Positions 1 to 64,000 of a DNA stretch of 64,000 nt are shown piece by piece (the first letter of the stretch is position 1; every line of letters begins with the position of its first letter). Where the stretch lies: contig JAGQTY010000003.1 of the NCBI GenBank assembly GCA_020438795.1, positions 103,913 to 167,912 on the forward strand, given 5' to 3'. This DNA comes from Actinomycetota bacterium. Lineage in GTDB: Bacteria > Actinomycetota > Actinomycetes > S36-B12 > GCA-2699445. The position numbers and the translations under genes were made by a program. The notes below the pieces were generated by a model. It did no database searches. It was not told the origin of the DNA and saw nothing but the letters and a program-made list of their open reading frames with translations.

Positions 1-164
1 TCGCCGGACAGCCACTGATGACGCAGCCACTGCGCGAGTCCTACTTCCGGTTCCCCATGCCGTTCGGGGCCCCGGAGGAAGGATTCCCGATGCAGGTGGT
101 GTCGGGCGCCGACAGCGAGGTCAAGGGTGTCTGGTTGTTCAGGCTGGTCCCCAACCAGCCGTGA
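1..164 (+). CDS. 3' end of an unidentified protein-coding gene (partial, runs off the window)
   Basis: Open frame from the window edge with GC-rich third codon positions, ending at TGA 162-164 (...VKGVWLFRLVPNQP*). No family recognised. Confidence 0.3.
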   Translation, partial: AGQPLMTQPLRESYFRFPMPFGAPEEGFPMQVVSGADSEVKGVWLFRLVPNQP

Positions 165-199
165 GCCGGTGGATCACTGCGGGAGCATCGGTCCCTGAC

Positions 200-583
200 T
201 CAGACGTCCAGATCCTCGGCCACGGCACGAAGGACACGTGCCAGTCCCCGGGCGCTCTGATCATCCGGGTACCGTCCTCGCCGCAACTGGTTCGAGGCAT
301 CGTCCAGCGACCTGATCAGGTCTTCCATGATCCCGGCGAGCTGATCGGGGGGTCGGCGCGTCTGCTTGGCCAGCGACGGCGGCAGGTCCTGCACCGTGAC
401 GGACAGGGCCTGCTTGCCCTTGCGCCCTTCAGCCACAGAGAAGTCGACCCTCGTCCCCGGCTTGAGATCATTCGTACCGGGCGGAAGCGCCTTGATGTGC
501 ACGAAGACGTCCTCGCCGCCCTCGGTCGTCAGGAAGCCGTAACCCTTCTCAGCGTCGAACCATCGAACAGACCCTGTCGGCAC
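200..583 (-). CDS. Cold-shock domain protein with a ~60-aa C-terminal extension
   Basis: N-terminus GSVRWFDAEKGYGFL...DVFVHIKAL matches the CSD RNP1/RNP2 motifs. At 127 aa it is the long actinobacterial Csp type. Confidence 0.9.
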   Translation of the reverse strand: MPTGSVRWFDAEKGYGFLTTEGGEDVFVHIKALPPGTNDLKPGTRVDFSVAEGRKGKQALSVTVQDLPPSLAKQTRRPPDQLAGIMEDLIRSLDDASNQLRRGRYPDDQSARGLARVLRAVAEDLDV

Positions 584-648
584 GTCATTTCTCCTTCTGC
601 GAGCGCCCTAATAGGCTATGGGATTGCTTGTACGGGAACAAGACCGGG

Positions 649-1404
649 TCAGCGGCCCTGGGCTGCGACCGCCGCGGCCGCCTCCTTGGCAGCCTCCGGG
701 TCGAGATACTCCCCGCCAGGCACGATCGGTTTCACGTTCGCATCGAGACGATACAGCAGCGGGATTCCCGTCGGGATGTTCAGCGAAGCGATGGCTTCAT
801 CCGAGATCGAGTCGAGGTGCTTCACCAGGGCTCGCAGTGAGTTGCCGTGGGCGGTGACCAGCACGGTCCTGCCGTCGCGCAGGTCGGGCAGAACACCGTC
901 GTACCAGTAGGGCAGCATGCGTTCGACGACATCCTTGAGGCATTCCGTGGCGGGGAGCTGTTCGGGGGCCAGCCGGGCATAGCGGGGATCATCGAACTGC
1001 GCGAACTCACTGTCCCGGCTGATTGGTGGCGGTGGGGTGTCGTAGGAGCGGCGCCACAGCATGAACTGCTCCTCGCCGAACTCCGCAAGGGTCTCCTTCT
1101 TGTTCTTGCCCTGCAGCGCGCCGTAGTGGCGCTCGTTGAGGCGCCAGCTCCTGCGGACCGGCAGCCAGCTGCGATCCGCGGCAGCAAGGGCCAGCTCCGC
1201 GGTCCGTATCGCTCTGGTGAGCACGGAGGTGTGCAGGACGTCTGGGCGCAGCCCTGCCTCGGCGATCATCTCACCGCCACGACGAGCCTCCTGCCGACCC
1301 TTCTCGGTCAGGTTCACATCGACCCATCCGGTGAAGAGGTTCTTCTCGTTCCACTCGCTCTGGCCGTGGCGCAGGAGGATCAGAGTCATCTCATCGGCAC
1401 TCAT
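649..1404 (-). CDS. gpmA: 2,3-bisphosphoglycerate-dependent phosphoglycerate mutase
   Basis: [23 protein letters not shown] (RHG histidine-phosphatase motif) and [11 protein letters not shown]. The start could also be the ATG at 1389. Confidence 0.95.
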
Positions 1405-1442
1405 ACCCCCGATTGTGCCTCATCGGGCCGTCCCCGCGCCGG

Positions 1443-1928
1443 TCAGTCCTCCGGGCGGAGGTGTTCGAACGCCGCAAGGTTGAAGGTCGGTTCACCGCGG
1501 GACAGACGCCAGCGCCACTCATCCTCGATGGAGGACCGGAAGCCGAGCTCCAGGATCACGTTGAAGTCACCGTCGGCCCGCAGCAGGATGGCACCCAGCA
1601 ACTGGTCCAGGACCTCGTCGCTCACCGCGATCAGGGGCAGCACTCCCGTCAGGTAGATGTCGCCATGATCGTCCAGACAGTAGGAGACGAAGGGGGTCCG
1701 CCTGTTCTGTTCCAGCAGGAAGCGGAACACCGCTGCCTGATTCTCGTCCGGGCGCCTGGCCACGAAGGCGCTGACCCGAAGTGAGTGCTGGCCGACCCGC
1801 AGCGCCACGGTGGTCTTCAGCTTCCGTTCCCCGGGCAGTTGCACGACCAACGAGCCGTCCGAGGTTCGTTCCACCTCCAGACCCTGTCCCAACAGGTAGG
1901 CGTCGATGATCTGCTCGACCTCACTCAT
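1443..1928 (-). CDS. YbjN-domain protein (conserved hypothetical between mshA and gpmA)
   Basis: Start MSEVEQIIDAYL at ATG 1926-1928, overlapping the mshA stop. The rest of the 289-aa ORF is an out-of-frame overlap with mshA. The position equals that of the mycobacterial gene between mshA and gpm1. Confidence 0.75.
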   Translation of the reverse strand: MSEVEQIIDAYLLGQGLEVERTSDGSLVVQLPGERKLKTTVALRVGQHSLRVSAFVARRPDENQAAVFRFLLEQNRRTPFVSYCLDDHGDIYLTGVLPLIAVSDEVLDQLLGAILLRADGDFNVILELGFRSSIEDEWRWRLSRGEPTFNLAAFEHLRPED

Positions 1929-3309
1929 GTTGCATCCGTTCGCAGGGGCCAGGACCCGCAACGCCGACGGCGCCGAGCGCGGCAGACCCGAGCTGCGGCT
2001 CCTGGCGCGCAGCAGGGTTCCCATGCCAAGCGGGCCGGCTCGCGCATTCGTAGGTGTCGTACAGCGCCGCAGCCGTAGCCTGCCAGCTGAACTGCTCGGC
2101 ATAGGCCCGCGCACCCGATGAGAGCCGCTGGTAGTCGCCTTCGTCCGACAGGAGGCGGTCCATGGCCCGGCCCCAGTGTTCCGGTTGCCGGCCAGCGACA
2201 GTGATGCCACCGACATCATGCTGTGCCGATGTTCGCAGACCTCCCACGTCCGAGACCACCACCGGGGTGCCGCATGCCTGCGACTCGAGCGCGACGATGC
2301 CGAAGGACTCACTGTGCGAGGGCATTGCGGTCAAGCTGGCCGCCCGGTACCACGCGGCCAGTCCCTGCTTGCTCTGCGCCGGCTCGAAGCGGACCGGTAC
2401 CGACGCCCCTCGCGCCTGCGCCAGCAGCCACTCGCTGCCTGTCCCGAGGTCACCGCAGATCACGACCTCGAGGTCGTCACGCCCGGCCCCCCCGACCAGG
2501 GTGTCGGCTGCCCTGATCAGTAGATCCGGGCCCTTCAGCGGCTGGATCCGGCCCACGAACAACAACTGGTGCCGGTCCGGGTTCAGTCCCAGCGCACGCT
2601 TGGCCTCGGCGCGGTGACCGGGACGGAAGTTCGCCAGATCGACACCGGGCGCGACCACGTCGACCCTGGCCATGGACTGTGGCCCGTCGGCCAGCAATGA
2701 GTCCCGCTCGGCATGAGTGTTCACGGTCAGCCGCTGGACCTCACTCAGGAGCCACTGCTCGGTGTCGAGCCGGATCGAGGGTTCGGGTTGCTGTCCCGGG
2801 GCCAGCGCGGCGTTCTTCGCGCGGGCCATGGTGTGTGCGGTGTGGACATGCGGCAGTCGGGGAACCGCCTGGGCGACCGACAGGCCACTGAGCCAGTAAT
2901 GACTGTGGACCAGGTCGTGGCCGGACAGTCGCGCAGCGAGGCCGGCAGAGAACTCCGGCACGAATTCGGGCAGCTGATCCTTGGCTACCTGCTCCAGCGG
3001 CCCAGCCGCCAGGGATTCGACCCGGTAGCCCTCCGGTGTGCGGACCGAGCCCAGTTCGGCCAGCGAACGCGCGCGTGTGAAGACAGTGACCTCGACCCCG
3101 GCCCTGACGAGTTGGGCCGCAGTCTCGTGGACATACACATTGAGCCCACCCGCATCGCCGACGCCGGGTGGATCCAGCGGCGAGGTGTGCATCGAGACGA
3201 CAGCGAGTCTGAGCACCACCGCAGCTCCATCCACCGTCCGGGTCGCGTTGCGACCAAGCGTATCGAGATCGTCACTGGAATCTCGTCGGAAATGAACGCT
3301 GGCTGGCAC
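1921..3309 (-). CDS. mshA: D-inositol-3-phosphate glycosyltransferase (mycothiol biosynthesis, GT4)
   Basis: AVVSMHTSPLDPPGVGDAGGLNVYV is an N-terminus typical of MshA, and the C-terminal half is GT4-like (EPSESFGIVALESQACGTPVV). The true start may be GTG at 3219 or 3216, which has a GGAG upstream. Confidence 0.9.
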   Translation of the reverse strand: MPASVHFRRDSSDDLDTLGRNATRTVDGAAVVLRLAVVSMHTSPLDPPGVGDAGGLNVYVHETAAQLVRAGVEVTVFTRARSLAELGSVRTPEGYRVESLAAGPLEQVAKDQLPEFVPEFSAGLAARLSGHDLVHSHYWLSGLSVAQAVPRLPHVHTAHTMARAKNAALAPGQQPEPSIRLDTEQWLLSEVQRLTVNTHAERDSLLADGPQSMARVDVVAPGVDLANFRPGHRAEAKRALGLNPDRHQLLFVGRIQPLKGPDLLIRAADTLVGGAGRDDLEVVICGDLGTGSEWLLAQARGASVPVRFEPAQSKQGLAAWYRAASLTAMPSHSESFGIVALESQACGTPVVVSDVGGLRTSAQHDVGGITVAGRQPEHWGRAMDRLLSDEGDYQRLSSGARAYAEQFSWQATAAALYDTYECASRPAWHGNPAARQEPQLGSAALGAVGVAGPGPCERMQHE

Positions 3310-3330
3310 CCGCGCATTCCCCGCCCCCGG

Positions 3331-4035
3331 TCAGCTCCTGGCAGTGCCCCCGAGCATCGGGACCTCACTGACCGCCGCCTCGACATCGACGGCGGCGTAG
3401 GGCTCACCGGTGACGATGTGGATGATGCGTTTGCTGATGGTGACTGCGTGATCAGCGAACCGTTCGTAGTAGCGGGAGAGCAGGGTGACGTCAATGGCGG
3501 CCTCCACGCCGTGATGCCAATTGGGAGACAGCACGATCGTGAACAGCTGCCGGTGCAGCCGATCCATCTCGTCGTCGTAGTCGAGGACCGAGCCCACAGT
3601 ATGCAGATCGCGTGATGCGATGAGCGTGCCCGCCTGGCTGACGATGGCTTCGGCCAGGCCGCCCATCTGGGCGAAGGTGCCGCGCAGTTCCTGCGGGATG
3701 GAGGGGCGCGGATACCGCAACCTCGCCTGCTTGGCGACGTGGACCGCCAGGTCACCCATCCGCTCCACCGACATCGAGATCCGGAAGCCGCTCATGATGG
3801 TGCGCAACTCGGTGGCTACCGGGTGCTGCCGGGCCGCCAATTCCATGTAGCGCTCGTCCACCTCCGCCGACAGCTCGTCGATGAGCTCATCGTTCTTGAT
3901 CACAGTCTCGGCCATGCCCAGATCGGCATCGAGGAGCGACTGTGTGGCCTGGTTGATCGAGGTACCGACCAGCTTGGTCATATGTACCAGGTCATCGGTC
4001 ACTGCGAGCAGTTGCTCGTGATACGAATCTCTCAT
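3331..4035 (-). CDS. phoU: Phosphate signalling complex protein PhoU
   Basis: Two PhoU repeats (DELIDELSAEVDERYMELAARQHPVA...; DDEMDRLHRQLF...RYYERFADHAV). ATG 4035 is preceded by AGGAG. The gene is divergent from the senX3/regX3 pair. Confidence 0.9.
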   Translation of the reverse strand: MRDSYHEQLLAVTDDLVHMTKLVGTSINQATQSLLDADLGMAETVIKNDELIDELSAEVDERYMELAARQHPVATELRTIMSGFRISMSVERMGDLAVHVAKQARLRYPRPSIPQELRGTFAQMGGLAEAIVSQAGTLIASRDLHTVGSVLDYDDEMDRLHRQLFTIVLSPNWHHGVEAAIDVTLLSRYYERFADHAVTISKRIIHIVTGEPYAAVDVEAAVSEVPMLGGTARS

Positions 4036-4109
4036 CGGCTCCTGCACCGTTCCCGCGTCGGACTCACCCAGAGTATTGGGACCGCGGGGCCATCCCGCTG
4101 CTGCTTCCT

Positions 4110-4122
4110 TAACCCAAGGTTA
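4110..4122. promoter_or_regulatory. AT-rich palindrome TAACC-CAA-GGTTA followed by tandem TTACGC TTACGC, in the phoU/senX3 divergent promoter region
   Basis: Read directly from the sequence. It is the only AT-rich symmetric element in the 181-bp divergent intergenic region. Function is not demonstrated. Confidence 0.25.
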
Positions 4123-4216
4123 CGCTTACGCGAAGAGTGGGCGACCGCACTCGAACAGTAGGTGGACAGTCCTCGGTGTAGCCCGCGACCGGGATGGCGT
4201 GCCCGAAATTCCGCGT

Positions 4217-5458
4217 ATGGTCGGTTATGTGAGCTGGCTGATTCTGATCGTCGTCGCGGTCGTGGCTGCCGTGATCGCCTACCTGCTGGGTCGCCGTTCG
4301 GGCGTCCGGGCTCAGGAGACGGTCTCGGAACAGCACGAGGGTGACAGTGTCGACACCGGGATCAGCGAGAGGGATTTTCTGAACCTCGTGGGCCAGTTGC
4401 CCGGCAGCGTCGTACTGCTCAACAGCAATGGCGTTCTGAAAGCGAGCCAGTCGGCTCAGGAGTCCGGGGTTCTGCGCCGGGGCCAGGTACTTCCGGAGGA
4501 ACTGGTGAGTATCGGCCGGATGTGTGTGGCCGATCAGGTCATGTCCACCAGCGACATCACCATCCGCCGCATTCCGCACCGCAAGGCGGACTGGGACCTG
4601 CGGGTGACCGCGCTGCCGGTCGGTGCAGAATCGGCACTGCTGCTGCTCGACGACCTCACTGCAGAGCATCGCCTCCACGCCGTACGGCGTGACTTCGTGG
4701 CGAACGTGAGCCATGAGCTGAAGACCCCCGTCGGGGCGATGGCGCTGCTTGCCGAAGCGATCGTGGCAGCCAAGGACGAACCCGACACGGTGGCTCAGTT
4801 CGCCAGCTCGCTGCAGTCGGAGACCCGGCGCCTGACCCGGCTCATCAACGACGTGATCGATCTGTCCCGGCTGCAGGGGGAGGACCCACTGCTGGACCCC
4901 CAGGAGGTGCCTGTCGAGACGCTCACGGCGGGCGCCATCGCAGCGGTGCAGTCCCACGCCAGGGCCAAGGGCATCCGGATCGTCACCTCCGTGGCCCACA
5001 CCTGGGTCCGCGGCGATCCGGAGCAGCTCGAGATCGCGATCAGCAACCTGCTCACGAACGCCATCGCGTACAGCGACGATGCGACGACGGTGGCCATCGT
5101 GGCAAGGCTCACCGAGGATGCGGTCGAGATCGACGTCAAGGATCAGGGCATCGGGATCCCGGAGAACGAACTCGACCGCGTCTTCGAACGGTTCTACAGG
5201 GTCGACGAGGCCCGAAGCCGCGTCACGGGCGGCACAGGACTGGGTCTGGCGATTGTGCGGAACGTCTGCGAGAACCATGGTGGTGAGGCGACGGCGTGGT
5301 CGGTGCTCGGCGAGGGGTCCACCTTCCGCATCCGGCTGCCGAGGCTCACCGGGCCGCCACCGGAGCAGGACGAGCACGACCAGGCAGACCCCGCCGGGGA
5401 GAACCGGATCTGGACCCGGCCCACTGCAGACACCGACGAGCTACAGGAGACGGCGTGA
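4217..5458 (+). CDS. senX3: Phosphate-responsive sensor histidine kinase (SenX3 / PhoR-type)
   Basis: N-terminal TM helix (WLILIVVAVVAAVIAYLL), H-box FVANVSHELKTPVGA, N box LLTNAIAYS, G boxes DQGIGIP and GGTGLGLAIV. The stop overlaps the regX3 GTG (GTGA at 5455-5458). Confidence 0.85.
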   Translation: MVGYVSWLILIVVAVVAAVIAYLLGRRSGVRAQETVSEQHEGDSVDTGISERDFLNLVGQLPGSVVLLNSNGVLKASQSAQESGVLRRGQVLPEELVSIGRMCVADQVMSTSDITIRRIPHRKADWDLRVTALPVGAESALLLLDDLTAEHRLHAVRRDFVANVSHELKTPVGAMALLAEAIVAAKDEPDTVAQFASSLQSETRRLTRLINDVIDLSRLQGEDPLLDPQEVPVETLTAGAIAAVQSHARAKGIRIVTSVAHTWVRGDPEQLEIAISNLLTNAIAYSDDATTVAIVARLTEDAVEIDVKDQGIGIPENELDRVFERFYRVDEARSRVTGGTGLGLAIVRNVCENHGGEATAWSVLGEGSTFRIRLPRLTGPPPEQDEHDQADPAGENRIWTRPTADTDELQETA

Positions 5459-6138
5459 CGAAGATACTGGTGGTCGAGGATGAGGCATCCTTCCGGGACG
5501 CGCTCAGCTTCATGCTCCGCAAGGAGGGATATGAGGTGGAACTCGCCGAGGACGGTGTCGCTGCCGTGGAGACCTACGAACGCACGTCGCCCGATCTGAT
5601 CCTGCTCGACCTGATGCTGCCGGGCATCTCCGGCACCGAGGCGTGCCGCCAGATCCGGCAACGCTCGAACGTCCCAATCATCATGGTCACCGCCAAGGAC
5701 ACCGAGATCGACAAGGTGGTGGGCCTCGAACTCGGTGCCGACGACTACGTCACCAAGCCCTTCTCCGCCCGGGAGCTCGTCGCGCGGATCCGCGCGGTGC
5801 TGCGACGCGGCGTGGAGGACCAGGACGAGCTCAGCAGTGCCATCGTGGAGTGCGGCCCGGTCAGGATGGATGTTGATCGTCACGTCGTGGCGATCAACGG
5901 GGTGGAGGCCTCGCTCCCGCTCAAGGAGTTCGACCTCCTGGAACTGCTGCTGCGCAATCCGGGACGCGTGATGACCCGGACCCAGTTGATCGACCGGGTC
6001 TGGGGTGCGGACTACGTGGGCGACACCAAGACCCTGGATGTGCACATCAAGAGGCTTCGTTCCAAGATCGAGCCCGATCCGGGGCAGCCGCGCCTGTTGC
6101 TCACGGTTCGCGGGCTCGGCTACAAGTTCGACCCCTGA
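5455..6138 (+). CDS. regX3: OmpR/PhoB-family response regulator (RegX3 / PhoP-type)
   Basis: REC motifs (ILVVEDE, LILLDLMLPGISG, MVTAKD, YVTKPF) plus a winged helix (LDVHIKRLRSKIE, LLTVRGLGYKF). Confidence 0.9.
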   Translation: MTKILVVEDEASFRDALSFMLRKEGYEVELAEDGVAAVETYERTSPDLILLDLMLPGISGTEACRQIRQRSNVPIIMVTAKDTEIDKVVGLELGADDYVTKPFSARELVARIRAVLRRGVEDQDELSSAIVECGPVRMDVDRHVVAINGVEASLPLKEFDLLELLLRNPGRVMTRTQLIDRVWGADYVGDTKTLDVHIKRLRSKIEPDPGQPRLLLTVRGLGYKFDP

Positions 6139-6154
6139 TCGTCACCAACCAGGC

Positions 6155-6802
6155 TCACTCCTGGGTGCCGAACTCCTCATTGTCGGTGGCGACCTTGTCG
6201 GTGGCGGTGGTCTCCTCACCGGTGACCTCGTCGGGCAGCTCGGAGAGGATCCCTTCGGGCTTGGTTCCCGCGGGGGCTGCCTCGAAGTAGTAGCCGCCCG
6301 GAGGGACCACGAGCGCCTGGAAGTTCATCTCGGCAGCATTCTTGTAGCGCACGGTCACCGGGACGTAGGAGCTGCGCGTCACGTTGAAGTCGCTGAACTC
6401 GGCGGTCGTCTCGCGTCCGGTCTGGACAGCCGTCGCGAGCCCGTCCACGAGCTGGATCTCGGTCATATCAGCCTCGACTCCGTTGGCCGTGATCGACTCG
6501 ACCTGGTCGGTGTCCTGGGCGGAGTTGAGGAAAGTACCCAGGAATGCCGCCTTCCCGCTGTCGGGGTTGCCGGCGACGATCGTGGCGTTGAGCAATGACA
6601 TCAGACCGGAGGGATCGTAGACGTCCGTACCGTTGTTCTGCAGCTGTGTCTCCTCAGTGACACAGCCGGCCAGCAGCAGCGGAGCCGACAGGCCCAGCAC
6701 GACTGCGGCCGACTTCAAACGAGACTGTCCAAGCACCACAAGCTCCTGTCGTCGCACAACCAGAGGCATTCCTCGAACGCAGCCTAGCGTTCTGCGACTC
6801 AC
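6155..6802 (-). CDS. Putative lipoprotein, function unknown
   Basis: Signal peptide with lipobox LLLAGC, then a Thr/Glu-rich acidic C-terminus. The start is uncertain (alternative ATG at 6769). Confidence 0.55.
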   Translation of the reverse strand: MSRRTLGCVRGMPLVVRRQELVVLGQSRLKSAAVVLGLSAPLLLAGCVTEETQLQNNGTDVYDPSGLMSLLNATIVAGNPDSGKAAFLGTFLNSAQDTDQVESITANGVEADMTEIQLVDGLATAVQTGRETTAEFSDFNVTRSSYVPVTVRYKNAAEMNFQALVVPPGGYYFEAAPAGTKPEGILSELPDEVTGEETTATDKVATDNEEFGTQE

Positions 6803-6880
6803 GGTGCGATGTTTAGCGGCATTTCGAGTGTCGCCCGGGACTCCGCGCAGCGAATCCTCGAGAGGGTGAACTGCCTCCTG

Positions 6881-7528
6881 CTACCCGAAGGCTCCGTCCG
6901 GGGCGGGCAGGGACGATTCCGGGGCTTCGTCCATGTGCAGAATGGTCCCGTCGGCCGCGACCAGATAGGTCCGCGTCCTCGCCGTCGCGAGCGGCGCCAG
7001 AACACCGTCGGGGTCCTCCAGTACCGTCACGCCGACCACAGGACCGCCTGGTCCCAGGTTGAGGATCGGCACTTCGAGGGTCGACACTCGCGCAGCGGCG
7101 GCATCGACCTGCGCCCGACAGGACCCACACTGCTGGCCCGAGATGATCAGGACCGCAGGACGCAGGTCCGCAGTGTCACGACGCTCGCCCCCGACGAGGA
7201 CCTGCCCGTCGGGTAGCAGTCCCCCGACCAGCCCGGGCGCCTCGACCGGCGAGGGATTGCGCAGGGGCCGGCCGGGCGGACCGAATGCGTTGGCAAGAAG
7301 GGCCAGCAGGATGCAGCCGACCACGACCACGACACCCACGGCGAAGCCTCGGAGCCTGAGGCTGAGCCGCCCGTCCGGCTCACGGTAGCCGGTCCCGAAT
7401 CGCACCGGTCTCGGCCCAGGGCGGCGCCGCGCCTGCTGGGCTTCCTCCCTGAGGACCTGCCAGCGCAGGTCATCGAGGTCGGAGGCATCATCAGGGACAG
7501 GCGGGCCGGGCGGACCCTCAGTCTCCAT
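6881..7528 (-). CDS. Membrane-anchored protein with a CxxC motif (thioredoxin-like?)
   Basis: Start METEGPP at 7528. It has one TM helix (FAVGVVVVVGCILLALLA) and the motif LIISGQQCGSCRAQ. No firm family assignment. Confidence 0.5.
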   Translation of the reverse strand: METEGPPGPPVPDDASDLDDLRWQVLREEAQQARRRPGPRPVRFGTGYREPDGRLSLRLRGFAVGVVVVVGCILLALLANAFGPPGRPLRNPSPVEAPGLVGGLLPDGQVLVGGERRDTADLRPAVLIISGQQCGSCRAQVDAAAARVSTLEVPILNLGPGGPVVGVTVLEDPDGVLAPLATARTRTYLVAADGTILHMDEAPESSLPAPDGAFG

Positions 7529-7713
7529 GGAACCTCCTGCAATGCATGCGGGCACCAGAGGCGCCGGCTACAGGCAGGCCAGAGGTCGCCTTACGCGAGC
7601 CGGGCCACGCCCCTGCTCTGCATTGTGCTCCCAAGCACAGCCCTACAAAAGTTGGCCCGGAGTCCACCGGTCCCCGCGTGCTAAACTGAGGCATCAGGAA
7701 GGGGCATGCTCAT

Positions 7714-8196
7714 ATGACGTTTCAGGTAGGCGACACCGTCGTGTATCCGCACCACGGTGCAGCTCAGATCGACGCCATTGAACGCAAGACTGTGGAGGGT
7801 GAGCCCAAGGAGATCCTGGTACTGCGAGTGCAGCAGGGCGATCTCACCGTCCGGGTGCCCGCTGAGAATGTGGACCTCGTCGGAGTCCGCGATGTCGTGA
7901 GTTCCGACGGGCTCGACCGGGTCTTCGACGTGCTGCGTCAGCCATACATCGAAGAACCCACCAACTGGTCCCGCCGCTACAAGGCGAACATGGAGAAGCT
8001 GAGCTCAGGTGACGTGCTCAAGGTCGCCGAGATCATCCGGGATCTGTGGCGCCGTGAGCAGGATCGTGGCCTGTCCGCCGGCGAGAAGCGACTGCTGGCC
8101 AAGGCGCGTGGCGTGCTCATTAGTGAGATTGCGCTTGCGGAAACCACCAGCGAGGACAAAGCTGAGCAATTACTGGATGAGGTTCTCTCCTCATAG
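7714..8196 (+). CDS. carD: RNA polymerase-binding transcription factor CarD
   Basis: [19 protein letters not shown]...ILVLRV matches the CarD/CdnL N-terminal Tudor-like domain. The protein is 160 aa. Upstream lie TTGGCC...TAAACT promoter-like hexamers and a GGAAGGGG RBS. Confidence 0.95.
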
Positions 8197-8227
8197 CACT
8201 CACCTCTCCAGGTGGAGGTGATCCCCC

Positions 8228-9319
8228 GTGGGGCTGAAACGCCGCGCGAGCACTGGCAACACCGTTGTTGTCGAAGTGCTTCGGATCATCATCGTCTTCT
8301 TCGGAGGTGCGCTGGGCTTCAAGATCGCAGCCCTGGCCACGAACGAGAGCCCCGACCCCGTGCTGGGTTCGCTGTCCGCGTCCATGATCGGCCTGGTCAT
8401 CGGAGCCGGGCTCGGCTACTCCTTCGGCGGCGTGATCGCACGGATGCTCGTCCGCGCCATGGACGAATCCGACAGTGCACTGGACTCCGTCACCCCTGAG
8501 GAACTGGTCGCGGGCTCTGTGGGCGCCTTCGGCGGTGCCCTGCTCGCCACCGTGGTGGGCTGGCCCATCTTCCTGCTCGTCGATCCCGCCATCGCCGCCA
8601 CCATCTTCCTGTTCTGGGTCGTTGTGGTCGCCGCTTTCAGCTTCCGAGTGGCAAGTCGACGCAAGAACACGGTCATCGCATCCCTCGGCTCGAAGACCGG
8701 CGCGGGCTCCACCCTGCCCAGCGCGTCACGCCTCATCGATTCCTCGGTCGCCATCGACGGCCGGATCGTGGACGTTGTCAAGGCGGGCTTCGCGCTGGGC
8801 CGGATCGTCGCCTGCCAGCCTGTACTCGATGAGTTGCAGGTGCTTGCCGACTCTGCCGACCAGCGCCGCCGTGGCAAGGGCCGCAAAGGGCTGGAGACGC
8901 TTGAGGAGCTGAAACGGCTGCCTGGCATCGATCTGGTCGTGGTCGAGGACTCCGCGCCCGATCTCGATGAGGTCGATGCCAAGCTTGTTCGTATTGCGCA
9001 GCAGCAGCGACTCACGATCCTCACCAACGACGCTCCCCTGGCCCGGATCGCACAGATCTCAGGGGTGCCGGTGCAGAACCTCAACCGGCTCGCGGTCGCC
9101 CTGCGACCACCGGTAGCAGCAGGTGACGCCATCGAGGTCCGCCTCATCAGGGAGGGCAAGGAGCACGGCCAGGCGGTCGGCTACCTCGACGATGGCACCA
9201 TGGTGGTGGCCGACAACTGTGTCGACCTGATCGGTCGGACCATCCACGTGGAGGTGGCCAGCGTGCTCACAACCAGCAACGGGCGGATGCTGTTCGTCCG
9301 CAGGACGGAGGAGTCATGA
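8228..9319 (+). CDS. Integral-membrane PIN/TRAM domain protein (YacL-like)
   Basis: Four N-terminal TM helices, a PIN-like core (LIDSSVAIDGRIVDV...LTNDAPLARIA) and a C-terminal TRAM-like beta domain (EVRLIREGKEHGQAVGYLDDGTMVVV). GTG start. Confidence 0.8.
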   Translation: MGLKRRASTGNTVVVEVLRIIIVFFGGALGFKIAALATNESPDPVLGSLSASMIGLVIGAGLGYSFGGVIARMLVRAMDESDSALDSVTPEELVAGSVGAFGGALLATVVGWPIFLLVDPAIAATIFLFWVVVVAAFSFRVASRRKNTVIASLGSKTGAGSTLPSASRLIDSSVAIDGRIVDVVKAGFALGRIVACQPVLDELQVLADSADQRRRGKGRKGLETLEELKRLPGIDLVVVEDSAPDLDEVDAKLVRIAQQQRLTILTNDAPLARIAQISGVPVQNLNRLAVALRPPVAAGDAIEVRLIREGKEHGQAVGYLDDGTMVVADNCVDLIGRTIHVEVASVLTTSNGRMLFVRRTEES

Positions 9320-10014
9320 CGGTCGTCGGTTGCGTGATCCCCGCGGCCGGACGCGGTGAGCGGCTCGGCGGCCCACTGCCCAAGGCCCTGCGCACGCTGC
9401 GCGGCATGACCCTGCTCGAGCACTCCTTGCGCGCGATCTCCGCTGAGCGTGATGTCGCAGAGATCGTGGTCGCAGCGCCGGTTGACTATGTCGCGGAGAT
9501 ACGGGCGGTGGCCGACTCGAGCGCAGTCAGTGCGACGATCCGGGTGGTCCCCGGGGGGGCGGAACGCACGGATTCGGTCCGGCGTGGCATCGCGGCGCTG
9601 CGATCGGACCCGGACGTCATCCTCGTCCATGACGCGGCTCGTCCCCTGGTGCCGTTGGAGGTCACCAGACGAGTGATCGCCGCTTGTGAGGGAGGGGCTC
9701 CCGCAGTCGTTCCTGGTGTGCCGGTCACCGACACCGTCAAGCAGGTCGATGAGGCCGGCCGGGTCGTGAGGACCGTCCCGAGGAGCGACCTGCGCGCGAT
9801 CCAGACCCCGCAGGGTTTCCATGCCGAGGTACTGGCCAAGGCACTCGAGATCAGCAGCGAAACAGCAACGGATGATGCCTCGCTGGTGGAGCAACTGGGC
9901 GTACCTGTGCTGGTCGTGCCCGGCCACCACGATGCCCTCAAGGTCACCCGACCACACGATCTCATGACCGCTGAGGCTATCCTGCGCAAGCGTCAGGTGG
10001 ATCATGTTCGCTGA
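9316..10014 (+). CDS. ispD: 2-C-methyl-D-erythritol 4-phosphate cytidylyltransferase
   Basis: [12 protein letters not shown] nucleotide-binding loop, VLVHDAARP and QTPQGF motifs. ATGA overlap with the upstream gene. Confidence 0.9.
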
Positions 10015-10489
10015 GCCCCAGGTCGGCCAGGGCTTCGATGTGCACAGGTTCACCTCCGATCGTCCGCTCATGCTGGCGACTCTGCACTGGCCGGGTGAGC
10101 CCGGTCTGGCCGGACACAGCGACGCGGACGTCGTCGTCCACGCGGTCTGCGACGCGCTGCTGGCAGCTGCCGGCCAGGGCGATCTGGGCAGCAACTTCGG
10201 TACCAGTGACCCTCAGTGGGCGGGCGCCAGCAGTGCCCGGCTGCTGACCAGGACGGTGGAACTGGTGCACGCCGTGGGGCTGACCATCAACAACGTCACC
10301 GTGACGCTCATCGGGAACCGGCCCAAACTCGCCCCCCGGCGCAGCGAGGCGGAGGATGCGATGAGCGGCATCGTGGGAGCCCGGGTATCCCTGGCCGCCA
10401 CCACCACAGACGGTCTCGGATTCACGGGCCGGGACGAAGGGCTGGCGGCGATGGCCACCGCACTGGTGAGTCCTGCGGTGAGAGCCTGA
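10004..10489 (+). CDS. ispF: 2-C-methyl-D-erythritol 2,4-cyclodiphosphate synthase
   Basis: GQGFDVHRF and [19 protein letters not shown]-like zinc-site motifs. It overlaps the ispD 3' end. Confidence 0.9.
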
Positions 10490-10523
10490 CACGGTCCGCC
10501 CGCCGGTCAATAGACTGGTACCC

Positions 10524-11903
10524 GTGGACCTTCAGTTGTATGACACCGCGGCAAGGCGCAAGCGCCCGTTCGTTCCCGAGCACCCCGGGCGGGCAAGCGT
10601 GTATGTGTGCGGCGCCACGGTGCAAGGTCCGCCGCACATCGGGCACGTGCGGTCCTCGGTCTGCTTCGATATTCTGCGGCGCTGGCTGGTGCACCAGGGC
10701 CTGCAGGTCACCTACATCCGCAATGTCACCGACATCGACGACAAGATCCTGGCCAAGGCCGCAGAGGCCGGACGCCCCTGGTGGGCCTGGGCCTACGAGA
10801 ATGAGCGGGCCTTCGACCTCGCCTACGATGCACTGGGGCTGCTGCCGGCCAGCTACGCACCGCGCGCCACCGGCCACGTGACCGAGATGGTTGAGCTGAT
10901 GCAGCGACTGATCGCGGCCGGTCACGCCTACGAAGTGGACGGCAACGTCTACTTCGACGTGCGCTCATGGCGGGAGTACGGCAGCCTGAGCGGGCAGCGC
11001 GTGGACGAGATGGCCGGGGAGCCCGCCGCAGCCGGCAAGCGGGACCCGCTGGACTTCGCACTGTGGAAGGCCGCCAAGCCGGGGGAACCCAGCTGGCCGA
11101 CGCCTTGGGGCCGCGGCCGCCCGGGTTGGCACCTCGAGTGCTCGGTGATGGCAACCAAGTACTGCGGCGGTAGCTTCGACATCCACGGCGGCGGAGTCGA
11201 TCTCAAGTTCCCGCATCACGAGAACGAGATCGCCCAGTCGAACGCAGCCGGGGATCCCTTCGCCCGCTACTGGTTGCACAACAGCTGGGTGACCGTGGCC
11301 GGCGAGAAGATGGGCAAATCCCTCGGCAATGCTCTGGCGGTCTCCGAACTGCTGAAGACCGTGCGGCCCGTGGAACTGCGCTACTACCTCGGGGCGGCCC
11401 ACTACCGGTCCACCATCGAGTACTCGCCGGCGGCGCTCGAGGAGGCAGCCGCCGCCTACCGCAGGATCGAGTCCTTCGTCTCGCGGGCACCTGCCCCCGA
11501 GAGCCTCGCCGACCATCCCGTCCCGCAGGGATTCGCCGACGCACTCAACGACGACCTGGGTGTGCCGGCTGCACTGGCTGTGGTTCATGACCGGGTCTCG
11601 CAGGGCAACGCCGCGCTCGGGGCCGGCGACTCCGCCGTAGCGGCAGCTGCAGCGGCGGACGTGCTGGCCATGACGGACATCCTGGGCATCAACCCAGCGA
11701 GCAGCCACTGGCAGGCCGATGCCGACGACGCCGCAGGTGACGCGCTGGACGTGCTCGCGGACCATATCCTGGCGCAGCGCCAGGAAGCCCGCGCGCAGAA
11801 GGACTGGGCTGCCGCAGACCGGATCCGGGACCTGATGACGGAGGCAGGCATCGACGTCGAGGACACCCCGGAAGGGCCTCGGTGGTCGGTCAGGCCCGAC
11901 TGA
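10524..11903 (+). CDS. cysS: Cysteine--tRNA ligase
   Basis: Class I HIGH (PHIGHVRS) and KMSKS (KMGKSLGN) motifs, plus [17 protein letters not shown]. Confidence 0.95.
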
Positions 11904-11980
11904 GGCCGTCCGGGTGCTCACCACCCCGCCTCGCCAGGGATGAGTCCCTACACTGAGGGCAACACGACCCAGGGACGATT

Positions 11981-12895
11981 GTGAACGGTGCCGCCAACCA
12001 GAAGAAGACCAAGGGCTCAGGAGGGCAGGGTCGCGCGGCCCGGGCCGGCCGCGGGCCCACTCCGAAGGCCAAGGATCGCGTCGGCCACCCCGCCCAGCGG
12101 CGGGCCCGGGCACAGGCGCGCAACCGGAAGAAGACCCACCCCGAGGTGATCCTGGGCAGGAACGGCGTCCTGGAAGCCCTGTCCGAGGGGATTCCCGCCA
12201 CCGAGCTCCTCATCGCTGCCTCCCTCGAGGATGACCCCAAGGCGATCAAGGCCAAGAAGCTGGCCGTCAAGCACGAGATCCCGGTGGGACCGGGCACACG
12301 GGCGCAGCTGGACACCCTCGCAGACGGATTGCCGCATCAGGGCATCGCTCTGGTGGTACCCCCGTTCCACTACACGGACCTCGACACACTGATCGACCGG
12401 GCCCCAGAGGTGATCACCGATCTGGGTGCCGGTTCCAACCAGCCGTTGCTCGTGGTGCTGGACCACCTTCAGGACGCGGGCAACCTCGGCGCGATCGCAC
12501 GATCCTGCGCCGCGTTCGCGAGTTCGGGCATGGTCATCGCCGACCGCCGAGCAGCGTCGGTCACGGCGAGCGCCTGGCGGGCCTCGGCAGGGGCTCTGTC
12601 GAGACTGCCGGTCGCCAAGGTGAACAACATCGCCCGTAGTCTCAACCGGCTCAAGAAGGCCGACTATTTGGTCCTCGGGCTGTCGACGCATTCGGGTACG
12701 CCCATCAACAACCTGCAGGGTGAATTCCTCGACCGTCCGATCGCCCTGGTGGTCGGCAGTGAATCCACCGGCATGTCACGCCTTGTCGCCGAGAGCTGCG
12801 ACGTGCTCACCAACATCGAGATCGCCCGATCCACGGAATCACTCAACGCGTCCGTGGCTACCGGGATCGCTCTGAACGTCATCCGTTCCGCCTGA
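11981..12895 (+). CDS. rlmB: TrmH/SpoU-family 23S rRNA 2'-O-methyltransferase
   Basis: Basic N-terminal tail, then SpoU motifs ([40 protein letters not shown]). It sits downstream of cysS, as in mycobacteria. Confidence 0.8.
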
Positions 12896-12900
12896 GGAAC

Positions 12901-14205
12901 TCAGTCGCGGTAGCCCTCCGGCAGATACGGCAGCCACAGCCGCACGATGGCATTGGCGCCGGTTCGCGGAGAGGTTCTGCCGTCCACCATGTTGAGCCAC
13001 TCCTGGCCGATCGGCCCGTAGAGGGACTGCACGCGCGCGATCATCGGTGTCGGCTGTGCCGCCTGCATTGCGGCGAGGTAGCCGGACATCATCGGATCGC
13101 CACTCACCTCGTCGGCCTCGTAGACCTCACCACGCGTGGGAACCAGGCCTGCGCGAGTGGCCAGCTCCTGCTGCCCACTCGCCGATGTCAGCGCCGCGAC
13201 CAGCGCCTGGCTCGCATCAGGAGACTGGCTGGCACTCGTGACACTGACGTTGTATCCGAGGTAGGCAGTGGCAGGACCATCGTCACCGGCGGCTGGGGGG
13301 GCACCCACGAGGAGACCCTGTCCGTCCCGGAACGGATCGGAGCCGAACAGCGTACGAAGCCGGGCCGGGGTGGTGAAGATCGAGCCCACCTTGCCGTCCT
13401 GGAAAGCCTTGAGGGCCTCCTGCTCCGACTCGGTCTTCGCTGCCGGCCGCAGCGCGCCGGCGGTCGCCAGGGCGACGCCGGCCTCGAAGCCTGCAACAGA
13501 GGGACCATCGTTGATGATCACTCGGCTGGCCGCGGTGTCGAGCATGCCACCGCCCGTGCTGTAGACGAAGGGCAACACTTCAAGGCCGCTGGCCGGTGCC
13601 TGCAGTGGGTAGGCATCCGGCTCGGAGTATGACTCCGCCTGCTGGGCGACCTCGTCCCAGGATGATGGCACTCCCACGCCCGCGCGTTCCATCGTGCCCG
13701 CGGATGAAGCCATGATCACAGGTTCGCCCGTCTGCGGCACACCCATCAGCCTGTCATCCACCTGAGCCGATGCGAACGCTGCCGGAAGGAACTCGTCGGG
13801 AGTGTCCAGAGGACTTCCGGACAGGTTCTCGAGGTAGCCCTGCTTCGCCAGTGTGGCGGTGGTGGTGGTCGGGACCCGCACGACATCGGGAACACTGTCG
13901 GCCTGCACGGCCTTGGCGAACCTCTCCGCCAGCTTCTCCTCGGGCACGTTCTCATAGCGAACGCTCACGTCGGGGTAGGCCTCCTCGAAACTGCCGATGA
14001 GGTCGCGCACGACCGGTGCCTCGGTGTCAAGCACCGTGCTGTCCCAGAACACCAGTTCGCCTTGCAATGCAGCCGGGTCCACCTCGGCGCCGCCGCTGGC
14101 CCGGTCGGCCCCTGAGACACATCCGGTCAGGGCCAGGGACCCAACAGCTGCCAGGGCCACCACACCCCGGACCGCTACTCCAACCACCATGACAATCGCC
14201 TCCAA
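12901..14205 (-). CDS. ABC-transporter family-1 extracellular solute-binding lipoprotein (orphan)
   Basis: Lipobox LALTGC and sugar-SBP-like length and composition. No permease or ATPase gene is adjacent in this window. Confidence 0.75.
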   Translation of the reverse strand: MEAIVMVVGVAVRGVVALAAVGSLALTGCVSGADRASGGAEVDPAALQGELVFWDSTVLDTEAPVVRDLIGSFEEAYPDVSVRYENVPEEKLAERFAKAVQADSVPDVVRVPTTTTATLAKQGYLENLSGSPLDTPDEFLPAAFASAQVDDRLMGVPQTGEPVIMASSAGTMERAGVGVPSSWDEVAQQAESYSEPDAYPLQAPASGLEVLPFVYSTGGGMLDTAASRVIINDGPSVAGFEAGVALATAGALRPAAKTESEQEALKAFQDGKVGSIFTTPARLRTLFGSDPFRDGQGLLVGAPPAAGDDGPATAYLGYNVSVTSASQSPDASQALVAALTSASGQQELATRAGLVPTRGEVYEADEVSGDPMMSGYLAAMQAAQPTPMIARVQSLYGPIGQEWLNMVDGRTSPRTGANAIVRLWLPYLPEGYRD

Positions 14206-14243
14206 AGCGACCGTAACAGGAGAACCGGAACGGATCGGGTCAA

Positions 14244-14264
14244 TCGGCGATCTCGGATCGCCGA
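14244..14264. promoter_or_regulatory. Perfect 9-bp inverted repeat TCGGCGATC-tcg-GATCGCCGA, 39 nt upstream of the solute-binding-protein start
   Basis: Read directly from the sequence. It could be an operator for the SBP gene or the terminator of the upstream SMP-30-like gene. Confidence 0.3.
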
Positions 14265-14345
14265 GCAGCGGGCCGCAGGCTGAACGGGCGCCCGCCCCCC
14301 GGCTTGTCTCTGGAGTGGATGAGACGCAGTCGGCGGCATCAGGGG

Positions 14346-15359
14346 TCAGGACCGTTCACGGTCGGGCAGCGGCCATTCGAGGCTTGCGATCGCGGATTCC
14401 ACGAGACTGCCGAGCCACAACCGGCCACCAGCTTCTCGGATGCCGGTGACGTAGTGGTAGGCGCTGCCGTCCGCCTGCAGATTGTGTCGCACCTGTCCGG
14501 CTTCATCGATGCCCAGAACGAAGGCGATCCGAGAAGCGTCCGGTTGCACAGCGTCGGGCAGCGACCACACCAGCCGCCGCAGGAATGCGGGCCGCGGCAG
14601 CAGCAGGTCCAGCAACCGGTTCCGCAGGGAAGGGATCGCCACCCAGAAGGTGCCGTTGCTCCCGGTTGACATGTTGTCCGGCAATCCCGGCAGATTGTCC
14701 AGGATCACGCTGGGGTGCCCCGCTCCCGGGCCCGTCAGAGGAATCCGGCTCACCCGGTAGGCTCCCGTTTCGGCCACCAGGAGACTGGACTCGTCCTGAG
14801 CGAGGGCGACTCCGTTGGCGAAGGCGAGTCCCTCGGCAATGACGTCCAGGTGCCCCTGGGGATCCAGACGGAGAACCTTGCCCGTGCCCCCGTGTTCCAG
14901 CAGGTCAGCTTTGAAGTGCGTGACATCGGTGGTTGTGGACGAATCCGAGAAGTAGATGGTGCCGTCGCCGGCGACGGCGGCGTTGTTGGTGAACTTGAGG
15001 GGTCGTCCGGCCACCTCGGCAACCAGGACCTTCACCGAACCGGTGCCGGGATCGACGCGCAACAGTCCGGCCAGCGAATCACAGACGATCAGAGACCCAT
15101 CCGCATCGATCTCGATCCCCAGTGGACGCCCGCCCGTGCGAGCGACGACTCGGACACGACCGCCGTCAACGGCGACGATGCTGCCGTCGGCAAGACCCGA
15201 GTAGACCCGGCCGTCCTCGCTCACGGCGACATCCTCCGGACCACTGCCGGGGACGGGCGTCAGTGAGAGCCTGCTCAGCAGGTCATTGTGCGCGAACCTG
15301 CCGACCAGGCCTTGATCCCGTGGCGGGGTCCAGCGCATCGGACGGATGCTCGGCTTCAT
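14346..15359 (-). CDS. SMP-30/gluconolactonase/strictosidine-synthase-like beta-propeller protein
   Basis: GPEDVAVSEDGRVYSGLADGSIVAV, GRPLGIEIDADGSLIVCD and GDGTIYFSDSS repeats. Start chosen at MKPSIRP (ATG 15359, GAAGGA RBS); the ORF is open up to 15497. Confidence 0.7.
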   Translation of the reverse strand: MKPSIRPMRWTPPRDQGLVGRFAHNDLLSRLSLTPVPGSGPEDVAVSEDGRVYSGLADGSIVAVDGGRVRVVARTGGRPLGIEIDADGSLIVCDSLAGLLRVDPGTGSVKVLVAEVAGRPLKFTNNAAVAGDGTIYFSDSSTTTDVTHFKADLLEHGGTGKVLRLDPQGHLDVIAEGLAFANGVALAQDESSLLVAETGAYRVSRIPLTGPGAGHPSVILDNLPGLPDNMSTGSNGTFWVAIPSLRNRLLDLLLPRPAFLRRLVWSLPDAVQPDASRIAFVLGIDEAGQVRHNLQADGSAYHYVTGIREAGGRLWLGSLVESAIASLEWPLPDRERS

Positions 15360-15586
15360 TCCTTCAGGATGCCTGCAAGACGTAGCCGGGAACTCCTCGG
15401 GTGCTCCGCTTACGTATCCGAGAGAGTGACCATCAACCTCAACCGCCAGCTGGCCATCGTTCACGAGATCGACGGCTTGGCGGCATGCTGGGGTCACCTC
15501 GGTGCTGGGTCGCCATCCCTCGATGGGGTCGGAGTGTGTCAGCTAAAATGGCGCAGAGCGGAATCGCCGTGTCGTTCTGTTCGCCC

Positions 15587-15659
15587 GCCGACGTGGCGCA
15601 ATTGGCAGCGCACCTGTCTTGTAAACAGGTGGTTAGGGGTTCGAGTCCCCTCGTCGGCT
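15587..15659 (+). tRNA. tRNA-Thr (anticodon TGT)
   Basis: Manual cloverleaf: acceptor GCCGACG/CGTCGGC, D arm GCGC..GCGC, anticodon stem CCTGT/ACAGG with loop CTTGTAA, T arm AGGGG-TTCGAGT-CCCCT, discriminator T. 73 nt with no encoded CCA. Confidence 0.9.
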
Positions 15660-15945
15660 CTCCTGACAAGAGATGGTGGCTGCGGCTGCCGCCAGTGATC
15701 CACAGGAGCAGGCTCGCACGGGCTATGTAGCTGAACGAACCCGGATGGTGCGGTGGAAGCCGTTCATACACGGCGTTGTCGTTCGGGGAGCGCGGCGAGG
15801 TCCTGTGATGAGTTGGTCCCATGACCTCGACCTGCGCCTTGGACACCCCCTGTGATGTCTGGCATACGGGTGAGGACCGTGGACGGAAGGGTTCCCATTC
15901 TGGGATCCTGGCGTAGCTTGCTCTTACGAGGAAGGGGCTGCAATC

Positions 15946-17676
15946 GTGCTCGGGACGCAGTGGGCCTGGCGTTCGCTGGTAGGCGCGAGTGCGGCACTGG
16001 CGTTGATACTGTCCTTGGTCGGCGCCTTTCCCGCGTCTGCGAATCAGATCTGGACCCCACAGACCTCCGGCACTTCGAACATCCTGCGCGGTGTGGCGGA
16101 GGACGGCTCCGGGAACTGGGTCGTGGTCGGCTACAGCGGCACGATCCTGACCAGCAGCGATGACGGCACCACCTGGACGTCACGATCCACCGGCACCAGC
16201 TACCTGTACGGTGTGGCGGGGGACGGCTCGGGCAATTGGGTGTCCGTCGGCTCCGGCGGCACGATCCTGACCAGTAGCAATGACGGCACCACCTGGACGT
16301 CACGAACCTCCGGGACCCCGAGAAACCTGTACGGTGTGGCGAAGGACGGCTCCGGGAACTGGGTGGCCGTCGGCGCCAGCGGCACGATCCTGACCAGCAG
16401 CAATGACGGCACCACCTGGACCACTGCAACCTCCGGCACCACGAAGACTCTGTATGGGGTGGCGGGGGACGGCTCGGGCAACTGGGTGGTAGTCGGCTCC
16501 AGCGGCACGATCCTGACCAGTAGTAACAACGGCGCCACCTGGACGTCACAAACCTCCGGAACCGGGGACACCCTGCGGGGTGTGGCAGGGGACAGCTCAG
16601 GGAACTCGGTGGCTGTAGGCGACAACGGCACGATCCTGACCAGCAGTAACGGCGCCACCTGGACCACTGCAACCTCCGGCACCACGAAGATTCTGCGGGG
16701 TGTGGCGGGCGACGGCTCGGGCAACTGGGTGGGAGTCGGCTCCAACGGCACGATCCTGACCAGCAGCAATGACGGCGCTTCCTGGACGACTGCAACCTCC
16801 GGCACCACGAAGACTCTGTATGGCGTGGGAGGGGACGGCTCGGGCAACTGGGCCGTTGTCGCCACTGGCGGCACGATCCTGACCAGTGGCCCCCCAGAAT
16901 TCTCCTCGTCACCGGACTCGGTGGCTTTCGGGGAGCAGCCTGTCGGGACCGGTTCGGCGGCCAGCTCAGTGACGGTGACCAACACCGGGTCCGCGGACTT
17001 GAGCATCACCGACGTGGCTCTGGGTGGGGCTGAGGCTGACCAGTTCAGCATCGGTACCGACACCTGTCACGGCACCACCCAGGCTCCAGGGGCCACCTGC
17101 ACCGTGGCTGTCACCTTCGACCCCACCAGCACTGGTGCGAAGACTGCGGAGCTGACCTTCACCGACGACGCTGCTGATAGCCCCCAGACCGTGACCCTTA
17201 CCGGCACCGGCACCGGCACCACGCCAGCACCCACAACGACACCCGCGCCCACCACACCCACACCCACACCCACACCCACACCCACGCCAACGCCAACGCC
17301 AACGCCAACGCCGACGCCAACGCCGACGACTGACTTGGTAGTCAAGGCGGCACCTAAGGGAAAGAAGATACGTTTGCAAGGTAGGACCCGATTGGCGAAG
17401 GTCAGAACGGATGGGAAGATCACGAAGGTCAAAGTCCGGTGCTCCTTGAGGGGAACGCGCCTGAAGGGCGACGATAGGGCGTCGAACTGCGGGATCACGG
17501 TCAACAGGAAGACCCGGAAGGCGGCTGTGAAAGCTACCCCCAACTGCGGCGCAGGCCTCAAGATCAAGGCCACTATCGTTGCCAAGGCATCAGGAGAGAC
17601 GAGGGTTGAGTGGACCCGGACTTGGAAAGTCCGCAAGGACCCCAGCGTGTTGTGCACTCTCGGCGGCAACGGCTGA
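15946..17676 (+). CDS. Secreted 7-blade Asp-box (BNR/Ycf48-like) propeller protein + choice-of-anchor-D domain + PT linker + basic Cys-containing C-terminal domain
   Basis: GTG start and a signal peptide (...LVGAFPASA). Seven ~40-aa repeats follow the pattern GTxxxLxGVAGDGSGNWVxVGxxGTILTSSxDGxTW (Asp-box SxDxGxTW). Then come VTVTNTGSADLSITDV...CTVAVTFDP...LTGTGTG, a (PT)n linker, and a Lys/Arg-rich 110-aa tail with 4 Cys. Confidence 0.85.
   Translation: MLGTQWAWRSLVGASAALALILSLVGAFPASANQIWTPQTSGTSNILRGVAEDGSGNWVVVGYSGTILTSSDDGTTWTSRSTGTSYLYGVAGDGSGNWVSVGSGGTILTSSNDGTTWTSRTSGTPRNLYGVAKDGSGNWVAVGASGTILTSSNDGTTWTTATSGTTKTLYGVAGDGSGNWVVVGSSGTILTSSNNGATWTSQTSGTGDTLRGVAGDSSGNSVAVGDNGTILTSSNGATWTTATSGTTKILRGVAGDGSGNWVGVGSNGTILTSSNDGASWTTATSGTTKTLYGVGGDGSGNWAVVATGGTILTSGPPEFSSSPDSVAFGEQPVGTGSAASSVTVTNTGSADLSITDVALGGAEADQFSIGTDTCHGTTQAPGATCTVAVTFDPTSTGAKTAELTFTDDAADSPQTVTLTGTGTGTTPAPTTTPAPTTPTPTPTPTPTPTPTPTPTPTPTPTTDLVVKAAPKGKKIRLQGRTRLAKVRTDGKITKVKVRCSLRGTRLKGDDRASNCGITVNRKTRKAAVKATPNCGAGLKIKATIVAKASGETRVEWTRTWKVRKDPSVLCTLGGNG
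16051..16890 (+). repeat. Seven tandem ~120-123-bp coding repeats (propeller blades) with long identical nucleotide stretches
   Basis: For example, GGCACGATCCTGACCAGCAGCAATGACGGCACCACCTGGAC recurs almost verbatim in several units. Confidence 0.85.
17253..17328 (+). repeat. Hexanucleotide microsatellite (CCCACA)n/(CCAACG)n encoding a (PT)n linker
   Basis: Read directly: ...cacacccacacccacacccacacccacgccaacgccaacgccaacgccaacgccgacgccaacgccgacg. Confidence 0.9.
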
Positions 17677-17796
17677 CTCAACCGACGTCGTCTTGGTCCC
17701 AACCTGGACGAGCAGAGCGAGCATCAGCTCTCTACACATCAGATGCAACCGGCCACCGCGTTCACGCCAGATAGACCGGTGATGGGGGCCTGAACC

Positions 17797-18990
17797 TCAC
17801 TTGAGCTTGCGTGTGCTTGCCTTAAGAGGAATCGACGCTCCCGCCGCAGTGACAGCCACGACGCTCACCTTGTAGACGGCGTTGGCCGGAACCCTGCCGG
17901 TGCGGCACCTCGCCTTGCGTCCGGAGCACGCGTATGACTTGGCCCCCTTGCTGCGCCATCCGCGCTGGGGCGTGAGTGTGGTCCGATAGCTCAGGTTCTT
18001 CGCGCTGCCGGGCATTGCCTTTCGCCACTTGAGCAGCAGTCGGCCACGCGAACGCTGTGCGGTCAACCCGTCGACCTTGCTTGGCGGCATCCTGACCACC
18101 TTTGCCAGAGCGCCGGACACCGAAGGCCACAGGGAGACCGAGAAGTCCCCCGCGAAGTGATTGCCGTCGAAGTAGCGAGGCAGCCCCCGCACATCGACAG
18201 GGGAGCAGAAGCTCGATGTGCAGACTTCGTCGGTGAGGTCCAGACGGACTGTTTTCGCCATGCCCCGGCTGACGGCAGTCTCCACCGACCAGACCCCGCG
18301 GTTGGTGTCGTTGACCGCCTCGCTGCGCGACAACCCGCACGAAACGCCGCTCTTCCCCGGCTTCTCAGCCAGACAGGCAGCGAGGTCGTTGCCGAACCTG
18401 GGCGGATCGCGAACGACCACGACACCCGGGCGACCGGCTGCGGTAACGGAGCCAAGGGTCTTCCTGAATCCGCTGCGCCAGGTCTTGAAGTAGTCAGCTA
18501 CGGAGGCAGCCGACCCTTCCCCTGACTGAAGGTCCTGGTAGTGGTAGGAGGAGGCGACGACTACGGTGTCCGGGTTCATCCTGCGGATGACCGCCAGTGC
18601 CGATTTGCGCCACGAGGTGCAGTCAGGATGTGGATCAACGCGCCCGCCCAGCGAGTCCACGACGGCCACCGGGCAACCGGACTTCGTCAGCTGGGCCAGT
18701 CGCAGCTGGTGGCGGGTGGCTACCTCCTCCAGCGCCGGTCTCAGCTGAGCTGCGTGTGAGTCCCCGAACAGCATGACCAGAGGACGCGAGCGTTTACCGC
18801 CCACGACCAAGCATTCGCGGGCCTCGGTAGCCTCGACCCCCTCGTGACAGCCCGCCGCCTGAAGTACGCGACCGTCATCAGAGGGCACGCCGGCAATCGC
18901 CGTGGGCAGACCGGACAACGCAACGAGCAACAGCGCCCCTACCAGAACACCCAAACCGACCGGACGCACACGTCCCCCTCGAGCGGACAT
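17797..18990 (-). CDS. Secreted SGNH-hydrolase-domain protein with a C-terminal FN3-like basic domain
   Basis: Signal peptide (LVALSGLPTAIAG). The block LVMLFGDSHAAQL is like the SGNH domain appended to OafA/AT3 acyltransferases, but no membrane AT3 domain is present. The C-terminus GLTAQRSRGRLLLKWRKA...YKVSVVAVTAAG is FN3-like. Confidence 0.7.
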   Translation of the reverse strand: MSARGGRVRPVGLGVLVGALLLVALSGLPTAIAGVPSDDGRVLQAAGCHEGVEATEARECLVVGGKRSRPLVMLFGDSHAAQLRPALEEVATRHQLRLAQLTKSGCPVAVVDSLGGRVDPHPDCTSWRKSALAVIRRMNPDTVVVASSYHYQDLQSGEGSAASVADYFKTWRSGFRKTLGSVTAAGRPGVVVVRDPPRFGNDLAACLAEKPGKSGVSCGLSRSEAVNDTNRGVWSVETAVSRGMAKTVRLDLTDEVCTSSFCSPVDVRGLPRYFDGNHFAGDFSVSLWPSVSGALAKVVRMPPSKVDGLTAQRSRGRLLLKWRKAMPGSAKNLSYRTTLTPQRGWRSKGAKSYACSGRKARCRTGRVPANAVYKVSVVAVTAAGASIPLKASTRKLK

Positions 18991-19073
18991 CTCATTCTCG
19001 CTCAGACTACCCCAGAACTGCGGTCACTCACCTGGCGTTGCACCCACCCGGAGCTGACCCGGAGCCAGTCCCT

Positions 19074-19769
19074 TCAGCGTCCCCTGAACGTCACCGACGC
19101 GACCCGGCCGCGGCCTTCGCTCGTCTCAGCCACCACCATGATCTTGATACGGGAGCGCCGGGGACCGAAGGTGGCCTTGAGAGCGGGGGACACGAAGGTC
19201 TGCCAATTGACCGTGTTGCCCGTGCTCAGGTTCTTCATCTTGGCCTTGTAGGTCACGTATTGCTCGCCCACGTTGGCCGGGGGACGCCAGCGGATCTGGG
19301 CGGTCTTCGCCTTGATCTTCTTGGCCTTGAGGCCGCGAACCTTGCTGGGCTTGGTCTTGCGAATCAGGCTCTCGGTGTAATAGGCCGAACCCTCACCGAA
19401 GGGCGTCACGGCCGAAACCGTGAAGTAGTAGTAGTGCCCGGGCACCAGAGCACCGGGGACCTGGAACGAGTTGGTACCCAACGCGACCTCGCCGATGACG
19501 GCGCCGTTGCTGGCCTTGATCCGGTAGCCGATCACGGCAGACTCCCGCCAGTTCACGGGGTCGGTCCAGGTCAGCAAGGCTCCGGTACCGTTCAGCGCGA
19601 TCCGCAGATCACGCACCCCCATCGGGTACTCGTACTCCGCCTGGCTCTCAACAGTCTCATCCTCCGCTGCGGCGCCGGCGACTGCCGGGCCGCTCAGCGC
19701 CCCCAGTGTGAGTGCGAGGCCCAGCCCAAGGGTGGAGGTCCGTGCTGGGAGTCTGACGCGCTTGGACAT
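19074..19769 (-). CDS. Secreted protein with two fibronectin type III-like domains
   Basis: Start MSKRVRLP and signal peptide ...LSGPAVAGAAA. Contains LRIALNGTGALLTWTDP...YYYFTVSAVTPFGEG and LKAKKIKAKTAQIRWRPP...IKIMVVAETSEG. Confidence 0.7.
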   Translation of the reverse strand: MSKRVRLPARTSTLGLGLALTLGALSGPAVAGAAAEDETVESQAEYEYPMGVRDLRIALNGTGALLTWTDPVNWRESAVIGYRIKASNGAVIGEVALGTNSFQVPGALVPGHYYYFTVSAVTPFGEGSAYYTESLIRKTKPSKVRGLKAKKIKAKTAQIRWRPPANVGEQYVTYKAKMKNLSTGNTVNWQTFVSPALKATFGPRRSRIKIMVVAETSEGRGRVASVTFRGR

Positions 19770-19985
19770 GCTGATGTGCTCCGTTCCTGCCATGCGAGCT
19801 GTCCGCCAGCTTCAACGGCGGCTTTCCTGGCCGCTCGCTCCGCGGCGGTGTCAGCTTCAAACGTTAACACGGTATTGACACCCAGACCTCGTCGCGGGAT
19901 GGTGAGATAGAACACGAACCGCTGAAGTCGCTGCCGCTCAAGCGCAAGAGGGCGGCGAACGTGTCACGGCACCAACGTGCAGGTG

Positions 19986-22630
19986 TCAGCCGTTGCCGGG
20001 GCGGGCTGATGCCGCGCTCACCCTGAACCCGAATCTCTTCAGGGTTCTTTTGGTGTGGCTGCTGGCATCGAGACGCAGGGCATTGCTCTTTGTGACCGTC
20101 TTCGGTGCCGTGCTGTCGAGCCCGGTGATGGTGGAGCCACTGAGGCTCACCTTCTTCACCCGTGCCGCCTTGGCCAGCGAGAACCTCTCAATGACGCTTC
20201 CTTGCGCGGTCATCTTGAGGAGCCGGGCAGCGGCGAAGCTCACCGCTTTCATGTGCGAACCCTGCAAGGTCACGTCGGTGAGACTCGCGCCGGTGAACCG
20301 GACCCGGTCCTGTCGCGACCGCATCATTGAGACGCCACGCAGCTGAGCACCGGCCATGCTCGTCCTCTTGATGGTGGCCTTGCGCAGGGTTACGTCGCGG
20401 AGGGTCGCATTCCTGAGCCGGACCTTGGTCAGCGTTGCGCCGTTCAGGGTGGAGTCCTTGATAGTGACACCGGCCCACTTGGTACCGACCAGAGACGCGC
20501 CCTTGAACGTGACGTCCTGCAGTGACTGCCCTCCGATCAGGGTGCCGTGGAGCTTGGCACCACGGAAGGCCGTGCCGGACATCTGACCCTCGCTGCTCAG
20601 CGATGACACAGCAGCACTGGCGGCACTGTCGAGAGATCTGGCGTTCCTGAGGTCGGTGTCAGTCAGGTCAGCGTTCGAGAAGTCGGTCTCGTGCAGGATC
20701 GCCTCCCTCACATCTGCCCCACTCACGTCTGCAACGCTGAGGTCCGCGAATGCCAGGTTCGCCCCGTGCAGACTCGCGCCGCTCAGGTTCGCTCCTGACA
20801 GGTTGGCCGACTCGAAGTTCACGCCCGAGAGGTCCTGGCCGCTGAGGTCCATCCCGGACAGATCGGCACCCTCACAGGTCACCGGACCGCAGACGTCTCG
20901 CAGGAATGGCGGCGGCGGATTCCACGTGGGAGTGAGAGTAGGTGACGTGGTGGTCGGCGTCGGCGTCGGCGTGTCACTCGGCGAAGGGGTCGGACCCGGC
21001 GACTCGGTCGGAGTCGGGCTCGGTGACGGAGAGGCCCCCACCCCTGTACCCGACAGCGCCACCTGCTGCGGACTGCCCGCGGCGTCGTCTGTCATGTCCA
21101 GGGAGGCGGCGGACTCACCGGTGACCTGCGGCGCGAAGGCGACCTTCACGGTGCAGGAATCTCCGACTCCAACAGTGGTGGTGCTGCACGCATCCTCTGA
21201 CGTCATGAAGCTCCCGGCTCCCGCGCCGCTCAGGCCGACAGAGTCCACGGTCAACGGGGCAGTCCCCGAGTTCGTGACTGTCACCGTCTGAGGATCAGAG
21301 GTAGTGCCAACATCCTGTGGGTCGAAGGCCACCGCTCCCGGAGCTACCTCAGCATTAGGTGCCCTGGTGTTGGGAAAGACCATGGTCGCGGGACCGCTCG
21401 GCGACTGCTGCATCGCGACGGCCAGGCTCGGGACGCCATATAGGAGATCGCCAAGAGCAACTCCATGCGGAACGGTACCGGTGCCAGTCGAAGTACTGCT
21501 GGGGGCGGCGAACGTGCCGTCGCCATTGCCCAACAGCGTGCTGACCGAGGAACCACCGCTATCAGCGGTAACGAGATCGACGAAGGTGTCGCCGTTCACG
21601 TCATCAGCCACGATGGACTCCGGTTGCGTCGCCGGGCCCATTGTCGCCGCCTCTCCGAACGTGCCGTCTCCAGCTCCCATGAGTACGCTGACTCCCGCAC
21701 GATCGGCGTCGGCCGCGCCGAATCCTGCGCTGGCGACATCCAGTCTCATGTCTCCATCGAAGTCAGCAAGCACCAGGGAACGGGGCGAGGGACGTTGGTT
21801 TCCCGTGGAGAAGTAGCTGATGTCCTCAGGGGGGAAGGTGCCATCGCCCTGGCCCAGCATCACGATCACGTTTCCTGCATACTCGGACCCCCCCACGGCA
21901 ACCACATCGAGATTGCTATCGCCGTTGACCAGCCCAATGGCGACACCGGACGTGGCGTTAGTGTTGTCGCCGTTCACGGTGACCGGACTATTGTCGAGGA
22001 AGTTCCCTGGATCTTCCGCGTTGTTCAGAAGGACACTCACCGTACCGGTTCCGCCGTCCCAAGAGTGCATACTACTCGCCACAATGTCCGGGAAGGTATC
22101 GCCATTCAGGTCACCAACCGCCAGTGAACTCGGCGTCCCGGCCACATCGAACGACCGCGCTGTGCCAAGGGACCCTGACCCATTGCCGGGCCACATGGTG
22201 ACCCTGTTGGCGTTCGCCACAATGACATCCAGATCATCGTCGTCATTGAAGTCACCAACAGCAACCGCCCTGGGGAAGGTGTTGTTATCCATCGAATAGT
22301 CGGGCGCAGGGTCGCCGAAGGTGCCACCGGCCTGACCCAGGCGCACCTGCAGGGCACCCGTGACACCTACGTTACCCGTGGACAACAGGTCCAGATACTC
22401 GTGATCGTTGAGGTGCGCGAAGGTCGTGGCCCTCCATGTACCAGTGCCCGCTACCGCATACGGCGCGGGCGTTTCCAGGGGTTCCCCGGGTCGACGGCAC
22501 CAGCCAGACCCGGTATCAGCACCAGCGAACCGGTCACGGCGGCACACGTCGCTGAGACCGCCATTCGTTTCCCTCGGGCGCGCCGCCGCTGACGTGCGGA
22601 CGGAACACTGGCGGAAGATCGACGCTTCAT
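19986..22630 (-). CDS. FG-GAP/VCBS propeller + choice-of-anchor-D + PT linker + long pentapeptide-repeat region; apparent 1-nt frameshift after the signal peptide
   Basis: Ca-loop-like repeats GDFNDDDDLDV, GDLNGDTFPDI, GLVNGDSNLDV, ADFDGDMRLDV, DDVNGDTFVDL. Then VTVTNSGTAPLTVDSV...CTVKVAFAP...LSGTGVG, a P/T/S linker, and ADLSGMDLSGQDLSGVNFESANLSGANLSGASLHGANLAFADL... The long ORF (open to 22661) has no signal peptide. A signal peptide (MKRRSS...RMAVSATCAAVTGSLVLIPGLAGA) starts at 22630 in the adjacent frame and stops at 22451-22453. Confidence 0.7.
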
Positions 22631-22770
22631 TCGGCCATGCTGACTCAGAAACAGGTTTCATTGCCTGTCAGCAAGAGTCACTCACCGTAATGGATGCACC
22701 GCCTCAAGCCCGGTACTGAGGGGTGATTGCTGACCAGCTCCGCTCGCCCCACGGATACGTCCCCAGCCGG

Positions 22771-23145
22771 TCAGGTGCTCTGGTCCGGCAGCATGGCCGC
22801 CAGTTCGTCCCGCAGCTCGCGGCACTGCAGCGCGACCGCCGCGCGGGCCTGCGGATCGTGGTCGGGGCTGCCCAGCAGCGCCTCGGCACGCCCCGCGATC
22901 ACCGAGCCCTGCATGTGGCCGAAGGTGCCCAGCACGCCGTGGAGCTTGTGTGCCATCATCAGCCCATCCTCGGCCGGCTCCCCCGGACCGGCCTGCAGCG
23001 CAAGCTCCACTACCTGCAAGCGTTCCACCAGGGCGGGCAACCGCTCCTGCCACAACGGCACCAGCAGTTCCGGCACGGACCAGCCCGCCGTGCCGCCACG
23101 ACCCGCCTCAGACCCGGGCGTGCCCCGCTCAGTCTCCTCCGCCAC
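22771..23145 (-). CDS. Stand-alone histidine phosphotransfer (Hpt) domain protein
   Basis: MMAHKLHGVLGTFGH matches the Hpt AHxLKGxxxxxG phospho-His motif. The ~124-aa protein looks helical. The GTG start lies 7 nt after the GT2 stop. Confidence 0.7.
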   Translation of the reverse strand: MAEETERGTPGSEAGRGGTAGWSVPELLVPLWQERLPALVERLQVVELALQAGPGEPAEDGLMMAHKLHGVLGTFGHMQGSVIAGRAEALLGSPDHDPQARAAVALQCRELRDELAAMLPDQST

Positions 23146-23151
23146 CGCTGT

Positions 23152-24609
23152 CTAGCTCCCCCCGCCGGCCGTCGTCGGCCCAGCTGACTTCGACTTCGCG
23201 CTGAGGCCAGTCCTGGTCATGGTGCCCCAGGAGGACTCCCGTCCCAGGACGCCGCTCACCACACCCCTGATCCGCCACCAGGCATGGATCTGACGGAATC
23301 CGACGTTCTCCAGGATGGAGGCCGCCACGAGCAGCAGCAGATTCCTGCTGCCCCGGTAGGTCTCCGAGGTCACGTCGTCGATCACCACCGAGGCCAGCGA
23401 CACCAGAATCCCGTAGCCGATCGCCACGAGGAAGAACAGGATGGCGAACGGGATGTTGATCGCGCCGAAGATCAGGCCCAGTATCACCGCGACAAGACCC
23501 AGAAGCTCCAGGAAGGGTCCGAGCACCTCGAACAGCAGGAAGTACGGGAGCACCACCATTCCCACTCGGCCGTAGCGCGGATTGAACATCATTCTGCGGT
23601 GCTTGATCAGCAACTCCGTCAGCCCCTGGGACCAGCGACGGCGCTGCCGTCCCAGCACCTTGAAGGTCTCGGGCACCTCGGTCCAGTTCACGGTGTCCGG
23701 CACCAGCATCATCCGGTAGGGACGCTTCTCGTTGCGCATCCGGTGATGGATAGTGGCGACCAGTTCAGCGTCCTCGCCCATACAGTCCAGATCGAACCCG
23801 CCGGACTCGATCACGATGTCACGGCGGAACAAGCCGAACGCGCCCGAGATGATCAGCAGGCCGTTGATGGCGGTCCAGCCGACCCGGCCCAGCAGGAAGG
23901 CACGCAGATACTCCACGACCTGGATGCGCGGCAGCCACTTGTCGGGCATCCCGGTGGCGATCAGCTCGCCCCGGTCAATCTCGCAGCCGTTGGCCACCCG
24001 AATGACACCGCCGGTGGCAACCACGTGCTCGGGGTCGTTCACGAACGGCTGCGCCACGCGCAGCAGGCCATCGCGATCCATGACGCAGTCGGCGTCCACG
24101 ATGCTGACCAGTTCGTGCCGGGCGATGTTGATGCCGACGTTGGATGCGTCTGCTCGCCGTCCGGCGTTCTCCTTGCGGACCACGACCAGGTTCTCACCGC
24201 CGCGGGGAACGTGGACCGACTTCACCTGCCCAATCGTGGGCACGTAGCTCTCGACCACCACAGGAACCTCGCGCAGGTCGAACTCCTCGGCCAGCCGCGC
24301 GAACGTCTCGTCCTTGGAGCCGTCCTCGACCACGACCACCTCGAAGGTCGGATACTCGAGTTCGAGCATCGAACGCACCGAGTCGACGATCCCCGCCTCC
24401 TCGTTGTAGGCGGCCACCACCAGAGAGATCCCCGGCCAGAGCGGGCTCGTGGACGATTCCTGGTAACCCCGCAGCGGGGCGCGCCGGTATTCACTGGGGA
24501 CCTCGAAGGCGCTGATGATCACGAAGACCAGGTAGGAACTGTTGATCGCCAGGAAGTAGAACAGCACGATGATGTTGAACCAGAGCAGGATCTCGTCGAC
24601 GACACTCAC
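23152..24609 (-). CDS. Processive family-2 membrane glycosyltransferase (PgaC/IcaA/NodC/BcsA-like polysaccharide synthase)
   Basis: N-terminal TM helix, VVVEDGSKDET, IVDADCV (DxD), GEDAEL, QRRRWSQG (Q(R/Q)xRW), and 3-4 C-terminal TM helices. The GTG start overlaps the upstream stop (GTGA at 24606-24609). Confidence 0.9.
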   Translation of the reverse strand: MSVVDEILLWFNIIVLFYFLAINSSYLVFVIISAFEVPSEYRRAPLRGYQESSTSPLWPGISLVVAAYNEEAGIVDSVRSMLELEYPTFEVVVVEDGSKDETFARLAEEFDLREVPVVVESYVPTIGQVKSVHVPRGGENLVVVRKENAGRRADASNVGINIARHELVSIVDADCVMDRDGLLRVAQPFVNDPEHVVATGGVIRVANGCEIDRGELIATGMPDKWLPRIQVVEYLRAFLLGRVGWTAINGLLIISGAFGLFRRDIVIESGGFDLDCMGEDAELVATIHHRMRNEKRPYRMMLVPDTVNWTEVPETFKVLGRQRRRWSQGLTELLIKHRRMMFNPRYGRVGMVVLPYFLLFEVLGPFLELLGLVAVILGLIFGAINIPFAILFFLVAIGYGILVSLASVVIDDVTSETYRGSRNLLLLVAASILENVGFRQIHAWWRIRGVVSGVLGRESSWGTMTRTGLSAKSKSAGPTTAGGGS

Positions 24610-25691
24610 GACAGCGACTCCCCGCCGGAGTCCGGGCCACGCTGTGACGGTATGCGGGCCAGCGCCTCTCTCGCGTACGCCTCAGCACTGCTGCCTGGTG
24701 GCAGATCTCTGAGCGTGGCTCGGCCTGCGGGGCCGGCTGCTGCCAGGGATTCCGCGGTGGCCCGGCACACACTCGGGCTCGGATCGGACAGTTCCTGCCT
24801 CAGATACTCCAGCACCTGGGAGTCATCCAGGCTGGCCAACGCCCGCACCGCAGCAGCTCGCACCATCGGGCCCTCCGCCAGGCACATGCGAAGGGGGGCT
24901 CGGACGTCCTGGCCTCCCACGCGACCGAGTGCTCGAATCAGCTGGACCTTGGTCCAGGGGTCATTCTCCTTGCTCAGCGCCGCCACCAGCGCGTCCCTGG
25001 CGTCGAACAGATTGAGCAGACCGATGACCTGGGCCGCCACTCGCCTGGTGATCGCGTCGCGATCCTGCAGGGCGGCTGCGAGAGCCAGCTCGCCCTCGGG
25101 GCCGATGGCGAGCAGCGCCGTCGCCACGACGACCGGAGAGTTGCCGTTGCGGCGGTGCAGCGATGCCAGGAGGGTGGGCGCCGCCGCCGCATCCTCCAGC
25201 CGGCCGACGGCACGCACGGCAGCCTGGCGCACATCAGCGTCGGGATCGGTGATGAGCGCGCGGATCCTGGCCGCTGCTTCTTCGACGCGCATCGAGCCCA
25301 GCAATTCACATGCGATCGCCCGAGCGAAGGGTCGACGGGAGCGGAGCCTCTCCTGCCCCCACTCGGGGAACCGGGAACGCACCAAGTACTCACGCAGGTT
25401 GTCCCGTCCCTCGCCGGTCACCGTGTTGATGATGCGGCAGGCGCTCAGCACGATGCTCCGGGCGACGCGTCGGTCAGAGGGGAGCCTCAACGGCTCCACC
25501 TCCTCGGGACCAAGTGCCATCGCCGTCAGCATGTGCTTGCGGGCCTGCTCCACCTGTGGGGCGGCGGCACGCTCACGGCGCTCATCGAGCAGCCGATAGC
25601 CAAGGGTGTAGAGGATCGCCAGAATGCTCAGCGAGAACAGGCCGATCGCGACCCAGAAGAGGATCTCGATCGGGACCGATATCGGACTCAT
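24606..25691 (-). CDS. Membrane-anchored HEAT-repeat protein
   Basis: Start MSPISVPIEILFWVAIGLFSLSILAILY (one TM helix). Then at least 5 HEAT/PBS-lyase-like repeats: DPDADVRQAAVRAVGRL, DRDAITRRVAAQVIGLL, DPWTKVQLIRALGRVG, GPMVRAAAVRALASL, DPSPSVCRATAESLAAAG. Confidence 0.75.
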   Translation of the reverse strand: MSPISVPIEILFWVAIGLFSLSILAILYTLGYRLLDERRERAAAPQVEQARKHMLTAMALGPEEVEPLRLPSDRRVARSIVLSACRIINTVTGEGRDNLREYLVRSRFPEWGQERLRSRRPFARAIACELLGSMRVEEAAARIRALITDPDADVRQAAVRAVGRLEDAAAAPTLLASLHRRNGNSPVVVATALLAIGPEGELALAAALQDRDAITRRVAAQVIGLLNLFDARDALVAALSKENDPWTKVQLIRALGRVGGQDVRAPLRMCLAEGPMVRAAAVRALASLDDSQVLEYLRQELSDPSPSVCRATAESLAAAGPAGRATLRDLPPGSSAEAYAREALARIPSQRGPDSGGESLS

Positions 25692-25704
25692 GGCGGACCC
25701 GGGG

Positions 25705-26073
25705 TCAGACTCGTCCGATGTAGCGCCGCAACCGCGACTGCAGTTCCACGAGGCTGAACGGCTTGACGATGTAGTCATCTGCGCCGACCTCGAAACCCCT
25801 GTCGACATCGTGCTCCTGACCACGCGCGGTGAGCAGCACGATCGGCACCTCCGCGAGATCGGCATCAGCGCGCAGTTGCCGGCAGACGTCGATCCCGTTG
25901 AGCCTCGGCATCATGATGTCTAGGAGCACAAGGTCGGGCTTGAGCTCGCGGGCGCGCGCGAGCCCGGTCTCCCCATCCCCGGCACTGTGGACTGTGTGGC
26001 CGGAGACACCCAGGCGCAGCGTGACGATGTCCCGGATGTTCTCGTCGTCATCGATCACCAGTACGTCTGCCAT
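25705..26073 (-). CDS. Single-domain response regulator (REC only)
   Basis: VLVIDDDE, LVLLDIMMPRLNG, VLLTARG and YIVKPF. All phospho-acceptor pocket residues are present. Confidence 0.9.
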   Translation of the reverse strand: MADVLVIDDDENIRDIVTLRLGVSGHTVHSAGDGETGLARARELKPDLVLLDIMMPRLNGIDVCRQLRADADLAEVPIVLLTARGQEHDVDRGFEVGADDYIVKPFSLVELQSRLRRYIGRV

Positions 26074-26167
26074 TGCGATTGCTCCAGATATCGCAGTTCA
26101 GCAAGACCCTACTGACCTCGCACAGCTGAGTCGCGTTGAGCGCTGCCCGGGTGCGCCCGCAGGTGAC

Positions 26168-26192
26168 GCGGGTCGCCACAGCAGCGACCCGC
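26168..26192. promoter_or_regulatory. Perfect 9-bp inverted repeat GCGGGTCGC-n7-GCGACCCGC just upstream of a TATAGT -10-like hexamer, in the divergent REC/REC intergenic region
   Basis: Read directly from the sequence. TATAGT lies at 26196-26201 and ATG 26237 lies downstream. Confidence 0.3.
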
Positions 26193-26236
26193 GCCCTATA
26201 GTCGGGAGCACACCGTCTCACACCACTTGGGCGCCC

Positions 26237-26620
26237 ATGAAAGCTCGGATTCTTCTCGTCGACGACGAGGACGACATCAGAACCATCGCCCAGATGTGCC
26301 TTCAGGATCTGGGCGGATTCGAGACGGTCGTCGCCTCCTCCGGACCCGAGGCACTCGAGGAGGTGGGCAGGCGGTGCCCCGATGCGATCCTGCTGGACAT
26401 GATGATGCCCGGGATGGACGGTATGGAGACCCTCGCCCGGCTACGCGAGATCACCGGATGCGAGGACCTGCCTATCATCTTCATGACGGCACGCTCACAG
26501 CGACGCGAGATCGAAGAGTATCTGAGCACGGGCGCGGTCGGGGTCATCACCAAACCCTTTGATCCCATGGCACTGGCGGGGCAGGTATCGGACCTCCTGG
26601 GACTGCCGGGCGAGGCCTGA
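26237..26620 (+). CDS. Single-domain response regulator (REC only)
   Basis: ILLVDDEDD, AILLDMMMPGMDG, IIFMTAR, VITKPF. The stop overlaps the start of the hybrid kinase (TGATG at 26618-26622). Confidence 0.9.
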   Translation: MKARILLVDDEDDIRTIAQMCLQDLGGFETVVASSGPEALEEVGRRCPDAILLDMMMPGMDGMETLARLREITGCEDLPIIFMTARSQRREIEEYLSTGAVGVITKPFDPMALAGQVSDLLGLPGEA

Positions 26621-29600
26621 TGGAGCCGGCACCCATCCCGGATGACGACGCTGAGCGGTTACAGGCGCTCTACGAACTCGAGGTACTCGACACCGACCCC
26701 GATCCGGAACTCGACCGGATCACTCAGGTGGCGGCCGAGTACTTCGGCGTCCCGATCTCCCTCATCACCCTGGTCGACGAGCACCGGCAGTGGTTCAAGT
26801 CCCGGACCGGTTGGGACGCCTCGGAGGGCCCGCGAGAGACTTCGTTCTGCGGACACGTGATTACGGGCGAAGAGCCCATGATCGTTCCGGACTCCACGCG
26901 CGACCCCCGCTTCTTCGACAATCCGGACGTGATCGGGGAACCCAAGATCCGCTTCTACGCGGGGACACCACTGCACGGGCCGGACCGGCACCGTCTGGGC
27001 ACCCTATGCATCGTGGATCTGAAACCCCGAGAGCTCGATCCGGCCCAGCAGCGGATGCTCCGGGTCCTTGCGGAGGCCGCGGAACGGGCTCTGGTCAACA
27101 CCTGGCAACGGCGGCGCTATGCTCAGGCGCTCACGGCCGAGACGCGACTGGCGGCCGGACTGCGGACCACTGCCGCAGGCTGGCTCATCTGGGATGAGGA
27201 TGCCACGATTCTGGACGTGAATCCTGGGCTGCAACGGATTCTGGGCTATCGGTCGGAGGAACTGGTCGGAACGAGCGCGAAACAGCTGTTCCCGGGGGAT
27301 GGCCTCAGCACTCTCTGCCGCGATGCGGCAGACAACGCGCCACGAGCGCCACACCGACTGGCCGCGGCCGCGCGTGACGGTAGCACCGTTCCCGTGAGCG
27401 CAGTGGTGAGCGAACTGGAGATCCGCGAGCAGCGACAATACGTCGGGATCTTCACCGATCTGACAGAGCTGGTCCAGGCCGAGGACGAGCTGTCACAGTT
27501 CTTCAAGCTGTCATTCGACCTGCTGTGCATCGCCAATAAGTACGGCCGCTTCGTCCGCCTCAACCCAGCGTTCGAGGAGGTGCTGGGATTCCCCACCCGC
27601 GAACTCCTCCAGCGTCCGATCCTCGACTGGGTGCTGCCGGAGGACCGTGAAGCCACGGCCAGAGAACTGCAGGCAGTGGCCGGTGGGGCTGAGACGCACA
27701 ACTTCGAGAACCGCTGGCGCCGCAGCGACGGCGAGGTGCGGACCCTGGTCTGGTCGGCACGCGCAGACCCGAACTCAGAGCTGATCTATGCCGCGGCGCG
27801 AGACATCACCGCCGAACGCCGCCAGTACCTGGAACTGCGACGCCTCGACGAACAGATCCGGGCATCCCCGCTGCTGATTGCGACCATGGACACGGACCTG
27901 GCGCTCACCAGCGTAAACGCAACCTGGGCATTACTGCGGGGTCCCGGCGCCGCGGGCGATCTGACGCTGGACGACCTCTACACCATGGAGGCCGCAAGAA
28001 GGATGCGCCAGGAGATCGCTCCCGAGGTGCTGGCATCCGGCTCCTGGAGCGGTGAGGTGCAGATCCGGGCCGCCCATGACCGGACCCGGACCATCAACCA
28101 GACTGTGCTGCGGCAAGTCGATGCCAGTGGACGGGCGGGCCTGTCGGTAGTGGCCCACGACGTCTCGGAGTACAAGGAACTGGACCGAATGAAGGACGAG
28201 TTCATCTCCACGGTCTCCCACGAACTGCGTACCCCTCTCACCTCGATCCGTGGCTCGCTCGGACTGGTGGCGGCAGGTGCCGCCGGCCAACTGCCGGAGA
28301 AGGCCGCCGGACTGATCGGCATCGCGAACCAGAACACCGAACGGCTCATCCGGCTCATCAACGATGTGCTGGATCTGGAGAAGATCCAGTCCGGGACGGC
28401 CGCCCTGAACCTCCACGACGAACGGATGGACCGCATCGTCTCGGAATCCCTGAGTTCGGTGGAGGGCATGGCCTCGGACAACGACGTCCAGCTCCGCTCC
28501 AGGCGCGGCGAGGATCTCCCCGAGGTCTCGGTGGATCGGGACCGGATCGTACAGGTGCTCACCAATCTGCTCTCCAACGCGATCAAGTTCTCCGAACCGG
28601 GGCAGGCCGTCGAGATTGGCAGCGCCGTCGTCGACGATGAGATACAGGTGACAGTCAAGGACTTCGGCGTCGGCATCCCGGCTGATCACCTCGAAGCCAT
28701 CTTCGGACGCTTCCAGCAGGTCGACTCCACCACCAGTCGTGCGAAGGGCGGCACCGGGCTCGGCCTGGCCATCAGCCGCGAGATCGCCCATATGCATGGC
28801 GGCACCCTCGAGGTCACGAGTGCACCGGGAGCCGGCAGCACGTTCACCCTGCGACTGCCCCTGCCCGCCGATATGGCAGCCCACCAGCCTCAGCCGAACG
28901 AGCAGGAGCAGGTGGCGCTCGCCCCCGGCCCGGACATCCTGGTCGTCGAGGACGACGACGACCTGGCCCATGTCATGATCAGTCTGCTCGAAACAGCCGG
29001 CTACTCCGCGCTCAGCGTGGACTCACTGCAATCGGCCCGGGAACGGGTGTTCTCTGTGATCCCCGACCTCGTGCTGCTGGACCTGCAGCTGCCGGACGGA
29101 CACGGGCTGGATCTCGTCCACGAGATGAAGGACGACCCGGACCTGGCAAGGGTGCCGATCATGGTCGTGACCGGTACGCGGACCAACCGGCCCGCGGTGC
29201 CCACCATCGTGGACTGGATCACCAAACCCATCACCAACGACGGGTTGCTGGCGAGTGTCGAACGGGCCCTCCTGGAGGACGAGGGCGCAACGGCGCTGAT
29301 CGTGGAGGATGACGAACAGGCCCGGACCATCATGGCCACCGTTCTGGAAGACCGCGGTCTGACGGTGATCCAGTCGGACTCGGGCGAGGCAGCCCTGCGG
29401 CTGCTCGGGTCCATCCAGCCCGACATCATCGTGCTGGACGTCGGCCTGCCCAACGTGGACGGCTTCGAGTTCATGGCGAGGCTGGCGGACACACACAGCG
29501 CCGAGACACCGGTGATCGTGTTCACAGGCAGAGAGCTCACCGAGTCCGACAGACAACGACTGACCCGCGGAATGACCACGTTCCTCACCAAGACGAAGGC

Positions 29601-29670
29601 CACCAATGAGCAGTTCGCCCACACGGTGCTGCAGGCCCTGGAACACCACCGGGCCCGACACTGCCGTTGA
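26620..29670 (+). CDS. Cytoplasmic hybrid histidine kinase: GAF - ~3 PAS - HisKA - HATPase_c - REC - REC
   Basis: GAF (RLQALYELEVLDT...RFYAGTPL...LGTLCIVD), PAS-like blocks (ILDVNPGLQRILGY..., FVRLNPAFEEVLGF...), H-box FISTVSHELRTPLTSI, N/G boxes (LLSNAIKFS, DFGVGIP, GGTGLGLAIS) and two receivers (LVLLDLQLPDGHG; IIVLDVGLPNVDG). No TM segment. Confidence 0.9.
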   Translation: MEPAPIPDDDAERLQALYELEVLDTDPDPELDRITQVAAEYFGVPISLITLVDEHRQWFKSRTGWDASEGPRETSFCGHVITGEEPMIVPDSTRDPRFFDNPDVIGEPKIRFYAGTPLHGPDRHRLGTLCIVDLKPRELDPAQQRMLRVLAEAAERALVNTWQRRRYAQALTAETRLAAGLRTTAAGWLIWDEDATILDVNPGLQRILGYRSEELVGTSAKQLFPGDGLSTLCRDAADNAPRAPHRLAAAARDGSTVPVSAVVSELEIREQRQYVGIFTDLTELVQAEDELSQFFKLSFDLLCIANKYGRFVRLNPAFEEVLGFPTRELLQRPILDWVLPEDREATARELQAVAGGAETHNFENRWRRSDGEVRTLVWSARADPNSELIYAAARDITAERRQYLELRRLDEQIRASPLLIATMDTDLALTSVNATWALLRGPGAAGDLTLDDLYTMEAARRMRQEIAPEVLASGSWSGEVQIRAAHDRTRTINQTVLRQVDASGRAGLSVVAHDVSEYKELDRMKDEFISTVSHELRTPLTSIRGSLGLVAAGAAGQLPEKAAGLIGIANQNTERLIRLINDVLDLEKIQSGTAALNLHDERMDRIVSESLSSVEGMASDNDVQLRSRRGEDLPEVSVDRDRIVQVLTNLLSNAIKFSEPGQAVEIGSAVVDDEIQVTVKDFGVGIPADHLEAIFGRFQQVDSTTSRAKGGTGLGLAISREIAHMHGGTLEVTSAPGAGSTFTLRLPLPADMAAHQPQPNEQEQVALAPGPDILVVEDDDDLAHVMISLLETAGYSALSVDSLQSARERVFSVIPDLVLLDLQLPDGHGLDLVHEMKDDPDLARVPIMVVTGTRTNRPAVPTIVDWITKPITNDGLLASVERALLEDEGATALIVEDDEQARTIMATVLEDRGLTVIQSDSGEAALRLLGSIQPDIIVLDVGLPNVDGFEFMARLADTHSAETPVIVFTGRELTESDRQRLTRGMTTFLTKTKATNEQFAHTVLQALEHHRARHCR

Positions 29671-29759
29671 GCGGACCGGAGCGTCAGGAACTGTGCCGGT
29701 CAATGGCGCAGTCTCCGCCACACAGGGCATGTCGGGGTGCCCGCGGTGGGGAGGACCGG

Positions 29760-30698
29760 CTACTGGCCGTCGATGACCAGGCGGTCCCGCCCGGTCTCCT
29801 TCGCACGATAAAGGGCATCGTCAGCCGCCTTGGCGATGTCGCGGAACTCCGAGATCGCTCCCCGTGCGTAGCCGCCACTGGCCTTCACATGCAACGACAA
29901 CTGCGGCCCCACCACCATAGGGGTCCTCCCAATGGCCTCACGAACCGCACGAGCCACCTCCTCGTCCTGGGGTGGCGTGGGGTTCTCGATGATGAGCATG
30001 AACTCCTCACCGCCCCAGCGCACCACTCGACGCCCACTGGCCGCGTTGTCGAGGCGCTTGGCGGCGATCTGCAGCACCACATCGCCCGCGGCATGACCGT
30101 ACTCGTCGTTGACGTGCTTGAAGTGGTCGATGTCCAGCAGCAATGCCCCCAGCTGAGAACCCTCCGGAGCCGTGGTTGTCAGATTCGCCATATGGGTGTC
30201 GAGCCAACGCCGATTCTTCAGGCCCGTGAGGGCATCCACCGTGCTCTGCTGCTGCAACTGGTTCATCCGGTGCTGCAGTTCCCTGTCCTGGGCGGCCAGC
30301 CGGGTCAAGGTCTGCACCCTGGCCACGAGTTCCTGCGGGTGGCAGGGCTTGCGGATGTAGTCCCGCGCCCCCTCCTCCAACCCTCTGGCAGCGGCGTCGC
30401 CGTCGACACGAGCGGTGAGGAAGATGACCGGGATGTCGGCCAGTTGCGGACGCTGCTTCAGCGCACGGATCGTTGCCAGACCGTCCATTCTGGGCATGTC
30501 GACATCGAGCAGGAACAGGTCGGGCGGATCCTGCTGGGCCACAGCCAAGGCCTCACTGCCGTCCGCGGCCTCCATCGTCCGGAACCCGGCTCCGGCCAAT
30601 ATCCGCACCATGATGGCCCTGACCGCCCGGCTGTCGTCGGCGATCAGCACGGTGAGAGCACCACTGTCCTGTTCACGCCGGTGCTGGGGCTCGGCCAT
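29760..30698 (-). CDS. REC-GGDEF response regulator diguanylate cyclase (WspR/PleD-like)
   Basis: REC (LIADDSRAV, LFLLDVDMPRMDG, VIFLTAR, YIRKPC), a coiled linker, and GGDEF (LLLDIDHFKHVNDEYGH, RWGGEEF). There is no RxxD at the canonical I-site position (ASGR instead). ATGA overlap with the upstream cheX-like gene. Confidence 0.9.
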   Translation of the reverse strand: MAEPQHRREQDSGALTVLIADDSRAVRAIMVRILAGAGFRTMEAADGSEALAVAQQDPPDLFLLDVDMPRMDGLATIRALKQRPQLADIPVIFLTARVDGDAAARGLEEGARDYIRKPCHPQELVARVQTLTRLAAQDRELQHRMNQLQQQSTVDALTGLKNRRWLDTHMANLTTTAPEGSQLGALLLDIDHFKHVNDEYGHAAGDVVLQIAAKRLDNAASGRRVVRWGGEEFMLIIENPTPPQDEEVARAVREAIGRTPMVVGPQLSLHVKASGGYARGAISEFRDIAKAADDALYRAKETGRDRLVIDGQ

Positions 30699-31129
30699 CA
30701 GCTATCCACCTGCATTTCGTCGAGGTCGAGGTCGATGATGAAGAAGGACCCACCAGCCAGGAACCCGGCGCTCAGATCCGCAGCAGGCTCCGTGCCGGCG
30801 GGGACAGCCTCGGGCAGGCCGATCAGGCAGGGCTGCGGGAGCACCCCGGCCAGGTTCCCTGCCACCATGTTGGTCAGCTCGCCCAGAGTGTCAAGCAGAT
30901 CTGCGTCTTCGAGCGGCGCTTCCCCCAGCAGGGCAGCGGCGAACACCTCGGCACTCGCAGTGGGACAGTGCAGTGTCACCCGGCCGCGGCTGGCCCCTGT
31001 GAAAGCAATGCTGCTTGCCAGATCGGGGGCAGGGCCCGCCTGCGGATCGGTCGGCACCGCCTCCATGTCGAACATCGTCGACCAGACCGAGAAGACGACT
31101 TCATTCAGCAGCGCTTCATAGCCGGTCAT
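30698..31129 (-). CDS. cheX: CheX/CheC-family chemotaxis phosphatase-like protein
   Basis: 143 aa. LGELTNMVAGNLAG matches the CheC/CheX E-x2-N active-site helix. ATGA overlaps on both sides. Confidence 0.7.
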   Translation of the reverse strand: MTGYEALLNEVVFSVWSTMFDMEAVPTDPQAGPAPDLASSIAFTGASRGRVTLHCPTASAEVFAAALLGEAPLEDADLLDTLGELTNMVAGNLAGVLPQPCLIGLPEAVPAGTEPAADLSAGFLAGGSFFIIDLDLDEMQVDS

Positions 31130-31935
31130 GAGTCCGCACCATCCTGTCGGCGATAGGCGACGACCCTACCCACGGTAGAGGATTCGAGGGAGGGTATCGA
31201 AGTCAGTGTGGATTCGGCGCTGCCGAGGATCAAGTAGCCGCCGGGGTTCAGATGCCTGGCGACCCGCTGCAGCACCCGCTCGCGCGTCTCGGCCCCGAAG
31301 TAGATGAGCACATTGCGGAGCAGGATCAGGTCGAAGGACGCGCCGGGGCTTTCCGAGACCAGATTGAGCCGCTGGAACCGGACCAGGTCCCTGATCTGAG
31401 GCTTCACCACCCACGCAAGACCGTTACGGTCGAAGTACTGCACCAGGTAGCGAGCGGGCAGGCCGCGGTTCACCTCCAGCTGGGAGTACTGGGCGGCCTG
31501 CGCCACAGCCAATGCCCCCGTGGCGAGGTCGGTGCCCAGCACGCTGATCGGGCGCGCTGCGAACCTCGAGGTAGCGAGCAGCGCCAGGCTGTAGGCCTCC
31601 TGGCCGGTGGCCGTCGCCGCTGACCAGATCCGCGGAACGGCTGTTCTTTCCATCAGGTCCGGAAACACCTGTGTCTCCAGGGCACGCCAGAGCGCCGGAT
31701 CGCGGAAGAACGAGGTCTCCTTGGTGAGCATCTCCGAAACGACGCGTATGCGCGCTTCCCGGTCTCCAAGACGACACTGCGCAATCAGCTCGTCGATGCT
31801 TTCGAGGTCACGCTCCTTTGCTACCGGGAGCAGTCGGGCGTTCACCAGATACTCTTTACCCTCGGGCAGTTCGACCCCGGCTTCCTGGAGCAGGATCGCC
31901 TGCACATAGGCGAAGTCGTCGGGCCTGACCGTCAT
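31126..31935 (-). CDS. cheR: Chemotaxis protein methyltransferase CheR
   Basis: ETSFFRD, IWSAATATGQEAYSLA, DLILLRNVLIYF. Start at ATG 31935 (ATGA overlap with the cheB stop). Confidence 0.9.
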   Translation of the reverse strand: MTVRPDDFAYVQAILLQEAGVELPEGKEYLVNARLLPVAKERDLESIDELIAQCRLGDREARIRVVSEMLTKETSFFRDPALWRALETQVFPDLMERTAVPRIWSAATATGQEAYSLALLATSRFAARPISVLGTDLATGALAVAQAAQYSQLEVNRGLPARYLVQYFDRNGLAWVVKPQIRDLVRFQRLNLVSESPGASFDLILLRNVLIYFGAETRERVLQRVARHLNPGGYLILGSAESTLTSIPSLESSTVGRVVAYRRQDGADS

Positions 31936-32975
31936 ACCGTGGTCCGTCCCTGGCCACGCGCTGCGACCTCGGCTGCCAGTCCCTGCGGCGACAATGAGGC
32001 ATACTCCAGACCCGCGCTGCGCACCGCGGCGGGCATCGAGTCCACCACGCACGAAGCGGCGTCCTGCGCCAGCACGGTCCCCCCGCGCTCCACCACTGCA
32101 GCCGAACCGATGAGCCCGTCGTGCCCCAGTCCAGTCATCACGATGGCGAGCAGCCCCCTGCCGTAGACCTCGGCGGCAGTCCGGAACAGGTGATCGGCCG
32201 CGGGACGCGCATGGGCCTCCCGCGGGCCGTCGCTGAGGCGAGCGAGCACCGAGTGCTCCGGACCGGTCACGACCCCCAGGTGCCGACCGCCCGGCGCGAG
32301 GTACACGTGACCACGAAGTATCCGGGTGTCTTCAGCCGCGACCTGGACCGGCAGCCTGCAACGACTGGCCAGTCGTTCAGCCAGCGCCGCCGGGAAGGGC
32401 TCCGGCATGTGCTGCACGATCAGCATGGGCGTGGACAGCGGACCTGGAACACTGCTCAGGAAAGCTTCGAGCGTTTCAGGCCCCCCGGTGGACACACCCA
32501 CCACCACGGCAGAGATGCGGCTCCCGTGTGAGTCGGGAATGGGCTTGGGTCGCGGTGGCGCTGCCGACTTCGGAGCCGGTGGCCGGGAGACCTTGAGCAG
32601 CAGCTGCACCAACTGCCCCACCCAATCCTCGTTCGATGTCAGGCTCGAAGGTTTCGGCACGAAGCCGACCGCTCCCTCGGCCAGCGCAGCGACAGTCTCC
32701 CTGGGACCTTCACCGACATGGGAACTGAGCACCACGACGGGGATCTGTTCACCCCGACGCTGCAACTCCTTGAGAAGGCCCCTGCCGTCCAGGACAGGCA
32801 TGTGCAGGTCCAGTACCACGGCGTCCGGCCTCTGTGCGAGGATCCGCCGCAGACCGACCTCACCGTTCTCCGCCAGCCCGGCCAACTCCAGGTCCCGGTG
32901 ATCACGGATCACCTGTGTGATGGCACGGCGAGCGACAGCAGAGTCGTCGACCACCAGGATGCGCCTCGGCGACAT
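31932..32975 (-). CDS. cheB: Chemotaxis response regulator protein-glutamate methylesterase CheB
   Basis: REC (ILVVDDSAVAR, VVLDLHMPVLDG) plus the methylesterase catalytic triad context (GVSTGGPETL, VQHMP, MTGLGHDG). Confidence 0.9.
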   Translation of the reverse strand: MSPRRILVVDDSAVARRAITQVIRDHRDLELAGLAENGEVGLRRILAQRPDAVVLDLHMPVLDGRGLLKELQRRGEQIPVVVLSSHVGEGPRETVAALAEGAVGFVPKPSSLTSNEDWVGQLVQLLLKVSRPPAPKSAAPPRPKPIPDSHGSRISAVVVGVSTGGPETLEAFLSSVPGPLSTPMLIVQHMPEPFPAALAERLASRCRLPVQVAAEDTRILRGHVYLAPGGRHLGVVTGPEHSVLARLSDGPREAHARPAADHLFRTAAEVYGRGLLAIVMTGLGHDGLIGSAAVVERGGTVLAQDAASCVVDSMPAAVRSAGLEYASLSPQGLAAEVAARGQGRTTV

Positions 32976-32976
32976 A

Positions 32977-33357
32977 TCAGACCTCGAAACCGAGCAGCTC
33001 GAGCTTCTGTGCGAGCACCTCCTGCGTGAACGGCTTCATGAGATACTCATCGGCACCCAGGGCAAGCGCTCGGCCGATCTGGTCGATCTCGGTCTCGGTG
33101 GTGACCATCATGACGACGCCTCGGTAGTCGTAGGGCTTCGCCCGGACCGCCTCGACGAAGTCGACACCGCTCATGCCCGGCATGTGCCAATCGACCAGCA
33201 CCATGTCGGGCACACCGCCGGCGGTGGCGTCGGCAAGCAACTCCAGCGCTGCCAGTCCGGAATCGGCTTCGGAGATCGTCTGACAGCCCATCTGTTTCAG
33301 CATGCTCGCCAGGATTCTGCGCATCGTCCGAGAATCGTCGATCAGGAGGACATGCAT
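32977..33357 (-). CDS. cheY: Chemotaxis response regulator CheY
   Basis: Start MHVLLIDDSRTMRR. Also LVDWHMPGMSG, MMVTTE, LMKPF. 126 aa. Confidence 0.9.
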   Translation of the reverse strand: MHVLLIDDSRTMRRILASMLKQMGCQTISEADSGLAALELLADATAGGVPDMVLVDWHMPGMSGVDFVEAVRAKPYDYRGVVMMVTTETEIDQIGRALALGADEYLMKPFTQEVLAQKLELLGFEV

Positions 33358-33370
33358 GCGGCATCCAGTC

Positions 33371-33820
33371 TCAGTCTTTGGCGGAGAGCATCGCTTCAAT
33401 GTCTACCAACACCAGCATCTCCGTGTCTCCCCGGAGTACGGCAACAGCATGACGTCTGATGCCCTCATCGATGGTGGCCGGGACAGGCTGCCATCGGTCT
33501 GGCGGGCACTCCACGACTCCAACAGCGCTGTCCACATGCACCCCGCCCCAGCGCTGATCGCGTTCGAGCAGCACGCAGACCGGGGTACCGCCGGGACGCG
33601 GTGCGAGTCCGAGACGTTCACGGGCATCGGTGATAGCCAGGACATGGCCGCGCAGATTCGCGATGCCGACCACTGCTTGCGGGGCCAGCGGCACCTCGGT
33701 GAAGGGCAGTCCACGCACTGTCTCGCGGACATGCTCCACGGAGAAGGCGATGAGCACGTCGTCCACCCGGAAGGCTGCCACGACCGCGGGCAGCTTGGCC
33801 TTCAGCTCGGCGGGGGTCAT
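33371..33820 (-). CDS. cheW: Chemotaxis coupling protein CheW
   Basis: 149 aa. FRVDDVLIAFSVEHVRE...VVGIANLRGHVLAITD is typical of the CheW domain. ATGA overlap with the cheA stop. Confidence 0.9.
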   Translation of the reverse strand: MTPAELKAKLPAVVAAFRVDDVLIAFSVEHVRETVRGLPFTEVPLAPQAVVGIANLRGHVLAITDARERLGLAPRPGGTPVCVLLERDQRWGGVHVDSAVGVVECPPDRWQPVPATIDEGIRRHAVAVLRGDTEMLVLVDIEAMLSAKD

Positions 33821-35904
33821 GTCGGCCCTCCGGCCGCTCCGTAGGCACCCAGGTCGACCAGGTCGGTGACCCTGCCGTCGATGACCGAGGTACCACTGAC
33901 GCGGGAATCCGTCACAGCGGACCAGGATGCCGGACCGGACCGTATCTCGATGATCCGCGCGACGGCCAGTCCCACCAGCTCATCACCCCGGCGGCAGATC
34001 ACCACATTCGCCATCTCCGGCGTTCCCAGCGCCCCAGCCGACGACTGCGTGAGCACCCCGGCGTGATCAACCAGCCTGACGATCCGGTCGTCATACTGGA
34101 ACACCAGTTGCTCCCCCGCACGCTCGATGGCTGACGTCGGCACCTGAACCAGCCGTTCCACCTCGTCCAGGAGCACCGCGTTGCGGCGATCGTCGAGACC
34201 GGCGACGAGCAGGACCGGCGCTCCCAGATCCGGAGCCACCGGCGTCGTCCTGCCACGGTTGGCCGCCTCGACCGCGCTCACATCGATGCCACGGCCGAGC
34301 GCCCCGATGTCGAGGATGAGTGCGGCTCTTCCGTCCGGTAGCACGGTCGCACCCCCGTACGGGGAGATCCCCCGGATCACATTCGGCAACGGCTTCACGA
34401 CCGCCTCGAAGTTGTCCTCCACCTGATCCACGATGAAACCGAACCGACGCCCCCCGCTTCGGAGGAGCACCAGCTCCAGCACGGCCCCCCCAGCGAGTGG
34501 GGGTGCCTTGGGCGCGATGACCGACGCCGGGACCAGCGGGGTGAGTTCGTCCTCACGTCGCAGGAACAGTGCATCCTCGACGTTGAGCAGAGCCTCGGCC
34601 TGTTCTGCCGGTTCGAGCCTGACCATCGTCTCGACGTCGATCTGCGGGAGTGCATAGCTGATCCCTGCGACGCGGACCACGATCACGTTCACGATCGCTA
34701 ACGTGAGCGGTAGATCGAGAATGACCGTCGTACCCTGTCCGGGGGTGGACCTGAGCTCGGCGGTGCCACCCACCTGTTCCGCGGCAGAGCGGACCACATC
34801 CATCCCGACGCCACGTCCAGAGGTCTTGGTGATGGCGCTGGCTGTGGACAGTCCAGGAATGAACACCAGATCCAGGATCTCGGCGGGAGTCCGCCCCGCC
34901 ATCTCCGCCTTGGTGCGGTGGCCGGCTGCGATCACCTTGTCGGCCAGCGCTTCCGGATCGATCCCCCGGCCATCGTCGGAGACCGTCAGCCGGACCCGGC
35001 TGCCGGACACGGTCACCGAGATGTCGATGGTGCCGAAATCGGTCTTACCAGCCGCGAGCCGGTCGTTCGGCAGCTCGATGCCATGGTCGACCGCATTGCG
35101 CAGCACGTGGATCAGCGGATCCAGGATCAGCTCATTGATGGCCTTGTCGACTCCGACATCCTTGTCCGAGATGGTCAGGTCTACCCGCTTGTTCTGTTCC
35201 TGTGCCAGGTCGCGCACAATGCGTGGCAGCTTGTTGAGCACGGTGGCGATCGGCTGCATCCGGGCGAACATGACGATGTCCTGCAGTTGTTTGCTCGCCT
35301 GCCGCAGCCGGCGATACGGCTCGGCCATCCGCTCGTTGCCGACGATCTCCTCGGCCAGCTGGGCACGAGCGAATGCGATGTCGGACACGAGGTCCTGGAG
35401 CTGGTCGAGCACCTTGACATCCACGCGCACGGAGGCCTCACGAGCGTGGGCCGGTTCCGCACGAGCTGCCGCCGCATCCCGCTCAGCCACGGGTGCCTCG
35501 GGCTGCTGCGGCAGCGGGCCCTCGCTCAGATGCGTTCGCAGCAGTGGCGCCACCAGGTTGGCGTCGACATGCTCGTCGGAGCCTTCCTCGGCGATCAGGT
35601 TCAGTGCCTGCTCGACGACATCGGCGAGCCTCAGCAGGCTCGTGGTCAGGTCGGCGGTGACCCGTAGTTCGCCACGACGCACCGCGCCGAGCACGTCCTC
35701 CGCGGCATGCGTGATCTCCTCCAGGTGATCGAAACCGAGGAATCCGCAGGTCCCCTTCATGGTGTGAACGGCACGGAAGATCCGGTCGAGCAGTTCCTGA
35801 TCGCCGGCGTTGGCCTCGAGCTGCACCAGGTCCAGGTTGAGCTGCTCCAGACCCTCCCTGGATTCCTCCAGAAAGATCTCGACCATCTCCGGGTCGGCGT
35901 TCAC
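33817..35904 (-). CDS. cheA: Chemotaxis histidine kinase CheA (no fused receiver)
   Basis: P1 Hpt (FRAVHTMKGTCGFLGF), dimerisation and HATPase (HVLRNAVDHGIE, DDGRGID, GRGVGMDVV), and CheW-like P5 region(s). Start chosen at GTG 35904, 7 nt after the MCP stop; an alternative ATG lies at 35886. Confidence 0.9.
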   Translation of the reverse strand: MNADPEMVEIFLEESREGLEQLNLDLVQLEANAGDQELLDRIFRAVHTMKGTCGFLGFDHLEEITHAAEDVLGAVRRGELRVTADLTTSLLRLADVVEQALNLIAEEGSDEHVDANLVAPLLRTHLSEGPLPQQPEAPVAERDAAAARAEPAHAREASVRVDVKVLDQLQDLVSDIAFARAQLAEEIVGNERMAEPYRRLRQASKQLQDIVMFARMQPIATVLNKLPRIVRDLAQEQNKRVDLTISDKDVGVDKAINELILDPLIHVLRNAVDHGIELPNDRLAAGKTDFGTIDISVTVSGSRVRLTVSDDGRGIDPEALADKVIAAGHRTKAEMAGRTPAEILDLVFIPGLSTASAITKTSGRGVGMDVVRSAAEQVGGTAELRSTPGQGTTVILDLPLTLAIVNVIVVRVAGISYALPQIDVETMVRLEPAEQAEALLNVEDALFLRREDELTPLVPASVIAPKAPPLAGGAVLELVLLRSGGRRFGFIVDQVEDNFEAVVKPLPNVIRGISPYGGATVLPDGRAALILDIGALGRGIDVSAVEAANRGRTTPVAPDLGAPVLLVAGLDDRRNAVLLDEVERLVQVPTSAIERAGEQLVFQYDDRIVRLVDHAGVLTQSSAGALGTPEMANVVICRRGDELVGLAVARIIEIRSGPASWSAVTDSRVSGTSVIDGRVTDLVDLGAYGAAGGPT

Positions 35905-35911
35905 GGGCTGA

Positions 35912-37540
35912 TCACCTTCCGGGGCCCTGATCCGGGGCGCGGGTGTCCAGGGTGAAGCGCACAACCAGGGAGTTGAGCGTGGTCGCCAGTTCGGCAAGGG
36001 CCTGCGACGCACTGAGTGTGTCCGCGGCGCTGTCCGTGGTTCCCTGGGCTGCCTCTGCCACCCCGGCGATGTTGCGGGCGATGTCGGCGGAAGCGGTCGC
36101 TGTGCCGTTGAGCGTCATGCCGATCTCACGCGTGGTGGCTGCCTGCTCCTCGACGGAGGTCGCGATGCTGGACTGATAGCTGTTGATCTTGTCGATGATC
36201 TCGGCGATGTCCCCGATCGCAGAAACCGCCTGTTCGGTGTCGGACTGGATCCTGCCGATCCTCTCGTCGATCTCCTCGCTGGCCTTCACGGTGCGGCTGG
36301 CCAGGTCCTTAACCTCGTTGGCGACCACTGTGAAGCCCTTGCCGGCTTCCCCGGCCCGGGCCGCTTCGATGGTGGCGTTCAGAGCCAGCAGGTTGGTCTG
36401 CTCGGCGATCGAAGTGATGAGCGTGGTCACCTCTCCGATCTCGCTGGACGCCTGGCCGAGGGACTGCACGGTGGCCCGCGTCGACGCCGAGACCGATACC
36501 GCCTCCTGGCCGACGACCGAGGCGTCGGTGGCGTTCTTGGAGATTTCGCGGATACTCACATTCAGTTCCTCGGCGCCGCTGGCCACCGACTGGAGGTTCT
36601 GGGAGACCTCCTCCGCCCCGGCAGAGACCCCGGTCGCCTGAGTCGTGGTCTGCTCCGCGGCGCTGCCCAACGTAGTGCTGATCGCAGAGAGTTCCTCCGC
36701 GCTGGACGCCAATGACTGGGAGCTCTCTGCGATCTGTACGACCGCCATGTTGGTACTGGCCGTGGCGGTGTTGAGGGCAGTGGCGACCTCGGCCAGCTCG
36801 TCCCGGGTGTCATCCTCGACCCTGACCCGGAGGTCACCCTCAGCCACCTTGCCGAGTGCGAGCTGGATGCGTCGCAGCGGCACCGCGATCGAGCGGCCAA
36901 GGACGGCGCCCAGCACGATCGCCGCCAGGATGGCCAGGATGCTGACCACTACGATCACGATCCTTGAGGTGGTTGATGCCGCAGCGGCGTCATCGGCGAT
37001 CTGGCGCGTGGTGTTCTCGAGGTCCGCAGCGATGCTGGACAACTCATCGACCTGGGCACTGAGCTGGTCGCGCACCGCCCCTTCGATCTGCGCCCGACCC
37101 TTCGCCCGCTCGGCTTCGCTGCCCTGGAGCAGTTCGCTCGCAGTGGCGATCAGGCTCTGCAGCTGGGTGAAGTCATTCTGCACCTGAGACAGTCGCGACT
37201 TGTTCTGCGAGCTCAGTTCCTCGCCCAGGATGGTCGAGATATCAGTCTTGAAGGTGTTGAGGAACTGGTTCATCTCGGCAAGGCTGGGCGATGTATCGCC
37301 GTTCTCCTGCGCCGCGAGCAACGCGCCCTGAGTATGGGACTCCACCTGCGTCAAATCGTACCGGAGGTCCAGGACCGTCCCGGTGGTGGTGATGGCTCGG
37401 GCCAGCCGCTCACGAGCGTCGGAGCCGTTGACCATCTGCACGAAGGCCACGATGGCGATGATGGCCAGCAGCACCACCACGATGGCGAACGAGATGGTGA
37501 TGCGCGTACCGATCCGCAGGCGTCTGGCCAGCTCAGTCAT
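35912..37540 (-). CDS. Methyl-accepting chemotaxis protein (2 TM, ~160-aa extracytoplasmic helical sensor, HAMP, signalling domain)
   Basis: Highly conserved hairpin tip [37 protein letters not shown] helices at [21 protein letters not shown] and [25 protein letters not shown] motif ([17 protein letters not shown]). Confidence 0.9.
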
Positions 37541-37687
37541 GGCAACAAGATAGTGGGGCGGCAAGGAACGTGGCCGAGTTGTCGGGCCCCGCGCCAGACA
37601 TAGGGGTCAATACCGGACACGCCGCGGCCACCTCGGCATGGGCAGAGGAATCGGAATGGTAACGGGCATGGGCATCGAGCGGGAGCA

Positions 37688-38320
37688 TCAGAGAAGATCG
37701 TGCGCCCGGGCCCATCGAGCCAGTTCCCGCCGGTTACTCAGTTGCAGCTTGCGCAGGACCGCCGACATGTGGGTCTCGATGGTCTTCACGCTCAGGAAGA
37801 GTTCGTCGGCGGCTTCCCGATACGTATCACCCCGGGCGATCAGCCGCATCACATCTCGTTCACGCGGGGTCAGCTGATCCAGTTCCGTGACCGCAGCACT
37901 GGACCGATCCCGGAACGCATCCAGAACGAAGCCGGCGAGCTTCGGGCTGAACACGGCCTCGCCGGCTGCCACCCGTCGGATCGCGTCGGCCAGGTCTGGC
38001 GCGGTGATGTTCTTGGTCACGTAGCCCCGGGCACCTCGCCGCACGACCCCGATCACATCCTCAGCGTCATCGGACACTGAAAGCGCCAGAAAGCGGGTCT
38101 CGGATGCCTGAGCGCCCAGCTGCGCCAGCACCGAACCCGCATTGCCACCCGGAAGGTGCACATCGAGCAGCACCACATCGGGCTGGACGTCGGCGATCAC
38201 GGACACGGCCGTATCCACGTCATCGGCCTCGCCAACCACTTCGAAGTCGTCCGGAAGGTCGGCCCGGATCCCCGCTCGGACCAGGGGGTGGTCATCAACG
38301 ATCACAAGACGCAGGCTCAT
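37688..38320 (-). CDS. NarL/LuxR-family response regulator (LiaR-like)
   Basis: LVIVDDHPLVRAG, VVLLDVHLPGG, and HTH LTPRERDVMRLIARGDTYREAADELFLSVKTIETHMSAVLRKL. Confidence 0.9.
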   Translation of the reverse strand: MSLRLVIVDDHPLVRAGIRADLPDDFEVVGEADDVDTAVSVIADVQPDVVLLDVHLPGGNAGSVLAQLGAQASETRFLALSVSDDAEDVIGVVRRGARGYVTKNITAPDLADAIRRVAAGEAVFSPKLAGFVLDAFRDRSSAAVTELDQLTPRERDVMRLIARGDTYREAADELFLSVKTIETHMSAVLRKLQLSNRRELARWARAHDLL

Positions 38321-38347
38321 CGTGGCCAACTCCAACTGCTGACGGGG

Positions 38348-39544
38348 TCAGCTTTGAGGTAGCGAGACATGCAGTCTCACCTCCATACCGGGATTTCTGG
38401 CGCGCAACTGCACCGTGCCACCGATCCTTGCCATTCGCCCCATGATCGACTCGCGCACCCCGATGCGATCCGCGGCGACGGCATCGGGATCGAAACCGGG
38501 ACCGCGGTCCCGGACGGAGACCTGAACACCATCGTCCTCGACCTCGCAGTAGACCGCGACCTGCGCCCTCGGACCGGCATGTTTCGCCGCATTCGTCATG
38601 GCCTCCGCGGCAGCCGCCAGGAGCAGCCGGGTCGGCTCCGTCAGTGCCGTGTCGCCGACGGCGATGACCTCGATCGTGGCATCGTGATCGGCCTCGATCT
38701 TCGCCGCCTCACCGCGCAGCGCCCCAGCCAGCGTTCCCGGGGCTGCAGCAGCGGGAGTGTAGAGCCACGAACGGAGCCGGTGCTCCTCACTGCGGGCCAG
38801 TGCGCGCACCCGTTCGGCATCGTCGGCGTTGCGCTGCACCAGGGTCAGCGTTTGCAGCACGCTGTCATGCACCTGCGCCGCGATCTCAGTGCGCTCCTGC
38901 TCGCGGATCAGGGCGCGGCGCTGATCGGCCGCATCCCGGTAGAGCCGCAGCAGCAGGGGAAGGAACAACAGGCTCACTCCACCGACGATCAGCAGCACCA
39001 CGGACAGCGCCTGCAAGGCCTGGGACCAGCCGATCTCTCCCACCAGCAACGAAGCGGTACCCGCCACGATGATGGCGATGCCGGCGACGGGACGCAGCCA
39101 GCGGTACTTGCGATCCGGAGGCTCCTCCGCGGAGATGAACTGCTGCCAGACGATGGCCACGCCGAGCCCGACCACAATGAGCGGCGTTGCGTACTGGGCG
39201 AATGGTCCCCAGCCGCCGTAGAAGAGCACCGCGAGGCCGATGGCGACCGCCCCGAACGCAAGAAGACGGCCGAAGTCGGTGCCCCGCTGTGCGGCGCCAG
39301 GCTCATCCTTGGCCAGAGGCATCACCGCCCAGAGCCCCAGATACAGCAGTACACCGAGGCCGTTGGCCAGCGTCAGGACCAGGAAGATCAACCGGAGGCT
39401 GGCAACGGGCACTCCCAGGTGCTGGGCCAGGCCGGCGCAGACACCGCCCACCCAGCGACCGGACGGTCGCCGCGTTGCTCTGGGGACTGCCACGCTGGTC
39501 ACGCTGGTCACGCTGCCAGTATCCCGTAACCTCGGGGGCACCAC
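38348..39544 (-). CDS. PspC-domain sensor histidine kinase (HisKA_3 type, LiaS-like)
   Basis: N-terminal PspC motif (RWVGGVCAGLAQHLGVPVASLRLIFLVL), several TM helices, H-box RTEIAAQVHDSVLQTL, and HATPase (EAMTNAAKHAG, RDRGPGFDP). GTG start. Confidence 0.85.
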   Translation of the reverse strand: MVPPRLRDTGSVTSVTSVAVPRATRRPSGRWVGGVCAGLAQHLGVPVASLRLIFLVLTLANGLGVLLYLGLWAVMPLAKDEPGAAQRGTDFGRLLAFGAVAIGLAVLFYGGWGPFAQYATPLIVVGLGVAIVWQQFISAEEPPDRKYRWLRPVAGIAIIVAGTASLLVGEIGWSQALQALSVVLLIVGGVSLLFLPLLLRLYRDAADQRRALIREQERTEIAAQVHDSVLQTLTLVQRNADDAERVRALARSEEHRLRSWLYTPAAAAPGTLAGALRGEAAKIEADHDATIEVIAVGDTALTEPTRLLLAAAAEAMTNAAKHAGPRAQVAVYCEVEDDGVQVSVRDRGPGFDPDAVAADRIGVRESIMGRMARIGGTVQLRARNPGMEVRLHVSLPQS

Positions 39545-39641
39545 CTCAGGGAAACACCCTGAGGTGGGGTGCGCCGGATCGGGGACGGTTCAGGGTTCTT
39601 CCCCGATGTGCGGCCACCCTCCCGGAGCACATCATCGAGAC

Positions 39642-41012
39642 ATGAACGAGAACACGACAGTCATCGACAACCAACCACAGGCCTACCGGCCACCACCGGG
39701 GCTGCTGCGCCGCAGCAGCAGCGACCGGATGATCGGCGGTGTATGCGGCGGGCTCGGCCGCCGCTACGGGATCGACCCGGCCATCCTGCGCGTCGCTTTC
39801 GTCGTCGCAGTGCTGGCCGCGGGCTTCGGACTGCTCGCATACCTGGCGCTGTGGCTGCTGATCCCCGCCGACACCGAGGCCACCCGCGGCACACTCACCG
39901 GTTCGGTCTGGAAACTCATCCTGGGCGTCCTGATCGGCGTCGGGGGTGTGGCGGCCCTGCTCAGCTGGATCCCCTGGCTCCTGCTCGTGCTGCTGGCGAT
40001 CATCGCCGTCTGGGCCTACGCGAAACGGGACCAGTCCCCGCGCTGGGCGCCGCCGACGGATAGCGCGACCACGACAGCACCGGCACCTCCCGGAACACCC
40101 GATGCCGAGACCGGCAGCCCAGCGGTGGCTGCCGCGCCGGATGCTGCCGCCGAAGTCCCGGGGGCGGCGTCTTCGCCGGTGACCGGTTTCGCGCATGGGG
40201 GTACGGGCATCGTGCCACCGCCCCCGGTCGAGCCGCCGGCGCCTCGCCCACGACCGGCTCGCTCCTACCTCGGCCTCATCACGCTGCTGGCCGTGGTCGT
40301 GGTCGGCTCCGTACTGGCCACATTTATGGCGCTGGAATGGATCGGTCTGAGCCTGGTGGGCTTCTGGGCCGTCCTGCTGCTCGTCGTGGGCGCCGGCCTC
40401 TTGGTCTCAGCCTTCGTCGGCAGGGCACGCTGGCTCATTGCCCCTGGACTGGCACTGGCGCTGGTCCTGGCCGCCGTGGCCTACCTGCCACCGGTCATAG
40501 GCAACTTTCCCGAGGGGGGCGTGGGCGAGCGAGTCTGGATGCCGTCATCGGCTGATCAGGAGTTCACGCTCGGGATCGGCTCTGCGCGTCTGGACCTCAC
40601 TGACTGGGCGAGCGACCCGACGCTGGCGCCACCCCAGCAGGGTGACGTGCTCGCTGCCGCGGTCGGGGTGGGCGAGCTCATCGTGACCGTCCCCTCGAAC
40701 TGGCAGGTCCGGGTCAACGGCGAGGTCGGCCTCGGCGAGGCACGGATCAACGACACCGACGTGAAGCCCGATGATCAGCCGAGTGTCACGTTCGAGGAGG
40801 ACTTCCCGGCTACCGGAACCGCAGACGGCGAACTGGTGCTGGACCTGGACGTTCGACTGGGGCAACTGACCGTGGACCGGGAGCCGGTGCTGAGTATCGA
40901 GGGCCGCAAACCGGCGCCCAAAGCATCGCCGGAGCAGCCGAGATCGAAGGCCGACAAGGCCGACTCAAGAGCCGCGAACAAGCCCAACGCCACTGCCGAG
41001 AAGGGAAACTGA
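39642..41012 (+). CDS. PspC-domain membrane protein with a LiaF-like C-terminal domain
   Basis: Start MNENTTV (ATG 39642); the longer ORF from 39240 overlaps the divergent kinase gene. Contains the PspC motif RMIGGVCGGLGRRYGIDPAILRVAFVV, multiple TM helices and a Pro-rich loop. The C-terminal beta-rich block (ARLDLTDW...GELIVTVPSNWQVRVNGEVGLGEARIND) resembles the LiaF/DUF2154 domain. Confidence 0.8.
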   Translation: MNENTTVIDNQPQAYRPPPGLLRRSSSDRMIGGVCGGLGRRYGIDPAILRVAFVVAVLAAGFGLLAYLALWLLIPADTEATRGTLTGSVWKLILGVLIGVGGVAALLSWIPWLLLVLLAIIAVWAYAKRDQSPRWAPPTDSATTTAPAPPGTPDAETGSPAVAAAPDAAAEVPGAASSPVTGFAHGGTGIVPPPPVEPPAPRPRPARSYLGLITLLAVVVVGSVLATFMALEWIGLSLVGFWAVLLLVVGAGLLVSAFVGRARWLIAPGLALALVLAAVAYLPPVIGNFPEGGVGERVWMPSSADQEFTLGIGSARLDLTDWASDPTLAPPQQGDVLAAAVGVGELIVTVPSNWQVRVNGEVGLGEARINDTDVKPDDQPSVTFEEDFPATGTADGELVLDLDVRLGQLTVDREPVLSIEGRKPAPKASPEQPRSKADKADSRAANKPNATAEKGN

Positions 41013-41013
41013 C

Positions 41014-41394
41014 ATGAAACGCCATCCGCTGGAAGTACTGAGCCTGCTGTCAGGGCTACTGTTCATCGGCTTCGCCCTGCTGTACCTCGGCGCGGACGTC
41101 AACGACCTGGTGCCATCGGCTGCGATCACCATTCCAATCCTGCTAGCAGGGCTGGGGGTCGCCGGGATCCTCGCCGCGATCGTCGCTAGCAATCGTGCCG
41201 CAGGTGAAGCGCCACTGCCGGAGCGGGTCGGCGGTAGCTGGACAGAGCCGCAGGAGAGTTCCAGCGACCCTGCGAGGGCCGACACCGAACCGGACCACGG
41301 CAACATCGATGCGGCTGCCCCGGCCGAACCCATACGGTCCACGGAGTTCCTCCAGCAGCCGGGTCCTGAGAAGGACGAGGGTTCGATCCGCTGA
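41014..41394 (+). CDS. Small two-TM membrane protein, unknown function
   Basis: LSLLSGLLFIGFALLYLG and ITIPILLAGLGVAGILAAIVA helices with an acidic tail. It starts 2 nt after the upstream stop. Confidence 0.5.
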   Translation: MKRHPLEVLSLLSGLLFIGFALLYLGADVNDLVPSAAITIPILLAGLGVAGILAAIVASNRAAGEAPLPERVGGSWTEPQESSSDPARADTEPDHGNIDAAAPAEPIRSTEFLQQPGPEKDEGSIR

Positions 41395-41403
41395 GCCTGT
41401 CGC

Positions 41404-41451
41404 GAACACCGTTGGGCCGTCGCCGCGCCGGGCGACGGCCCAGCGGTGTTC
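41404..41451 (+). terminator. Strong GC-rich hairpin (21-bp stem with one G-U pair, 6-nt loop) after the PspC module; I-shaped (no U tract)
   Basis: GAACACCGTTGGGCCGTCGCC-gcgccg-GGCGACGGCCCAGCGGTGTTC, read directly, 10 nt after the stop at 41394. Confidence 0.55.
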
Positions 41452-41699
41452 GGCAGCCCCGGCGAGTACAGCCGCGGTCCGGCAGCGTACGACTGCGATC
41501 TCCAGACCGAGCAGTGCCGGAACGTCAGCATGCCGAGGGTGTTCCTGACATGGACGGAATCAGAACAGGCGCGACTGCTGGGCGATCTAGGTATACGCAG
41601 ATCACAGCTAGGTTCGCAGACGAGTGACCCCACGGAATCTCGTGCCACGAAACGAGTGCCATCGACCGATCGTGAGGGTATCCCTGCGATTGGAGCGCC

Positions 41700-44600
41700 G
41701 TGACTGTACGACGAGATCTCCGAACCCGTGCCAGTCGGCTCACGGCAACCCTCTGCATGCTCGGTCTGCTGGCCACGATGATGCTGGCGGGCACAGCGGT
41801 CTCCGCACAAGCGGACGAGGTCGACGTCATCACCGCCGGCGTAGGGTCCTACGCGGGCGGTGTCCCGGACGGAGCCGCACGACCGCTGAACAAGGACGGG
41901 ACACCCGCCACAGCGCTGGTCACCGATGAGTTCCACCAGCCCCTGACCACCAACGAGTGGTGGTCCTCCCTGCTCTGGCCGTGGTCGTCGGACAACCCGA
42001 AGCGGCAGTACTCGCTCAGGATGTACCCACATCCACTGTCCACCCGCGCCAACGCCGGCGGCCTGGAGGTCGGCTACCCCGACCGCGTCTCCCAAGCCGT
42101 CTACTCCGATGCTCCCGGGGCTACCACCGAGTCCTACTGGTTCGACCATCACGCCGATCTCACGCTCGGCGTGGAGGGCCTCTCCGCACCGGACACCCGG
42201 GTCGACGGATACTCCGACTGGGGCGTTGTCGCCGATTGGGATGATGGGCAGCGAAATCTGGAGGCCTCCCTGGCCCACGGCTCTCCGTACGTCTACGCCC
42301 GAGCCACCGGCGGCCGGGCACAGGTGCGCTTCAGCAGTGCGGCGCAGGTCTGGGCCGACCGCGGCAACGTCCTCGGGGTCACGGTGAACGGACACCACTA
42401 CGGACTGTTCGCACCGGGCGGAGCCACCTGGCAGGGCGCCGGCGATCAGCGTGTGAGCGACCTCGCTGGCAAGGACTACTACTCCGTCGCATTGCTGCCG
42501 GACGATGACGCAGCGACGCTTGACCTCTTCAGCGCCCACGCGTACGTGTTTGTGACAGGCACCCGCGCGCAGTGGTCCTACGACGAGGGGAACGCCAGCG
42601 TGACTTCGAGGCTTCATCTCGATGTGGAGGTACTTGAGGGCGAGAAGCAGCAGCCTCTTACGGCGCTCTACCGGCACCAGTGGCTGAACAGCGACGCCGA
42701 CACGATTCCGGGTCTCGGTTACACTTCCGCCCGTGGCCGCATGAAACTGGCGCGTGCCGGAACCATCACGACCACCGTCGACACCCCGCCGCTGCTCACT
42801 GCCCTGCCGCTGGTGGAATCCGCCGACCAGGACCTGCTCAATACGCAGATCGACGAGGTGCTACACAGTGAGCCCCTGATCCAGCAGAGCAACATCTACT
42901 TCGACGGCACCTTCACCCACCGGCTGACCCAGCTCGTGGAGATCGCCGATCAGTTGGGCCGCACCGATGCCCGCGACACGTTCCTGCGGGCGATGAAGGA
43001 CCGCCTCGAACGCTGGCTGAGCTACCAGCCGGGCGACACTCACTGGTATCTGGCCTATGACCCGAAGTGGGCCACGCTACTCGCCCAGCCTGAGGCATTC
43101 TTCAGCGCCGAGATGATGAACGACCATCACTTCGACTTCGGCTACTACGTGCAGGCGGCCGCCGTGATCGCCCAGTACGACTCCGAGTGGGCAGCCGACT
43201 GGGGTCCGATGATCGACCTGCTCATCAAGGACAGCGCCAACGGCGACCGTTCGGATACCCGATTCCCGTTCCTGCGCACGTTCGATCCCTTCGCCGGGCA
43301 TTCGTGGGCCTCCGGACACAGCGGCTTCGATGCGGGCGCGAATCAGGAATCCTCCAGTGAGGCGATGAACTACGCCAGCGGCATCCTGCGCTGGGGTCAG
43401 GAGCGCGGGGACACGCAGTTGCGGGATCTTGGCGCCTACCTGTACACCACTGAGGCCAGTGCCATCGATCAGTACTGGTTCGACGTGGATGACCAGGTGT
43501 TCCCTGACGAGTTCGGTCAGGACACAGCCGGCATGGTGTGGAGCAACGGAGCTGCCTACTCGACGTGGTGGACCGCCAGCACAGAGGAGATTCACGGCAT
43601 CAACTTCGTACCGGTCGGTGCGCAGTCGCTGTATCTGGGCCGTGACCCGGACTACATCAGGCGCAACTACCAGAACATGGTCGAGAACAACGGCGGCGCA
43701 GCCCAGTTCTGGTACGAGATCATCTGGAAGTATCTCGCACTGTCCGAGCCCGACCGGGCCGCTGGGCTGCGTGACCAGAACCCGGACTGGCGCCCGGACC
43801 ATCAGGGTGGGGATGACGTGGGCAGCCGCGCGCACACCAACCACTGGATCAGCGCCCTGCAGCAGATCGGCCAGCTGAATCCGCGGGTGCATGGCGACAT
43901 CGCCACCAGTGCCACCTTCGACAAGAGGAACATCCGCACGTATGCGGCCCACAATCCCACGGATCAGCCGCTGACGGTCACATTCTCCGATGGCTACGAG
44001 CTGCAGGTGGCGCCCCGTTCGAGCGCCAGCACTGCCGACACCGCACCCGAGGACCCCGCCGAGCCAACACCCACGCCGACCGGGTCTGACGAACCTTCAC
44101 CGACCGAGGGACCTTCAACCGATCCGACGCCGTCAACAGACCCGACGCCGTCAACAGATCCGACGCCGAGCAACGAGCCGGGGAACCCGGCGCTGCGCAT
44201 CGAAGCCGAGGACTTCAGCAACAACCCCGGCGTGCTCATACAGCCCTCCGGCGACCAGCCCGACATCCACAACCCCGCAGTAGCACTGCTCAACCGCCAG
44301 CACAGGCTGACCTATCAGGACCAGCACCTCGGCGAACAACCCGTCACCGGACTCACCGTCCGACTGGCCTCCGCCATCGGCCAGGGCACTCTGCAACTGC
44401 ACACCGGTAGCGCGACCGGTCCGGTCGTGGCCAGCATCGCTATCCCCAACACCGGCACCTGGCAGGACTACCAGACGCTGCACACCAACATCGATCCAGC
44501 ACTGACCGGGAACCAGAACCTCCACCTGACCATCGAACACGACACCAACAACGCCGTAGCCAACCTCAACTGGTTCGAGCTCACCACCGACCCAGCACCC

Positions 44601-46454
44601 ACACCCTCCCCGACCGAACCCACACCGTCCGAAGAACCCCCACCCACACAGGAGCCAACACCCAGCGAAGAACCGACCCCGAGCAAGGAACCGTCACCGA
44701 CCCAAGAGCCCACACCTGATCCGACTACGGAGCCTAACCCTGACCCCGGCACCCGAACCATCTATCTGCCCATCGAGGCGGAGACCTTCGACGACTCCAA
44801 CGGTGCAGTGGCCAACACTGATGGGGTACGACTGCGCGACGGCCGGTGGCTCCGCTTCGCCGACGTCGATCTCGGCATCGCCAACCCCACCCTGGTGCAG
44901 GGCCGCAACGCGTCGGGCGCATCGGGTTCAGGCACCGTCCGCTTCCGGCTCGACAGCCCGGACGGGCCTGTCGTGGCGCAGTACAACCTGGGCAGCACCG
45001 GCGGCTGGGACAGCTACCAGAAGACCCAGGGCAATGTGAACCGGGACCTGGATGTGACGGGTGTGCACGACGTCTACGTCACGGTGGACTCACCAGTCAG
45101 CGGCGACTTCGTGGCGCTTGATCGCTTCCAGTTCAAGCACCCGGCGGTACCGCTGGCGGACTCGCCCAGCGGCGTGAAGCAGTTGTTCATCGTCCATTGT
45201 GGCTTCAGCCACCGGGCGCCGGATGATCCCATCGTCCACAAGGGCATGCCGGGCCACTCCCACATGCACGACTTCTTCGGTGCCACCACCACGAACGCAG
45301 GGAGCACCGAGGGATCCCTGCGGGCGGGCGGCACCACGTGCAATGTGCCCGGCGACACGGCCGCCTACTGGGCACCGACGCTGTATCACCCGGACGGCAA
45401 CGCCGTCACCCCGTTCGATCTGAAGGTCTACTACCAGTTCATCAACGGCCCCGCCGCCCAGGCACAGACGATTCCGCCGGGGCTCAAGATGGTCGCGGGG
45501 AATCCGCAGGCCACGCCGGAGAATCCGGGGCAGCAGGTGGCCACCTTCCGCTGTGCCGGTGGCGGCGAGCAACCCGCGGAACCGGGCGGGAACCAGCACG
45601 ACATGGCCCTGTGCCCCAACGGCCACAACCTGCAGGTGACGATCCTGTTCCCCGACTGCTGGAACGGCTCCGACCTGGACAGTGCGGACCACAGGAGCCA
45701 CGTGGCCTACGCCGCCGGGGGCCAGTGCCCGGCCAGCCATCCTCAGAAGATCGTGCAGGTCCTTGAGGAGTTCGAGTACGCCACACAGGGAGGTGCGGGC
45801 TTCCACCCGGCCAGTGGCGACGCCATCACGATGCATGCCGACTTCTGGAACAGCTGGGATACCGAGGCTCTGGATGGCCTGGTCGATGACTGCATCGTGG
45901 CCGGCCGTTTCGGCTGTGACCCGCCCCCATACACCTCACCCACGCTCACCACGGTCGCGGGTCCACAGCAGGGTCCAGCGCTCGAGAGCTGTTTCATGCT
46001 TGGTGGGTGTGAGCCACCAAGCATGAAACAGGCGCAGCCAGCGCCAACGGTGCTCGGCGACTCGTCGGACTCGCGGGCCCCGTCGGCCTCATCACCGCAT
46101 ACACCCGGGGGACCCACCGGCGAGCCTTCGCCGCGACAGCAGACCGGACCCGCCGCGCCGCAGCGCGGTCCAGCCGAATCGGTCCACTACCAGGAGGCAG
46201 TGGCCGGGGCCCGCGATGCCAGGCGCTCCGCCGTACGAGCCGCCAAGAAGGAATTCCGTGCGGCGACGGCTTCGGACCGTCGGCGCTTCCGCAATGCGGT
46301 CCGATGGGCCAACTCGAGCAAGGAGAGGGGGCTGGCGAAGCAACGTTTCGGCAAGGCCACGCAAGCGCAGCTCCGGACCAGGCGACGGGCGATCTCCACT
46401 GCCCGGACCGACTACCGAGCCGCCGTCAAGCTGGCGCGGCAACGATACCTGTGA
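41700..46454 (+). CDS. Secreted multidomain GH81-like endo-beta-1,3-glucanase - 2 x CBM6/35-like modules - DUF1996-like domain - Arg/Lys-rich tail
   Basis: GTG start and signal peptide (LLATMMLAGTAVSAQA). GH81-type motifs NDHHFDFGYY, FAGHSWASGH, NQESSSEAMNY. P/T/E/S linkers. LRIEAEDFSNN...NLNWFEL and LPIEAETFDDSNG...LDRFQF (CBM6/35-like). DDPIVHKGMPGHSHMHDFFG (DUF1996-like). 1584 aa. Confidence 0.8.
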   Translation: MTVRRDLRTRASRLTATLCMLGLLATMMLAGTAVSAQADEVDVITAGVGSYAGGVPDGAARPLNKDGTPATALVTDEFHQPLTTNEWWSSLLWPWSSDNPKRQYSLRMYPHPLSTRANAGGLEVGYPDRVSQAVYSDAPGATTESYWFDHHADLTLGVEGLSAPDTRVDGYSDWGVVADWDDGQRNLEASLAHGSPYVYARATGGRAQVRFSSAAQVWADRGNVLGVTVNGHHYGLFAPGGATWQGAGDQRVSDLAGKDYYSVALLPDDDAATLDLFSAHAYVFVTGTRAQWSYDEGNASVTSRLHLDVEVLEGEKQQPLTALYRHQWLNSDADTIPGLGYTSARGRMKLARAGTITTTVDTPPLLTALPLVESADQDLLNTQIDEVLHSEPLIQQSNIYFDGTFTHRLTQLVEIADQLGRTDARDTFLRAMKDRLERWLSYQPGDTHWYLAYDPKWATLLAQPEAFFSAEMMNDHHFDFGYYVQAAAVIAQYDSEWAADWGPMIDLLIKDSANGDRSDTRFPFLRTFDPFAGHSWASGHSGFDAGANQESSSEAMNYASGILRWGQERGDTQLRDLGAYLYTTEASAIDQYWFDVDDQVFPDEFGQDTAGMVWSNGAAYSTWWTASTEEIHGINFVPVGAQSLYLGRDPDYIRRNYQNMVENNGGAAQFWYEIIWKYLALSEPDRAAGLRDQNPDWRPDHQGGDDVGSRAHTNHWISALQQIGQLNPRVHGDIATSATFDKRNIRTYAAHNPTDQPLTVTFSDGYELQVAPRSSASTADTAPEDPAEPTPTPTGSDEPSPTEGPSTDPTPSTDPTPSTDPTPSNEPGNPALRIEAEDFSNNPGVLIQPSGDQPDIHNPAVALLNRQHRLTYQDQHLGEQPVTGLTVRLASAIGQGTLQLHTGSATGPVVASIAIPNTGTWQDYQTLHTNIDPALTGNQNLHLTIEHDTNNAVANLNWFELTTDPAPTPSPTEPTPSEEPPPTQEPTPSEEPTPSKEPSPTQEPTPDPTTEPNPDPGTRTIYLPIEAETFDDSNGAVANTDGVRLRDGRWLRFADVDLGIANPTLVQGRNASGASGSGTVRFRLDSPDGPVVAQYNLGSTGGWDSYQKTQGNVNRDLDVTGVHDVYVTVDSPVSGDFVALDRFQFKHPAVPLADSPSGVKQLFIVHCGFSHRAPDDPIVHKGMPGHSHMHDFFGATTTNAGSTEGSLRAGGTTCNVPGDTAAYWAPTLYHPDGNAVTPFDLKVYYQFINGPAAQAQTIPPGLKMVAGNPQATPENPGQQVATFRCAGGGEQPAEPGGNQHDMALCPNGHNLQVTILFPDCWNGSDLDSADHRSHVAYAAGGQCPASHPQKIVQVLEEFEYATQGGAGFHPASGDAITMHADFWNSWDTEALDGLVDDCIVAGRFGCDPPPYTSPTLTTVAGPQQGPALESCFMLGGCEPPSMKQAQPAPTVLGDSSDSRAPSASSPHTPGGPTGEPSPRQQTGPAAPQRGPAESVHYQEAVAGARDARRSAVRAAKKEFRAATASDRRRFRNAVRWANSSKERGLAKQRFGKATQAQLRTRRRAISTARTDYRAAVKLARQRYL
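45989..46031. repeat. Perfect 18-bp inverted repeat with a 7-nt loop inside the GH81-fusion reading frame
   Basis: CTGTTTCATGCTTGGTGG-gtgtgag-CCACCAAGCATGAAACAG. All 18 pairs were checked base by base. The stem is 50% GC against a ~70% GC background. Confidence 0.9.
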
Positions 46455-46507
46455 GTCCTGGTCGATGACACGTTTGCGGCATCGATGCGGCACGCGGTCC
46501 GGATGCT

Positions 46508-49336
46508 TCAGTCGTCGTGAGTGCGGAGCTCCGAACGGGCATGGACACCGAGCTTGCCGAAGATGTTCTGCAGGTGTGTGGCCACGGTTCGTTCGCTGAT
46601 CCCGAGCTCGGCTGCCACTTCACGATTGGTCCGTCCTGAGACGACCAGTACCCGCACCTCCCGCTCGCGTTCGGTCAGCGCATCGTTGCCAGAACCGTTG
46701 CCCGGGCCCGTCGCACCGAACTCCCGCAGCCTCGCTGATACGGCACGGTACATGCCGGGAGCACCTGCGCTCCGGTACTGCCGGCGGGCCAGCCGCAGTT
46801 CCGCGACAGCCGTGTCAGCACGCCCGAGGCCCACGAGGGCCTCGCTGAGCGTGAGCCGGATACGGGGCTGGTCCAGCGGCAGCCGCTGGGACTGTGCCCG
46901 CTGCACACACTCCTCCAGAAGCACCGCGGCCTCCTGGAACCGTGCGGCTCCCAGCAGCACCTCGGCATGAGCCAGCCGGGCACACAACAGCTGGAACGGT
47001 CCCGGATACTCCTCGGCAGTCCGGGCTGCCATGGTGGCCCAGCGTTCAAGCTCATCAAGGTCGTGGACGCTTCGGCTTGCCCGGGCCATCAGGGTGGCCA
47101 CGAACGGGCGCACCGAGACCGCCACGTCGGCCAGTTGCGGCCCCCCACCCCACCGAATCATCACCTCACGCGCTTCGTCATCCCTGCCGCACAGGGTGAA
47201 CACCTGGGCGATCCGGATCGCACCGACGACCCTGGCGCCCTTGCCGACATCCTTGCCCAGATAGAACAGGGCGTCCGCAGCGACGGCCTGTCCCGTGGCC
47301 AGCCCGTTTCGGAGCGCCACCGCCACCCCCTGTGTGGCACGGACCATCGCGATGGACTCATTCTGACGCGAACGCCAGGCGAGGCCGTCGGCCTGCTCGA
47401 GGACCTCCGCGAACCGGTCGGTGTGACCCAGCCTCAGATGCGAGTCGGCGGTACTCACGAGCAGGGCCGCCCGGACTGCCGGATGGTCCCGCCCCACACC
47501 CGCACTGATGGCGCGCTCGAGCATCTGCAGCGCCTCGGAGTAGCGGGAGAGGCTCTGGAGGCACGGAGCCAGCATGAGGAATCCCTCCGCGGCACCGGCG
47601 AGCTCGGCTTCCGGCAGATCGTGCAACATATCCATCGCAGTGTCCACGTGCTCGTTGGTCGCCCGGAACCTCCCGAGCACCATGCTGGAGTAGGCGAACA
47701 CGGTCTGCCAGAGGAAGTCCGCGACCCGGCCGAGGTCGGGCAGTTCGACGACCTCTGCCCGCAACTCCGCGTAGTGCGCTTCGTCCGCCGCGTCCGCAGC
47801 GGCAAGCAGCGCCATGGCGAGCAGCAGTGACCTCGTCATGATGTCGTCGTCCGGCACGGCATCGAGATAGACCCGCAGTTTGACCACTTCCCGCACTGTT
47901 CGCCGCAACCGCCACATCCGGATCCAGGCCATGCGGGCCATGATCTGCGCCGTTGCCGCTCCGTCGTCGGTGTCGCGCGTCCGGAAGAGCTCGGCGACCA
48001 GCTCCTCGGCCTCACTCCAGCGGCCGGCGCGCAACAGCGTCTCAGCCCGGAGCAGGCAGCATCGCAGCCGCAGCGATGCGCTGCCACGATCCGGCAGGAG
48101 CGCGTGCGCCCGTTCGGTCAGCCAGACCGCCATCAGTGGAAGCTCGAACTTCGCGTCCTCGGCGGCCTGCAGCAGCGACTCGATGCCGGCAACGTCGCCC
48201 GGAGCGACAACGTGGGCACGCTGCATCGCGACCGTGACCCGCGAGGCTCCCCGGGCCTCCAGCGCCATCGCCGCGCGATCGTGCGCCCCCAGGGCCCAGC
48301 CAGGTGGCACGAGGGACCCCGTGACCTCGCGCACGATCGGATGCCGGAACCGGAACCGTTGCTGCGTGGTCGGCACGAGGAGCCCCCGGTCCAGTAGCTC
48401 ATCCAGTGCCTCGTGAGTACCGGACTGCACGTGCCCGACCTCCGTAGCCAGTCCGAGGTCGAACGGCAGCGCCAGGACCGCACCGGCCCAGGCCAGCCGC
48501 TGTGCTGTGTCGGAGACGACGGACAGCTCAGCGGCCATGGCATCGACGAGTTGCGGTGGGTAGGGCAGGTCGGTCAGCTCCACAGAACTGGCGTCCGCAG
48601 GTATGTGCCTCCTGGCCTGCTCGGCCAGCTCACGGGCGAAGAAGGGATTCCCACCGGATCGAGCCAGCACCACCCGACGGGTCTCCGGGTCGAGCCCGGT
48701 CAGGAACTCCGAGAGGGCCTGCTCGGGGAGCGGTGTCAGCACCAGCGGCGGCGGCGCCGCTGGACCACGCAACGCGGCCGCATTGGGCTGTGTCCCTGGG
48801 CTGCGCTGCGTGAGAACCAGCTTGATCCGGGCGTCGAACTGGTGGGAGGTGAGGTACGAGAGTGTCTCCTGGGAGGCCTCGTCCAGCCACTGCGAATCAT
48901 CGACCAGGACAACCAGGGATGGCTTCGCTCGCAGCAGTTCGTCAATGAGGAGTTCGAGGCCGCGGGTCAGGCTCAGGAAGATGCGGTGGACCTCCTCGGC
49001 GTCGTCGCGAGCGCGCTCGGCCAACAGTCGCCGGACATCGTCAGCCAACCTGCTGGCCTGTGGGGTCAGGGCCCGTCTCGAGATCACAGCCAGCAGGTTG
49101 GCGGTCCCGAGATGACTCACAGCAGCTTCGCCGGGGAAGGCGGTGACGCGCGCGATGAGGGAGTCGCCGCCTGCCAGTGCTGCCTCGACCCCGGAGAGGA
49201 AGGTCGTCTTGCCCATCCCGGCCTCCGCTGAGACCCGGATGATCCGAGCGGGGTCGTCGGGCGCCAACCAGGACAGCACGGTCTGCAGTTCGGCGACCCG
49301 ATCGGTCTGTGCACGACCAACCGTCTGCCCAGTCAT
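46508..49336 (-). CDS. Large ATP-binding LuxR-family regulator (LAL/MalT-like)
   Basis: Walker A SAEAGMGKTTFL, Walker B-like LVVLVDDSQWLD, a long helical/TPR-like middle, and the C-terminal HTH LTEREREVRVLVVSGRTNREVAAELGISERTVATHLQNIFGKLG. Confidence 0.85.
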   Translation of the reverse strand: MTGQTVGRAQTDRVAELQTVLSWLAPDDPARIIRVSAEAGMGKTTFLSGVEAALAGGDSLIARVTAFPGEAAVSHLGTANLLAVISRRALTPQASRLADDVRRLLAERARDDAEEVHRIFLSLTRGLELLIDELLRAKPSLVVLVDDSQWLDEASQETLSYLTSHQFDARIKLVLTQRSPGTQPNAAALRGPAAPPPLVLTPLPEQALSEFLTGLDPETRRVVLARSGGNPFFARELAEQARRHIPADASSVELTDLPYPPQLVDAMAAELSVVSDTAQRLAWAGAVLALPFDLGLATEVGHVQSGTHEALDELLDRGLLVPTTQQRFRFRHPIVREVTGSLVPPGWALGAHDRAAMALEARGASRVTVAMQRAHVVAPGDVAGIESLLQAAEDAKFELPLMAVWLTERAHALLPDRGSASLRLRCCLLRAETLLRAGRWSEAEELVAELFRTRDTDDGAATAQIMARMAWIRMWRLRRTVREVVKLRVYLDAVPDDDIMTRSLLLAMALLAAADAADEAHYAELRAEVVELPDLGRVADFLWQTVFAYSSMVLGRFRATNEHVDTAMDMLHDLPEAELAGAAEGFLMLAPCLQSLSRYSEALQMLERAISAGVGRDHPAVRAALLVSTADSHLRLGHTDRFAEVLEQADGLAWRSRQNESIAMVRATQGVAVALRNGLATGQAVAADALFYLGKDVGKGARVVGAIRIAQVFTLCGRDDEAREVMIRWGGGPQLADVAVSVRPFVATLMARASRSVHDLDELERWATMAARTAEEYPGPFQLLCARLAHAEVLLGAARFQEAAVLLEECVQRAQSQRLPLDQPRIRLTLSEALVGLGRADTAVAELRLARRQYRSAGAPGMYRAVSARLREFGATGPGNGSGNDALTEREREVRVLVVSGRTNREVAAELGISERTVATHLQNIFGKLGVHARSELRTHDD

Positions 49337-49461
49337 GGCTCCAACCTAATGCTCAGCCCTGGCTGAGGCACGGTGCAGCACCCGTCCAGTGCCGGACGAT
49401 GAAGTGGGTCGGCCACCGCCGCTGCCGAGCAACAGTCGCACCGAACCAGTAGCGTTTCGAT

Positions 49462-50625
49462 GTGCCCGACGGCAGACGCACCACGACCGGATTCTGGTCC
49501 CGGCTGCTTTCCTCACCGATACCCGGCGGCGGCCCGGTCGAGATCAGCCCGAACTGGTTCGCATCGGTGATGGGGACCGGCATCGTCGCAAACGCGGCGG
49601 TGAGCCTGCCGGGAGGCGGGCCTGGGATGCTCTGGTTCGGCCGCGTCATCTGGTTCGCAGCAGCCCTGCTGCTGCTGGGACTCAGTATCGCCTACATCGT
49701 GCACTGGTTGGTGTATCCGGACAAGCACCACGACTATCGCCACAACCCGGTCATGGCCCAGTTCTACGGGGCACCACCGATGGCATTCATGACGGTGGCG
49801 GCGGGCATCCTGCTGGTCTGGGGTCCGGAGCTGCCCACCTGGGCGATCGGCTGCTCCTGGACACTGTGGCTGCTGGGCACCGCTGGCGGCCTGGTGACTG
49901 CTGTCTGGGTACCCTTCCGGCTGTTCACCAGCTTCGACGTGCCCAAGGACGGTGCGTTCGGAGGGTGGCTGATGCCGGTCGTGCCACCGATGGTCAGCGC
50001 TGCCACAGGTGCCCTGCTGGTGCCACACGCGGCAACGGGAGTGCTACGGGAGACCATGTTCTACGCCTGCTACGCGATGTTCGGCCTCTCACTGATGGCT
50101 GCTTTCATCATCATCACCCTGATCTGGAACCGCCTGGCCCACTTCGGCACCTCCGGCTCGCCGAGGGTTCCGACGTTGTGGATCGTCCTGGGACCGCTGG
50201 GTCAGAGCATCACCGCGGCGGGGACTCTGGGAGCCGTCGCATTCCTGGCGGTCCGGCCGGAACTTGCGCACGCCTTCGACCTCTTCGCGGTGCTGTACGG
50301 GGTTCCGGTCTGGGGCTTCGCAATGCTCTGGGCCGCGCTGGCCACGCTGCTAACGATCAGGGCCCGGCGGCAGAACATGTCCTTCGCCCTGACCTGGTGG
50401 GCCTTCACCTTCCCGGTCGGGACATGTGTGACCGGCGCGATCCAGCTGGCTCACCACACCGAACTGGTGACGTTCGAGGTGATGGCCTGGCTCGCCTTCG
50501 TGGGGTTGTTGTGCGCGTGGCTGCTGGTCGGCTGGCGGACGGGCAGGGGCCTGGCGCGTGGCGAACTGCTCCGACCGCCGCCGGCGGGTCAGCCGACCTC
50601 GTTCAAGGGGAAGCTGGTCGACTGA
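49462..50625 (+). CDS. TDT-family (TehA/Mae1/SLAC1-like) anion/dicarboxylate transporter
   Basis: About 10 TM helices. The N-terminal ISPNWFASVMGTGIVANA motif is typical of the family. GTG start. Confidence 0.8.
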   Translation: MPDGRRTTTGFWSRLLSSPIPGGGPVEISPNWFASVMGTGIVANAAVSLPGGGPGMLWFGRVIWFAAALLLLGLSIAYIVHWLVYPDKHHDYRHNPVMAQFYGAPPMAFMTVAAGILLVWGPELPTWAIGCSWTLWLLGTAGGLVTAVWVPFRLFTSFDVPKDGAFGGWLMPVVPPMVSAATGALLVPHAATGVLRETMFYACYAMFGLSLMAAFIIITLIWNRLAHFGTSGSPRVPTLWIVLGPLGQSITAAGTLGAVAFLAVRPELAHAFDLFAVLYGVPVWGFAMLWAALATLLTIRARRQNMSFALTWWAFTFPVGTCVTGAIQLAHHTELVTFEVMAWLAFVGLLCAWLLVGWRTGRGLARGELLRPPPAGQPTSFKGKLVD

Positions 50626-50684
50626 GCTGCCGTCCTTACGCCGTGGCACCCGTCACCACAGGTGAGGACTGCAGGCGACCGGAC

Positions 50685-51140
50685 TCAGCCCAGCACCTTC
50701 TGCAATTCCTTGGACACCCCGGCGTCGGTGCCGGTCACGACGTGAGTCGCGTCGATCACGAACACGTTGTCCTCGCCCGCGACGGCGATCGCGGGTTCCA
50801 GCCAGTCCTGCTCGTCCTGCGGTGTGGCGAAGGTGTAGATGGCGGCAATGCCATCGGCGACATCGCACTGATGGATACTGGCCACAAAGATCTCTGTAGG
50901 TGGGATCTCGCGCACATCCGTGCAGCCGATCTGCCTCGCGAGTGCGTCGACCGCGCCGTCCTCGGATGCGGATACCGATGCAGATGCAGATGGTTCAGTG
51001 ATGCTGGGCGCGACGCTGGTAGGTGTCTCACTGACCGTGCCCGACGTCGAGTCGTTCTGCGAGCCGCAAGCGCCAGCCAGCACCACGACGATCCCCGCAC
51101 CTGCGATCGCTCTGAGGAACATGGCGAGCAGTCTACTCAT
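50685..51140 (-). CDS. Putative lipoprotein, unknown function
   Basis: Start MSRLLAMFLRAIAGAGIVVVLAGAC (lipobox-like AGAC), a Ser/Thr-rich linker, and a ~90-aa globular part with 2 Cys. Confidence 0.5.
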   Translation of the reverse strand: MSRLLAMFLRAIAGAGIVVVLAGACGSQNDSTSGTVSETPTSVAPSITEPSASASVSASEDGAVDALARQIGCTDVREIPPTEIFVASIHQCDVADGIAAIYTFATPQDEQDWLEPAIAVAGEDNVFVIDATHVVTGTDAGVSKELQKVLG

Positions 51141-51276
51141 CAGCCTGCGAGCAGTCAGTCCGGACAACCCCCGTTGCACCATCCGATGGGTGGCGCTGGG
51201 CGGATCGGGTGGTCGCCTTCCCTGAGGGCCACAGGGGTGAGCTAATGGTTTCAGTCCAGCGCGAGAGGGGCCACCA

Positions 51277-52617
51277 GTGAGCGATGAGCCGGCAGCAGCG
51301 GATCTGAACGCGGGCGGCTTCCGCCCCGTGGCCGACGAGGTGTACGAGACCGACCTGCCGGTACGGGGCGAGATCCCCAGCGACCTGAACGGACGCTGAC
51401 TGCGCAACGGTCCCAATCCCCACAGCCTGAGCTTCGACGGCAACGACTACTTCTCGTGGTTCCTCGGTGATGGCATGGTGCATGGGATTCATCTCGAGGG
51501 TGGCCGGGCGGTCAGCTACCGCAACCGCTACGTGCGCACCAAGGCGCTCGCCGCTGAGGAGGGCGCCGAGGTCGACCCCGACACCCCCTCCAATACGAAC
51601 GTGATCCCATTGGGATCCAAGCTGCTGTCGCTGTGCGAGACCGGGGTTCCCTACGAGATCACCACCGAACTGGAGACGGTCGGCCCCCAGGATTTCGGCG
51701 GCAACCTTCCTGGCGGCACCATGTCGGCGCATCCGAAGTTCGACGCCCACACCGGCGAGACCCTCGCCTTCGACTACAACTGGCAGGAGCCCTACGGCCG
51801 CTACTGGGTGTTCGACAGTGACGGCGAGATCACCCATGAGACCACGCTGGACGTGAGTGGTCCGGTCATGATGCACGATTTCGCGGTCACGCAGTCGTAC
51901 TCGGTGTTCATGGACCTGCCCGTCGTGTTCGATCTGGAGATGGCCATGGCCGGCATGACCATCCCCTACCGCTGGCAGGACGACCACCAGGCTCGCATCG
52001 GCGTCATCCCTCGTCACGGCGACACGGTGCAGTGGTTCGATATCGACCCCTGCTTCGTGTTCCACACGATGAACGCATATGAGACTGCCGACACCGTGGT
52101 GCTGGATGCAGTTCGCTACGACAGACTGCTGAGCTACGACCTGCCCAGTAGGACCTGGTCCGACATGTTCAATCCCGGGTACCTGACCCGCTTCGAGCTC
52201 ACCCTCACGACCGGTGTCGCCTCGCAGACCGAGGTGGCCGAGGTGAACGTGGAGTTCCCCCGCGTTGCGGATCTGGCCGTCGGCCGGCCCTATCAACACG
52301 GCTACTCCGTGGAATTCCAGCCCGATCTGGTCAACAGCCGGGGCCTGGCCCGGTTCGACCTGGAGTCCGGAGCGGTCGAGCGGTGGGAGCACGCGCCCGG
52401 CGACCTGGTCGGTGAGCCGCTGTTCGTCCCCAGGCAGGGCGCCGCCCCCGGCACCGAGGACGACGGGTACGTCATCTATCCCATCTATCGGGCAGCCGAG
52501 GACCGCTCCGCCCTGGAGATCCGAGCAGCGGGCGAGCTGAACGGCCCGGCCATCGGTAGCGTCGAGTTGCCCTGCCGGATTCCGGCCGGATTCCACGGCA
52601 ACTGGGTCGGCCTCTGA
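51277..52617 (+). pseudogene. Carotenoid/apocarotenoid cleavage oxygenase (RPE65/CCD family) interrupted by an in-frame TGA at 51397-51399
   Basis: GTG 51277 ...PVRGEIPSDLNGR-TGA-LRNGPNPHSL...FLGDGMVHGIHLEGG... is continuous in one frame. The four His-ligand contexts are present (SAHPKFD, MMHDFAV, FVFHTMNAYE, GFHGNWV). The stop sits where family members have Tyr, Trp or Leu in G-x-(Y/L)-LRNGPNP. Confidence 0.75.
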
Positions 52618-52666
52618 GACCGACGCTCACCCGGGTCATTGCCGGACCCGGCGCTACAATCGGTGA

Positions 52667-53638
52667 ATGAAGCAGCCCCACGAACTGCCCGAGTTCCGGC
52701 GCCACCCGGCCCCCGATGCCGCCAAGCACTGGATCGGCGATCAGTGGCTCGCGGTGCGAAGGGTCAGCCAGGGCGGAGAGCCCGCGGTGATGATTCACGG
52801 TCTCGGCGGCACGAGTCTCAACTGGACGGATGTCGCCTACGGGCTCGAGGGTCGGCTCGACTCCTGGGCCGTCGACCTGCCCGGCTTCGGCGAATCGCCC
52901 CGCCCGGTCGACGGCGACTACAGTCCGGCAACCTACGCCAATTCGATCAAACGACTCGTCGACAGCCAGATCGGCGAGAAGGTCCACGTCTTCGGCAACT
53001 CACTCGGCGGCGCGGTGGCGCTGCAGTTCGCAGGCCGCTACCCGGAACTGGTCCGTTCCACGACGCTCATCTCCCCGTCCCTGCCGCGGTCGGCGAACTT
53101 CAGCCTGTCCCTGCAGGGGCTCACCCTGCCGATCGCGTTGCTGCCGGGCGTGGGCGACCGCTTCATGCAGTGGTACATGCGCCTGCCTCCTGCCGACCGG
53201 GTGCGGCGCACCTACGAGCATGTCTTCGCCGACGTTGCGAACGCATCTGCGGTGAGGATCGACGAAGCCGTGACCGCCCAGCGTTACCGGGACGAGCTCG
53301 GCTATGCGACCGAGGTCTTCGTGAGCGCGCTGCGGGCGCTGGTCCGCAACCACCTCGAGCGTGGCCCGGAGCGACCCTACCGGCTCGCCGCGCGGATCGA
53401 CTCCCCCACACTGCTGATCTACGGTCATCACGACAACCTCGTCGATCCGCGCAGTGTGCACCGGGCGGCCCAGGAGATCCCGAAGGCCCGAGCGGTGCTG
53501 CTCCCCGAGTCAGGACACGTCGCACAGATGGAGCATCCGGAACTCGTGATCGAACTCTGGGATGCGCTCATCGGGAGCAGGGTCGGCCGGGCACTCGACG
53601 ACGACGATCCCGTGGCTCACATCAGCCGGCGTTCCTGA
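52667..53638 (+). CDS. Alpha/beta-fold hydrolase
   Basis: VMIHGLGGTSLNW (oxyanion HG), nucleophile elbow GNSLGG, and C-terminal HVAQMEHPE. Confidence 0.85.
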   Translation: MKQPHELPEFRRHPAPDAAKHWIGDQWLAVRRVSQGGEPAVMIHGLGGTSLNWTDVAYGLEGRLDSWAVDLPGFGESPRPVDGDYSPATYANSIKRLVDSQIGEKVHVFGNSLGGAVALQFAGRYPELVRSTTLISPSLPRSANFSLSLQGLTLPIALLPGVGDRFMQWYMRLPPADRVRRTYEHVFADVANASAVRIDEAVTAQRYRDELGYATEVFVSALRALVRNHLERGPERPYRLAARIDSPTLLIYGHHDNLVDPRSVHRAAQEIPKARAVLLPESGHVAQMEHPELVIELWDALIGSRVGRALDDDDPVAHISRRS

Positions 53639-53705
53639 CCCGCGCGCTGCCTGCACCGGCAGCCTCGCCCGCCCCGCACCCGGGTGATCCGCACTGCCAA
53701 CTTCG

Positions 53706-55229
53706 GTGAACCGGTCTACCTTGCAGACTGTGGACTTCAACGAATACCGGGCCCTCGACGCCACCGCGCTGGCCAGAGCCATCGCCGCTGACGAGCTGGA
53801 TGCCAGCGAGGCCCTGGATGCGGCGCATCGACGGCTGCTGGCGGTCAACCCGGGCATCAACGCCGTCGTGCTCGACCTCTTCGCGAAGGCGCGCCAACAG
53901 ATCGAGGTGGGGCTCCCCGAGGGACCGTTGCGTGGAGTGCCGTTCCTGGTGAAGGACATGGACGGGGAGCTCGCAGGCGAGCGATGCGCCATGGGCAGCC
54001 GGTCCCTGTTGTCCTACATACCGGCCCACGATTCGAACCTGTTCGCCAGATACCGGGCAGCCGGTCTGGTGTTCCTCGGCAAGACCAACTGTCCCGAGTT
54101 CGGGATCATGGGCACGACCGAGCCGGAACTGTGGGGACCGGCCAGGAATCCCTGGAACCTGGATCACAGCACCGGTGGCTCGTCAGGTGGCTCGGCGGCG
54201 GCCGTGGCCGCGGGCATCGTGCCGGTGGCACACGCAGGGGACGGTGGGGGTTCCATCCGCATTCCGGCGGCCAACTGCGGCCTGTTCGGGCTCAAGCCCA
54301 GCCGGGGCCGGATGCCATTGGGACCGGGGATGGGGGAGGGATGGAACGGTTACGTCGTGCCCCACGTCGTGAGCAGGTCCGTACGCGACAGCGCTGCCTT
54401 CCTGCAGGCAACCCGCGGCGCCGACGTGGGTGCGCCATACGCCGAACCGCCCGGGTCTCCGGACTTCACCCTCGCGGTGTCGGAACCGGTGGCACCGCTG
54501 CGCATCGGTTTCAGCACCAAGGCGCTGCTCGGCACCGAGATGAGTCCCGAGTGCATCAGGGCGGTCGAGGACACCGCGGCACTGCTGAACGACCTCGGCC
54601 ACGAGGTCTTCGAAGTGGACCTGCCCATCGAACCGGAGGAGGCCGCCGAAGCCTACCTCACGGTGGTGGCGGCAGGGATCGCCACGATGGTCGCCCAGAC
54701 ACAGCACCTCACCGGGCGTTCGCCCCATCGCGGGGACTTCGAGGACCCGACCTGGTTCCTGGCTCATATCGGCCGGGTGCTGAGCTCCTACGATCTCGAG
54801 CGTGCCCGCGCCTATGGCTTCGGCCTCACTCGGGCGCTGGCCGACATGTTCGAGGGATTCGATGTCCATCTCACCAGCACGCTGGCGTTCCCCCCGGTCG
54901 AGCTCGGCGAACTGGCGCTGTCGACGGTCGAGCGAATGAGCCTGCAGACGCTGAGCCGGGTGTCTTCGGTCACGGGCCCGCTCACCGACCCGGTGTACCG
55001 GCAGGCACTGAAGCAACTGGCGGGAGAATCGCTGTCGCGATCACCGAACACCCAGCCGTTCAATATGACCGGCCGTCCGGCGATGAGCGTGCCACTGCAC
55101 TGGACAGACCAGGGACTCCCGGTCGGGGTGCAGTTCGCGGGCAGGTTCGGCGCCGAGGGGACTCTGCTGCAGCTGGCCACCCAGCTCGAGGAGGCCAAGC
55201 CTTGGTTCGACCGCCATCCGCCGCTGTGA
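53706..55229 (+). CDS. Amidase-signature family amidase
   Basis: Signature [14 protein letters not shown] and [11 protein letters not shown], plus VPFLVKD (catalytic Lys context). GTG start. Confidence 0.9.
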
Positions 55230-55295
55230 ATCGCTTGGAGCGACGTTGCCAAAGGCTGCCACAGGCCTCCGGCTGACGGCTCGGGAACGACGAGG

Positions 55296-55910
55296 ATGGC
55301 GATGAGGAACGCCAGCAACAGACGTATCTACCGCGCATGGGCCCCCATTTACAACGCCGTCTTCGGCAGGGCGTTCCGGGATGCCAGACGCCGAACGATC
55401 GAGGCTCTGGAGCTACGGGCAGGAGAGTCCCTGTTGATCCCCGGAGTCGGCACGGGGCTGGATCTCCCGATGATCCCCCGCGGTGTCCACGTGGTCGGTC
55501 TAGACCTGAGCCGGGAGATGCTGGCGCAGACGAGTCGGCAGAGTCTCGGACCCCAGGTCTGTCTCATCGAGGCCGACGCACAGCACCTGCCCTTCGCGAC
55601 GGCCTCCTTCGACGCCGTGCTGCTGAACCTCGTGCTGTCCGTCGTGCCGGATGCGGGCATCGCCTTCGGGGAGGCCTGGCGCACGCTGCGACCAGGCGGC
55701 CGGATGGTGCTTTTCGACAAGTTCCGCCCCGAGGATCAATCGCTCACCGCGGCGCGACGCATGATCGGAAGAATCGCCGAGGCGCTGGGAACAGATCCCA
55801 ACCGTCGCCTCGATGACATCATCCGTGGCGCAGCCCAGCTGACGGTGGCCCGCGACAGCCCGGCGCTGCTACGGGGCACGTATCGACTGATCCGGCTGGA
55901 CAAGGCCTGA
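55296..55910 (+). CDS. Class I SAM-dependent methyltransferase
   Basis: Motif I LLIPGVGTGLDL, an acidic post-I residue (VVGLDLS), and DAVLLNLVLSVVPD. 204 aa. Confidence 0.8.
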   Translation: MAMRNASNRRIYRAWAPIYNAVFGRAFRDARRRTIEALELRAGESLLIPGVGTGLDLPMIPRGVHVVGLDLSREMLAQTSRQSLGPQVCLIEADAQHLPFATASFDAVLLNLVLSVVPDAGIAFGEAWRTLRPGGRMVLFDKFRPEDQSLTAARRMIGRIAEALGTDPNRRLDDIIRGAAQLTVARDSPALLRGTYRLIRLDKA

Positions 55911-55923
55911 CTGCGCCCGCTGA

Positions 55924-56126
55924 TCAGATGAAAAGCAGCTGGGCGCCCGGAGCGCAGAGCTGCACAGACCCGGTAGGCCCCCGTCAGATGAAAAGCAGCT
56001 GGGCGCCCGGGGCGCAGAGCTGCAGAAGCCGAAAGACGTACCTCAGATGAAGAGCAGCTGGGCGCCCGGGGCGCAGAGCTGCAGAAGCCGAAAGACGTAC
56101 CTCAGATGAAGAGCAGCTGGGCGCCC
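55924..56126. repeat. Tandem repeat, 3 full units (60, 59, 59 bp) plus a 25-bp partial unit that is the real 3' end of the dsrE-like CDS
   Basis: Units start at 55924, 55984, 56043 and 56102, each beginning TCAGATGAA(A/G)AGCAGCTGGGCGCCC. Units 2 and 3 differ at 1 position. Each unit carries the imperfect palindrome CAGCTGGGCGCC-cgg-GGCGCAGAGCTG. Confidence 0.9.
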
Positions 56127-56620
56127 TTGGTCATCTCCATGAAGTCAGCAGCGTTGATGATGCCCTCGACATCGTCGCGCAGGTCCGTCTCATCGAGGTC
56201 CTGCATGTCGGCCGACATCCGGCAGGCCCACAGATGCCCACCGGCGGCGACGATCTGATCGAGGAACTCCGGCACCTCCGGAATGCCGAGGTCCGCGATC
56301 TGCTCCTTCATCTTCTTGGTCGCCATCCCGGTCATACCGGGCATCGGGGCCAGCGCCTGCGGCACCCGTAGATCCTTCATGGGCAGATGCATCGCGGTGT
56401 TTCCCACCGGCGAGAACTTGAGGTCATGCATCCGGGACTTGGTGATCATGTCGAAGCCCCAGAAGGTGAAGAACAGATGGGTCTCCACACCTTCGCCGAG
56501 TGCCGCGTTGCCGAGCACGAGACCGGGGTAGGCCATGTCCAGGTTGCCCTTGGAGCAGATGATGGCCAGCTTGCGGCCTTCATCATCATCGTCGTCGTCG
56601 AAATTCGGGATGATGGTCAT
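56102..56620 (-). CDS. DsrE/DsrF-like sulfur-relay family protein
   Basis: LAIICSKGNLDMAYPGLVLGNAA...THLFFTFWG and the conserved Cys context HLWACRMS. The N-terminus is unusual (NFDDDDDDEG). Confidence 0.75.
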   Translation of the reverse strand: MTIIPNFDDDDDDEGRKLAIICSKGNLDMAYPGLVLGNAALGEGVETHLFFTFWGFDMITKSRMHDLKFSPVGNTAMHLPMKDLRVPQALAPMPGMTGMATKKMKEQIADLGIPEVPEFLDQIVAAGGHLWACRMSADMQDLDETDLRDDVEGIINAADFMEMTKGAQLLFI

Positions 56621-56630
56621 GATCGGCTCC

Positions 56631-56945
56631 TCACACGCAGCCGTGCGGCTTGGGCAGGCCGGCGATGTAGGACATCTTCTTGCCGGGCTTCTTGGGGAAG
56701 AGCTGGAACTGCTGCTTGGTGGGGAAGCCGCCGACCTTGTCCACTCGTCGCGTGGTCGCAGTCTCGCCCTTCTCCTTGTAGTCCTCGCGCAGGAACCGGA
56801 TGACGGCCCAATGGTCGTCGGTCATGTCGATCCCGATGTTCTGCGCCAGTTCCTGGCCGACGTCCTCGTTCCACTCGTCGTACTCGGTCAGGTAGCCCTC
56901 ATCATTGATGTGGATCTCCTGGCCGGCAATGGTTGCTACGGGCAT
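56631..56945 (-). CDS. TusE/DsrC/DsvC-family sulfur-relay protein (single C-terminal Cys)
   Basis: 104 aa. INDEGYL...EWNEDV...HWAVIRFLREDY and a C-terminus ...GLPKPHGCV, which has the penultimate Cys typical of the family. The second Cys found in DsrC proper is absent. Confidence 0.85.
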   Translation of the reverse strand: MPVATIAGQEIHINDEGYLTEYDEWNEDVGQELAQNIGIDMTDDHWAVIRFLREDYKEKGETATTRRVDKVGGFPTKQQFQLFPKKPGKKMSYIAGLPKPHGCV

Positions 56946-57664
56946 CAGAACTTCCTCTCCGGTGGTCGCGTTGGAGGACCGTCCTCCCCGACAGAGCTGA
57001 GCATGGCGAGCACACGAGCCAGTCCCCGACGTGTGCTGGGGGCACGGATGGACCGGAACAGTGCCAGCAGAGACGGCGGCTCCGCTGGGAAGTCCTCAGC
57101 ATCCTGGACCGAGATTGCGGTACGCCGCACCAGTCCCATGACCTCTGGCTGCGTCATCTCCTTGATCGCGTTCAGGATCGTGACGATGTTGTCCCCAAGT
57201 GCTTTGACGTCATCCTCGGTGAACTCGGTGACAACGCGATCCGCGACAAGGCCGCCCTGTCTGGCGAAGGCGAAGTAGCCGCGGGACTCCGCCTCGGTGA
57301 GCACCTCGGTGGCCTTGGCCATCGCCGGCGAGCCGAGAGCGGACACCTCCTGCGCGAGTTCGGTCAGAGCCTGCAACTGCACCAGCAGCGCCTCGAGCTG
57401 CGGCAGGCTACGGGCCAGCGTACGACCGAACCGTGCGGCGTCCGCTGCCGAGACATCCTGGCTCAGATCCTCGAGTTCGGCACTGGCCATATCCATGGCG
57501 CCGCGGGCCACCGGACTCATCGTGTCTGCGAGTTCACCCCAGGTCTCGCGCGCCTCGCGCTGCAACCGGAGTTCCTCGGCCATGGCCGCAACCTGCTCGG
57601 TCAGCGCATCCACCCGGGCAGCGAGTTCGCTGTTCCCGACGGCACTGGGCTCCTGCGCAGCCAT
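56945..57664 (-). CDS. DUF1641-like helical protein
   Basis: Ala/Glu/Leu-rich helical N-terminus with a conserved-looking C-terminal block (DNIVTILNAIKEMTQPEVMGLVRR). ATGA overlaps with both neighbours. It occupies the usual partner position next to an SQR-like flavoprotein. Confidence 0.6.
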   Translation of the reverse strand: MAAQEPSAVGNSELAARVDALTEQVAAMAEELRLQREARETWGELADTMSPVARGAMDMASAELEDLSQDVSAADAARFGRTLARSLPQLEALLVQLQALTELAQEVSALGSPAMAKATEVLTEAESRGYFAFARQGGLVADRVVTEFTEDDVKALGDNIVTILNAIKEMTQPEVMGLVRRTAISVQDAEDFPAEPPSLLALFRSIRAPSTRRGLARVLAMLSSVGEDGPPTRPPERKF

Positions 57665-58902
57665 CAGAGATCCTCTGTATCCTTGCCGGCCATGGACATC
57701 AGCGCGGGCAGCGGCAGGTCCTTGCCCGGCAGCAGGACATGCCAGTACATCCAGCGGAACATCAACTTGCCCCAGTGGTTGATCTCGCTCTCCCGCAGCA
57801 GTGAGAACGGTCCGATGCCGGGCAACGGATACTTGCCGGGCAGTGGCTGGGTGTCGTAGTTGAAGTCGATGAGCATCGCCTTGCCATGACCCGTCTCCAC
57901 GAAGCAGTTGGCGTGCCCGTCGAAGTGCTCGCGCATGGGCCGCCCAGCAATATGGTTCAGGAAGTTCGCACCGAACAGTTCCATCTCGAAGTGGGCCACC
58001 GACCCCGCCTTGGAAGTGGGGATATCGTTGGCGTCGCCGACGGCGAAGATATTGTCATGCGCCCGCGAGAGCATGGTCGCTGGGTCCACAGGGACGTAGT
58101 TGAGCTCATCACCGAGCCCGGAGCGCTCCACATAGTCCGCGCCCATGTTGAGAGGAACGGTCACCAGCAGGTCGAAGGGAATCTCCCGTTCGTCGTAGGA
58201 GACGATCCTGCCGTGCTCGGCGTCGACCGACTCGATCATGAAGTCGGCCTCAAGAGCGATGTTGCGGGAGTCCAGCATGTCGCCGAGGTGCTTGGAGGCC
58301 ACGGGCTTGGTGAATGCTCCGTCCAGCGGCGTCACATAGGTCAGCTCCACCTTGTCGCGGATTCCGGCCTCCTCGAAGTAGGCATCGGCCAGGAAGGCGA
58401 ACTCCAGCGGCGCAACCGGGCACTTGATGGGCATCTCGGTCACGTGGACAACCAGTCGGCCACCTTCCCAGTCGGCCAGCTTGTCTGCGAGCGCCTGGGA
58501 GCCTTCGAAGGTGTAGAACTCGTGGACACTCGAGCGCCAGCCCGACTCATCCATGCCCGGCGTCTGATCCGGTCGTGGAGTGGTGCCGGTGGCGATGATC
58601 AGGTAGTCGTAGGAGAGTTCCGTCCCGTCGGCCAGCGAGACGATATTCGCGTCCGCGTCCACGCGGTCGACATCACCGCTGATGAGTTCCACCCCCTCAG
58701 GGATGAACCTCTTGGTGGGCTTCACCAGATCCTCGGCTCGGTTGATCCCGAATGGCACGAACAGGTAGCCGGGCTGGTAGTGGTGAGTACCGCTCGGATC
58801 GACTATCGTGACCGACCACTCATCAGCGTCGAGCAGGGGTCTGAGCCGGTTCACCGCCATGGTTCCCGCAGTGCCTGCACCCAGGACCAGCAACTTCTTC
58901 AT
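57664..58902 (-). CDS. NAD(P)/FAD-dependent oxidoreductase, sulfide:quinone oxidoreductase-like
   Basis: Start MKKLLVLGAGTAGT (Rossmann GxGxxG). Also YDYLIIATGT, PIKCPVAPLEFAF and IFAVGDAN. Confidence 0.8.
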   Translation of the reverse strand: MKKLLVLGAGTAGTMAVNRLRPLLDADEWSVTIVDPSGTHHYQPGYLFVPFGINRAEDLVKPTKRFIPEGVELISGDVDRVDADANIVSLADGTELSYDYLIIATGTTPRPDQTPGMDESGWRSSVHEFYTFEGSQALADKLADWEGGRLVVHVTEMPIKCPVAPLEFAFLADAYFEEAGIRDKVELTYVTPLDGAFTKPVASKHLGDMLDSRNIALEADFMIESVDAEHGRIVSYDEREIPFDLLVTVPLNMGADYVERSGLGDELNYVPVDPATMLSRAHDNIFAVGDANDIPTSKAGSVAHFEMELFGANFLNHIAGRPMREHFDGHANCFVETGHGKAMLIDFNYDTQPLPGKYPLPGIGPFSLLRESEINHWGKLMFRWMYWHVLLPGKDLPLPALMSMAGKDTEDL

Positions 58903-58993
58903 GGCGCCCTCCGTTGAACTTCGGACTCCTTCCAGTCTGCCACTCAGGCAGAGAGGTCGCACACCGTACCCCGTGACCCATTCACCCGACCGG

Positions 58994-59464
58994 CTACAGG
59001 TCGAAGACAATCGTGACAGGTCCGGCATTCGTCGCGGTCACGGCCATATCAGCGCCGAAGACCCCCTCATGCACGGGCAGGTCCAGCTCGCGCAGCCGCT
59101 CGGCGACGCGTGCCACGATCGGACTGGCCTCCTGGCCCGGCATCGCCGCATGCCAGGACGGCCGACGACCCTTGCGCACATCGGCGAGCAAGGTGAACTG
59201 CGAGATGACCATGACCGGCAGCCCGAGATCCAGCGCGGACAGCTCCCGTGCACCGGCCGGGGGGCACAGACCGCGTTCGGCGCAGAGATCGGGGTCGAAG
59301 ACCCGCATGGCAGCAGCCTTCTCTGCAGCAGCATCTGCCAAGGGCAGCTCGTCGCCGAGCGCCGCACCCACCAGCAGGAGCAACCCGAGGCCGGAGAACC
59401 GCGCTGCCACGTGCTGGCCCACGCTCACCGAGCAGCCATCCACTCGCTGCAGGACCACTCTCAT
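58994..59464 (-). CDS. dtd: D-aminoacyl-tRNA deacylase
   Basis: Start MRVVLQRV. Also ISQFTLLAD, KGRRPS and the C-terminal NAGPVTIVFD motif. Confidence 0.9.
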   Translation of the reverse strand: MRVVLQRVDGCSVSVGQHVAARFSGLGLLLLVGAALGDELPLADAAAEKAAAMRVFDPDLCAERGLCPPAGARELSALDLGLPVMVISQFTLLADVRKGRRPSWHAAMPGQEASPIVARVAERLRELDLPVHEGVFGADMAVTATNAGPVTIVFDL

Positions 59465-59606
59465 CGACCACCTCCACGTCGGTGTCCGGGACGTCGGTCC
59501 CGATGCCGTGCGCCGTCTGGAGGAAGCTGTTGTCCGGTGCGGCCCACCCATGTAGGTTATGCCGCGTACCATCGACTTACCGAGTCTGCCGGGGAAGGAC
59601 AGCTAG

Positions 59607-60368
59607 ATGAATGACGGCTGGCCGTTCCCGTGGGGTGTGCAGCTTCCCACGATCGACCCGGGACTCTCGTTCTGGCCTGTTGCGGCCGTGCTGGTCCTGC
59701 TCCTGATGATCAACGTGGCAGCCAACAAGGCGCTGCCCAGTTACTACCTCTTCTGGACGCTGGGAGGTTCCCTGATCGTCCTGGTGATCGCGATCCTGGA
59801 TGGTGCCACGTGGGGGGAGCTCGGGCTGTCCCCGAGCACGTGGCTGGCCGGTTTCATCTGGGGCATGATCTCCATCCTGGTCATATTCACGATCTACGCC
59901 GTGGGATCCACGTGGCGCAAAACCCGGGACGCCTTCCACGACCAGAACATTGCGGGGCTCAGCCTGCCCAGACTGTTCTGGAACGCCCTGGTGGAACTGC
60001 CCTTCGGCACGGTGATCTTCGAGGAAGTCGCGTTCCGGGGTGCCCTGTGGGCGATGCTCGCCCGCCGCTACGGAGTGCTGTGGGCCACCATCATCAGCTC
60101 TTTGCTGTTCGGGCTCTGGCACATCCTGCCTTCGCTCGACCTGCACCAGCGCAACGAGCGGCTCGGCTCCATGGGCAACGGCGGCTTCCTGCCCCGCCTG
60201 ATCGCCATCGGCGGTTCGGTGCTCACGACCGCGATCGGTGGTCTGGTGTTCTCTCTGATGAGGATCGGCTCCGGCTCCCTGCTGGCGCCCATGGGATTCC
60301 ACTGGGCCACCAACGGCTGGGGATACCTGTTCGCCCGGCGGGTCGCACGCAAGAAACGGCTGGAATAG
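59607..60368 (+). CDS. CPBP-family intramembrane glutamic endopeptidase (CAAX protease-like)
   Basis: The EEVAFRGALW, FGLWH and FHWATN motifs in TM helices. Confidence 0.8.
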   Translation: MNDGWPFPWGVQLPTIDPGLSFWPVAAVLVLLLMINVAANKALPSYYLFWTLGGSLIVLVIAILDGATWGELGLSPSTWLAGFIWGMISILVIFTIYAVGSTWRKTRDAFHDQNIAGLSLPRLFWNALVELPFGTVIFEEVAFRGALWAMLARRYGVLWATIISSLLFGLWHILPSLDLHQRNERLGSMGNGGFLPRLIAIGGSVLTTAIGGLVFSLMRIGSGSLLAPMGFHWATNGWGYLFARRVARKKRLE

Positions 60369-60455
60369 CCACAAGTCGGTCTTTCCCGACCCCGACCCCT
60401 GACCTCCTCTGCTGATCGCGTCGCGGGACGACTGCGACGGCGGGAACATGGGCCT

Positions 60456-61280
60456 GTGACGGACGAGGCGGCGGCAGAGAGCAGACTGGACCGGTACCGT
60501 CGCAAGTCGACGATGCCGCTGCTCATCAACGGCCTGCTGTTCATGGCCACCCTGGTCGCCACGCTCATCGACCCCAATCAGGTGAGCACCTGGGCGTTCT
60601 GGGCCACCTGGTTCGTATTCCTCGTGGACTTCCTCATCGAAGTGGCACTCTCCCCCGTCAAATGGAAGTTCGTGGCCCGTCACCCCCTCACTTTGGTGTC
60701 GCTCTTCTTCCCTCCCCTGCGGGTCTGGCTCCTGGTCGGGCTGGCCTATCGCGCGTTCAAGATGAAGACCTCCAGCCTGCAGGGCAGGGTCGGCTATGCG
60801 GCCGTCTACCTGGTCGCCGTGACGATCGTGTTCGGGGCGCTGTTCGAGTACATGGCAGAGGCCGGTACTCCGGCCTCACACATCGACAGCTACGCGGACT
60901 CACTGTGGTGGACCTTTGTGAGCATCACCACCGTGGGCTATGGAGACATGGTCCCCGTGACGGCGATCGGGCGGCTCATCGCCGCAGGGATCATCGCAGT
61001 TGGCATCGCCACCCTGGGTGTCGTGACTGCCACCATCACCGGAACCTTCATCAAGTCGGACAGCTCGGGGCCGCCCAAGGAGCTCACGGACGCCGCAGAG
61101 AAGGTCCACACTCTGCTGAGCAAGCTGGATGACCTGGGCGAACGTCTCGCCCGCATCGAGAGCCATCAGACAACGGCAAGCCCCGGTCCGACCGCTGCAC
61201 CCAGCTCCACCGACACGACGGAGTCCACCACCTCGACGAAGAGCGCCGCAACGCCCGACGACGAACTCCCGGAGCATTGA
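60456..61280 (+). CDS. Potassium channel protein (pore-loop TVGYGD)
   Basis: Selectivity filter TTVGYGDMVP flanked by TM helices. Additional N-terminal TM helices and a C-terminal coiled segment. GTG start. Confidence 0.85.
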   Translation: MTDEAAAESRLDRYRRKSTMPLLINGLLFMATLVATLIDPNQVSTWAFWATWFVFLVDFLIEVALSPVKWKFVARHPLTLVSLFFPPLRVWLLVGLAYRAFKMKTSSLQGRVGYAAVYLVAVTIVFGALFEYMAEAGTPASHIDSYADSLWWTFVSITTVGYGDMVPVTAIGRLIAAGIIAVGIATLGVVTATITGTFIKSDSSGPPKELTDAAEKVHTLLSKLDDLGERLARIESHQTTASPGPTAAPSSTDTTESTTSTKSAATPDDELPEH

Positions 61281-61385
61281 GAGCAACGCCGCAGCTTCGG
61301 TATTCGACCCTGTCGGACGAATTTGGCACACTGGGATCAGGACACGGGGCCGCCGGCCCGGGGAAAGGTAGCTGCTGTGACTGCC

Positions 61386-61697
61386 ATGCCGACCACCACG
61401 CTTCCGACCGATACCAGGCCGACCAGCGCTGCAACCACGACTCATTCATCCACGGGCAGTCTGTCGCAGGATGACCGGGCGATCCTGGAGTTCGAGAGGG
61501 TCTGGTGGCGCTTCGGTGGCGCGAAGGAGGAGGCGATCCGCGAGAAGTTCTCGCTCTCAGCCACTCGCTATTATCAGCGCCTCAATACCCTGATCGACAG
61601 GCCTGAGGCGCTCGAGTCCGATCCGGTGCTGGTCCGGCGGCTGCAGCGTCTGCGGCAGTCACGCCAAGAAGCTCGCTCCGCCAAGCGCCTGTCCTGA
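61386..61697 (+). CDS. DUF3263-like small protein
   Basis: LSQDDRAILEFERVWWRFGGAKEEAIREKFSLSATRYYQRLNTLID is a conserved actinobacterial block. The start is uncertain (the ORF opens at 61323). Confidence 0.6.
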   Translation: MPTTTLPTDTRPTSAATTTHSSTGSLSQDDRAILEFERVWWRFGGAKEEAIREKFSLSATRYYQRLNTLIDRPEALESDPVLVRRLQRLRQSRQEARSAKRLS

Positions 61698-61896
61698 GGC
61701 CCGACCGGTCCGCACCGACGCGGCAGACCGGGGCATCACCAAGGTGCTGGTGGTACTCCGGCGGCCATGCCTCTAGCTGCGCCCCGCTTGCAATTGACGT
61801 ATGCTGGGGAAGAGTCAGGCCGGTACGGCCAAAGAGGATGCCTGCCCACCAGCAGCCCGTCCAAAGCACCCCAGCCACCTGACGCACAACTGAACA

Positions 61897-62011
61897 GTCT
61901 CATCCAGAGGGGCAGAGGGAAACGGCCCGAAGAAGCCCCGGCAACCATTCACGCATCTGCCACGCGTGAAGGAGGTGCCAACTCCGTCCCAGGTACTGGG
62001 AAAGATGAGGA
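61897..62011 (+). promoter_or_regulatory. SAM-I (S-box) riboswitch in the 5' leader of the ThrC-like gene
   Basis: CTCATCCAGAGGGGCAGAGGGAAACGGCCCGAAGAAGCCCCGGCAACC...TTCACGC/GCGTGAA (P3)...GGTGCCAACTCC...TCCC/GGGA (P4)...AAGATGAG. The P1 strands CTCATC/GATGAG and the core nucleotides match the S-box consensus. The AGGAG RBS at 62013-62017 directly abuts the 3' strand of P1. Confidence 0.85.
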
Positions 62012-62027
62012 TAGGAGCAACTCGTCA

Positions 62028-63311
62028 ATGACCACCACCATCGATCGATCCATCGACGCGTCCGTCACTGATTCCAGCCCCGACTTCGGTCACGCCACCC
62101 ACCTCACCTGTCGCGAGTGCGGCGCCGAATACGGCCTGGGCGCGGCCTACGCCTGTGTCGAGTGTTTCGGCCCGCTCGAGGTCGCCTACGACCTGAGCAC
62201 CGTCACCCGTGAGGAGATCGAAGCCGGTCCCCGCTCCATCTGGCGCTACAGCCCGTTGCTGCCCGTCGCCGCCTACGCCAAGGACGAACCCAACCTGGCC
62301 CCGGGCTTCACCAAACTCGTGCGTGCGGACAACCTTGCTGATCGACTTGGCATGAGCGCCCCGCTGTGGGTCAAGGACGACAGCGGCAATCCCACACACT
62401 CCTTCAAGGACCGGGTAGTGGCCGTGGCACAGTCTGCCGCTCGCCGCCTCGGGCTCTCAACGATCGCCTGCGCATCGACCGGTAACCTCGCCAACGCCGT
62501 TGCGGCGGCAGCAGCACGAGCGGGCATGGGTTCCGTCGTGGTGATTCCCGCCGATCTCGAGGCAGGCAAGACCATCACCACCGCGACATACGGCGGCACT
62601 CTGCTGGCCGTCGACGGCAACTACGACGACGTGAACCGGCTCTGCTCGGAACTCATCGGTGATCCCATCACGCAGACCTGGGGCTTCGTGAATGTCAACC
62701 TGCGCCCCTACTACGCCGAGGGCAGCAAGTCGATGGGCTACGAGATCGCTGAGCAGCTCGGCTGGCGGGTCCCGGAACAGGTCGTCATCCCGGTCGCCAG
62801 CGGCTCGCTGCTGACCAAGGTCGACAAAGCTTTCCGGGAGCTCACCAAGCTCGGCATCATCGCTGACGAGGAGTACGCCGTGTACGGGGCGCAGGCGACG
62901 GGCTGCTCACCTGTGGCACAGGCATTCAGCGAGGGCCAGGAAGTCGTGCGGCCGGTCAAGCCGGACACCATCGCAAAGAGTCTGGCGATCGGCAACCCGG
63001 CGGACGGCCCCTATGCTCTTGACGCGGTCCGGCGGACTGGTGGCGCCATCACCAGCATCCCCGACCCGGAGATCGTCTCCGGGATCCGGTTGCTGGCCGA
63101 GACCGAAGGCATCTTCGCCGAGACTGCCGGCGGAGTGACCCTCGGCAATTTCATCCGGCTGCTGGAATCAGGGCAGGCCAGCCGCGACAAGGAGACCGTG
63201 CTGGCGAACACCGGAGACGGACTCAAGACGCTCAACGCTGTCGAGGATGTGGTCGGGCCGACCGCCACGATCAGCCCCAGCGTGGCCGAGGTCAAAGCCG
63301 TCATCCACTGA
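62028..63311 (+). CDS. Threonine-synthase-family PLP enzyme with an N-terminal Cys4 zinc ribbon (MetM-like candidate)
   Basis: CRECGAEYGLGAAYACVECFGPLE, PLP-Lys motif NPTHSFKDRVV, STGNLANAVAA. Start at ATG 62028 (MTTTIDRS). The upstream part of the 514-aa ORF is the riboswitch. Confidence 0.85.
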   Translation: MTTTIDRSIDASVTDSSPDFGHATHLTCRECGAEYGLGAAYACVECFGPLEVAYDLSTVTREEIEAGPRSIWRYSPLLPVAAYAKDEPNLAPGFTKLVRADNLADRLGMSAPLWVKDDSGNPTHSFKDRVVAVAQSAARRLGLSTIACASTGNLANAVAAAAARAGMGSVVVIPADLEAGKTITTATYGGTLLAVDGNYDDVNRLCSELIGDPITQTWGFVNVNLRPYYAEGSKSMGYEIAEQLGWRVPEQVVIPVASGSLLTKVDKAFRELTKLGIIADEEYAVYGAQATGCSPVAQAFSEGQEVVRPVKPDTIAKSLAIGNPADGPYALDAVRRTGGAITSIPDPEIVSGIRLLAETEGIFAETAGGVTLGNFIRLLESGQASRDKETVLANTGDGLKTLNAVEDVVGPTATISPSVAEVKAVIH

Positions 63312-63369
63312 CCCCACCGCACGCGATACAGAACCCCAACGCCGAACCCAACCCCGACTGGAGAAGACC

Positions 63370-63645
63370 ATGGCGACCGTACGAATCCCAACGATCCTGC
63401 GCACCTACACCGACGATGCAGCCGAGGTGAGCATCGACGGCGGTGGCACCCTGCAGGAGGCTCTGGACGCTCTGGAAGCAGCCGCACCCGGCATCAGGAC
63501 CAGAATTCTCGACGACAACGGGCAACTGCGCCGGTTCGTCAATGTCTACGTCGACGACGAGGACGTGCGCTTCAGCGACGGCCTGAACACCCCTGTCGCC
63601 GAAACCTCATCCATCGCCGTGATCCCCGCCGTCGCGGGCGGCTGA
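63370..63645 (+). CDS. MoaD/ThiS/CysO-type sulfur-carrier protein (C-terminal Gly-Gly)
   Basis: 91 aa. MATVRIPTILR...FVNVYVDDEDVR...IAVIPAVAGG-stop, a beta-grasp carrier signature. Confidence 0.8.
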   Translation: MATVRIPTILRTYTDDAAEVSIDGGGTLQEALDALEAAAPGIRTRILDDNGQLRRFVNVYVDDEDVRFSDGLNTPVAETSSIAVIPAVAGG

Positions 63646-63667
63646 GCCCACCGGGACCTCACGCAGA

Positions 63668-63693
63668 CTCCCCGAGGTCGCAACCCCGGGGAG
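63668..63693. terminator. Hairpin between convergent genes (7 bp + mismatch + 3 bp, CGCA tetraloop)
   Basis: CTCCCCG-a-GGT-cgca-ACC-c-CGGGGAG, read directly. Confidence 0.4.
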
Positions 63694-63709
63694 TGGACGA
63701 GCAGGCTTC

Positions 63710-64000
63710 TCAGCCCACGCGCACCGGCAACGTGGTGACCTTGAGAGTGCCCTTGGTCTTCTTGCACTGACCGGTGCTGACCGGGCACACGCTCGTCTTA
63801 CCCGAGAGCCGGACCTTGGCCTTGCCCTTCTGGGTGAACATCACCTTGAAGCTCTTACCCTTCTTGAAGTTGCAGGTGACCAGCTTGCCCTTGGTGCTGC
63901 AGCTGTTGAACTTGCCACCCTTGGTCCAGGAGACCAGGTTGTTGTAGGCCTTCACGCCTGGCTGGCTGTCCTGATACATCTGGATGCCCGGGAAGAAGTT
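63710..64000 (-). CDS. Lys-rich, 4-Cys small secreted-type domain protein (partial; the 5' end lies beyond the window)
   Basis: The frame stays open to the window edge (...NFFPGIQMYQDSQPG...). Contains KFNSCSTKGKLVTCNFKKGKSFKVMF...SVCPVSTGQCKKTKGTLKV. No family recognised. Confidence 0.4.
   Translation of the reverse strand, partial: NFFPGIQMYQDSQPGVKAYNNLVSWTKGGKFNSCSTKGKLVTCNFKKGKSFKVMFTQKGKAKVRLSGKTSVCPVSTGQCKKTKGTLKVTTLPVRVG

Follow-up and report, generated by a model that had tools for sequence, protein, structure and literature searches.

Does the meeting of a Che-type operon, a GAF/PAS hybrid kinase and a polysaccharide synthase in one stretch of an uncultured actinobacterial genome represent a single signalling circuit, or are these separate systems that happen to lie next to each other? 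An earlier note on this DNA (a 64-kb window, the term used here for the whole stretch analysed) had described a "supercluster" in which a Wsp-like Che pathway and a hybrid-kinase phosphorelay converge on c-di-GMP and a membrane polysaccharide synthase. The 14 genes it named are all real, and every domain call was confirmed by Pfam profile search (Table 1). The region divides into module A (29760-37564, minus strand), with the order MCP-CheA-CheW-CheY-CheB-CheR-CheX-REC/GGDEF, and module B (22771-29670), comprising REC-HEAT-GT2-Hpt together with a REC and a GAF/PAS hybrid kinase. Both gene orders are more than chance since each recurs in unrelated contigs. With moderate confidence we regard the region, the mechanisms proposed below included, as two independently conserved signalling modules brought side by side by happenstance, a reading built on direct observation of gene content, domain integrity, and the conservation and specificity of gene pairings.

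Table 1. Genes of the two signalling modules, with coordinates counted from the first nucleotide of the window.
Feature	Coordinates	Strand	Evidence and characteristics
Hpt, stand-alone phosphotransfer protein	22771-23145	-	Pfam Hpt 28.1 bits (cutoff 24.6); AHKLHG motif
GT2, processive membrane-embedded synthase	23152-24609	-	Pfam; DAD, QVVEY, GED, QRRRW motifs
HEAT-repeat membrane-anchored protein, 361 aa	24606-25691	-	Pfam HEAT_2
REC1, stand-alone receiver	25705-26073	-	Pfam; first gene of synthase unit; D52/T83/K105
REC2, stand-alone receiver	26237-26620	+	D53/T84/K106; TGATG coupling to hybrid kinase
Hybrid histidine kinase, cytoplasmic	26620-29670	+	Pfam GAF, PAS repeats, HisKA, HATPase, REC, REC
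REC-GGDEF diguanylate cyclase (DGC)	29760-30698	-	Pfam REC and GGDEF
CheX-type phosphatase	30698-31129	-	Pfam CheX 57 bits
CheR methyltransferase	31126-31935	-	Pfam; ATGA overlap at each end
CheB methylesterase	31932-32975	-	Pfam REC and CheB_methylest
CheY, single-domain receiver	32977-33357	-	Pfam; start is the ATG 13 nt past the cheW stop
CheW, sole stand-alone CheW	33371-33820	-	Pfam; ATGA overlap with cheA
CheA kinase	33817-35904	-	Pfam; P1 Hpt, P3 (H-kinase_dim), P4 (HATPase), P5, second C-terminal CheW-like domain
MCP chemoreceptor	35912-37564	-	Pfam HAMP, MCPsignal; 4HB_MCP_1 25.3 bits, just under cutoff

The eight minus-strand Che genes had been seen as one operon closed by REC-GGDEF, and they are indeed kept as a unit: the same eight-gene order recurs at three further loci with unrelated flanks (L087, L088, L089), where CheA shares 43-44% identity with that of the window. 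Four ATGA junctions had been reported; direct reading of the sequence upholds those at cheA/cheW, cheB/cheR and cheR/cheX, while cheX/DGC is a TGATG with a 1-nt overlap. The remaining gaps of 1-13 nt stand as described (7 nt for MCP/cheA, 13 nt for cheW/cheY, 1 nt for cheY/cheB). The receptor combines two TM segments with an extracytoplasmic sensor resembling a four-helix bundle, a HAMP domain and a signalling domain ~38 heptads long. Its C-terminal arm of ~132 residues (19 heptads) is 7 residues shorter than that of PcaY (6s18) and 21 shorter than that of TM1143 (2ch7) in PDB alignments, an approximate arm-length estimate for which the receptor classes of the two references are presumed. CheA carries neither P2 nor REC (no Response_reg match; Pfam and translation) and scores below the NCBIfam CheA equivalog cutoffs, and the CheX alignment has a conserved GE(L/M)xN motif that includes the ExxN residues Glu and Asn. 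In the DGC, both the GGEEF (residues 229-233) and the receiver Asp65 are intact, and all receivers keep the acidic pocket, phospho-Asp, Thr and Lys; judged by these residues, the operon-terminal protein is apparently an active cyclase.

In 6 of 46 informative Che loci, the stretch after CheX encodes a full REC-GGDEF. Orthologues of the DGC occupy the same place with 43-46% identity in L087-L089, L099, L140 and L171, and the CheAs of the DGC-terminated operons form a clade of their own in a neighbour-joining tree. We propose that the transmembrane receptor of module A would control CheA, which in turn would phosphorylate CheY, CheB and the terminal cyclase, with CheX as the putative phosphatase, so that signals from the receptor would drive c-di-GMP synthesis, perhaps in parallel with an output through CheY.

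The label "Wsp-like" did not hold for this operon. Module A resembles the Pseudomonas Wsp system (WspABCDEF-WspR, ACF) in linking a chemoreceptor and CheA, with CheB/CheR adaptation, to a REC-GGDEF output that turns a signal into c-di-GMP. However, its CheA, which bears a second CheW domain, is not a WspE-type CheA-REC hybrid, the operon encodes one CheW and not two, CheY and CheX are present, the receptor is of ~38H rather than 40H length, motif reading of the cyclase finds no RxxD I-site, and the gene order differs. Actinobacterial ACF systems have two CheW-type scaffold proteins and no CheX (Table S3 of PMC10746217) and a 40H-class receptor (PMC10746217), whereas the window has a single CheW, one CheX and an arm of 19 heptads. 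The same study assigns a composition like that of module A to the actinobacterial F5 (flagellar) class and not to ACF (PMC10746217). Shared with the F5 systems of Kineococcus, Cellulomonas and Actinoplanes are the additional CheW domain of CheA, by which that class is defined (PMC10746217) and which is also found in Kineococcus CheA P0280, the A-W...B-R order with CheX and no CheC or CheD (Table S3, PMC10746217), a single CheW and 38H receptors; the CheX-REC-x end of the Kineococcus F5 operon also resembles the end of module A. By its encoded composition, module A is thus F5-type as described in PMC10746217, not Wsp/ACF. On the other hand, module A ends in a bona fide GGDEF cyclase, has the compact order M-A-W-Y-B-R-X-DGC and a CheA that belongs to a separate clade.

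This raises the best-surviving alternative, namely that module A is the organism's F5 flagellar chemotaxis operon, with CheY acting on the motor and REC-GGDEF as an accessory that lowers motility or serves as a phosphate sink, and with no role in polysaccharide production. We consider this possible, if somewhat doubtful. The F5 traits above fit it, as do the two CheW stretches in the Kineococcus F5 CheA, the B-R-Y-X-REC end of that operon, and the 50% identity between its CheY and that of the window. However, no flagellar or pilus genes were found in the 64-kb window (profile search) or up to 10 kb away from the three orthologues of the operon in L087-L089, the DGC-terminated operons branch apart in the CheA tree, and the terminal protein of Kineococcus is not a GGDEF protein.

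In module B, the placement of a REC and a GAF-PAS hybrid kinase on the plus strand and of the synthase unit on the minus strand was confirmed in coordinates and domains. The synthase genes are closely packed (REC1/HEAT gap of 13 nt, GTGA overlap of HEAT/GT2, GT2/Hpt gap of 6 nt), and REC2 and the hybrid kinase overlap by 1 nt and are translationally coupled. All phospho-acceptor residues are present: the kinase has an SHELRTPL H-box and two receivers, Hpt its His, and the receivers Asp, Thr and Lys, a set consistent with a predicted His-Asp-His-Asp multi-step phosphorelay. REC1 has no DNA-binding output domain. The secreted-protein genes noted downstream of the synthase unit (FG-GAP/pentapeptide, FN3 and SGNH) were recovered by Pfam after a gap of ~110 nt and showed no conservation with the synthase module at other loci.

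The AF2 model of GT2 (pLDDT 83, pTM 0.85) has its best Foldseek matches in hyaluronan synthase, chitin synthase (Chs1) and BcsA (E 1e-15 to 1e-12), the top one being 7sp8 (E 1.6e-15, TM 0.58, nearly full length). D, DxD, (E/T)ED and QxxRW are invariant in alignments, and GT2 has the features of a processive synthase of the HAS/CHS/BcsA fold. It has the D, DxD, QxxEY, (E/D)D and QxxRW motifs in common with HAS (Chlorella virus, Xenopus HAS1), chitin synthase and BcsA, but is only 13-18% identical to them. A BcsA-type cellulose synthase was rejected: there is no PilZ match, the protein ends past its C-terminal TM helices, and no BcsB-like gene is present. The PgaCD/IcaAD PNAG synthase fared no better, although GT2 has the same build (N-terminal TM, GT-A domain, C-terminal TMs) and PgaC/IcaA is its best, if weak, NCBIfam match: TIGR03937 gives 123.6 bits, far under the PgaC_IcaA equivalog cutoff of 422.3, and a profile search found no polysaccharide deacetylase domain (PgaB/IcaB) in the cluster. 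Domain searches agree with the earlier claim that the partner is a HEAT protein and not PilZ, PgaD or BcsB. This 361-aa protein is encoded upstream of GT2, and its AF2 model (pLDDT 91.7) predicts a single TM helix at the N-terminus and, in the cytoplasm, an alpha-solenoid of ~17 helices, for which Foldseek gives only generic solenoids; as modelled, the fold is a generic binder scaffold. Our literature search found no publication on a HEAT-GT2 module, which is uncharacterised.

The pairing of HEAT with this GT2 subfamily is specific. Wherever GT2 identity is at least 44% and upstream DNA is available, the ORF immediately before GT2 matches the HEAT profile, as it does in several loci at 33-38% identity, but in 0 of 66 loci at 32% or less; HEAT-profile ORFs were found at no other position in any of the loci. 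That the kinase, Hpt, receivers, HEAT and GT2 belong together is borne out by L091 and L092, where REC-HEAT-GT2-Hpt-REC-HHK is a single co-directional operon, with kinase orthologues of 40-41% identity and REC2 orthologues of 58-60% between Hpt and kinase. L173 has the same co-directional order, with the gene in the kinase position (968 aa) cut by the contig end, and in L174 a GAF-PAS kinase is followed by REC-HEAT-GT2. Hpt orthologues, also called as Hpt, take the same position in L003, L091, L092 and L173. Across Actinomycetota, REC-HEAT-GT2 is found again as a core in Spirilliplanes, Ilumatobacteraceae, Aeromicrobium and other MAGs, and HEAT-GT2 also occurs in Bacillota and one Terriglobia MAG, so the module cannot be treated as actinobacterial only.

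A receiver gene directly precedes HEAT in L001, L003, L006, L008, L009, L010, L091, L092, L173 and L174. It is fused into a larger protein in L012 and L013, and in L011 it lies upstream of an untyped TM protein that occupies the place of HEAT. In Jeotgalibacillus (L012) the fusion is an Hpt-REC-GGDEF-REC protein with an active-looking GGEEF, while in a Bacteroidales locus a CHASE3-PAS-HK-REC-Hpt hybrid stands directly upstream of REC and GT2, with an untyped TM protein between these two in place of HEAT. The receiver is not universal, because clostridial HEAT-GT2 loci have none adjacent. The latter loci would suit a different account, in which the stand-alone receivers are sinks or connectors for transcriptional output elsewhere, HEAT is a structural or localisation subunit, and phosphorylation does not gate the synthase. 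A role as phosphate sink is common among single-domain receivers, and in L173 an OmpR-type regulator is encoded just upstream of REC1. Nevertheless, we judge this account unlikely: a receiver sits immediately upstream of HEAT in more than 10 independent loci of Actinomycetota and Bacillota, its position is kept with a hybrid kinase (and Hpt) or a classical kinase alike, and only 13 nt separate the two genes in the window.

Unlike the modules themselves, their adjacency was seen at no other locus examined. None of the 83 Che loci retrieved, 20 of which extend 5 kb or more past CheX in the downstream direction, had a GT2, HEAT or Hpt match, and no che genes were found within 10 kb of GT2-HEAT loci. 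Since neither kind of locus contained the genes of the other module, the adjacency is lineage-specific. The supercluster does not stand as one syntenic unit, and the absence of synteny, which the earlier note had itself named as a sign of chance adjacency, is what the examined loci display. Even in the closest relative (L003, GT2 90% identical) REC1 adjoins an apparent IS110-family transposase fragment, with neither REC2/HHK nor che genes next to it. The proposed convergence on c-di-GMP and the synthase fared similarly, with no c-di-GMP receptor domain (PilZ, degenerate GGDEF/EAL, MshEN) and no riboswitch found in the cluster. An integrated circuit in which the adjacency is functional, both pathways converge on one synthase and HEAT-GT2 senses c-di-GMP is accordingly improbable, even though the modules are contiguous and convergent in the window, PgaCD-type synthases are activated by c-di-GMP, and the Jeotgalibacillus fusion independently ties c-di-GMP synthesis to the synthase family; that fusion is the sole hint of such a putative link, and cross-talk from module A through c-di-GMP would be conjectural.

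Returning to two separate modules, the parts of module B have precedents in different systems. LuxQ-LuxU-LuxO and P. aeruginosa HptB also have a hybrid kinase bearing receiver(s), with Hpt and the terminal receiver as proteins of their own, but the terminal receiver of module B lacks an output domain and is encoded by the first gene of the synthase operon. The activity of PgaCD/IcaAD is thought to need a small membrane partner encoded next to the synthase and an allosteric signal, to which module B can be likened, except that its partner is a TM-HEAT solenoid and its proposed signal a phospho-receiver instead of c-di-GMP. A further precedent is Dif-EpsW-EpsZ of Myxococcus xanthus (PMC12802240; PMC4671073), where a phosphorylated single-domain regulator activates a polysaccharide enzyme post-translationally under a kinase pathway; in EpsW-EpsZ this activation is direct and downstream of a Che-like system (PMC12802240). 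EpsW, however, acts on a phosphoglycosyl transferase belonging to a Wzx/Wzy pathway, while module B has as its candidate target a synthase-dependent GT2 paired with a HEAT adaptor, and its GAF/PAS hybrid kinase is accompanied by a stand-alone Hpt.

We infer that phosphate would flow from the autophosphorylated GAF/PAS hybrid kinase, by way of the kinase's own receiver, to the stand-alone Hpt and on to REC1, the proposed terminal acceptor, with REC2 probably acting as a competing sink or modulator. Phosphorylated REC1 might then dock on the cytoplasmic HEAT solenoid, whose single TM helix would pack against the hyaluronan-synthase/PgaC-like GT2. The likeliest mechanism of module B would be a relay from hybrid kinase via Hpt to a stand-alone REC that gates a HAS/PgaC-like synthase by means of its HEAT subunit, and the HEAT-GT2 contact may switch on the polymerisation and translocation of what is presumably a beta-linked polysaccharide.

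All 14 genes of the 15-kb supercluster proposed in the earlier note were borne out by an ORF listing and Pfam/NCBIfam scans, with coordinates essentially as claimed. Three of the four ATGA overlaps it had described in the Che operon can be read from the sequence; the fourth, at cheX/cyclase, is TGATG, and the remaining gaps measure 7, 13 and 1 nt. A GTGA overlap joins the HEAT and GT2 genes. The terminal cyclase has GGEEF without an RxxD I-site, and phospho-acceptor residues are kept in all receivers. GC content is uniform throughout the region (0.65-0.67), and a mis-assembly is unlikely since several independently assembled contigs carry identical proteins. Promoter and terminator scans gave counts not above those of shuffled sequence.

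Genes of the Che operon, the hybrid-kinase pair and the synthase unit (REC1 and REC2, the two single-domain receivers)
Gene	Coordinates	Strand	Basis or orientation
MCP	35912-37564	minus	ORF listing, Pfam/NCBIfam
CheA	33817-35904	minus	ORF listing, Pfam/NCBIfam
CheW	33371-33820	minus	ORF listing, Pfam/NCBIfam
CheY	32977-33357	minus	ORF listing, Pfam/NCBIfam
CheB	31932-32975	minus	ORF listing, Pfam/NCBIfam
CheR	31126-31935	minus	ORF listing, Pfam/NCBIfam
CheX	30698-31129	minus	ORF listing, Pfam/NCBIfam
REC-GGDEF	29760-30698	minus	ORF listing, Pfam/NCBIfam
Stand-alone receiver (REC2)	26237-26620	plus	convergent with Che operon
Hybrid kinase GAF-PAS-HisKA-HATPase-REC-REC	26620-29670	plus	convergent with Che operon
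REC1	25705-26073	minus	divergent from REC2-kinase pair
HEAT-repeat protein, single N-terminal TM helix	24606-25691	minus	divergent from REC2-kinase pair
GT2	23152-24609	minus	divergent from REC2-kinase pair
Stand-alone Hpt	22771-23145	minus	divergent from REC2-kinase pair

The pairing of the HEAT protein with its glycosyltransferase is a recurrent arrangement. Few homologues of the HEAT protein are detectable, among them ones from Dactylosporangium, Spirilliplanes and Pilimelia; all measure ~350-400 aa and share its combination of TM helix and solenoid. A profile search against 1.84 billion representatives matched mostly giant generic HEAT-repeat proteins and could not size the family. The GT2 family is abundant, relatives at E < 1e-30 numbering more than 5,500 among the candidates examined. 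The order REC-HEAT-GT2 is kept in Spirilliplanes (L001), in a MAG (L006) and in a 69%-identical metagenomic relative that carries Hpt as well (L003). Reference genomes were scanned with GT2, and the loci annotated with tblastn plus a HEAT-profile hmmsearch over all ORFs; most of the 80 loci among the matches listed carried distant GT2s and served as negative controls. Wherever GT2 identity was 44% or more and upstream DNA was available, an ORF matching the HEAT profile ran up to the GT2 start, and the same was true of loci at 33-38% identity from Bacillales, a Lachnospiraceae MAG, a Terriglobia MAG and one unclassified bacterial MAG. No such ORF precedes GT2 in any of the 66 loci at 32% identity or less, and the profile matched nowhere else in any GT2 locus. 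Two more clostridial GT2 partners are HEAT by Pfam. The place upstream of HEAT in clostridial loci of this type (L014:4764-6887, L018:1650-3764, L016:1754-3322) is taken not by a receiver but by a protein of conserved size (520-710 aa), which has no Pfam match in any of the three and carries an N-terminal TM helix in two of them, L014 and L018.

Phosphorelay genes accompany this pair in relatives. At 72-73% GT2 identity, REC-HEAT-GT2-Hpt-REC forms a single co-directional operon in three loci, continued by a GAF/PAS hybrid kinase in two (L091, L092) and, in the third (L173), by a 968-aa gene that runs off the contig end. In L174 (59% GT2 identity) a GAF-PAS kinase precedes REC-HEAT-GT2, and a Bacteroidales MAG has a CHASE3-PAS-HK-REC-Hpt hybrid directly before the genes for REC, a TM protein and GT2. 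Jeotgalibacillus salarius carries, instead of the receiver, a 542-aa Hpt / receiver-like / GGDEF / REC fusion (L012:7303-8931; GGEEF intact, without I-site) directly upstream of TM-HEAT and GT2, a Rosetta-stone-type link joining Hpt, cyclase and synthase-associated receiver. These operons and neighbourhoods thus place the window's relay genes (kinase, Hpt and both receivers) together with HEAT and GT2 in a single functional module, split here into two divergent transcription units. In the L091 MAG, the HEAT partner (8918-10004) is called as two genes of 292 and 83 aa with overlapping open frames, which reflects either a frameshift or assembly error, or a pseudogene, and L174 has a GH114 gene (endo-alpha-1,4-polygalactosaminidase family; 938-1738, minus strand) ~3 kb upstream of REC-HEAT-GT2. 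Downstream of the synthase in the window lie an 891-aa protein with FG-GAP repeats, an Ig-like (HYDIN/VesB-like) domain and long pentapeptide-repeat arrays (19986-22661, minus strand), then an FN3 protein and an AT3-associated-type SGNH protein; without matches in any related locus, these were rejected as conserved members of the module.

The GT2 model (pLDDT 83, pTM 0.85) aligns almost end to end with the hyaluronan synthases of Chlorella virus and Xenopus, with yeast chitin synthase and with BcsA. Its best sequence match is PgaC/IcaA, yet far under threshold; BcsA (1e-8) was the only match in a PDB sequence search, and GT2 contains no PilZ. The HEAT model (pLDDT 91.7) consists of a long TM/stalk helix and ~17 helices, and Foldseek found resemblance to generic solenoid binders only (designed alphaRep, Integrator, AP2, CpcE/F), with no functional lead among these structural matches. 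By the positive-inside rule, the solenoid would face the cytoplasm, the same side as the receiver. The mixed-linkage glucan synthase RiGT2 of Romboutsia bears a PilZ domain and is BcsA-like, and was therefore rejected as related to the Firmicute members. The HEAT-GT2 cassette is absent from the Actinoplanes missouriensis EPS clusters (PMC13390465), and literature searches turned up no description of a HEAT-GT2 synthase.

For the Che operon, the closest CheA homologues reach only 43-44% identity. The three with readable neighbourhoods (L087-L089) lie in unrelated contexts yet have all eight genes in the identical order, with CheX-REC-GGDEF last; in a crude neighbour-joining tree, these CheAs and that of the window form a clade of their own. 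A CheX-based metagenome scan added 80 loci with a conserved Y-B-R-X core, making 83 with L087-L089; 46 of the 83 extend at least 1.1 kb downstream of CheX. A full REC-GGDEF follows CheX in six of these 46, a non-GGDEF receiver in 11, a second CheX in seven and neither in 22, and three other Che loci have REC-GGDEF upstream of cheA. The actinobacterial flagellar F5 class is defined by an extra CheW domain in CheA, the gene order A-W...B-R and receptors of the 38H type, and Table S3 of the same study lists CheX for F5 systems, ACF systems having two CheW and no CheX (PMC10746217). The window CheA contains two CheW stretches, as does the Kineococcus F5 CheA, and the C-terminal arm of the receptor spans ~19 heptads. 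By composition the operon is therefore F5-type rather than Wsp/ACF, so that the label "Wsp-like" applies to its output logic but not to its make-up. No flagellar or pilus genes lie within the 64-kb window. The flagellar-class F5 operon of Kineococcus esterisolvens closes with CheB-CheR-CheY-CheX and, in the place of the window's cyclase, a 301-aa protein (L090:20850-21755) with an N-terminal receiver and a ~180-aa C-terminal region without Pfam match or GGDEF similarity. A cryptic GGDEF was rejected, as the receiver alone aligns, and the protein is an uncharacterised output at the cyclase's position.

The earlier note had joined both modules into one integrated system, which does not hold up as a conserved unit. 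GT2, HEAT or Hpt matches were found in none of the 83 Che loci, 20 of which extend at least 5 kb downstream of CheX, and no che genes occurred among the HEAT-GT2 loci examined. In the closest relative (L003; 76% DNA identity across REC1-GT2) and in a further locus (L005), the gene upstream of REC1 is represented by its C-terminal 31 residues (EAIRALKRKIARRLYNTMK...; L003:3-98 and L005:3-98), which look like the end of an IS110-family transposase; this fragment suggests that a mobile element may flank the synthase unit of the closest relative. No Rfam element, including c-di-GMP riboswitches, was found in 19000-38500 at E up to 1, and the window cluster has no c-di-GMP receptor domain; the Jeotgalibacillus fusion is the only hint of a c-di-GMP connection to the synthase. 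The Che/synthase adjacency is therefore best read as lineage-specific, functional coupling being at most possible. The original interpretation is partly supported: the Wsp output logic and the grouping of the relay and synthase genes stand, whereas Wsp membership and a conserved Che-synthase unit do not. Not being a conserved unit, the 15-kb juxtaposition calls for experimental evidence before it is annotated or interpreted as one system.

Among the other genes of the window, a LuxR-type response regulator, a histidine kinase with a PspC domain and a divergently oriented PspC-domain membrane protein (37688-41012) sit immediately upstream of MCP and look like an envelope-stress-type unit. A 1592-aa protein (41676-46454, plus strand), encoded 4 kb past the Che operon, combines GH81 (endo-beta-1,3-glucanase family), two CBM6, a CBM35-like domain and DUF1996, and could degrade beta-glucan. 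A SAM riboswitch (61897-62011, plus strand; Rfam RF00162, 81 bits) lies within the stop-to-stop ORF 61698-63311, whose real gene start must therefore be downstream of it. A tRNA-Thr (15587-15660, plus strand; anticodon TGT) is flanked by a strictosidine-synthase-like gene and unannotated ORFs.

In the best-supported model, the Che operon would convert receptor signalling to c-di-GMP, with CheX resetting the receivers, and the second module would run a His-Asp-His-Asp relay ending in a single-domain receiver with a post-translational action on the HEAT-GT2 complex. For this second step, the nearest precedent comes from Myxococcus, where EpsW~P activates the phosphoglycosyl transferase EpsZ downstream of Dif, although enzyme class and pathway differ (PMC12802240). 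It is possible, if rather doubtful, that REC and a membrane-anchored HEAT solenoid are an undescribed regulatory pair phospho-gating a hyaluronan-synthase/PgaC-like processive GT2, in place of c-di-GMP with PilZ or PgaD, and represent a distinct, widespread exopolysaccharide class (Actinomycetota, Bacillota, a Terriglobia MAG, possibly Bacteroidota with an untyped partner); their neighbour in this MAG would be a Che-to-cyclase pathway of F5 descent, and a single polymer would then answer both to receptor-driven c-di-GMP and to the cytoplasmic GAF/PAS input.

Synthase-dependent exopolysaccharide systems (cellulose, PNAG, alginate, Pel) are textbook targets of c-di-GMP, the signal being received in each by a defining accessory subunit. 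If true, REC-HEAT-GT2 would add a family in which a phosphorelay signals through a phosphorylated receiver and a HEAT solenoid is the subunit that takes up this signal. As the GT2 family is found in cultivable strains (Spirilliplanes, Dactylosporangium, Jeotgalibacillus, Sporosarcina), phospho-gating is directly testable. In an Actinomycetota sub-lineage, the nominally flagellar F5 chemosensory scaffold is coupled to a diguanylate cyclase, and this operon is a functional analogue of Wsp with an independent origin. What is new is not one integrated 15-kb system but an uncharacterised, widespread variant of synthase-dependent polysaccharide systems, together with an F5-derived Che-to-cyclase operon.

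Follow-up and report, generated by a model that had tools for sequence, protein, structure and literature searches.

The four genes described here, which encode a single-domain response regulator (REC1), a membrane-anchored HEAT-repeat protein, a family-2 glycosyltransferase (GT2) synthase and a histidine phosphotransfer protein (Hpt), belong to a very widespread module that occurs in ten bacterial phyla and in haloarchaea. They lie within a 64,000-nucleotide stretch of DNA from an Actinomycetota bacterium, the whole of which was analyzed and is referred to below as the window. We found no description of the module in the literature, and we rate REC-HEAT-GT2 as a so far undescribed variant among synthase-dependent exopolysaccharide systems. 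How might such a synthase be controlled? The HEAT protein is proposed to be an obligate co-subunit of the GT2 synthase, and we give about even chances to a phosphorelay-gated enzyme, in which the signal would pass from a hybrid kinase to Hpt, from Hpt to REC and, through phosphorylated REC (REC~P) and the HEAT co-subunit, to activation of the synthase.

Table 1. The four-gene unit and its surroundings in the window.
Feature	Position	Strand	Basis or remark
REC1, single-domain response regulator, 122 aa	25705..26073	-	Pfam Response_reg 2e-29
HEAT-repeat protein, single-pass membrane, 361 aa	24606..25691	-	Pfam HEAT_2 2e-29
GT2, membrane-integrated processive synthase (predicted), 485 aa	23152..24609	-	Pfam, NCBIfam, AF2 model, Foldseek
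Hpt, stand-alone histidine phosphotransfer protein, 124 aa	22771..23145	-	Pfam Hpt 28.1 bits
Divergent intergenic region REC1/REC2, 163 nt	26074..26236		presumed promoters of both units
REC2, second single-domain response regulator, 127 aa	26237..26620	+	Pfam Response_reg 4e-28
Cytoplasmic hybrid histidine kinase, 1016 aa	26620..29670	+	Pfam domains
REC-GGDEF diguanylate cyclase	29760..30698	-	Pfam GGDEF 3e-35, Response_reg 2e-30

On the minus strand the genes follow one another in the order REC, HEAT, GT2, Hpt with gaps of 13, -4 and 6 nt. The ATG of the HEAT gene lies 13 nt past the TGA of REC, the GTG of GT2 is contained in a GTGA that overlaps the HEAT stop by 4 nt, and between the GT2 TAG and the Hpt GTG there are six bases, which makes the seventh base the Hpt start, as an earlier note on this DNA had it. 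The tight packing and spacing of the four genes claimed in that note are confirmed by the open reading frame listing, the minus-strand sequence and Pfam searches of each product. No terminator-like site was found on the minus strand within the unit, and the unit is identical on at least six independent metagenome contigs. REC2 is transcribed divergently from REC1, and its stop and the kinase start overlap. Promoters of both divergent units are presumably located in the region between the two REC genes, where a single sigma-70-like match on the plus strand (26173-26202) is weak evidence.

What kind of enzyme is GT2? Its motifs and modeled fold identify it as a membrane-integrated processive synthase of the BcsA/HAS/chitin synthase/PgaC superfamily. 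Pfam returns Glyco_tranf_2_3 (5e-22), Glycos_transf_2 (1e-17) and Chitin_synth_2 (1e-9). The catalytic residues can be read as D96/D100, D172xD174, E279-D280 and Q322RRRW326, and these D, DxD, GED and QRRRW motifs are, together with a C-terminal W461...R466, invariant in 30 GT2 orthologs of different phyla, which bears out the processive-synthase signature (D, DxD, (G)ED, QRRRW) noticed earlier. The AF2 model (pTM 0.80) contains a helix at residues 2-41 and further helices at 344-455; one N-terminal and about three C-terminal transmembrane (TM) helices, about 4-5 in all, are predicted, with the catalytic GT-A domain lying between them. Foldseek aligns the model with CvHAS, BcsA, XlHAS1, Chs1 and PcManGT at probability 1.0 and TMq 0.48-0.58, while values for ArnC and GtrB are clearly lower (about 0.30-0.34). 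The fold, with processive synthases as its best Foldseek matches, thus speaks against a lipid-linked transferase, the outcome that the earlier note had named as fatal to its proposal.

The closest characterized relative of GT2 is E. coli PgaC (24% identity, E 2e-25), and the best NCBIfam match is TIGR03937, the PgaC/IcaA PNAG synthase equivalog (9e-36). This match, split in two and confined to residues 140-375, reaches 123.6 bits, against a curated whole-protein cut-off of 422.3 bits, which rules out GT2 as a PgaC/IcaA equivalog. A PgaC/IcaA-type operon is likewise ruled out, because the neighbors in the window include no two-TM PgaD/IcaD or PgaB/IcaB and the partner is a TM-HEAT protein. Pfam and NCBIfam searches of the flanking genes of the window detected no PilZ, PgaD, deacetylase, BcsB or porin domain, in agreement with the earlier claim that PilZ, PgaD, deacetylase, BcsB and export genes are absent. 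The same searches detected no PilZ, MshEN or degenerate GGDEF/EAL domain in GT2 or in the HEAT protein, and GT2 has no significant sequence similarity to NfrB. The system thus shows none of the c-di-GMP-binding domains by which c-di-GMP-gated synthases are recognized.

The HEAT protein has a single TM helix at its N terminus, then basic residues and a cytoplasmic solenoid. It belongs to the PBS-type HEAT-repeat class by its Pfam matches (HEAT_2 in three stretches, and HEAT_PBS), by sequence matches in the PDB to alphaRep proteins (down to 3e-26) and by the solenoid of its AlphaFold model (pLDDT 91.6). The single-pass protein with at least five HEAT repeats described at first reading is thereby recovered, and the model shows more, about nine helical hairpins. 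Foldseek matches of the model are protein-binding solenoids. The N-terminal TM helix and basic stretch are common to every HEAT partner among the orthologous loci.

Is the HEAT protein a constant companion of this synthase? A HEAT-partner HMM was run on the open reading frame directly upstream of GT2 in the 46 orthologous loci that were informative, that is, that included upstream DNA, and it matched in all 46. Among more distant GT2 loci the partner was found in 1 of 45. The co-conservation whose absence would have told against the earlier proposal is thus strict, and the orthologous loci extend through the ten bacterial phyla and Halobacteria. The pairing goes with coupled translation: all 30 HEAT/GT2 junctions fall within -16 to +34 nt, and a 4-nt stop/start overlap, the typical arrangement, is available in 16 of them. 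The two proteins have diverged in step (Mantel r = 0.70; 0 of 2000 permutations), with mean pairwise identities of 18% for the HEAT partner versus 39% for GT2. Searches turned up no HEAT-GT2 or REC-HEAT fusion proteins.

The genes around this pair provide the parts of a His-Asp-His-Asp phosphorelay. In the sequence of REC1 the phospho-acceptor pocket is complete (D9/D10, D52, T82, Y101 and K104). Hpt scores 28.1 bits (2.4e-6), above the Pfam cut-off of 24.6, and its phospho-His motif, AHKLHG...G, lines up with the Hpt domains in CheA and in the fused proteins. The nearby hybrid kinase, which carries two receivers in a GAF-PAS-PAS-HisKA-HATPase-REC-REC arrangement, is the presumed phosphodonor for Hpt. 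In a relative that is 73% identical (L087), REC, HEAT, GT2, Hpt, REC and a hybrid kinase all lie on one strand, with the Hpt ortholog in the same position as in the window.

The link between a phosphorelay and HEAT-GT2 recurs across loci. A REC of the same type, stand-alone or fused, immediately precedes the HEAT gene in about 24 of the 46 orthologous loci, including those of Dactylosporangium, Actinomycetospora (REC-HEAT-GT2-HK) and the archaeon Haloarcula (RR-HEAT-GT2-HK), and kinase genes adjoin the module in many. Hpt was detected in only seven loci, spread over Actinomycetota, Acidobacteriota, Bacillota and Alphaproteobacteria, where it is a protein of its own or part of a fusion with REC. 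In Mesorhizobium the Hpt gene adjoins GT2; in an acidobacteriotal locus (L014) Hpt-REC-REC fusions precede both tandem copies; and Bacillales encode Hpt-REC-GGDEF-REC fusions (L017, L018, L030). In the fused versions it is the C-terminal REC that stands next to the HEAT gene. Since roughly half of the orthologous loci have no REC close by, the receiver is a frequent accessory rather than a universal part.

We propose the following mechanism, which in outline follows the earlier note's suggestion of post-translational control by phosphorylation; the comparisons above support that suggestion as a candidate mechanism. The core would be an inner-membrane complex of two proteins, GT2 and HEAT, in which GT2 would polymerize and translocate a beta-linked glycan, the TM helix of the HEAT protein would pack against the synthase much as PgaD/IcaD does with PgaC/IcaA, and the cytoplasmic solenoid would sit beside the GT2 catalytic domain. 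The GAF-PAS hybrid kinase would autophosphorylate and hand the phosphoryl group, via its own receiver, to Hpt, which would phosphorylate REC1, whose gene immediately precedes that of the HEAT protein. We infer the last two steps, from REC~P to HEAT and from HEAT to synthase activation: by docking on the solenoid, or where HEAT and GT2 meet, REC~P would turn the synthase on. The physical REC-HEAT and HEAT-GT2 contacts and the direction of regulation are putative. REC2 may serve as a competing sink.

What would this synthase make? Export-gene context in diderms supports polymer synthesis by GT2 that would be processive and coupled to translocation: YaiO-family outer-membrane barrel or TPR proteins are encoded inside the cluster in, for example, Mesorhizobium and Emticicia. 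In one haloarchaeal locus, that of Halosolutus, glmS and a sugar-phosphate nucleotidyltransferase gene lie directly downstream and suggest that a GlcNAc-type polymer is secreted. Taken with PgaC as the closest characterized homolog and with the Chitin_synth_2 match, these neighbors offer hints of GlcNAc; judged from motifs, distant homology and this one gene neighborhood, the product is most probably a beta-linked glycan rich in GlcNAc/HexNAc. Genes for GH16 and GlxA near the Actinomycetospora locus could suggest a glucan instead.

Several known systems share features with this design. Like PgaCD/IcaAD (E. coli pgaABCD, staphylococcal icaADBC), it has a GT2 that crosses the membrane few times and carries D, DxD, (T/G)ED and QxxRW, and, putatively here, a synthase dependent on a small membrane partner encoded alongside, with post-translational regulation through that partner. 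There, however, a two-TM protein of 100-140 aa encoded downstream serves as the partner, whereas here the gene upstream supplies a HEAT solenoid of 350 aa anchored by a single TM helix; a PgaB/IcaB deacetylase is missing from the window, and the input seems to come from a phosphorelay in place of, or in addition to, c-di-GMP. NfrB-NfrA-YbcH of E. coli and BcsA-PilZ are also synthase-dependent, and in diderms the YaiO-type/TPR exporter accompanies GT2 as NfrA does NfrB, but similarity to NfrB and MshEN or PilZ domains are lacking here. In the Dif-EpsW-EpsZ pathway of Myxococcus xanthus, the phosphorylated single-domain regulator EpsW activates an EPS enzyme post-translationally by direct contact (PMC12802240). 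There, as proposed here, a single-domain regulator fed by a chemosensory/kinase pathway acts on an exopolysaccharide enzyme (PMC12802240); there is, however, no HEAT adaptor in that system, and EpsZ serves a Wzx/Wzy pathway as a phosphoglycosyl transferase, while the target here is a processive GT2. The HEAT_PBS protein OE2401F of Halobacterium is genetically required, with CheF, downstream of CheY (PMC2666748), and so represents a PBS-type HEAT protein that couples a single-domain regulator to a membrane machine, although that protein is soluble and acts on the archaellum, and the likeness lies in repeat type and role. Finally, Methanobacteriaceae have REC-GT2 fusions (MTH_548) in which one or two receivers are joined to a BcsA-like PF13641 glycosyltransferase (PMC5847659). 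Such a natural fusion argues that receivers can control these enzymes directly, even if it is one protein instead of three genes, has no HEAT protein and is likened by its domains and not by GT2 clade.

Could c-di-GMP be the signal instead? In most of the synthase-dependent systems known (BcsA, PgaCD, NfrB, Pel, alginate), c-di-GMP acts as the gate, and the annotation of NfrB agrees with this. Under this explanation the nucleotide would be the allosteric activator, with the HEAT protein or the conserved C-terminal tail of GT2 as receptor, and the relay would act only indirectly through REC-GGDEF cyclases. The window has such a cyclase, a WspR-like enzyme with a GGEEF motif and no RxxD I-site, as the last gene of a neighboring chemosensory cluster 4 kb from the module; it is a possible c-di-GMP input, which we regard as context and not as a proven part of the module. 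As indirect support for the HEAT protein as a candidate c-di-GMP receptor, GGDEF or GGDEF-EAL genes lie in or beside the module in eight loci, adjoining it in L012, L033, L034 and L037, and in two of the three Bacillales fusions (L017 and L018) the active GGEEF cyclase just ahead of the HEAT gene has an RxxD I-site, for which the third (L030) gave no match. Against this, neither core protein has a PilZ, MshEN or degenerate GGDEF/EAL domain, most loci, those of cultured actinomycetes and haloarchaea among them, carry a plain REC without any GGDEF gene nearby, and the Che/GGDEF neighborhood is not conserved in L087. Moreover, archaea have no response regulators with GGDEF/EAL output domains (PMC5847659) and nevertheless keep RR-HEAT-GT2. 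We consider c-di-GMP gating unlikely; it is the main rival or a co-input, and could be the real effector in some lineages at least.

Equally unlikely, in our estimate, is a constitutive HEAT-GT2 complex to which REC1 and Hpt are joined by co-expression, as mere relay intermediates or phosphate sinks whose true output lies elsewhere, for instance in transcription or a cyclase. The loci without an adjacent REC would fit this explanation, as would the two single-domain RECs of the window, one of which could be a sink. Yet, in groups as far apart as Archaea and Actinomycetota, REC consistently stands right in front of the HEAT gene, a position kept by the C-terminal REC of fusions, the conserved set includes no DNA-binding response regulator, and single-domain regulators work via protein contacts (PMC12802240; PMC5847659). 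A HEAT protein that receives no signal and acts as a localization or assembly scaffold, placing the synthase at poles or septa or recruiting modification enzymes, is very improbable: solenoids of the HEAT and alphaRep-like kind serve generically as protein-binding scaffolds, and the partner evolves fast, as adaptors often do, but the recurrent REC/Hpt linkage would go unexplained and no conserved third cytoplasmic partner was found at the orthologous loci across phyla. Least credible is that GT2 exports no polymer and is a NodC-like oligosaccharide synthase or lipid-linked sugar transferase, for although it has fewer predicted TM helices than BcsA and only moderate TM-scores to solved synthases (about 0.5), PgaC and IcaA have similarly few and use a small partner, and the invariant QRRRW and W..R, the best structural matches and the diderm barrel and TPR genes all argue for an exporter.

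The phosphorelay-gated synthase is the reading that we favor. The constant pairing of HEAT protein and synthase, with frequent phosphorelay wiring, hints at phosphorylation as the switch that turns on slime production. More tentatively, REC-HEAT-GT2 might represent an unrecognized class of synthase-dependent HexNAc-polysaccharide secretion systems shared by Bacteria and Archaea, in which the TM-anchored HEAT protein would replace PgaD/IcaD as obligate co-subunit and dock a phosphorylated single-domain response regulator, so that a phosphorelay and not c-di-GMP would gate polymerization directly. If this is true, a diguanylate cyclase would be an addition made to this relay in Bacillales and similar lineages.

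The four minus-strand genes that the earlier note described from sequence alone, encoding a receiver (REC1), a membrane-anchored HEAT-repeat protein, a GT2 synthase and an Hpt protein, exist with the spacing given there, as ORF coordinates and Pfam matches confirm. The REC1 stop lies 13 nt from the HEAT ATG, the GTG start of GT2 overlaps the HEAT stop (GTGA), and a 6-nt spacer separates GT2 from Hpt. REC1 retains a complete phospho-acceptor set (D9/D10, D52, T82, Y101, K104), and the Hpt motif AHKLHG..G aligns with the phospho-histidine of CheA-P1 and that of fused Hpt domains. Independent metagenome contigs, at least six of them, carry the unit as well; the sequence scanned for promoters and terminators has a GC content of 65%. 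Pfam and NCBIfam detect no PilZ, PgaD, BcsB, deacetylase or porin domains among the unit's neighbors in the window, in agreement with the earlier note, which had stated that the first four and an export gene are absent.

Coordinates of the synthase unit, its surroundings and selected compared loci (L numbers denote individual loci)
Feature	Position	Strand	Length	Evidence or composition
REC1	26073..25705	minus	122 aa	Pfam Response_reg 2e-29
HEAT protein	25691..24606	minus	361 aa	Pfam HEAT_2 2e-29
GT2	24609..23152	minus	485 aa	several Pfam GT2 families and Chitin_synth_2
Hpt	23145..22771	minus	124 aa	Pfam Hpt 28.1 bits (cut-off 24.6)
REC2, second single-domain receiver	26237..26620	plus, divergent from unit		Pfam
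Cytoplasmic hybrid kinase	26620..29670	plus		GAF-PAS-PAS-HisKA-HATPase-REC-REC (Pfam)
Wsp-like chemosensory operon, complete	37564..29760	minus		MCP(4HB-HAMP)-CheA-CheW-CheY-CheB-CheR-CheX, REC-GGDEF last
LiaS/LiaR-like envelope-stress pair	37688-39544	minus		PspC-domain histidine kinase and LuxR-type response regulator
FG-GAP/pentapeptide protein, directly downstream of Hpt	19986-22661	minus	891 aa	
Secreted fn3 protein and stand-alone SGNH-domain protein	17797-19793	minus	239 aa and 397 aa	
Very long ORF	41700-46454	plus	1584 aa	
Tandem modules, acidobacterial MAG	L014:287-9386			
Halosolutus gelatinilyticus neighbors	L100:6594-9568			
Actinomycetospora cinnamomea neighbors	L088:8695-11332			
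domA/domB accessories	L017:9311-12595, L018:9361-12621, L019:1585-6877, L032:4697-6832, L093:1361-3814, L099:1802-3886, L013:11467-12684, L016:1501-2568			

The genes for REC2 and the hybrid kinase are translationally linked. The chemosensory operon is 4 kb away from the synthase unit, has a non-motility context and ends in a REC-GGDEF gene with a GGEEF site and without an I-site; in one metagenome variant (L003) its CheR is split into two ORFs. The LiaS/LiaR-like pair lies directly beyond it. On the other side, the FG-GAP/pentapeptide protein, called as 799, 859 or 891 aa depending on the contig, combines FG-GAP/VCBS repeats, an Ig-like (HYDIN/ASH) domain, a Pro/Thr/Ser-rich linker and a long pentapeptide-repeat region. 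SGNH domains of the type found here are usually fused to AT3 acyltransferases, and the stand-alone protein could O-acetylate or de-acetylate a glycan. The fn3 and SGNH proteins are restricted to the window's own lineage. We rejected all three downstream genes as conserved export or modification parts of the module because L087, a 73%-identical relative, and every other locus lack them.

What does the synthase keep beside it elsewhere? A genome scan with the GT2 alignment yielded 35 loci with full-length orthologues (32-50% identity) and 45 with more distant GT2s, the former drawn from Actinomycetota, Bacillota, Acidobacteriota, Gemmatimonadota, Myxococcota, Ignavibacteria, Bacteroidota and Alpha-, Beta- and Gammaproteobacteria. 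Partners were detected by all-against-all ORF clustering and then by an HMM of the HEAT partner. A homologous HEAT protein of ~350 aa is encoded immediately upstream of GT2 at all 33 orthologue loci that contain upstream DNA. The arrangement recurs in four more close relatives whose genes had been called and in eight annotated records of plasmids or megaplasmids (Haloarcula, Halosolutus, Mesorhizobium ciceri, Erythrobacter, Deinococcus, Emticicia, Bacteroides finegoldii and Planococcus). With the window included, HEAT directly precedes GT2 at 46 of 46 informative orthologous loci, whereas the HMM found a partner at only 1 of the 45 distant ones; the co-conservation that the earlier note had set as its test thus holds. 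Sixteen of 30 junctions have a 4-nt overlap of the HEAT stop with an available GT2 start, and all 30 fall within -16 to +34 nt. Pairwise identity among the HEAT proteins correlates with that among the GT2s (Mantel r = 0.70, 0/2000 permutations), with HEAT diverging about twice as fast (mean identity 18% versus 39% for GT2).

Because an N-terminal TM helix followed by basic residues is found in every HEAT partner, we place the solenoid in the cytoplasm. Its model (pLDDT 91.6) shows a 53-residue N-terminal helix and then about nine hairpins, which accommodates the five or more repeats counted previously. Foldseek matches the model to generic, protein-binding solenoids only (alphaRep, importin, PP2A-A), giving no functional lead. 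A word search with a single HEAT sequence returned 33 hits and an exhaustive representative search with alignment A2 returned 233,858, the best 150 being mostly giant multi-repeat proteins; generic HEAT-repeat proteins dominated the output of the cross-phylum profile and exhaustive searches. The word, profile and exhaustive representative searches showed no fusion of HEAT with GT2 or of REC with HEAT, which counts neither for nor against an interaction.

Which kind of synthase is GT2? NfrB was rejected as its closest relative for want of significant similarity, and membership of PgaC/IcaA on the NCBIfam score, its best there (124 bits against a cut-off of 422); identity to Escherichia coli PgaC is 24% (E 2e-25). 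No NCBIfam equivalog covers either GT2 or the HEAT protein. The AlphaFold model of GT2 (pLDDT 77, pTM 0.80) comprises a long N-terminal helix, a GT-A domain, a QRRRW interface helix and three long C-terminal helices. Foldseek places it nearest to membrane-integrated processive synthases, namely PcManGT, the Chlorella-virus and Xenopus hyaluronan synthases, BcsA and yeast Chs1 (probability 1.0, TMq 0.48-0.58), whereas the polyprenyl-phosphate transferases ArnC and GtrB reach only about 0.30-0.34, so the fold disfavors the lipid-linked transferase that the earlier note had raised against its own proposal. The processive-synthase motifs reported there are invariant in 30 orthologues from different phyla (D96, D100, D172, D174, E279, D280, Q322, R323, R325, W326), as is a C-terminal pair, W461/R466. 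We take the combination of GED, QRRRW and W-G-x-x-T/x-R to be nearer the chitin-synthase/NodC/HAS signature than the TED of cellulose synthases, as a lead only.

The phosphorelay parts that the earlier note saw beside the synthase are no local accident; they are recurrent in the module yet non-universal. At about 24 of 46 loci a receiver gene directly precedes HEAT or sits one gene off, in orders such as REC-HEAT-GT2-HK (Actinomycetospora), REC-HEAT-GT2 with a convergent HK (Dactylosporangium) and, in the archaeon Haloarcula, RR-HEAT-GT2-GAF-HK; Halosolutus, Erythrobacter, Emticicia and Mesorhizobium also have a receiver so placed. L087 carries REC-HEAT-GT2-Hpt-REC-hybrid HK on one strand. A separate Hpt gene adjoins GT2 in Mesorhizobium, an Hpt-REC-REC fusion precedes both module copies of the acidobacterial MAG, and Rossellomorea, Bacillus and Jeotgalibacillus encode an Hpt-REC-GGDEF-REC fusion. 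An HMM search with 8 seeds found no further Hpt in the genome-scan loci L007-L041, although it may have overlooked Hpt genes that are short and divergent; its sole additions among the later loci were the annotated Mesorhizobium Hpt and a weak hit within a large Erythrobacter PAS protein. The two acidobacterial copies are whole modules (Hpt-REC-REC, HEAT, GT2) in tandem, head to tail.

The best-supported reading is a two-subunit synthase in which the TM-HEAT protein would play a PgaD/IcaD-like role to GT2, phosphorylated REC would dock on the HEAT solenoid to set synthase activity, and the hybrid kinase would supply phosphoryl groups to REC through Hpt. Here we infer the contacts between the subunits and with REC, whether regulation is positive or negative, and what the synthase makes. 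Published precedents exist: in Myxococcus, phosphorylated EpsW directly activates an EPS enzyme (PMC12802240); in Halobacterium, a HEAT_PBS protein is required downstream of CheY (PMC2666748); and Methanobacteriaceae carry REC-GT2 (PF13641) fusions (PMC5847659). Response regulators with a GGDEF/EAL output domain are absent from archaea (PMC5847659), yet haloarchaea keep RR-HEAT-GT2, which argues that the ancestral input of the module would have been phosphorylation, not c-di-GMP. As a co-signal c-di-GMP stays alive, given the cyclases fused in Bacillales proteins and the WspR-like cyclase near the unit in the window. GGDEF or GGDEF-EAL genes lie in or adjoin the module at 8 loci; the Rossellomorea and Bacillus fusions combine a GGEEF active site and an RxxD I-site, and that of Jeotgalibacillus has GGEEF with no I-site match.

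Diderm clusters include a YaiO-family outer-membrane beta-barrel (Mesorhizobium, Emticicia) or TPR proteins (Erythrobacter), the same kind of exporter that accompanies NfrB of E. coli. Two conserved, Pfam-less accessory modules, domA (~350 aa; fused to the GT2 C-terminus in a Myxococcales MAG) and domB (~690 aa; weak GH2-like match, E 7e-4), accompany HEAT-GT2 in Bacillota, Deinococcus, Melioribacter and Myxococcales; a Deinococcus copy of this type is annotated as a TPR protein. In Halosolutus gelatinilyticus, a sugar-phosphate nucleotidyltransferase gene and glmS come after GT2, which suggests a supply of UDP-GlcNAc and hints at it as the substrate. In Actinomycetospora cinnamomea, a GH16 hydrolase and a GlxA-like radical copper oxidase follow the module and recall the Streptomyces CslA-GlxA glycan system. 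With glmS in the one and GH16 and GlxA in the other, the neighborhoods fit more than one sugar.

A central place in biofilm biology belongs to the synthase-dependent exopolysaccharide systems (cellulose, PNAG, alginate, Pel, Nfr), and the textbook ones are gated post-translationally by c-di-GMP. To our knowledge, no member of this module has been studied so far. The literature searched gives no description of a HEAT-repeat or YaiO protein combined with a glycosyltransferase or synthase, and a systematic survey of synthase-dependent EPS operons does not mention HEAT (PMC7112194). The module would add a system with another type of co-subunit and another control logic, direct phosphorylation signaling to the synthase complex. 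Its carriers range over soil actinomycetes, bacilli, clostridia, rhizobial symbiosis plasmids, gut Bacteroides, Deinococcus and haloarchaea. Direct tests are feasible, since hosts that are in culture and open to genetics bear it, among them Mesorhizobium ciceri WSM1271, Paenibacillus, Rossellomorea, Actinomycetospora and Haloarcula. The module would also provide a role for a bacterial HEAT-repeat protein and for a single-domain response regulator, many of which are orphans.
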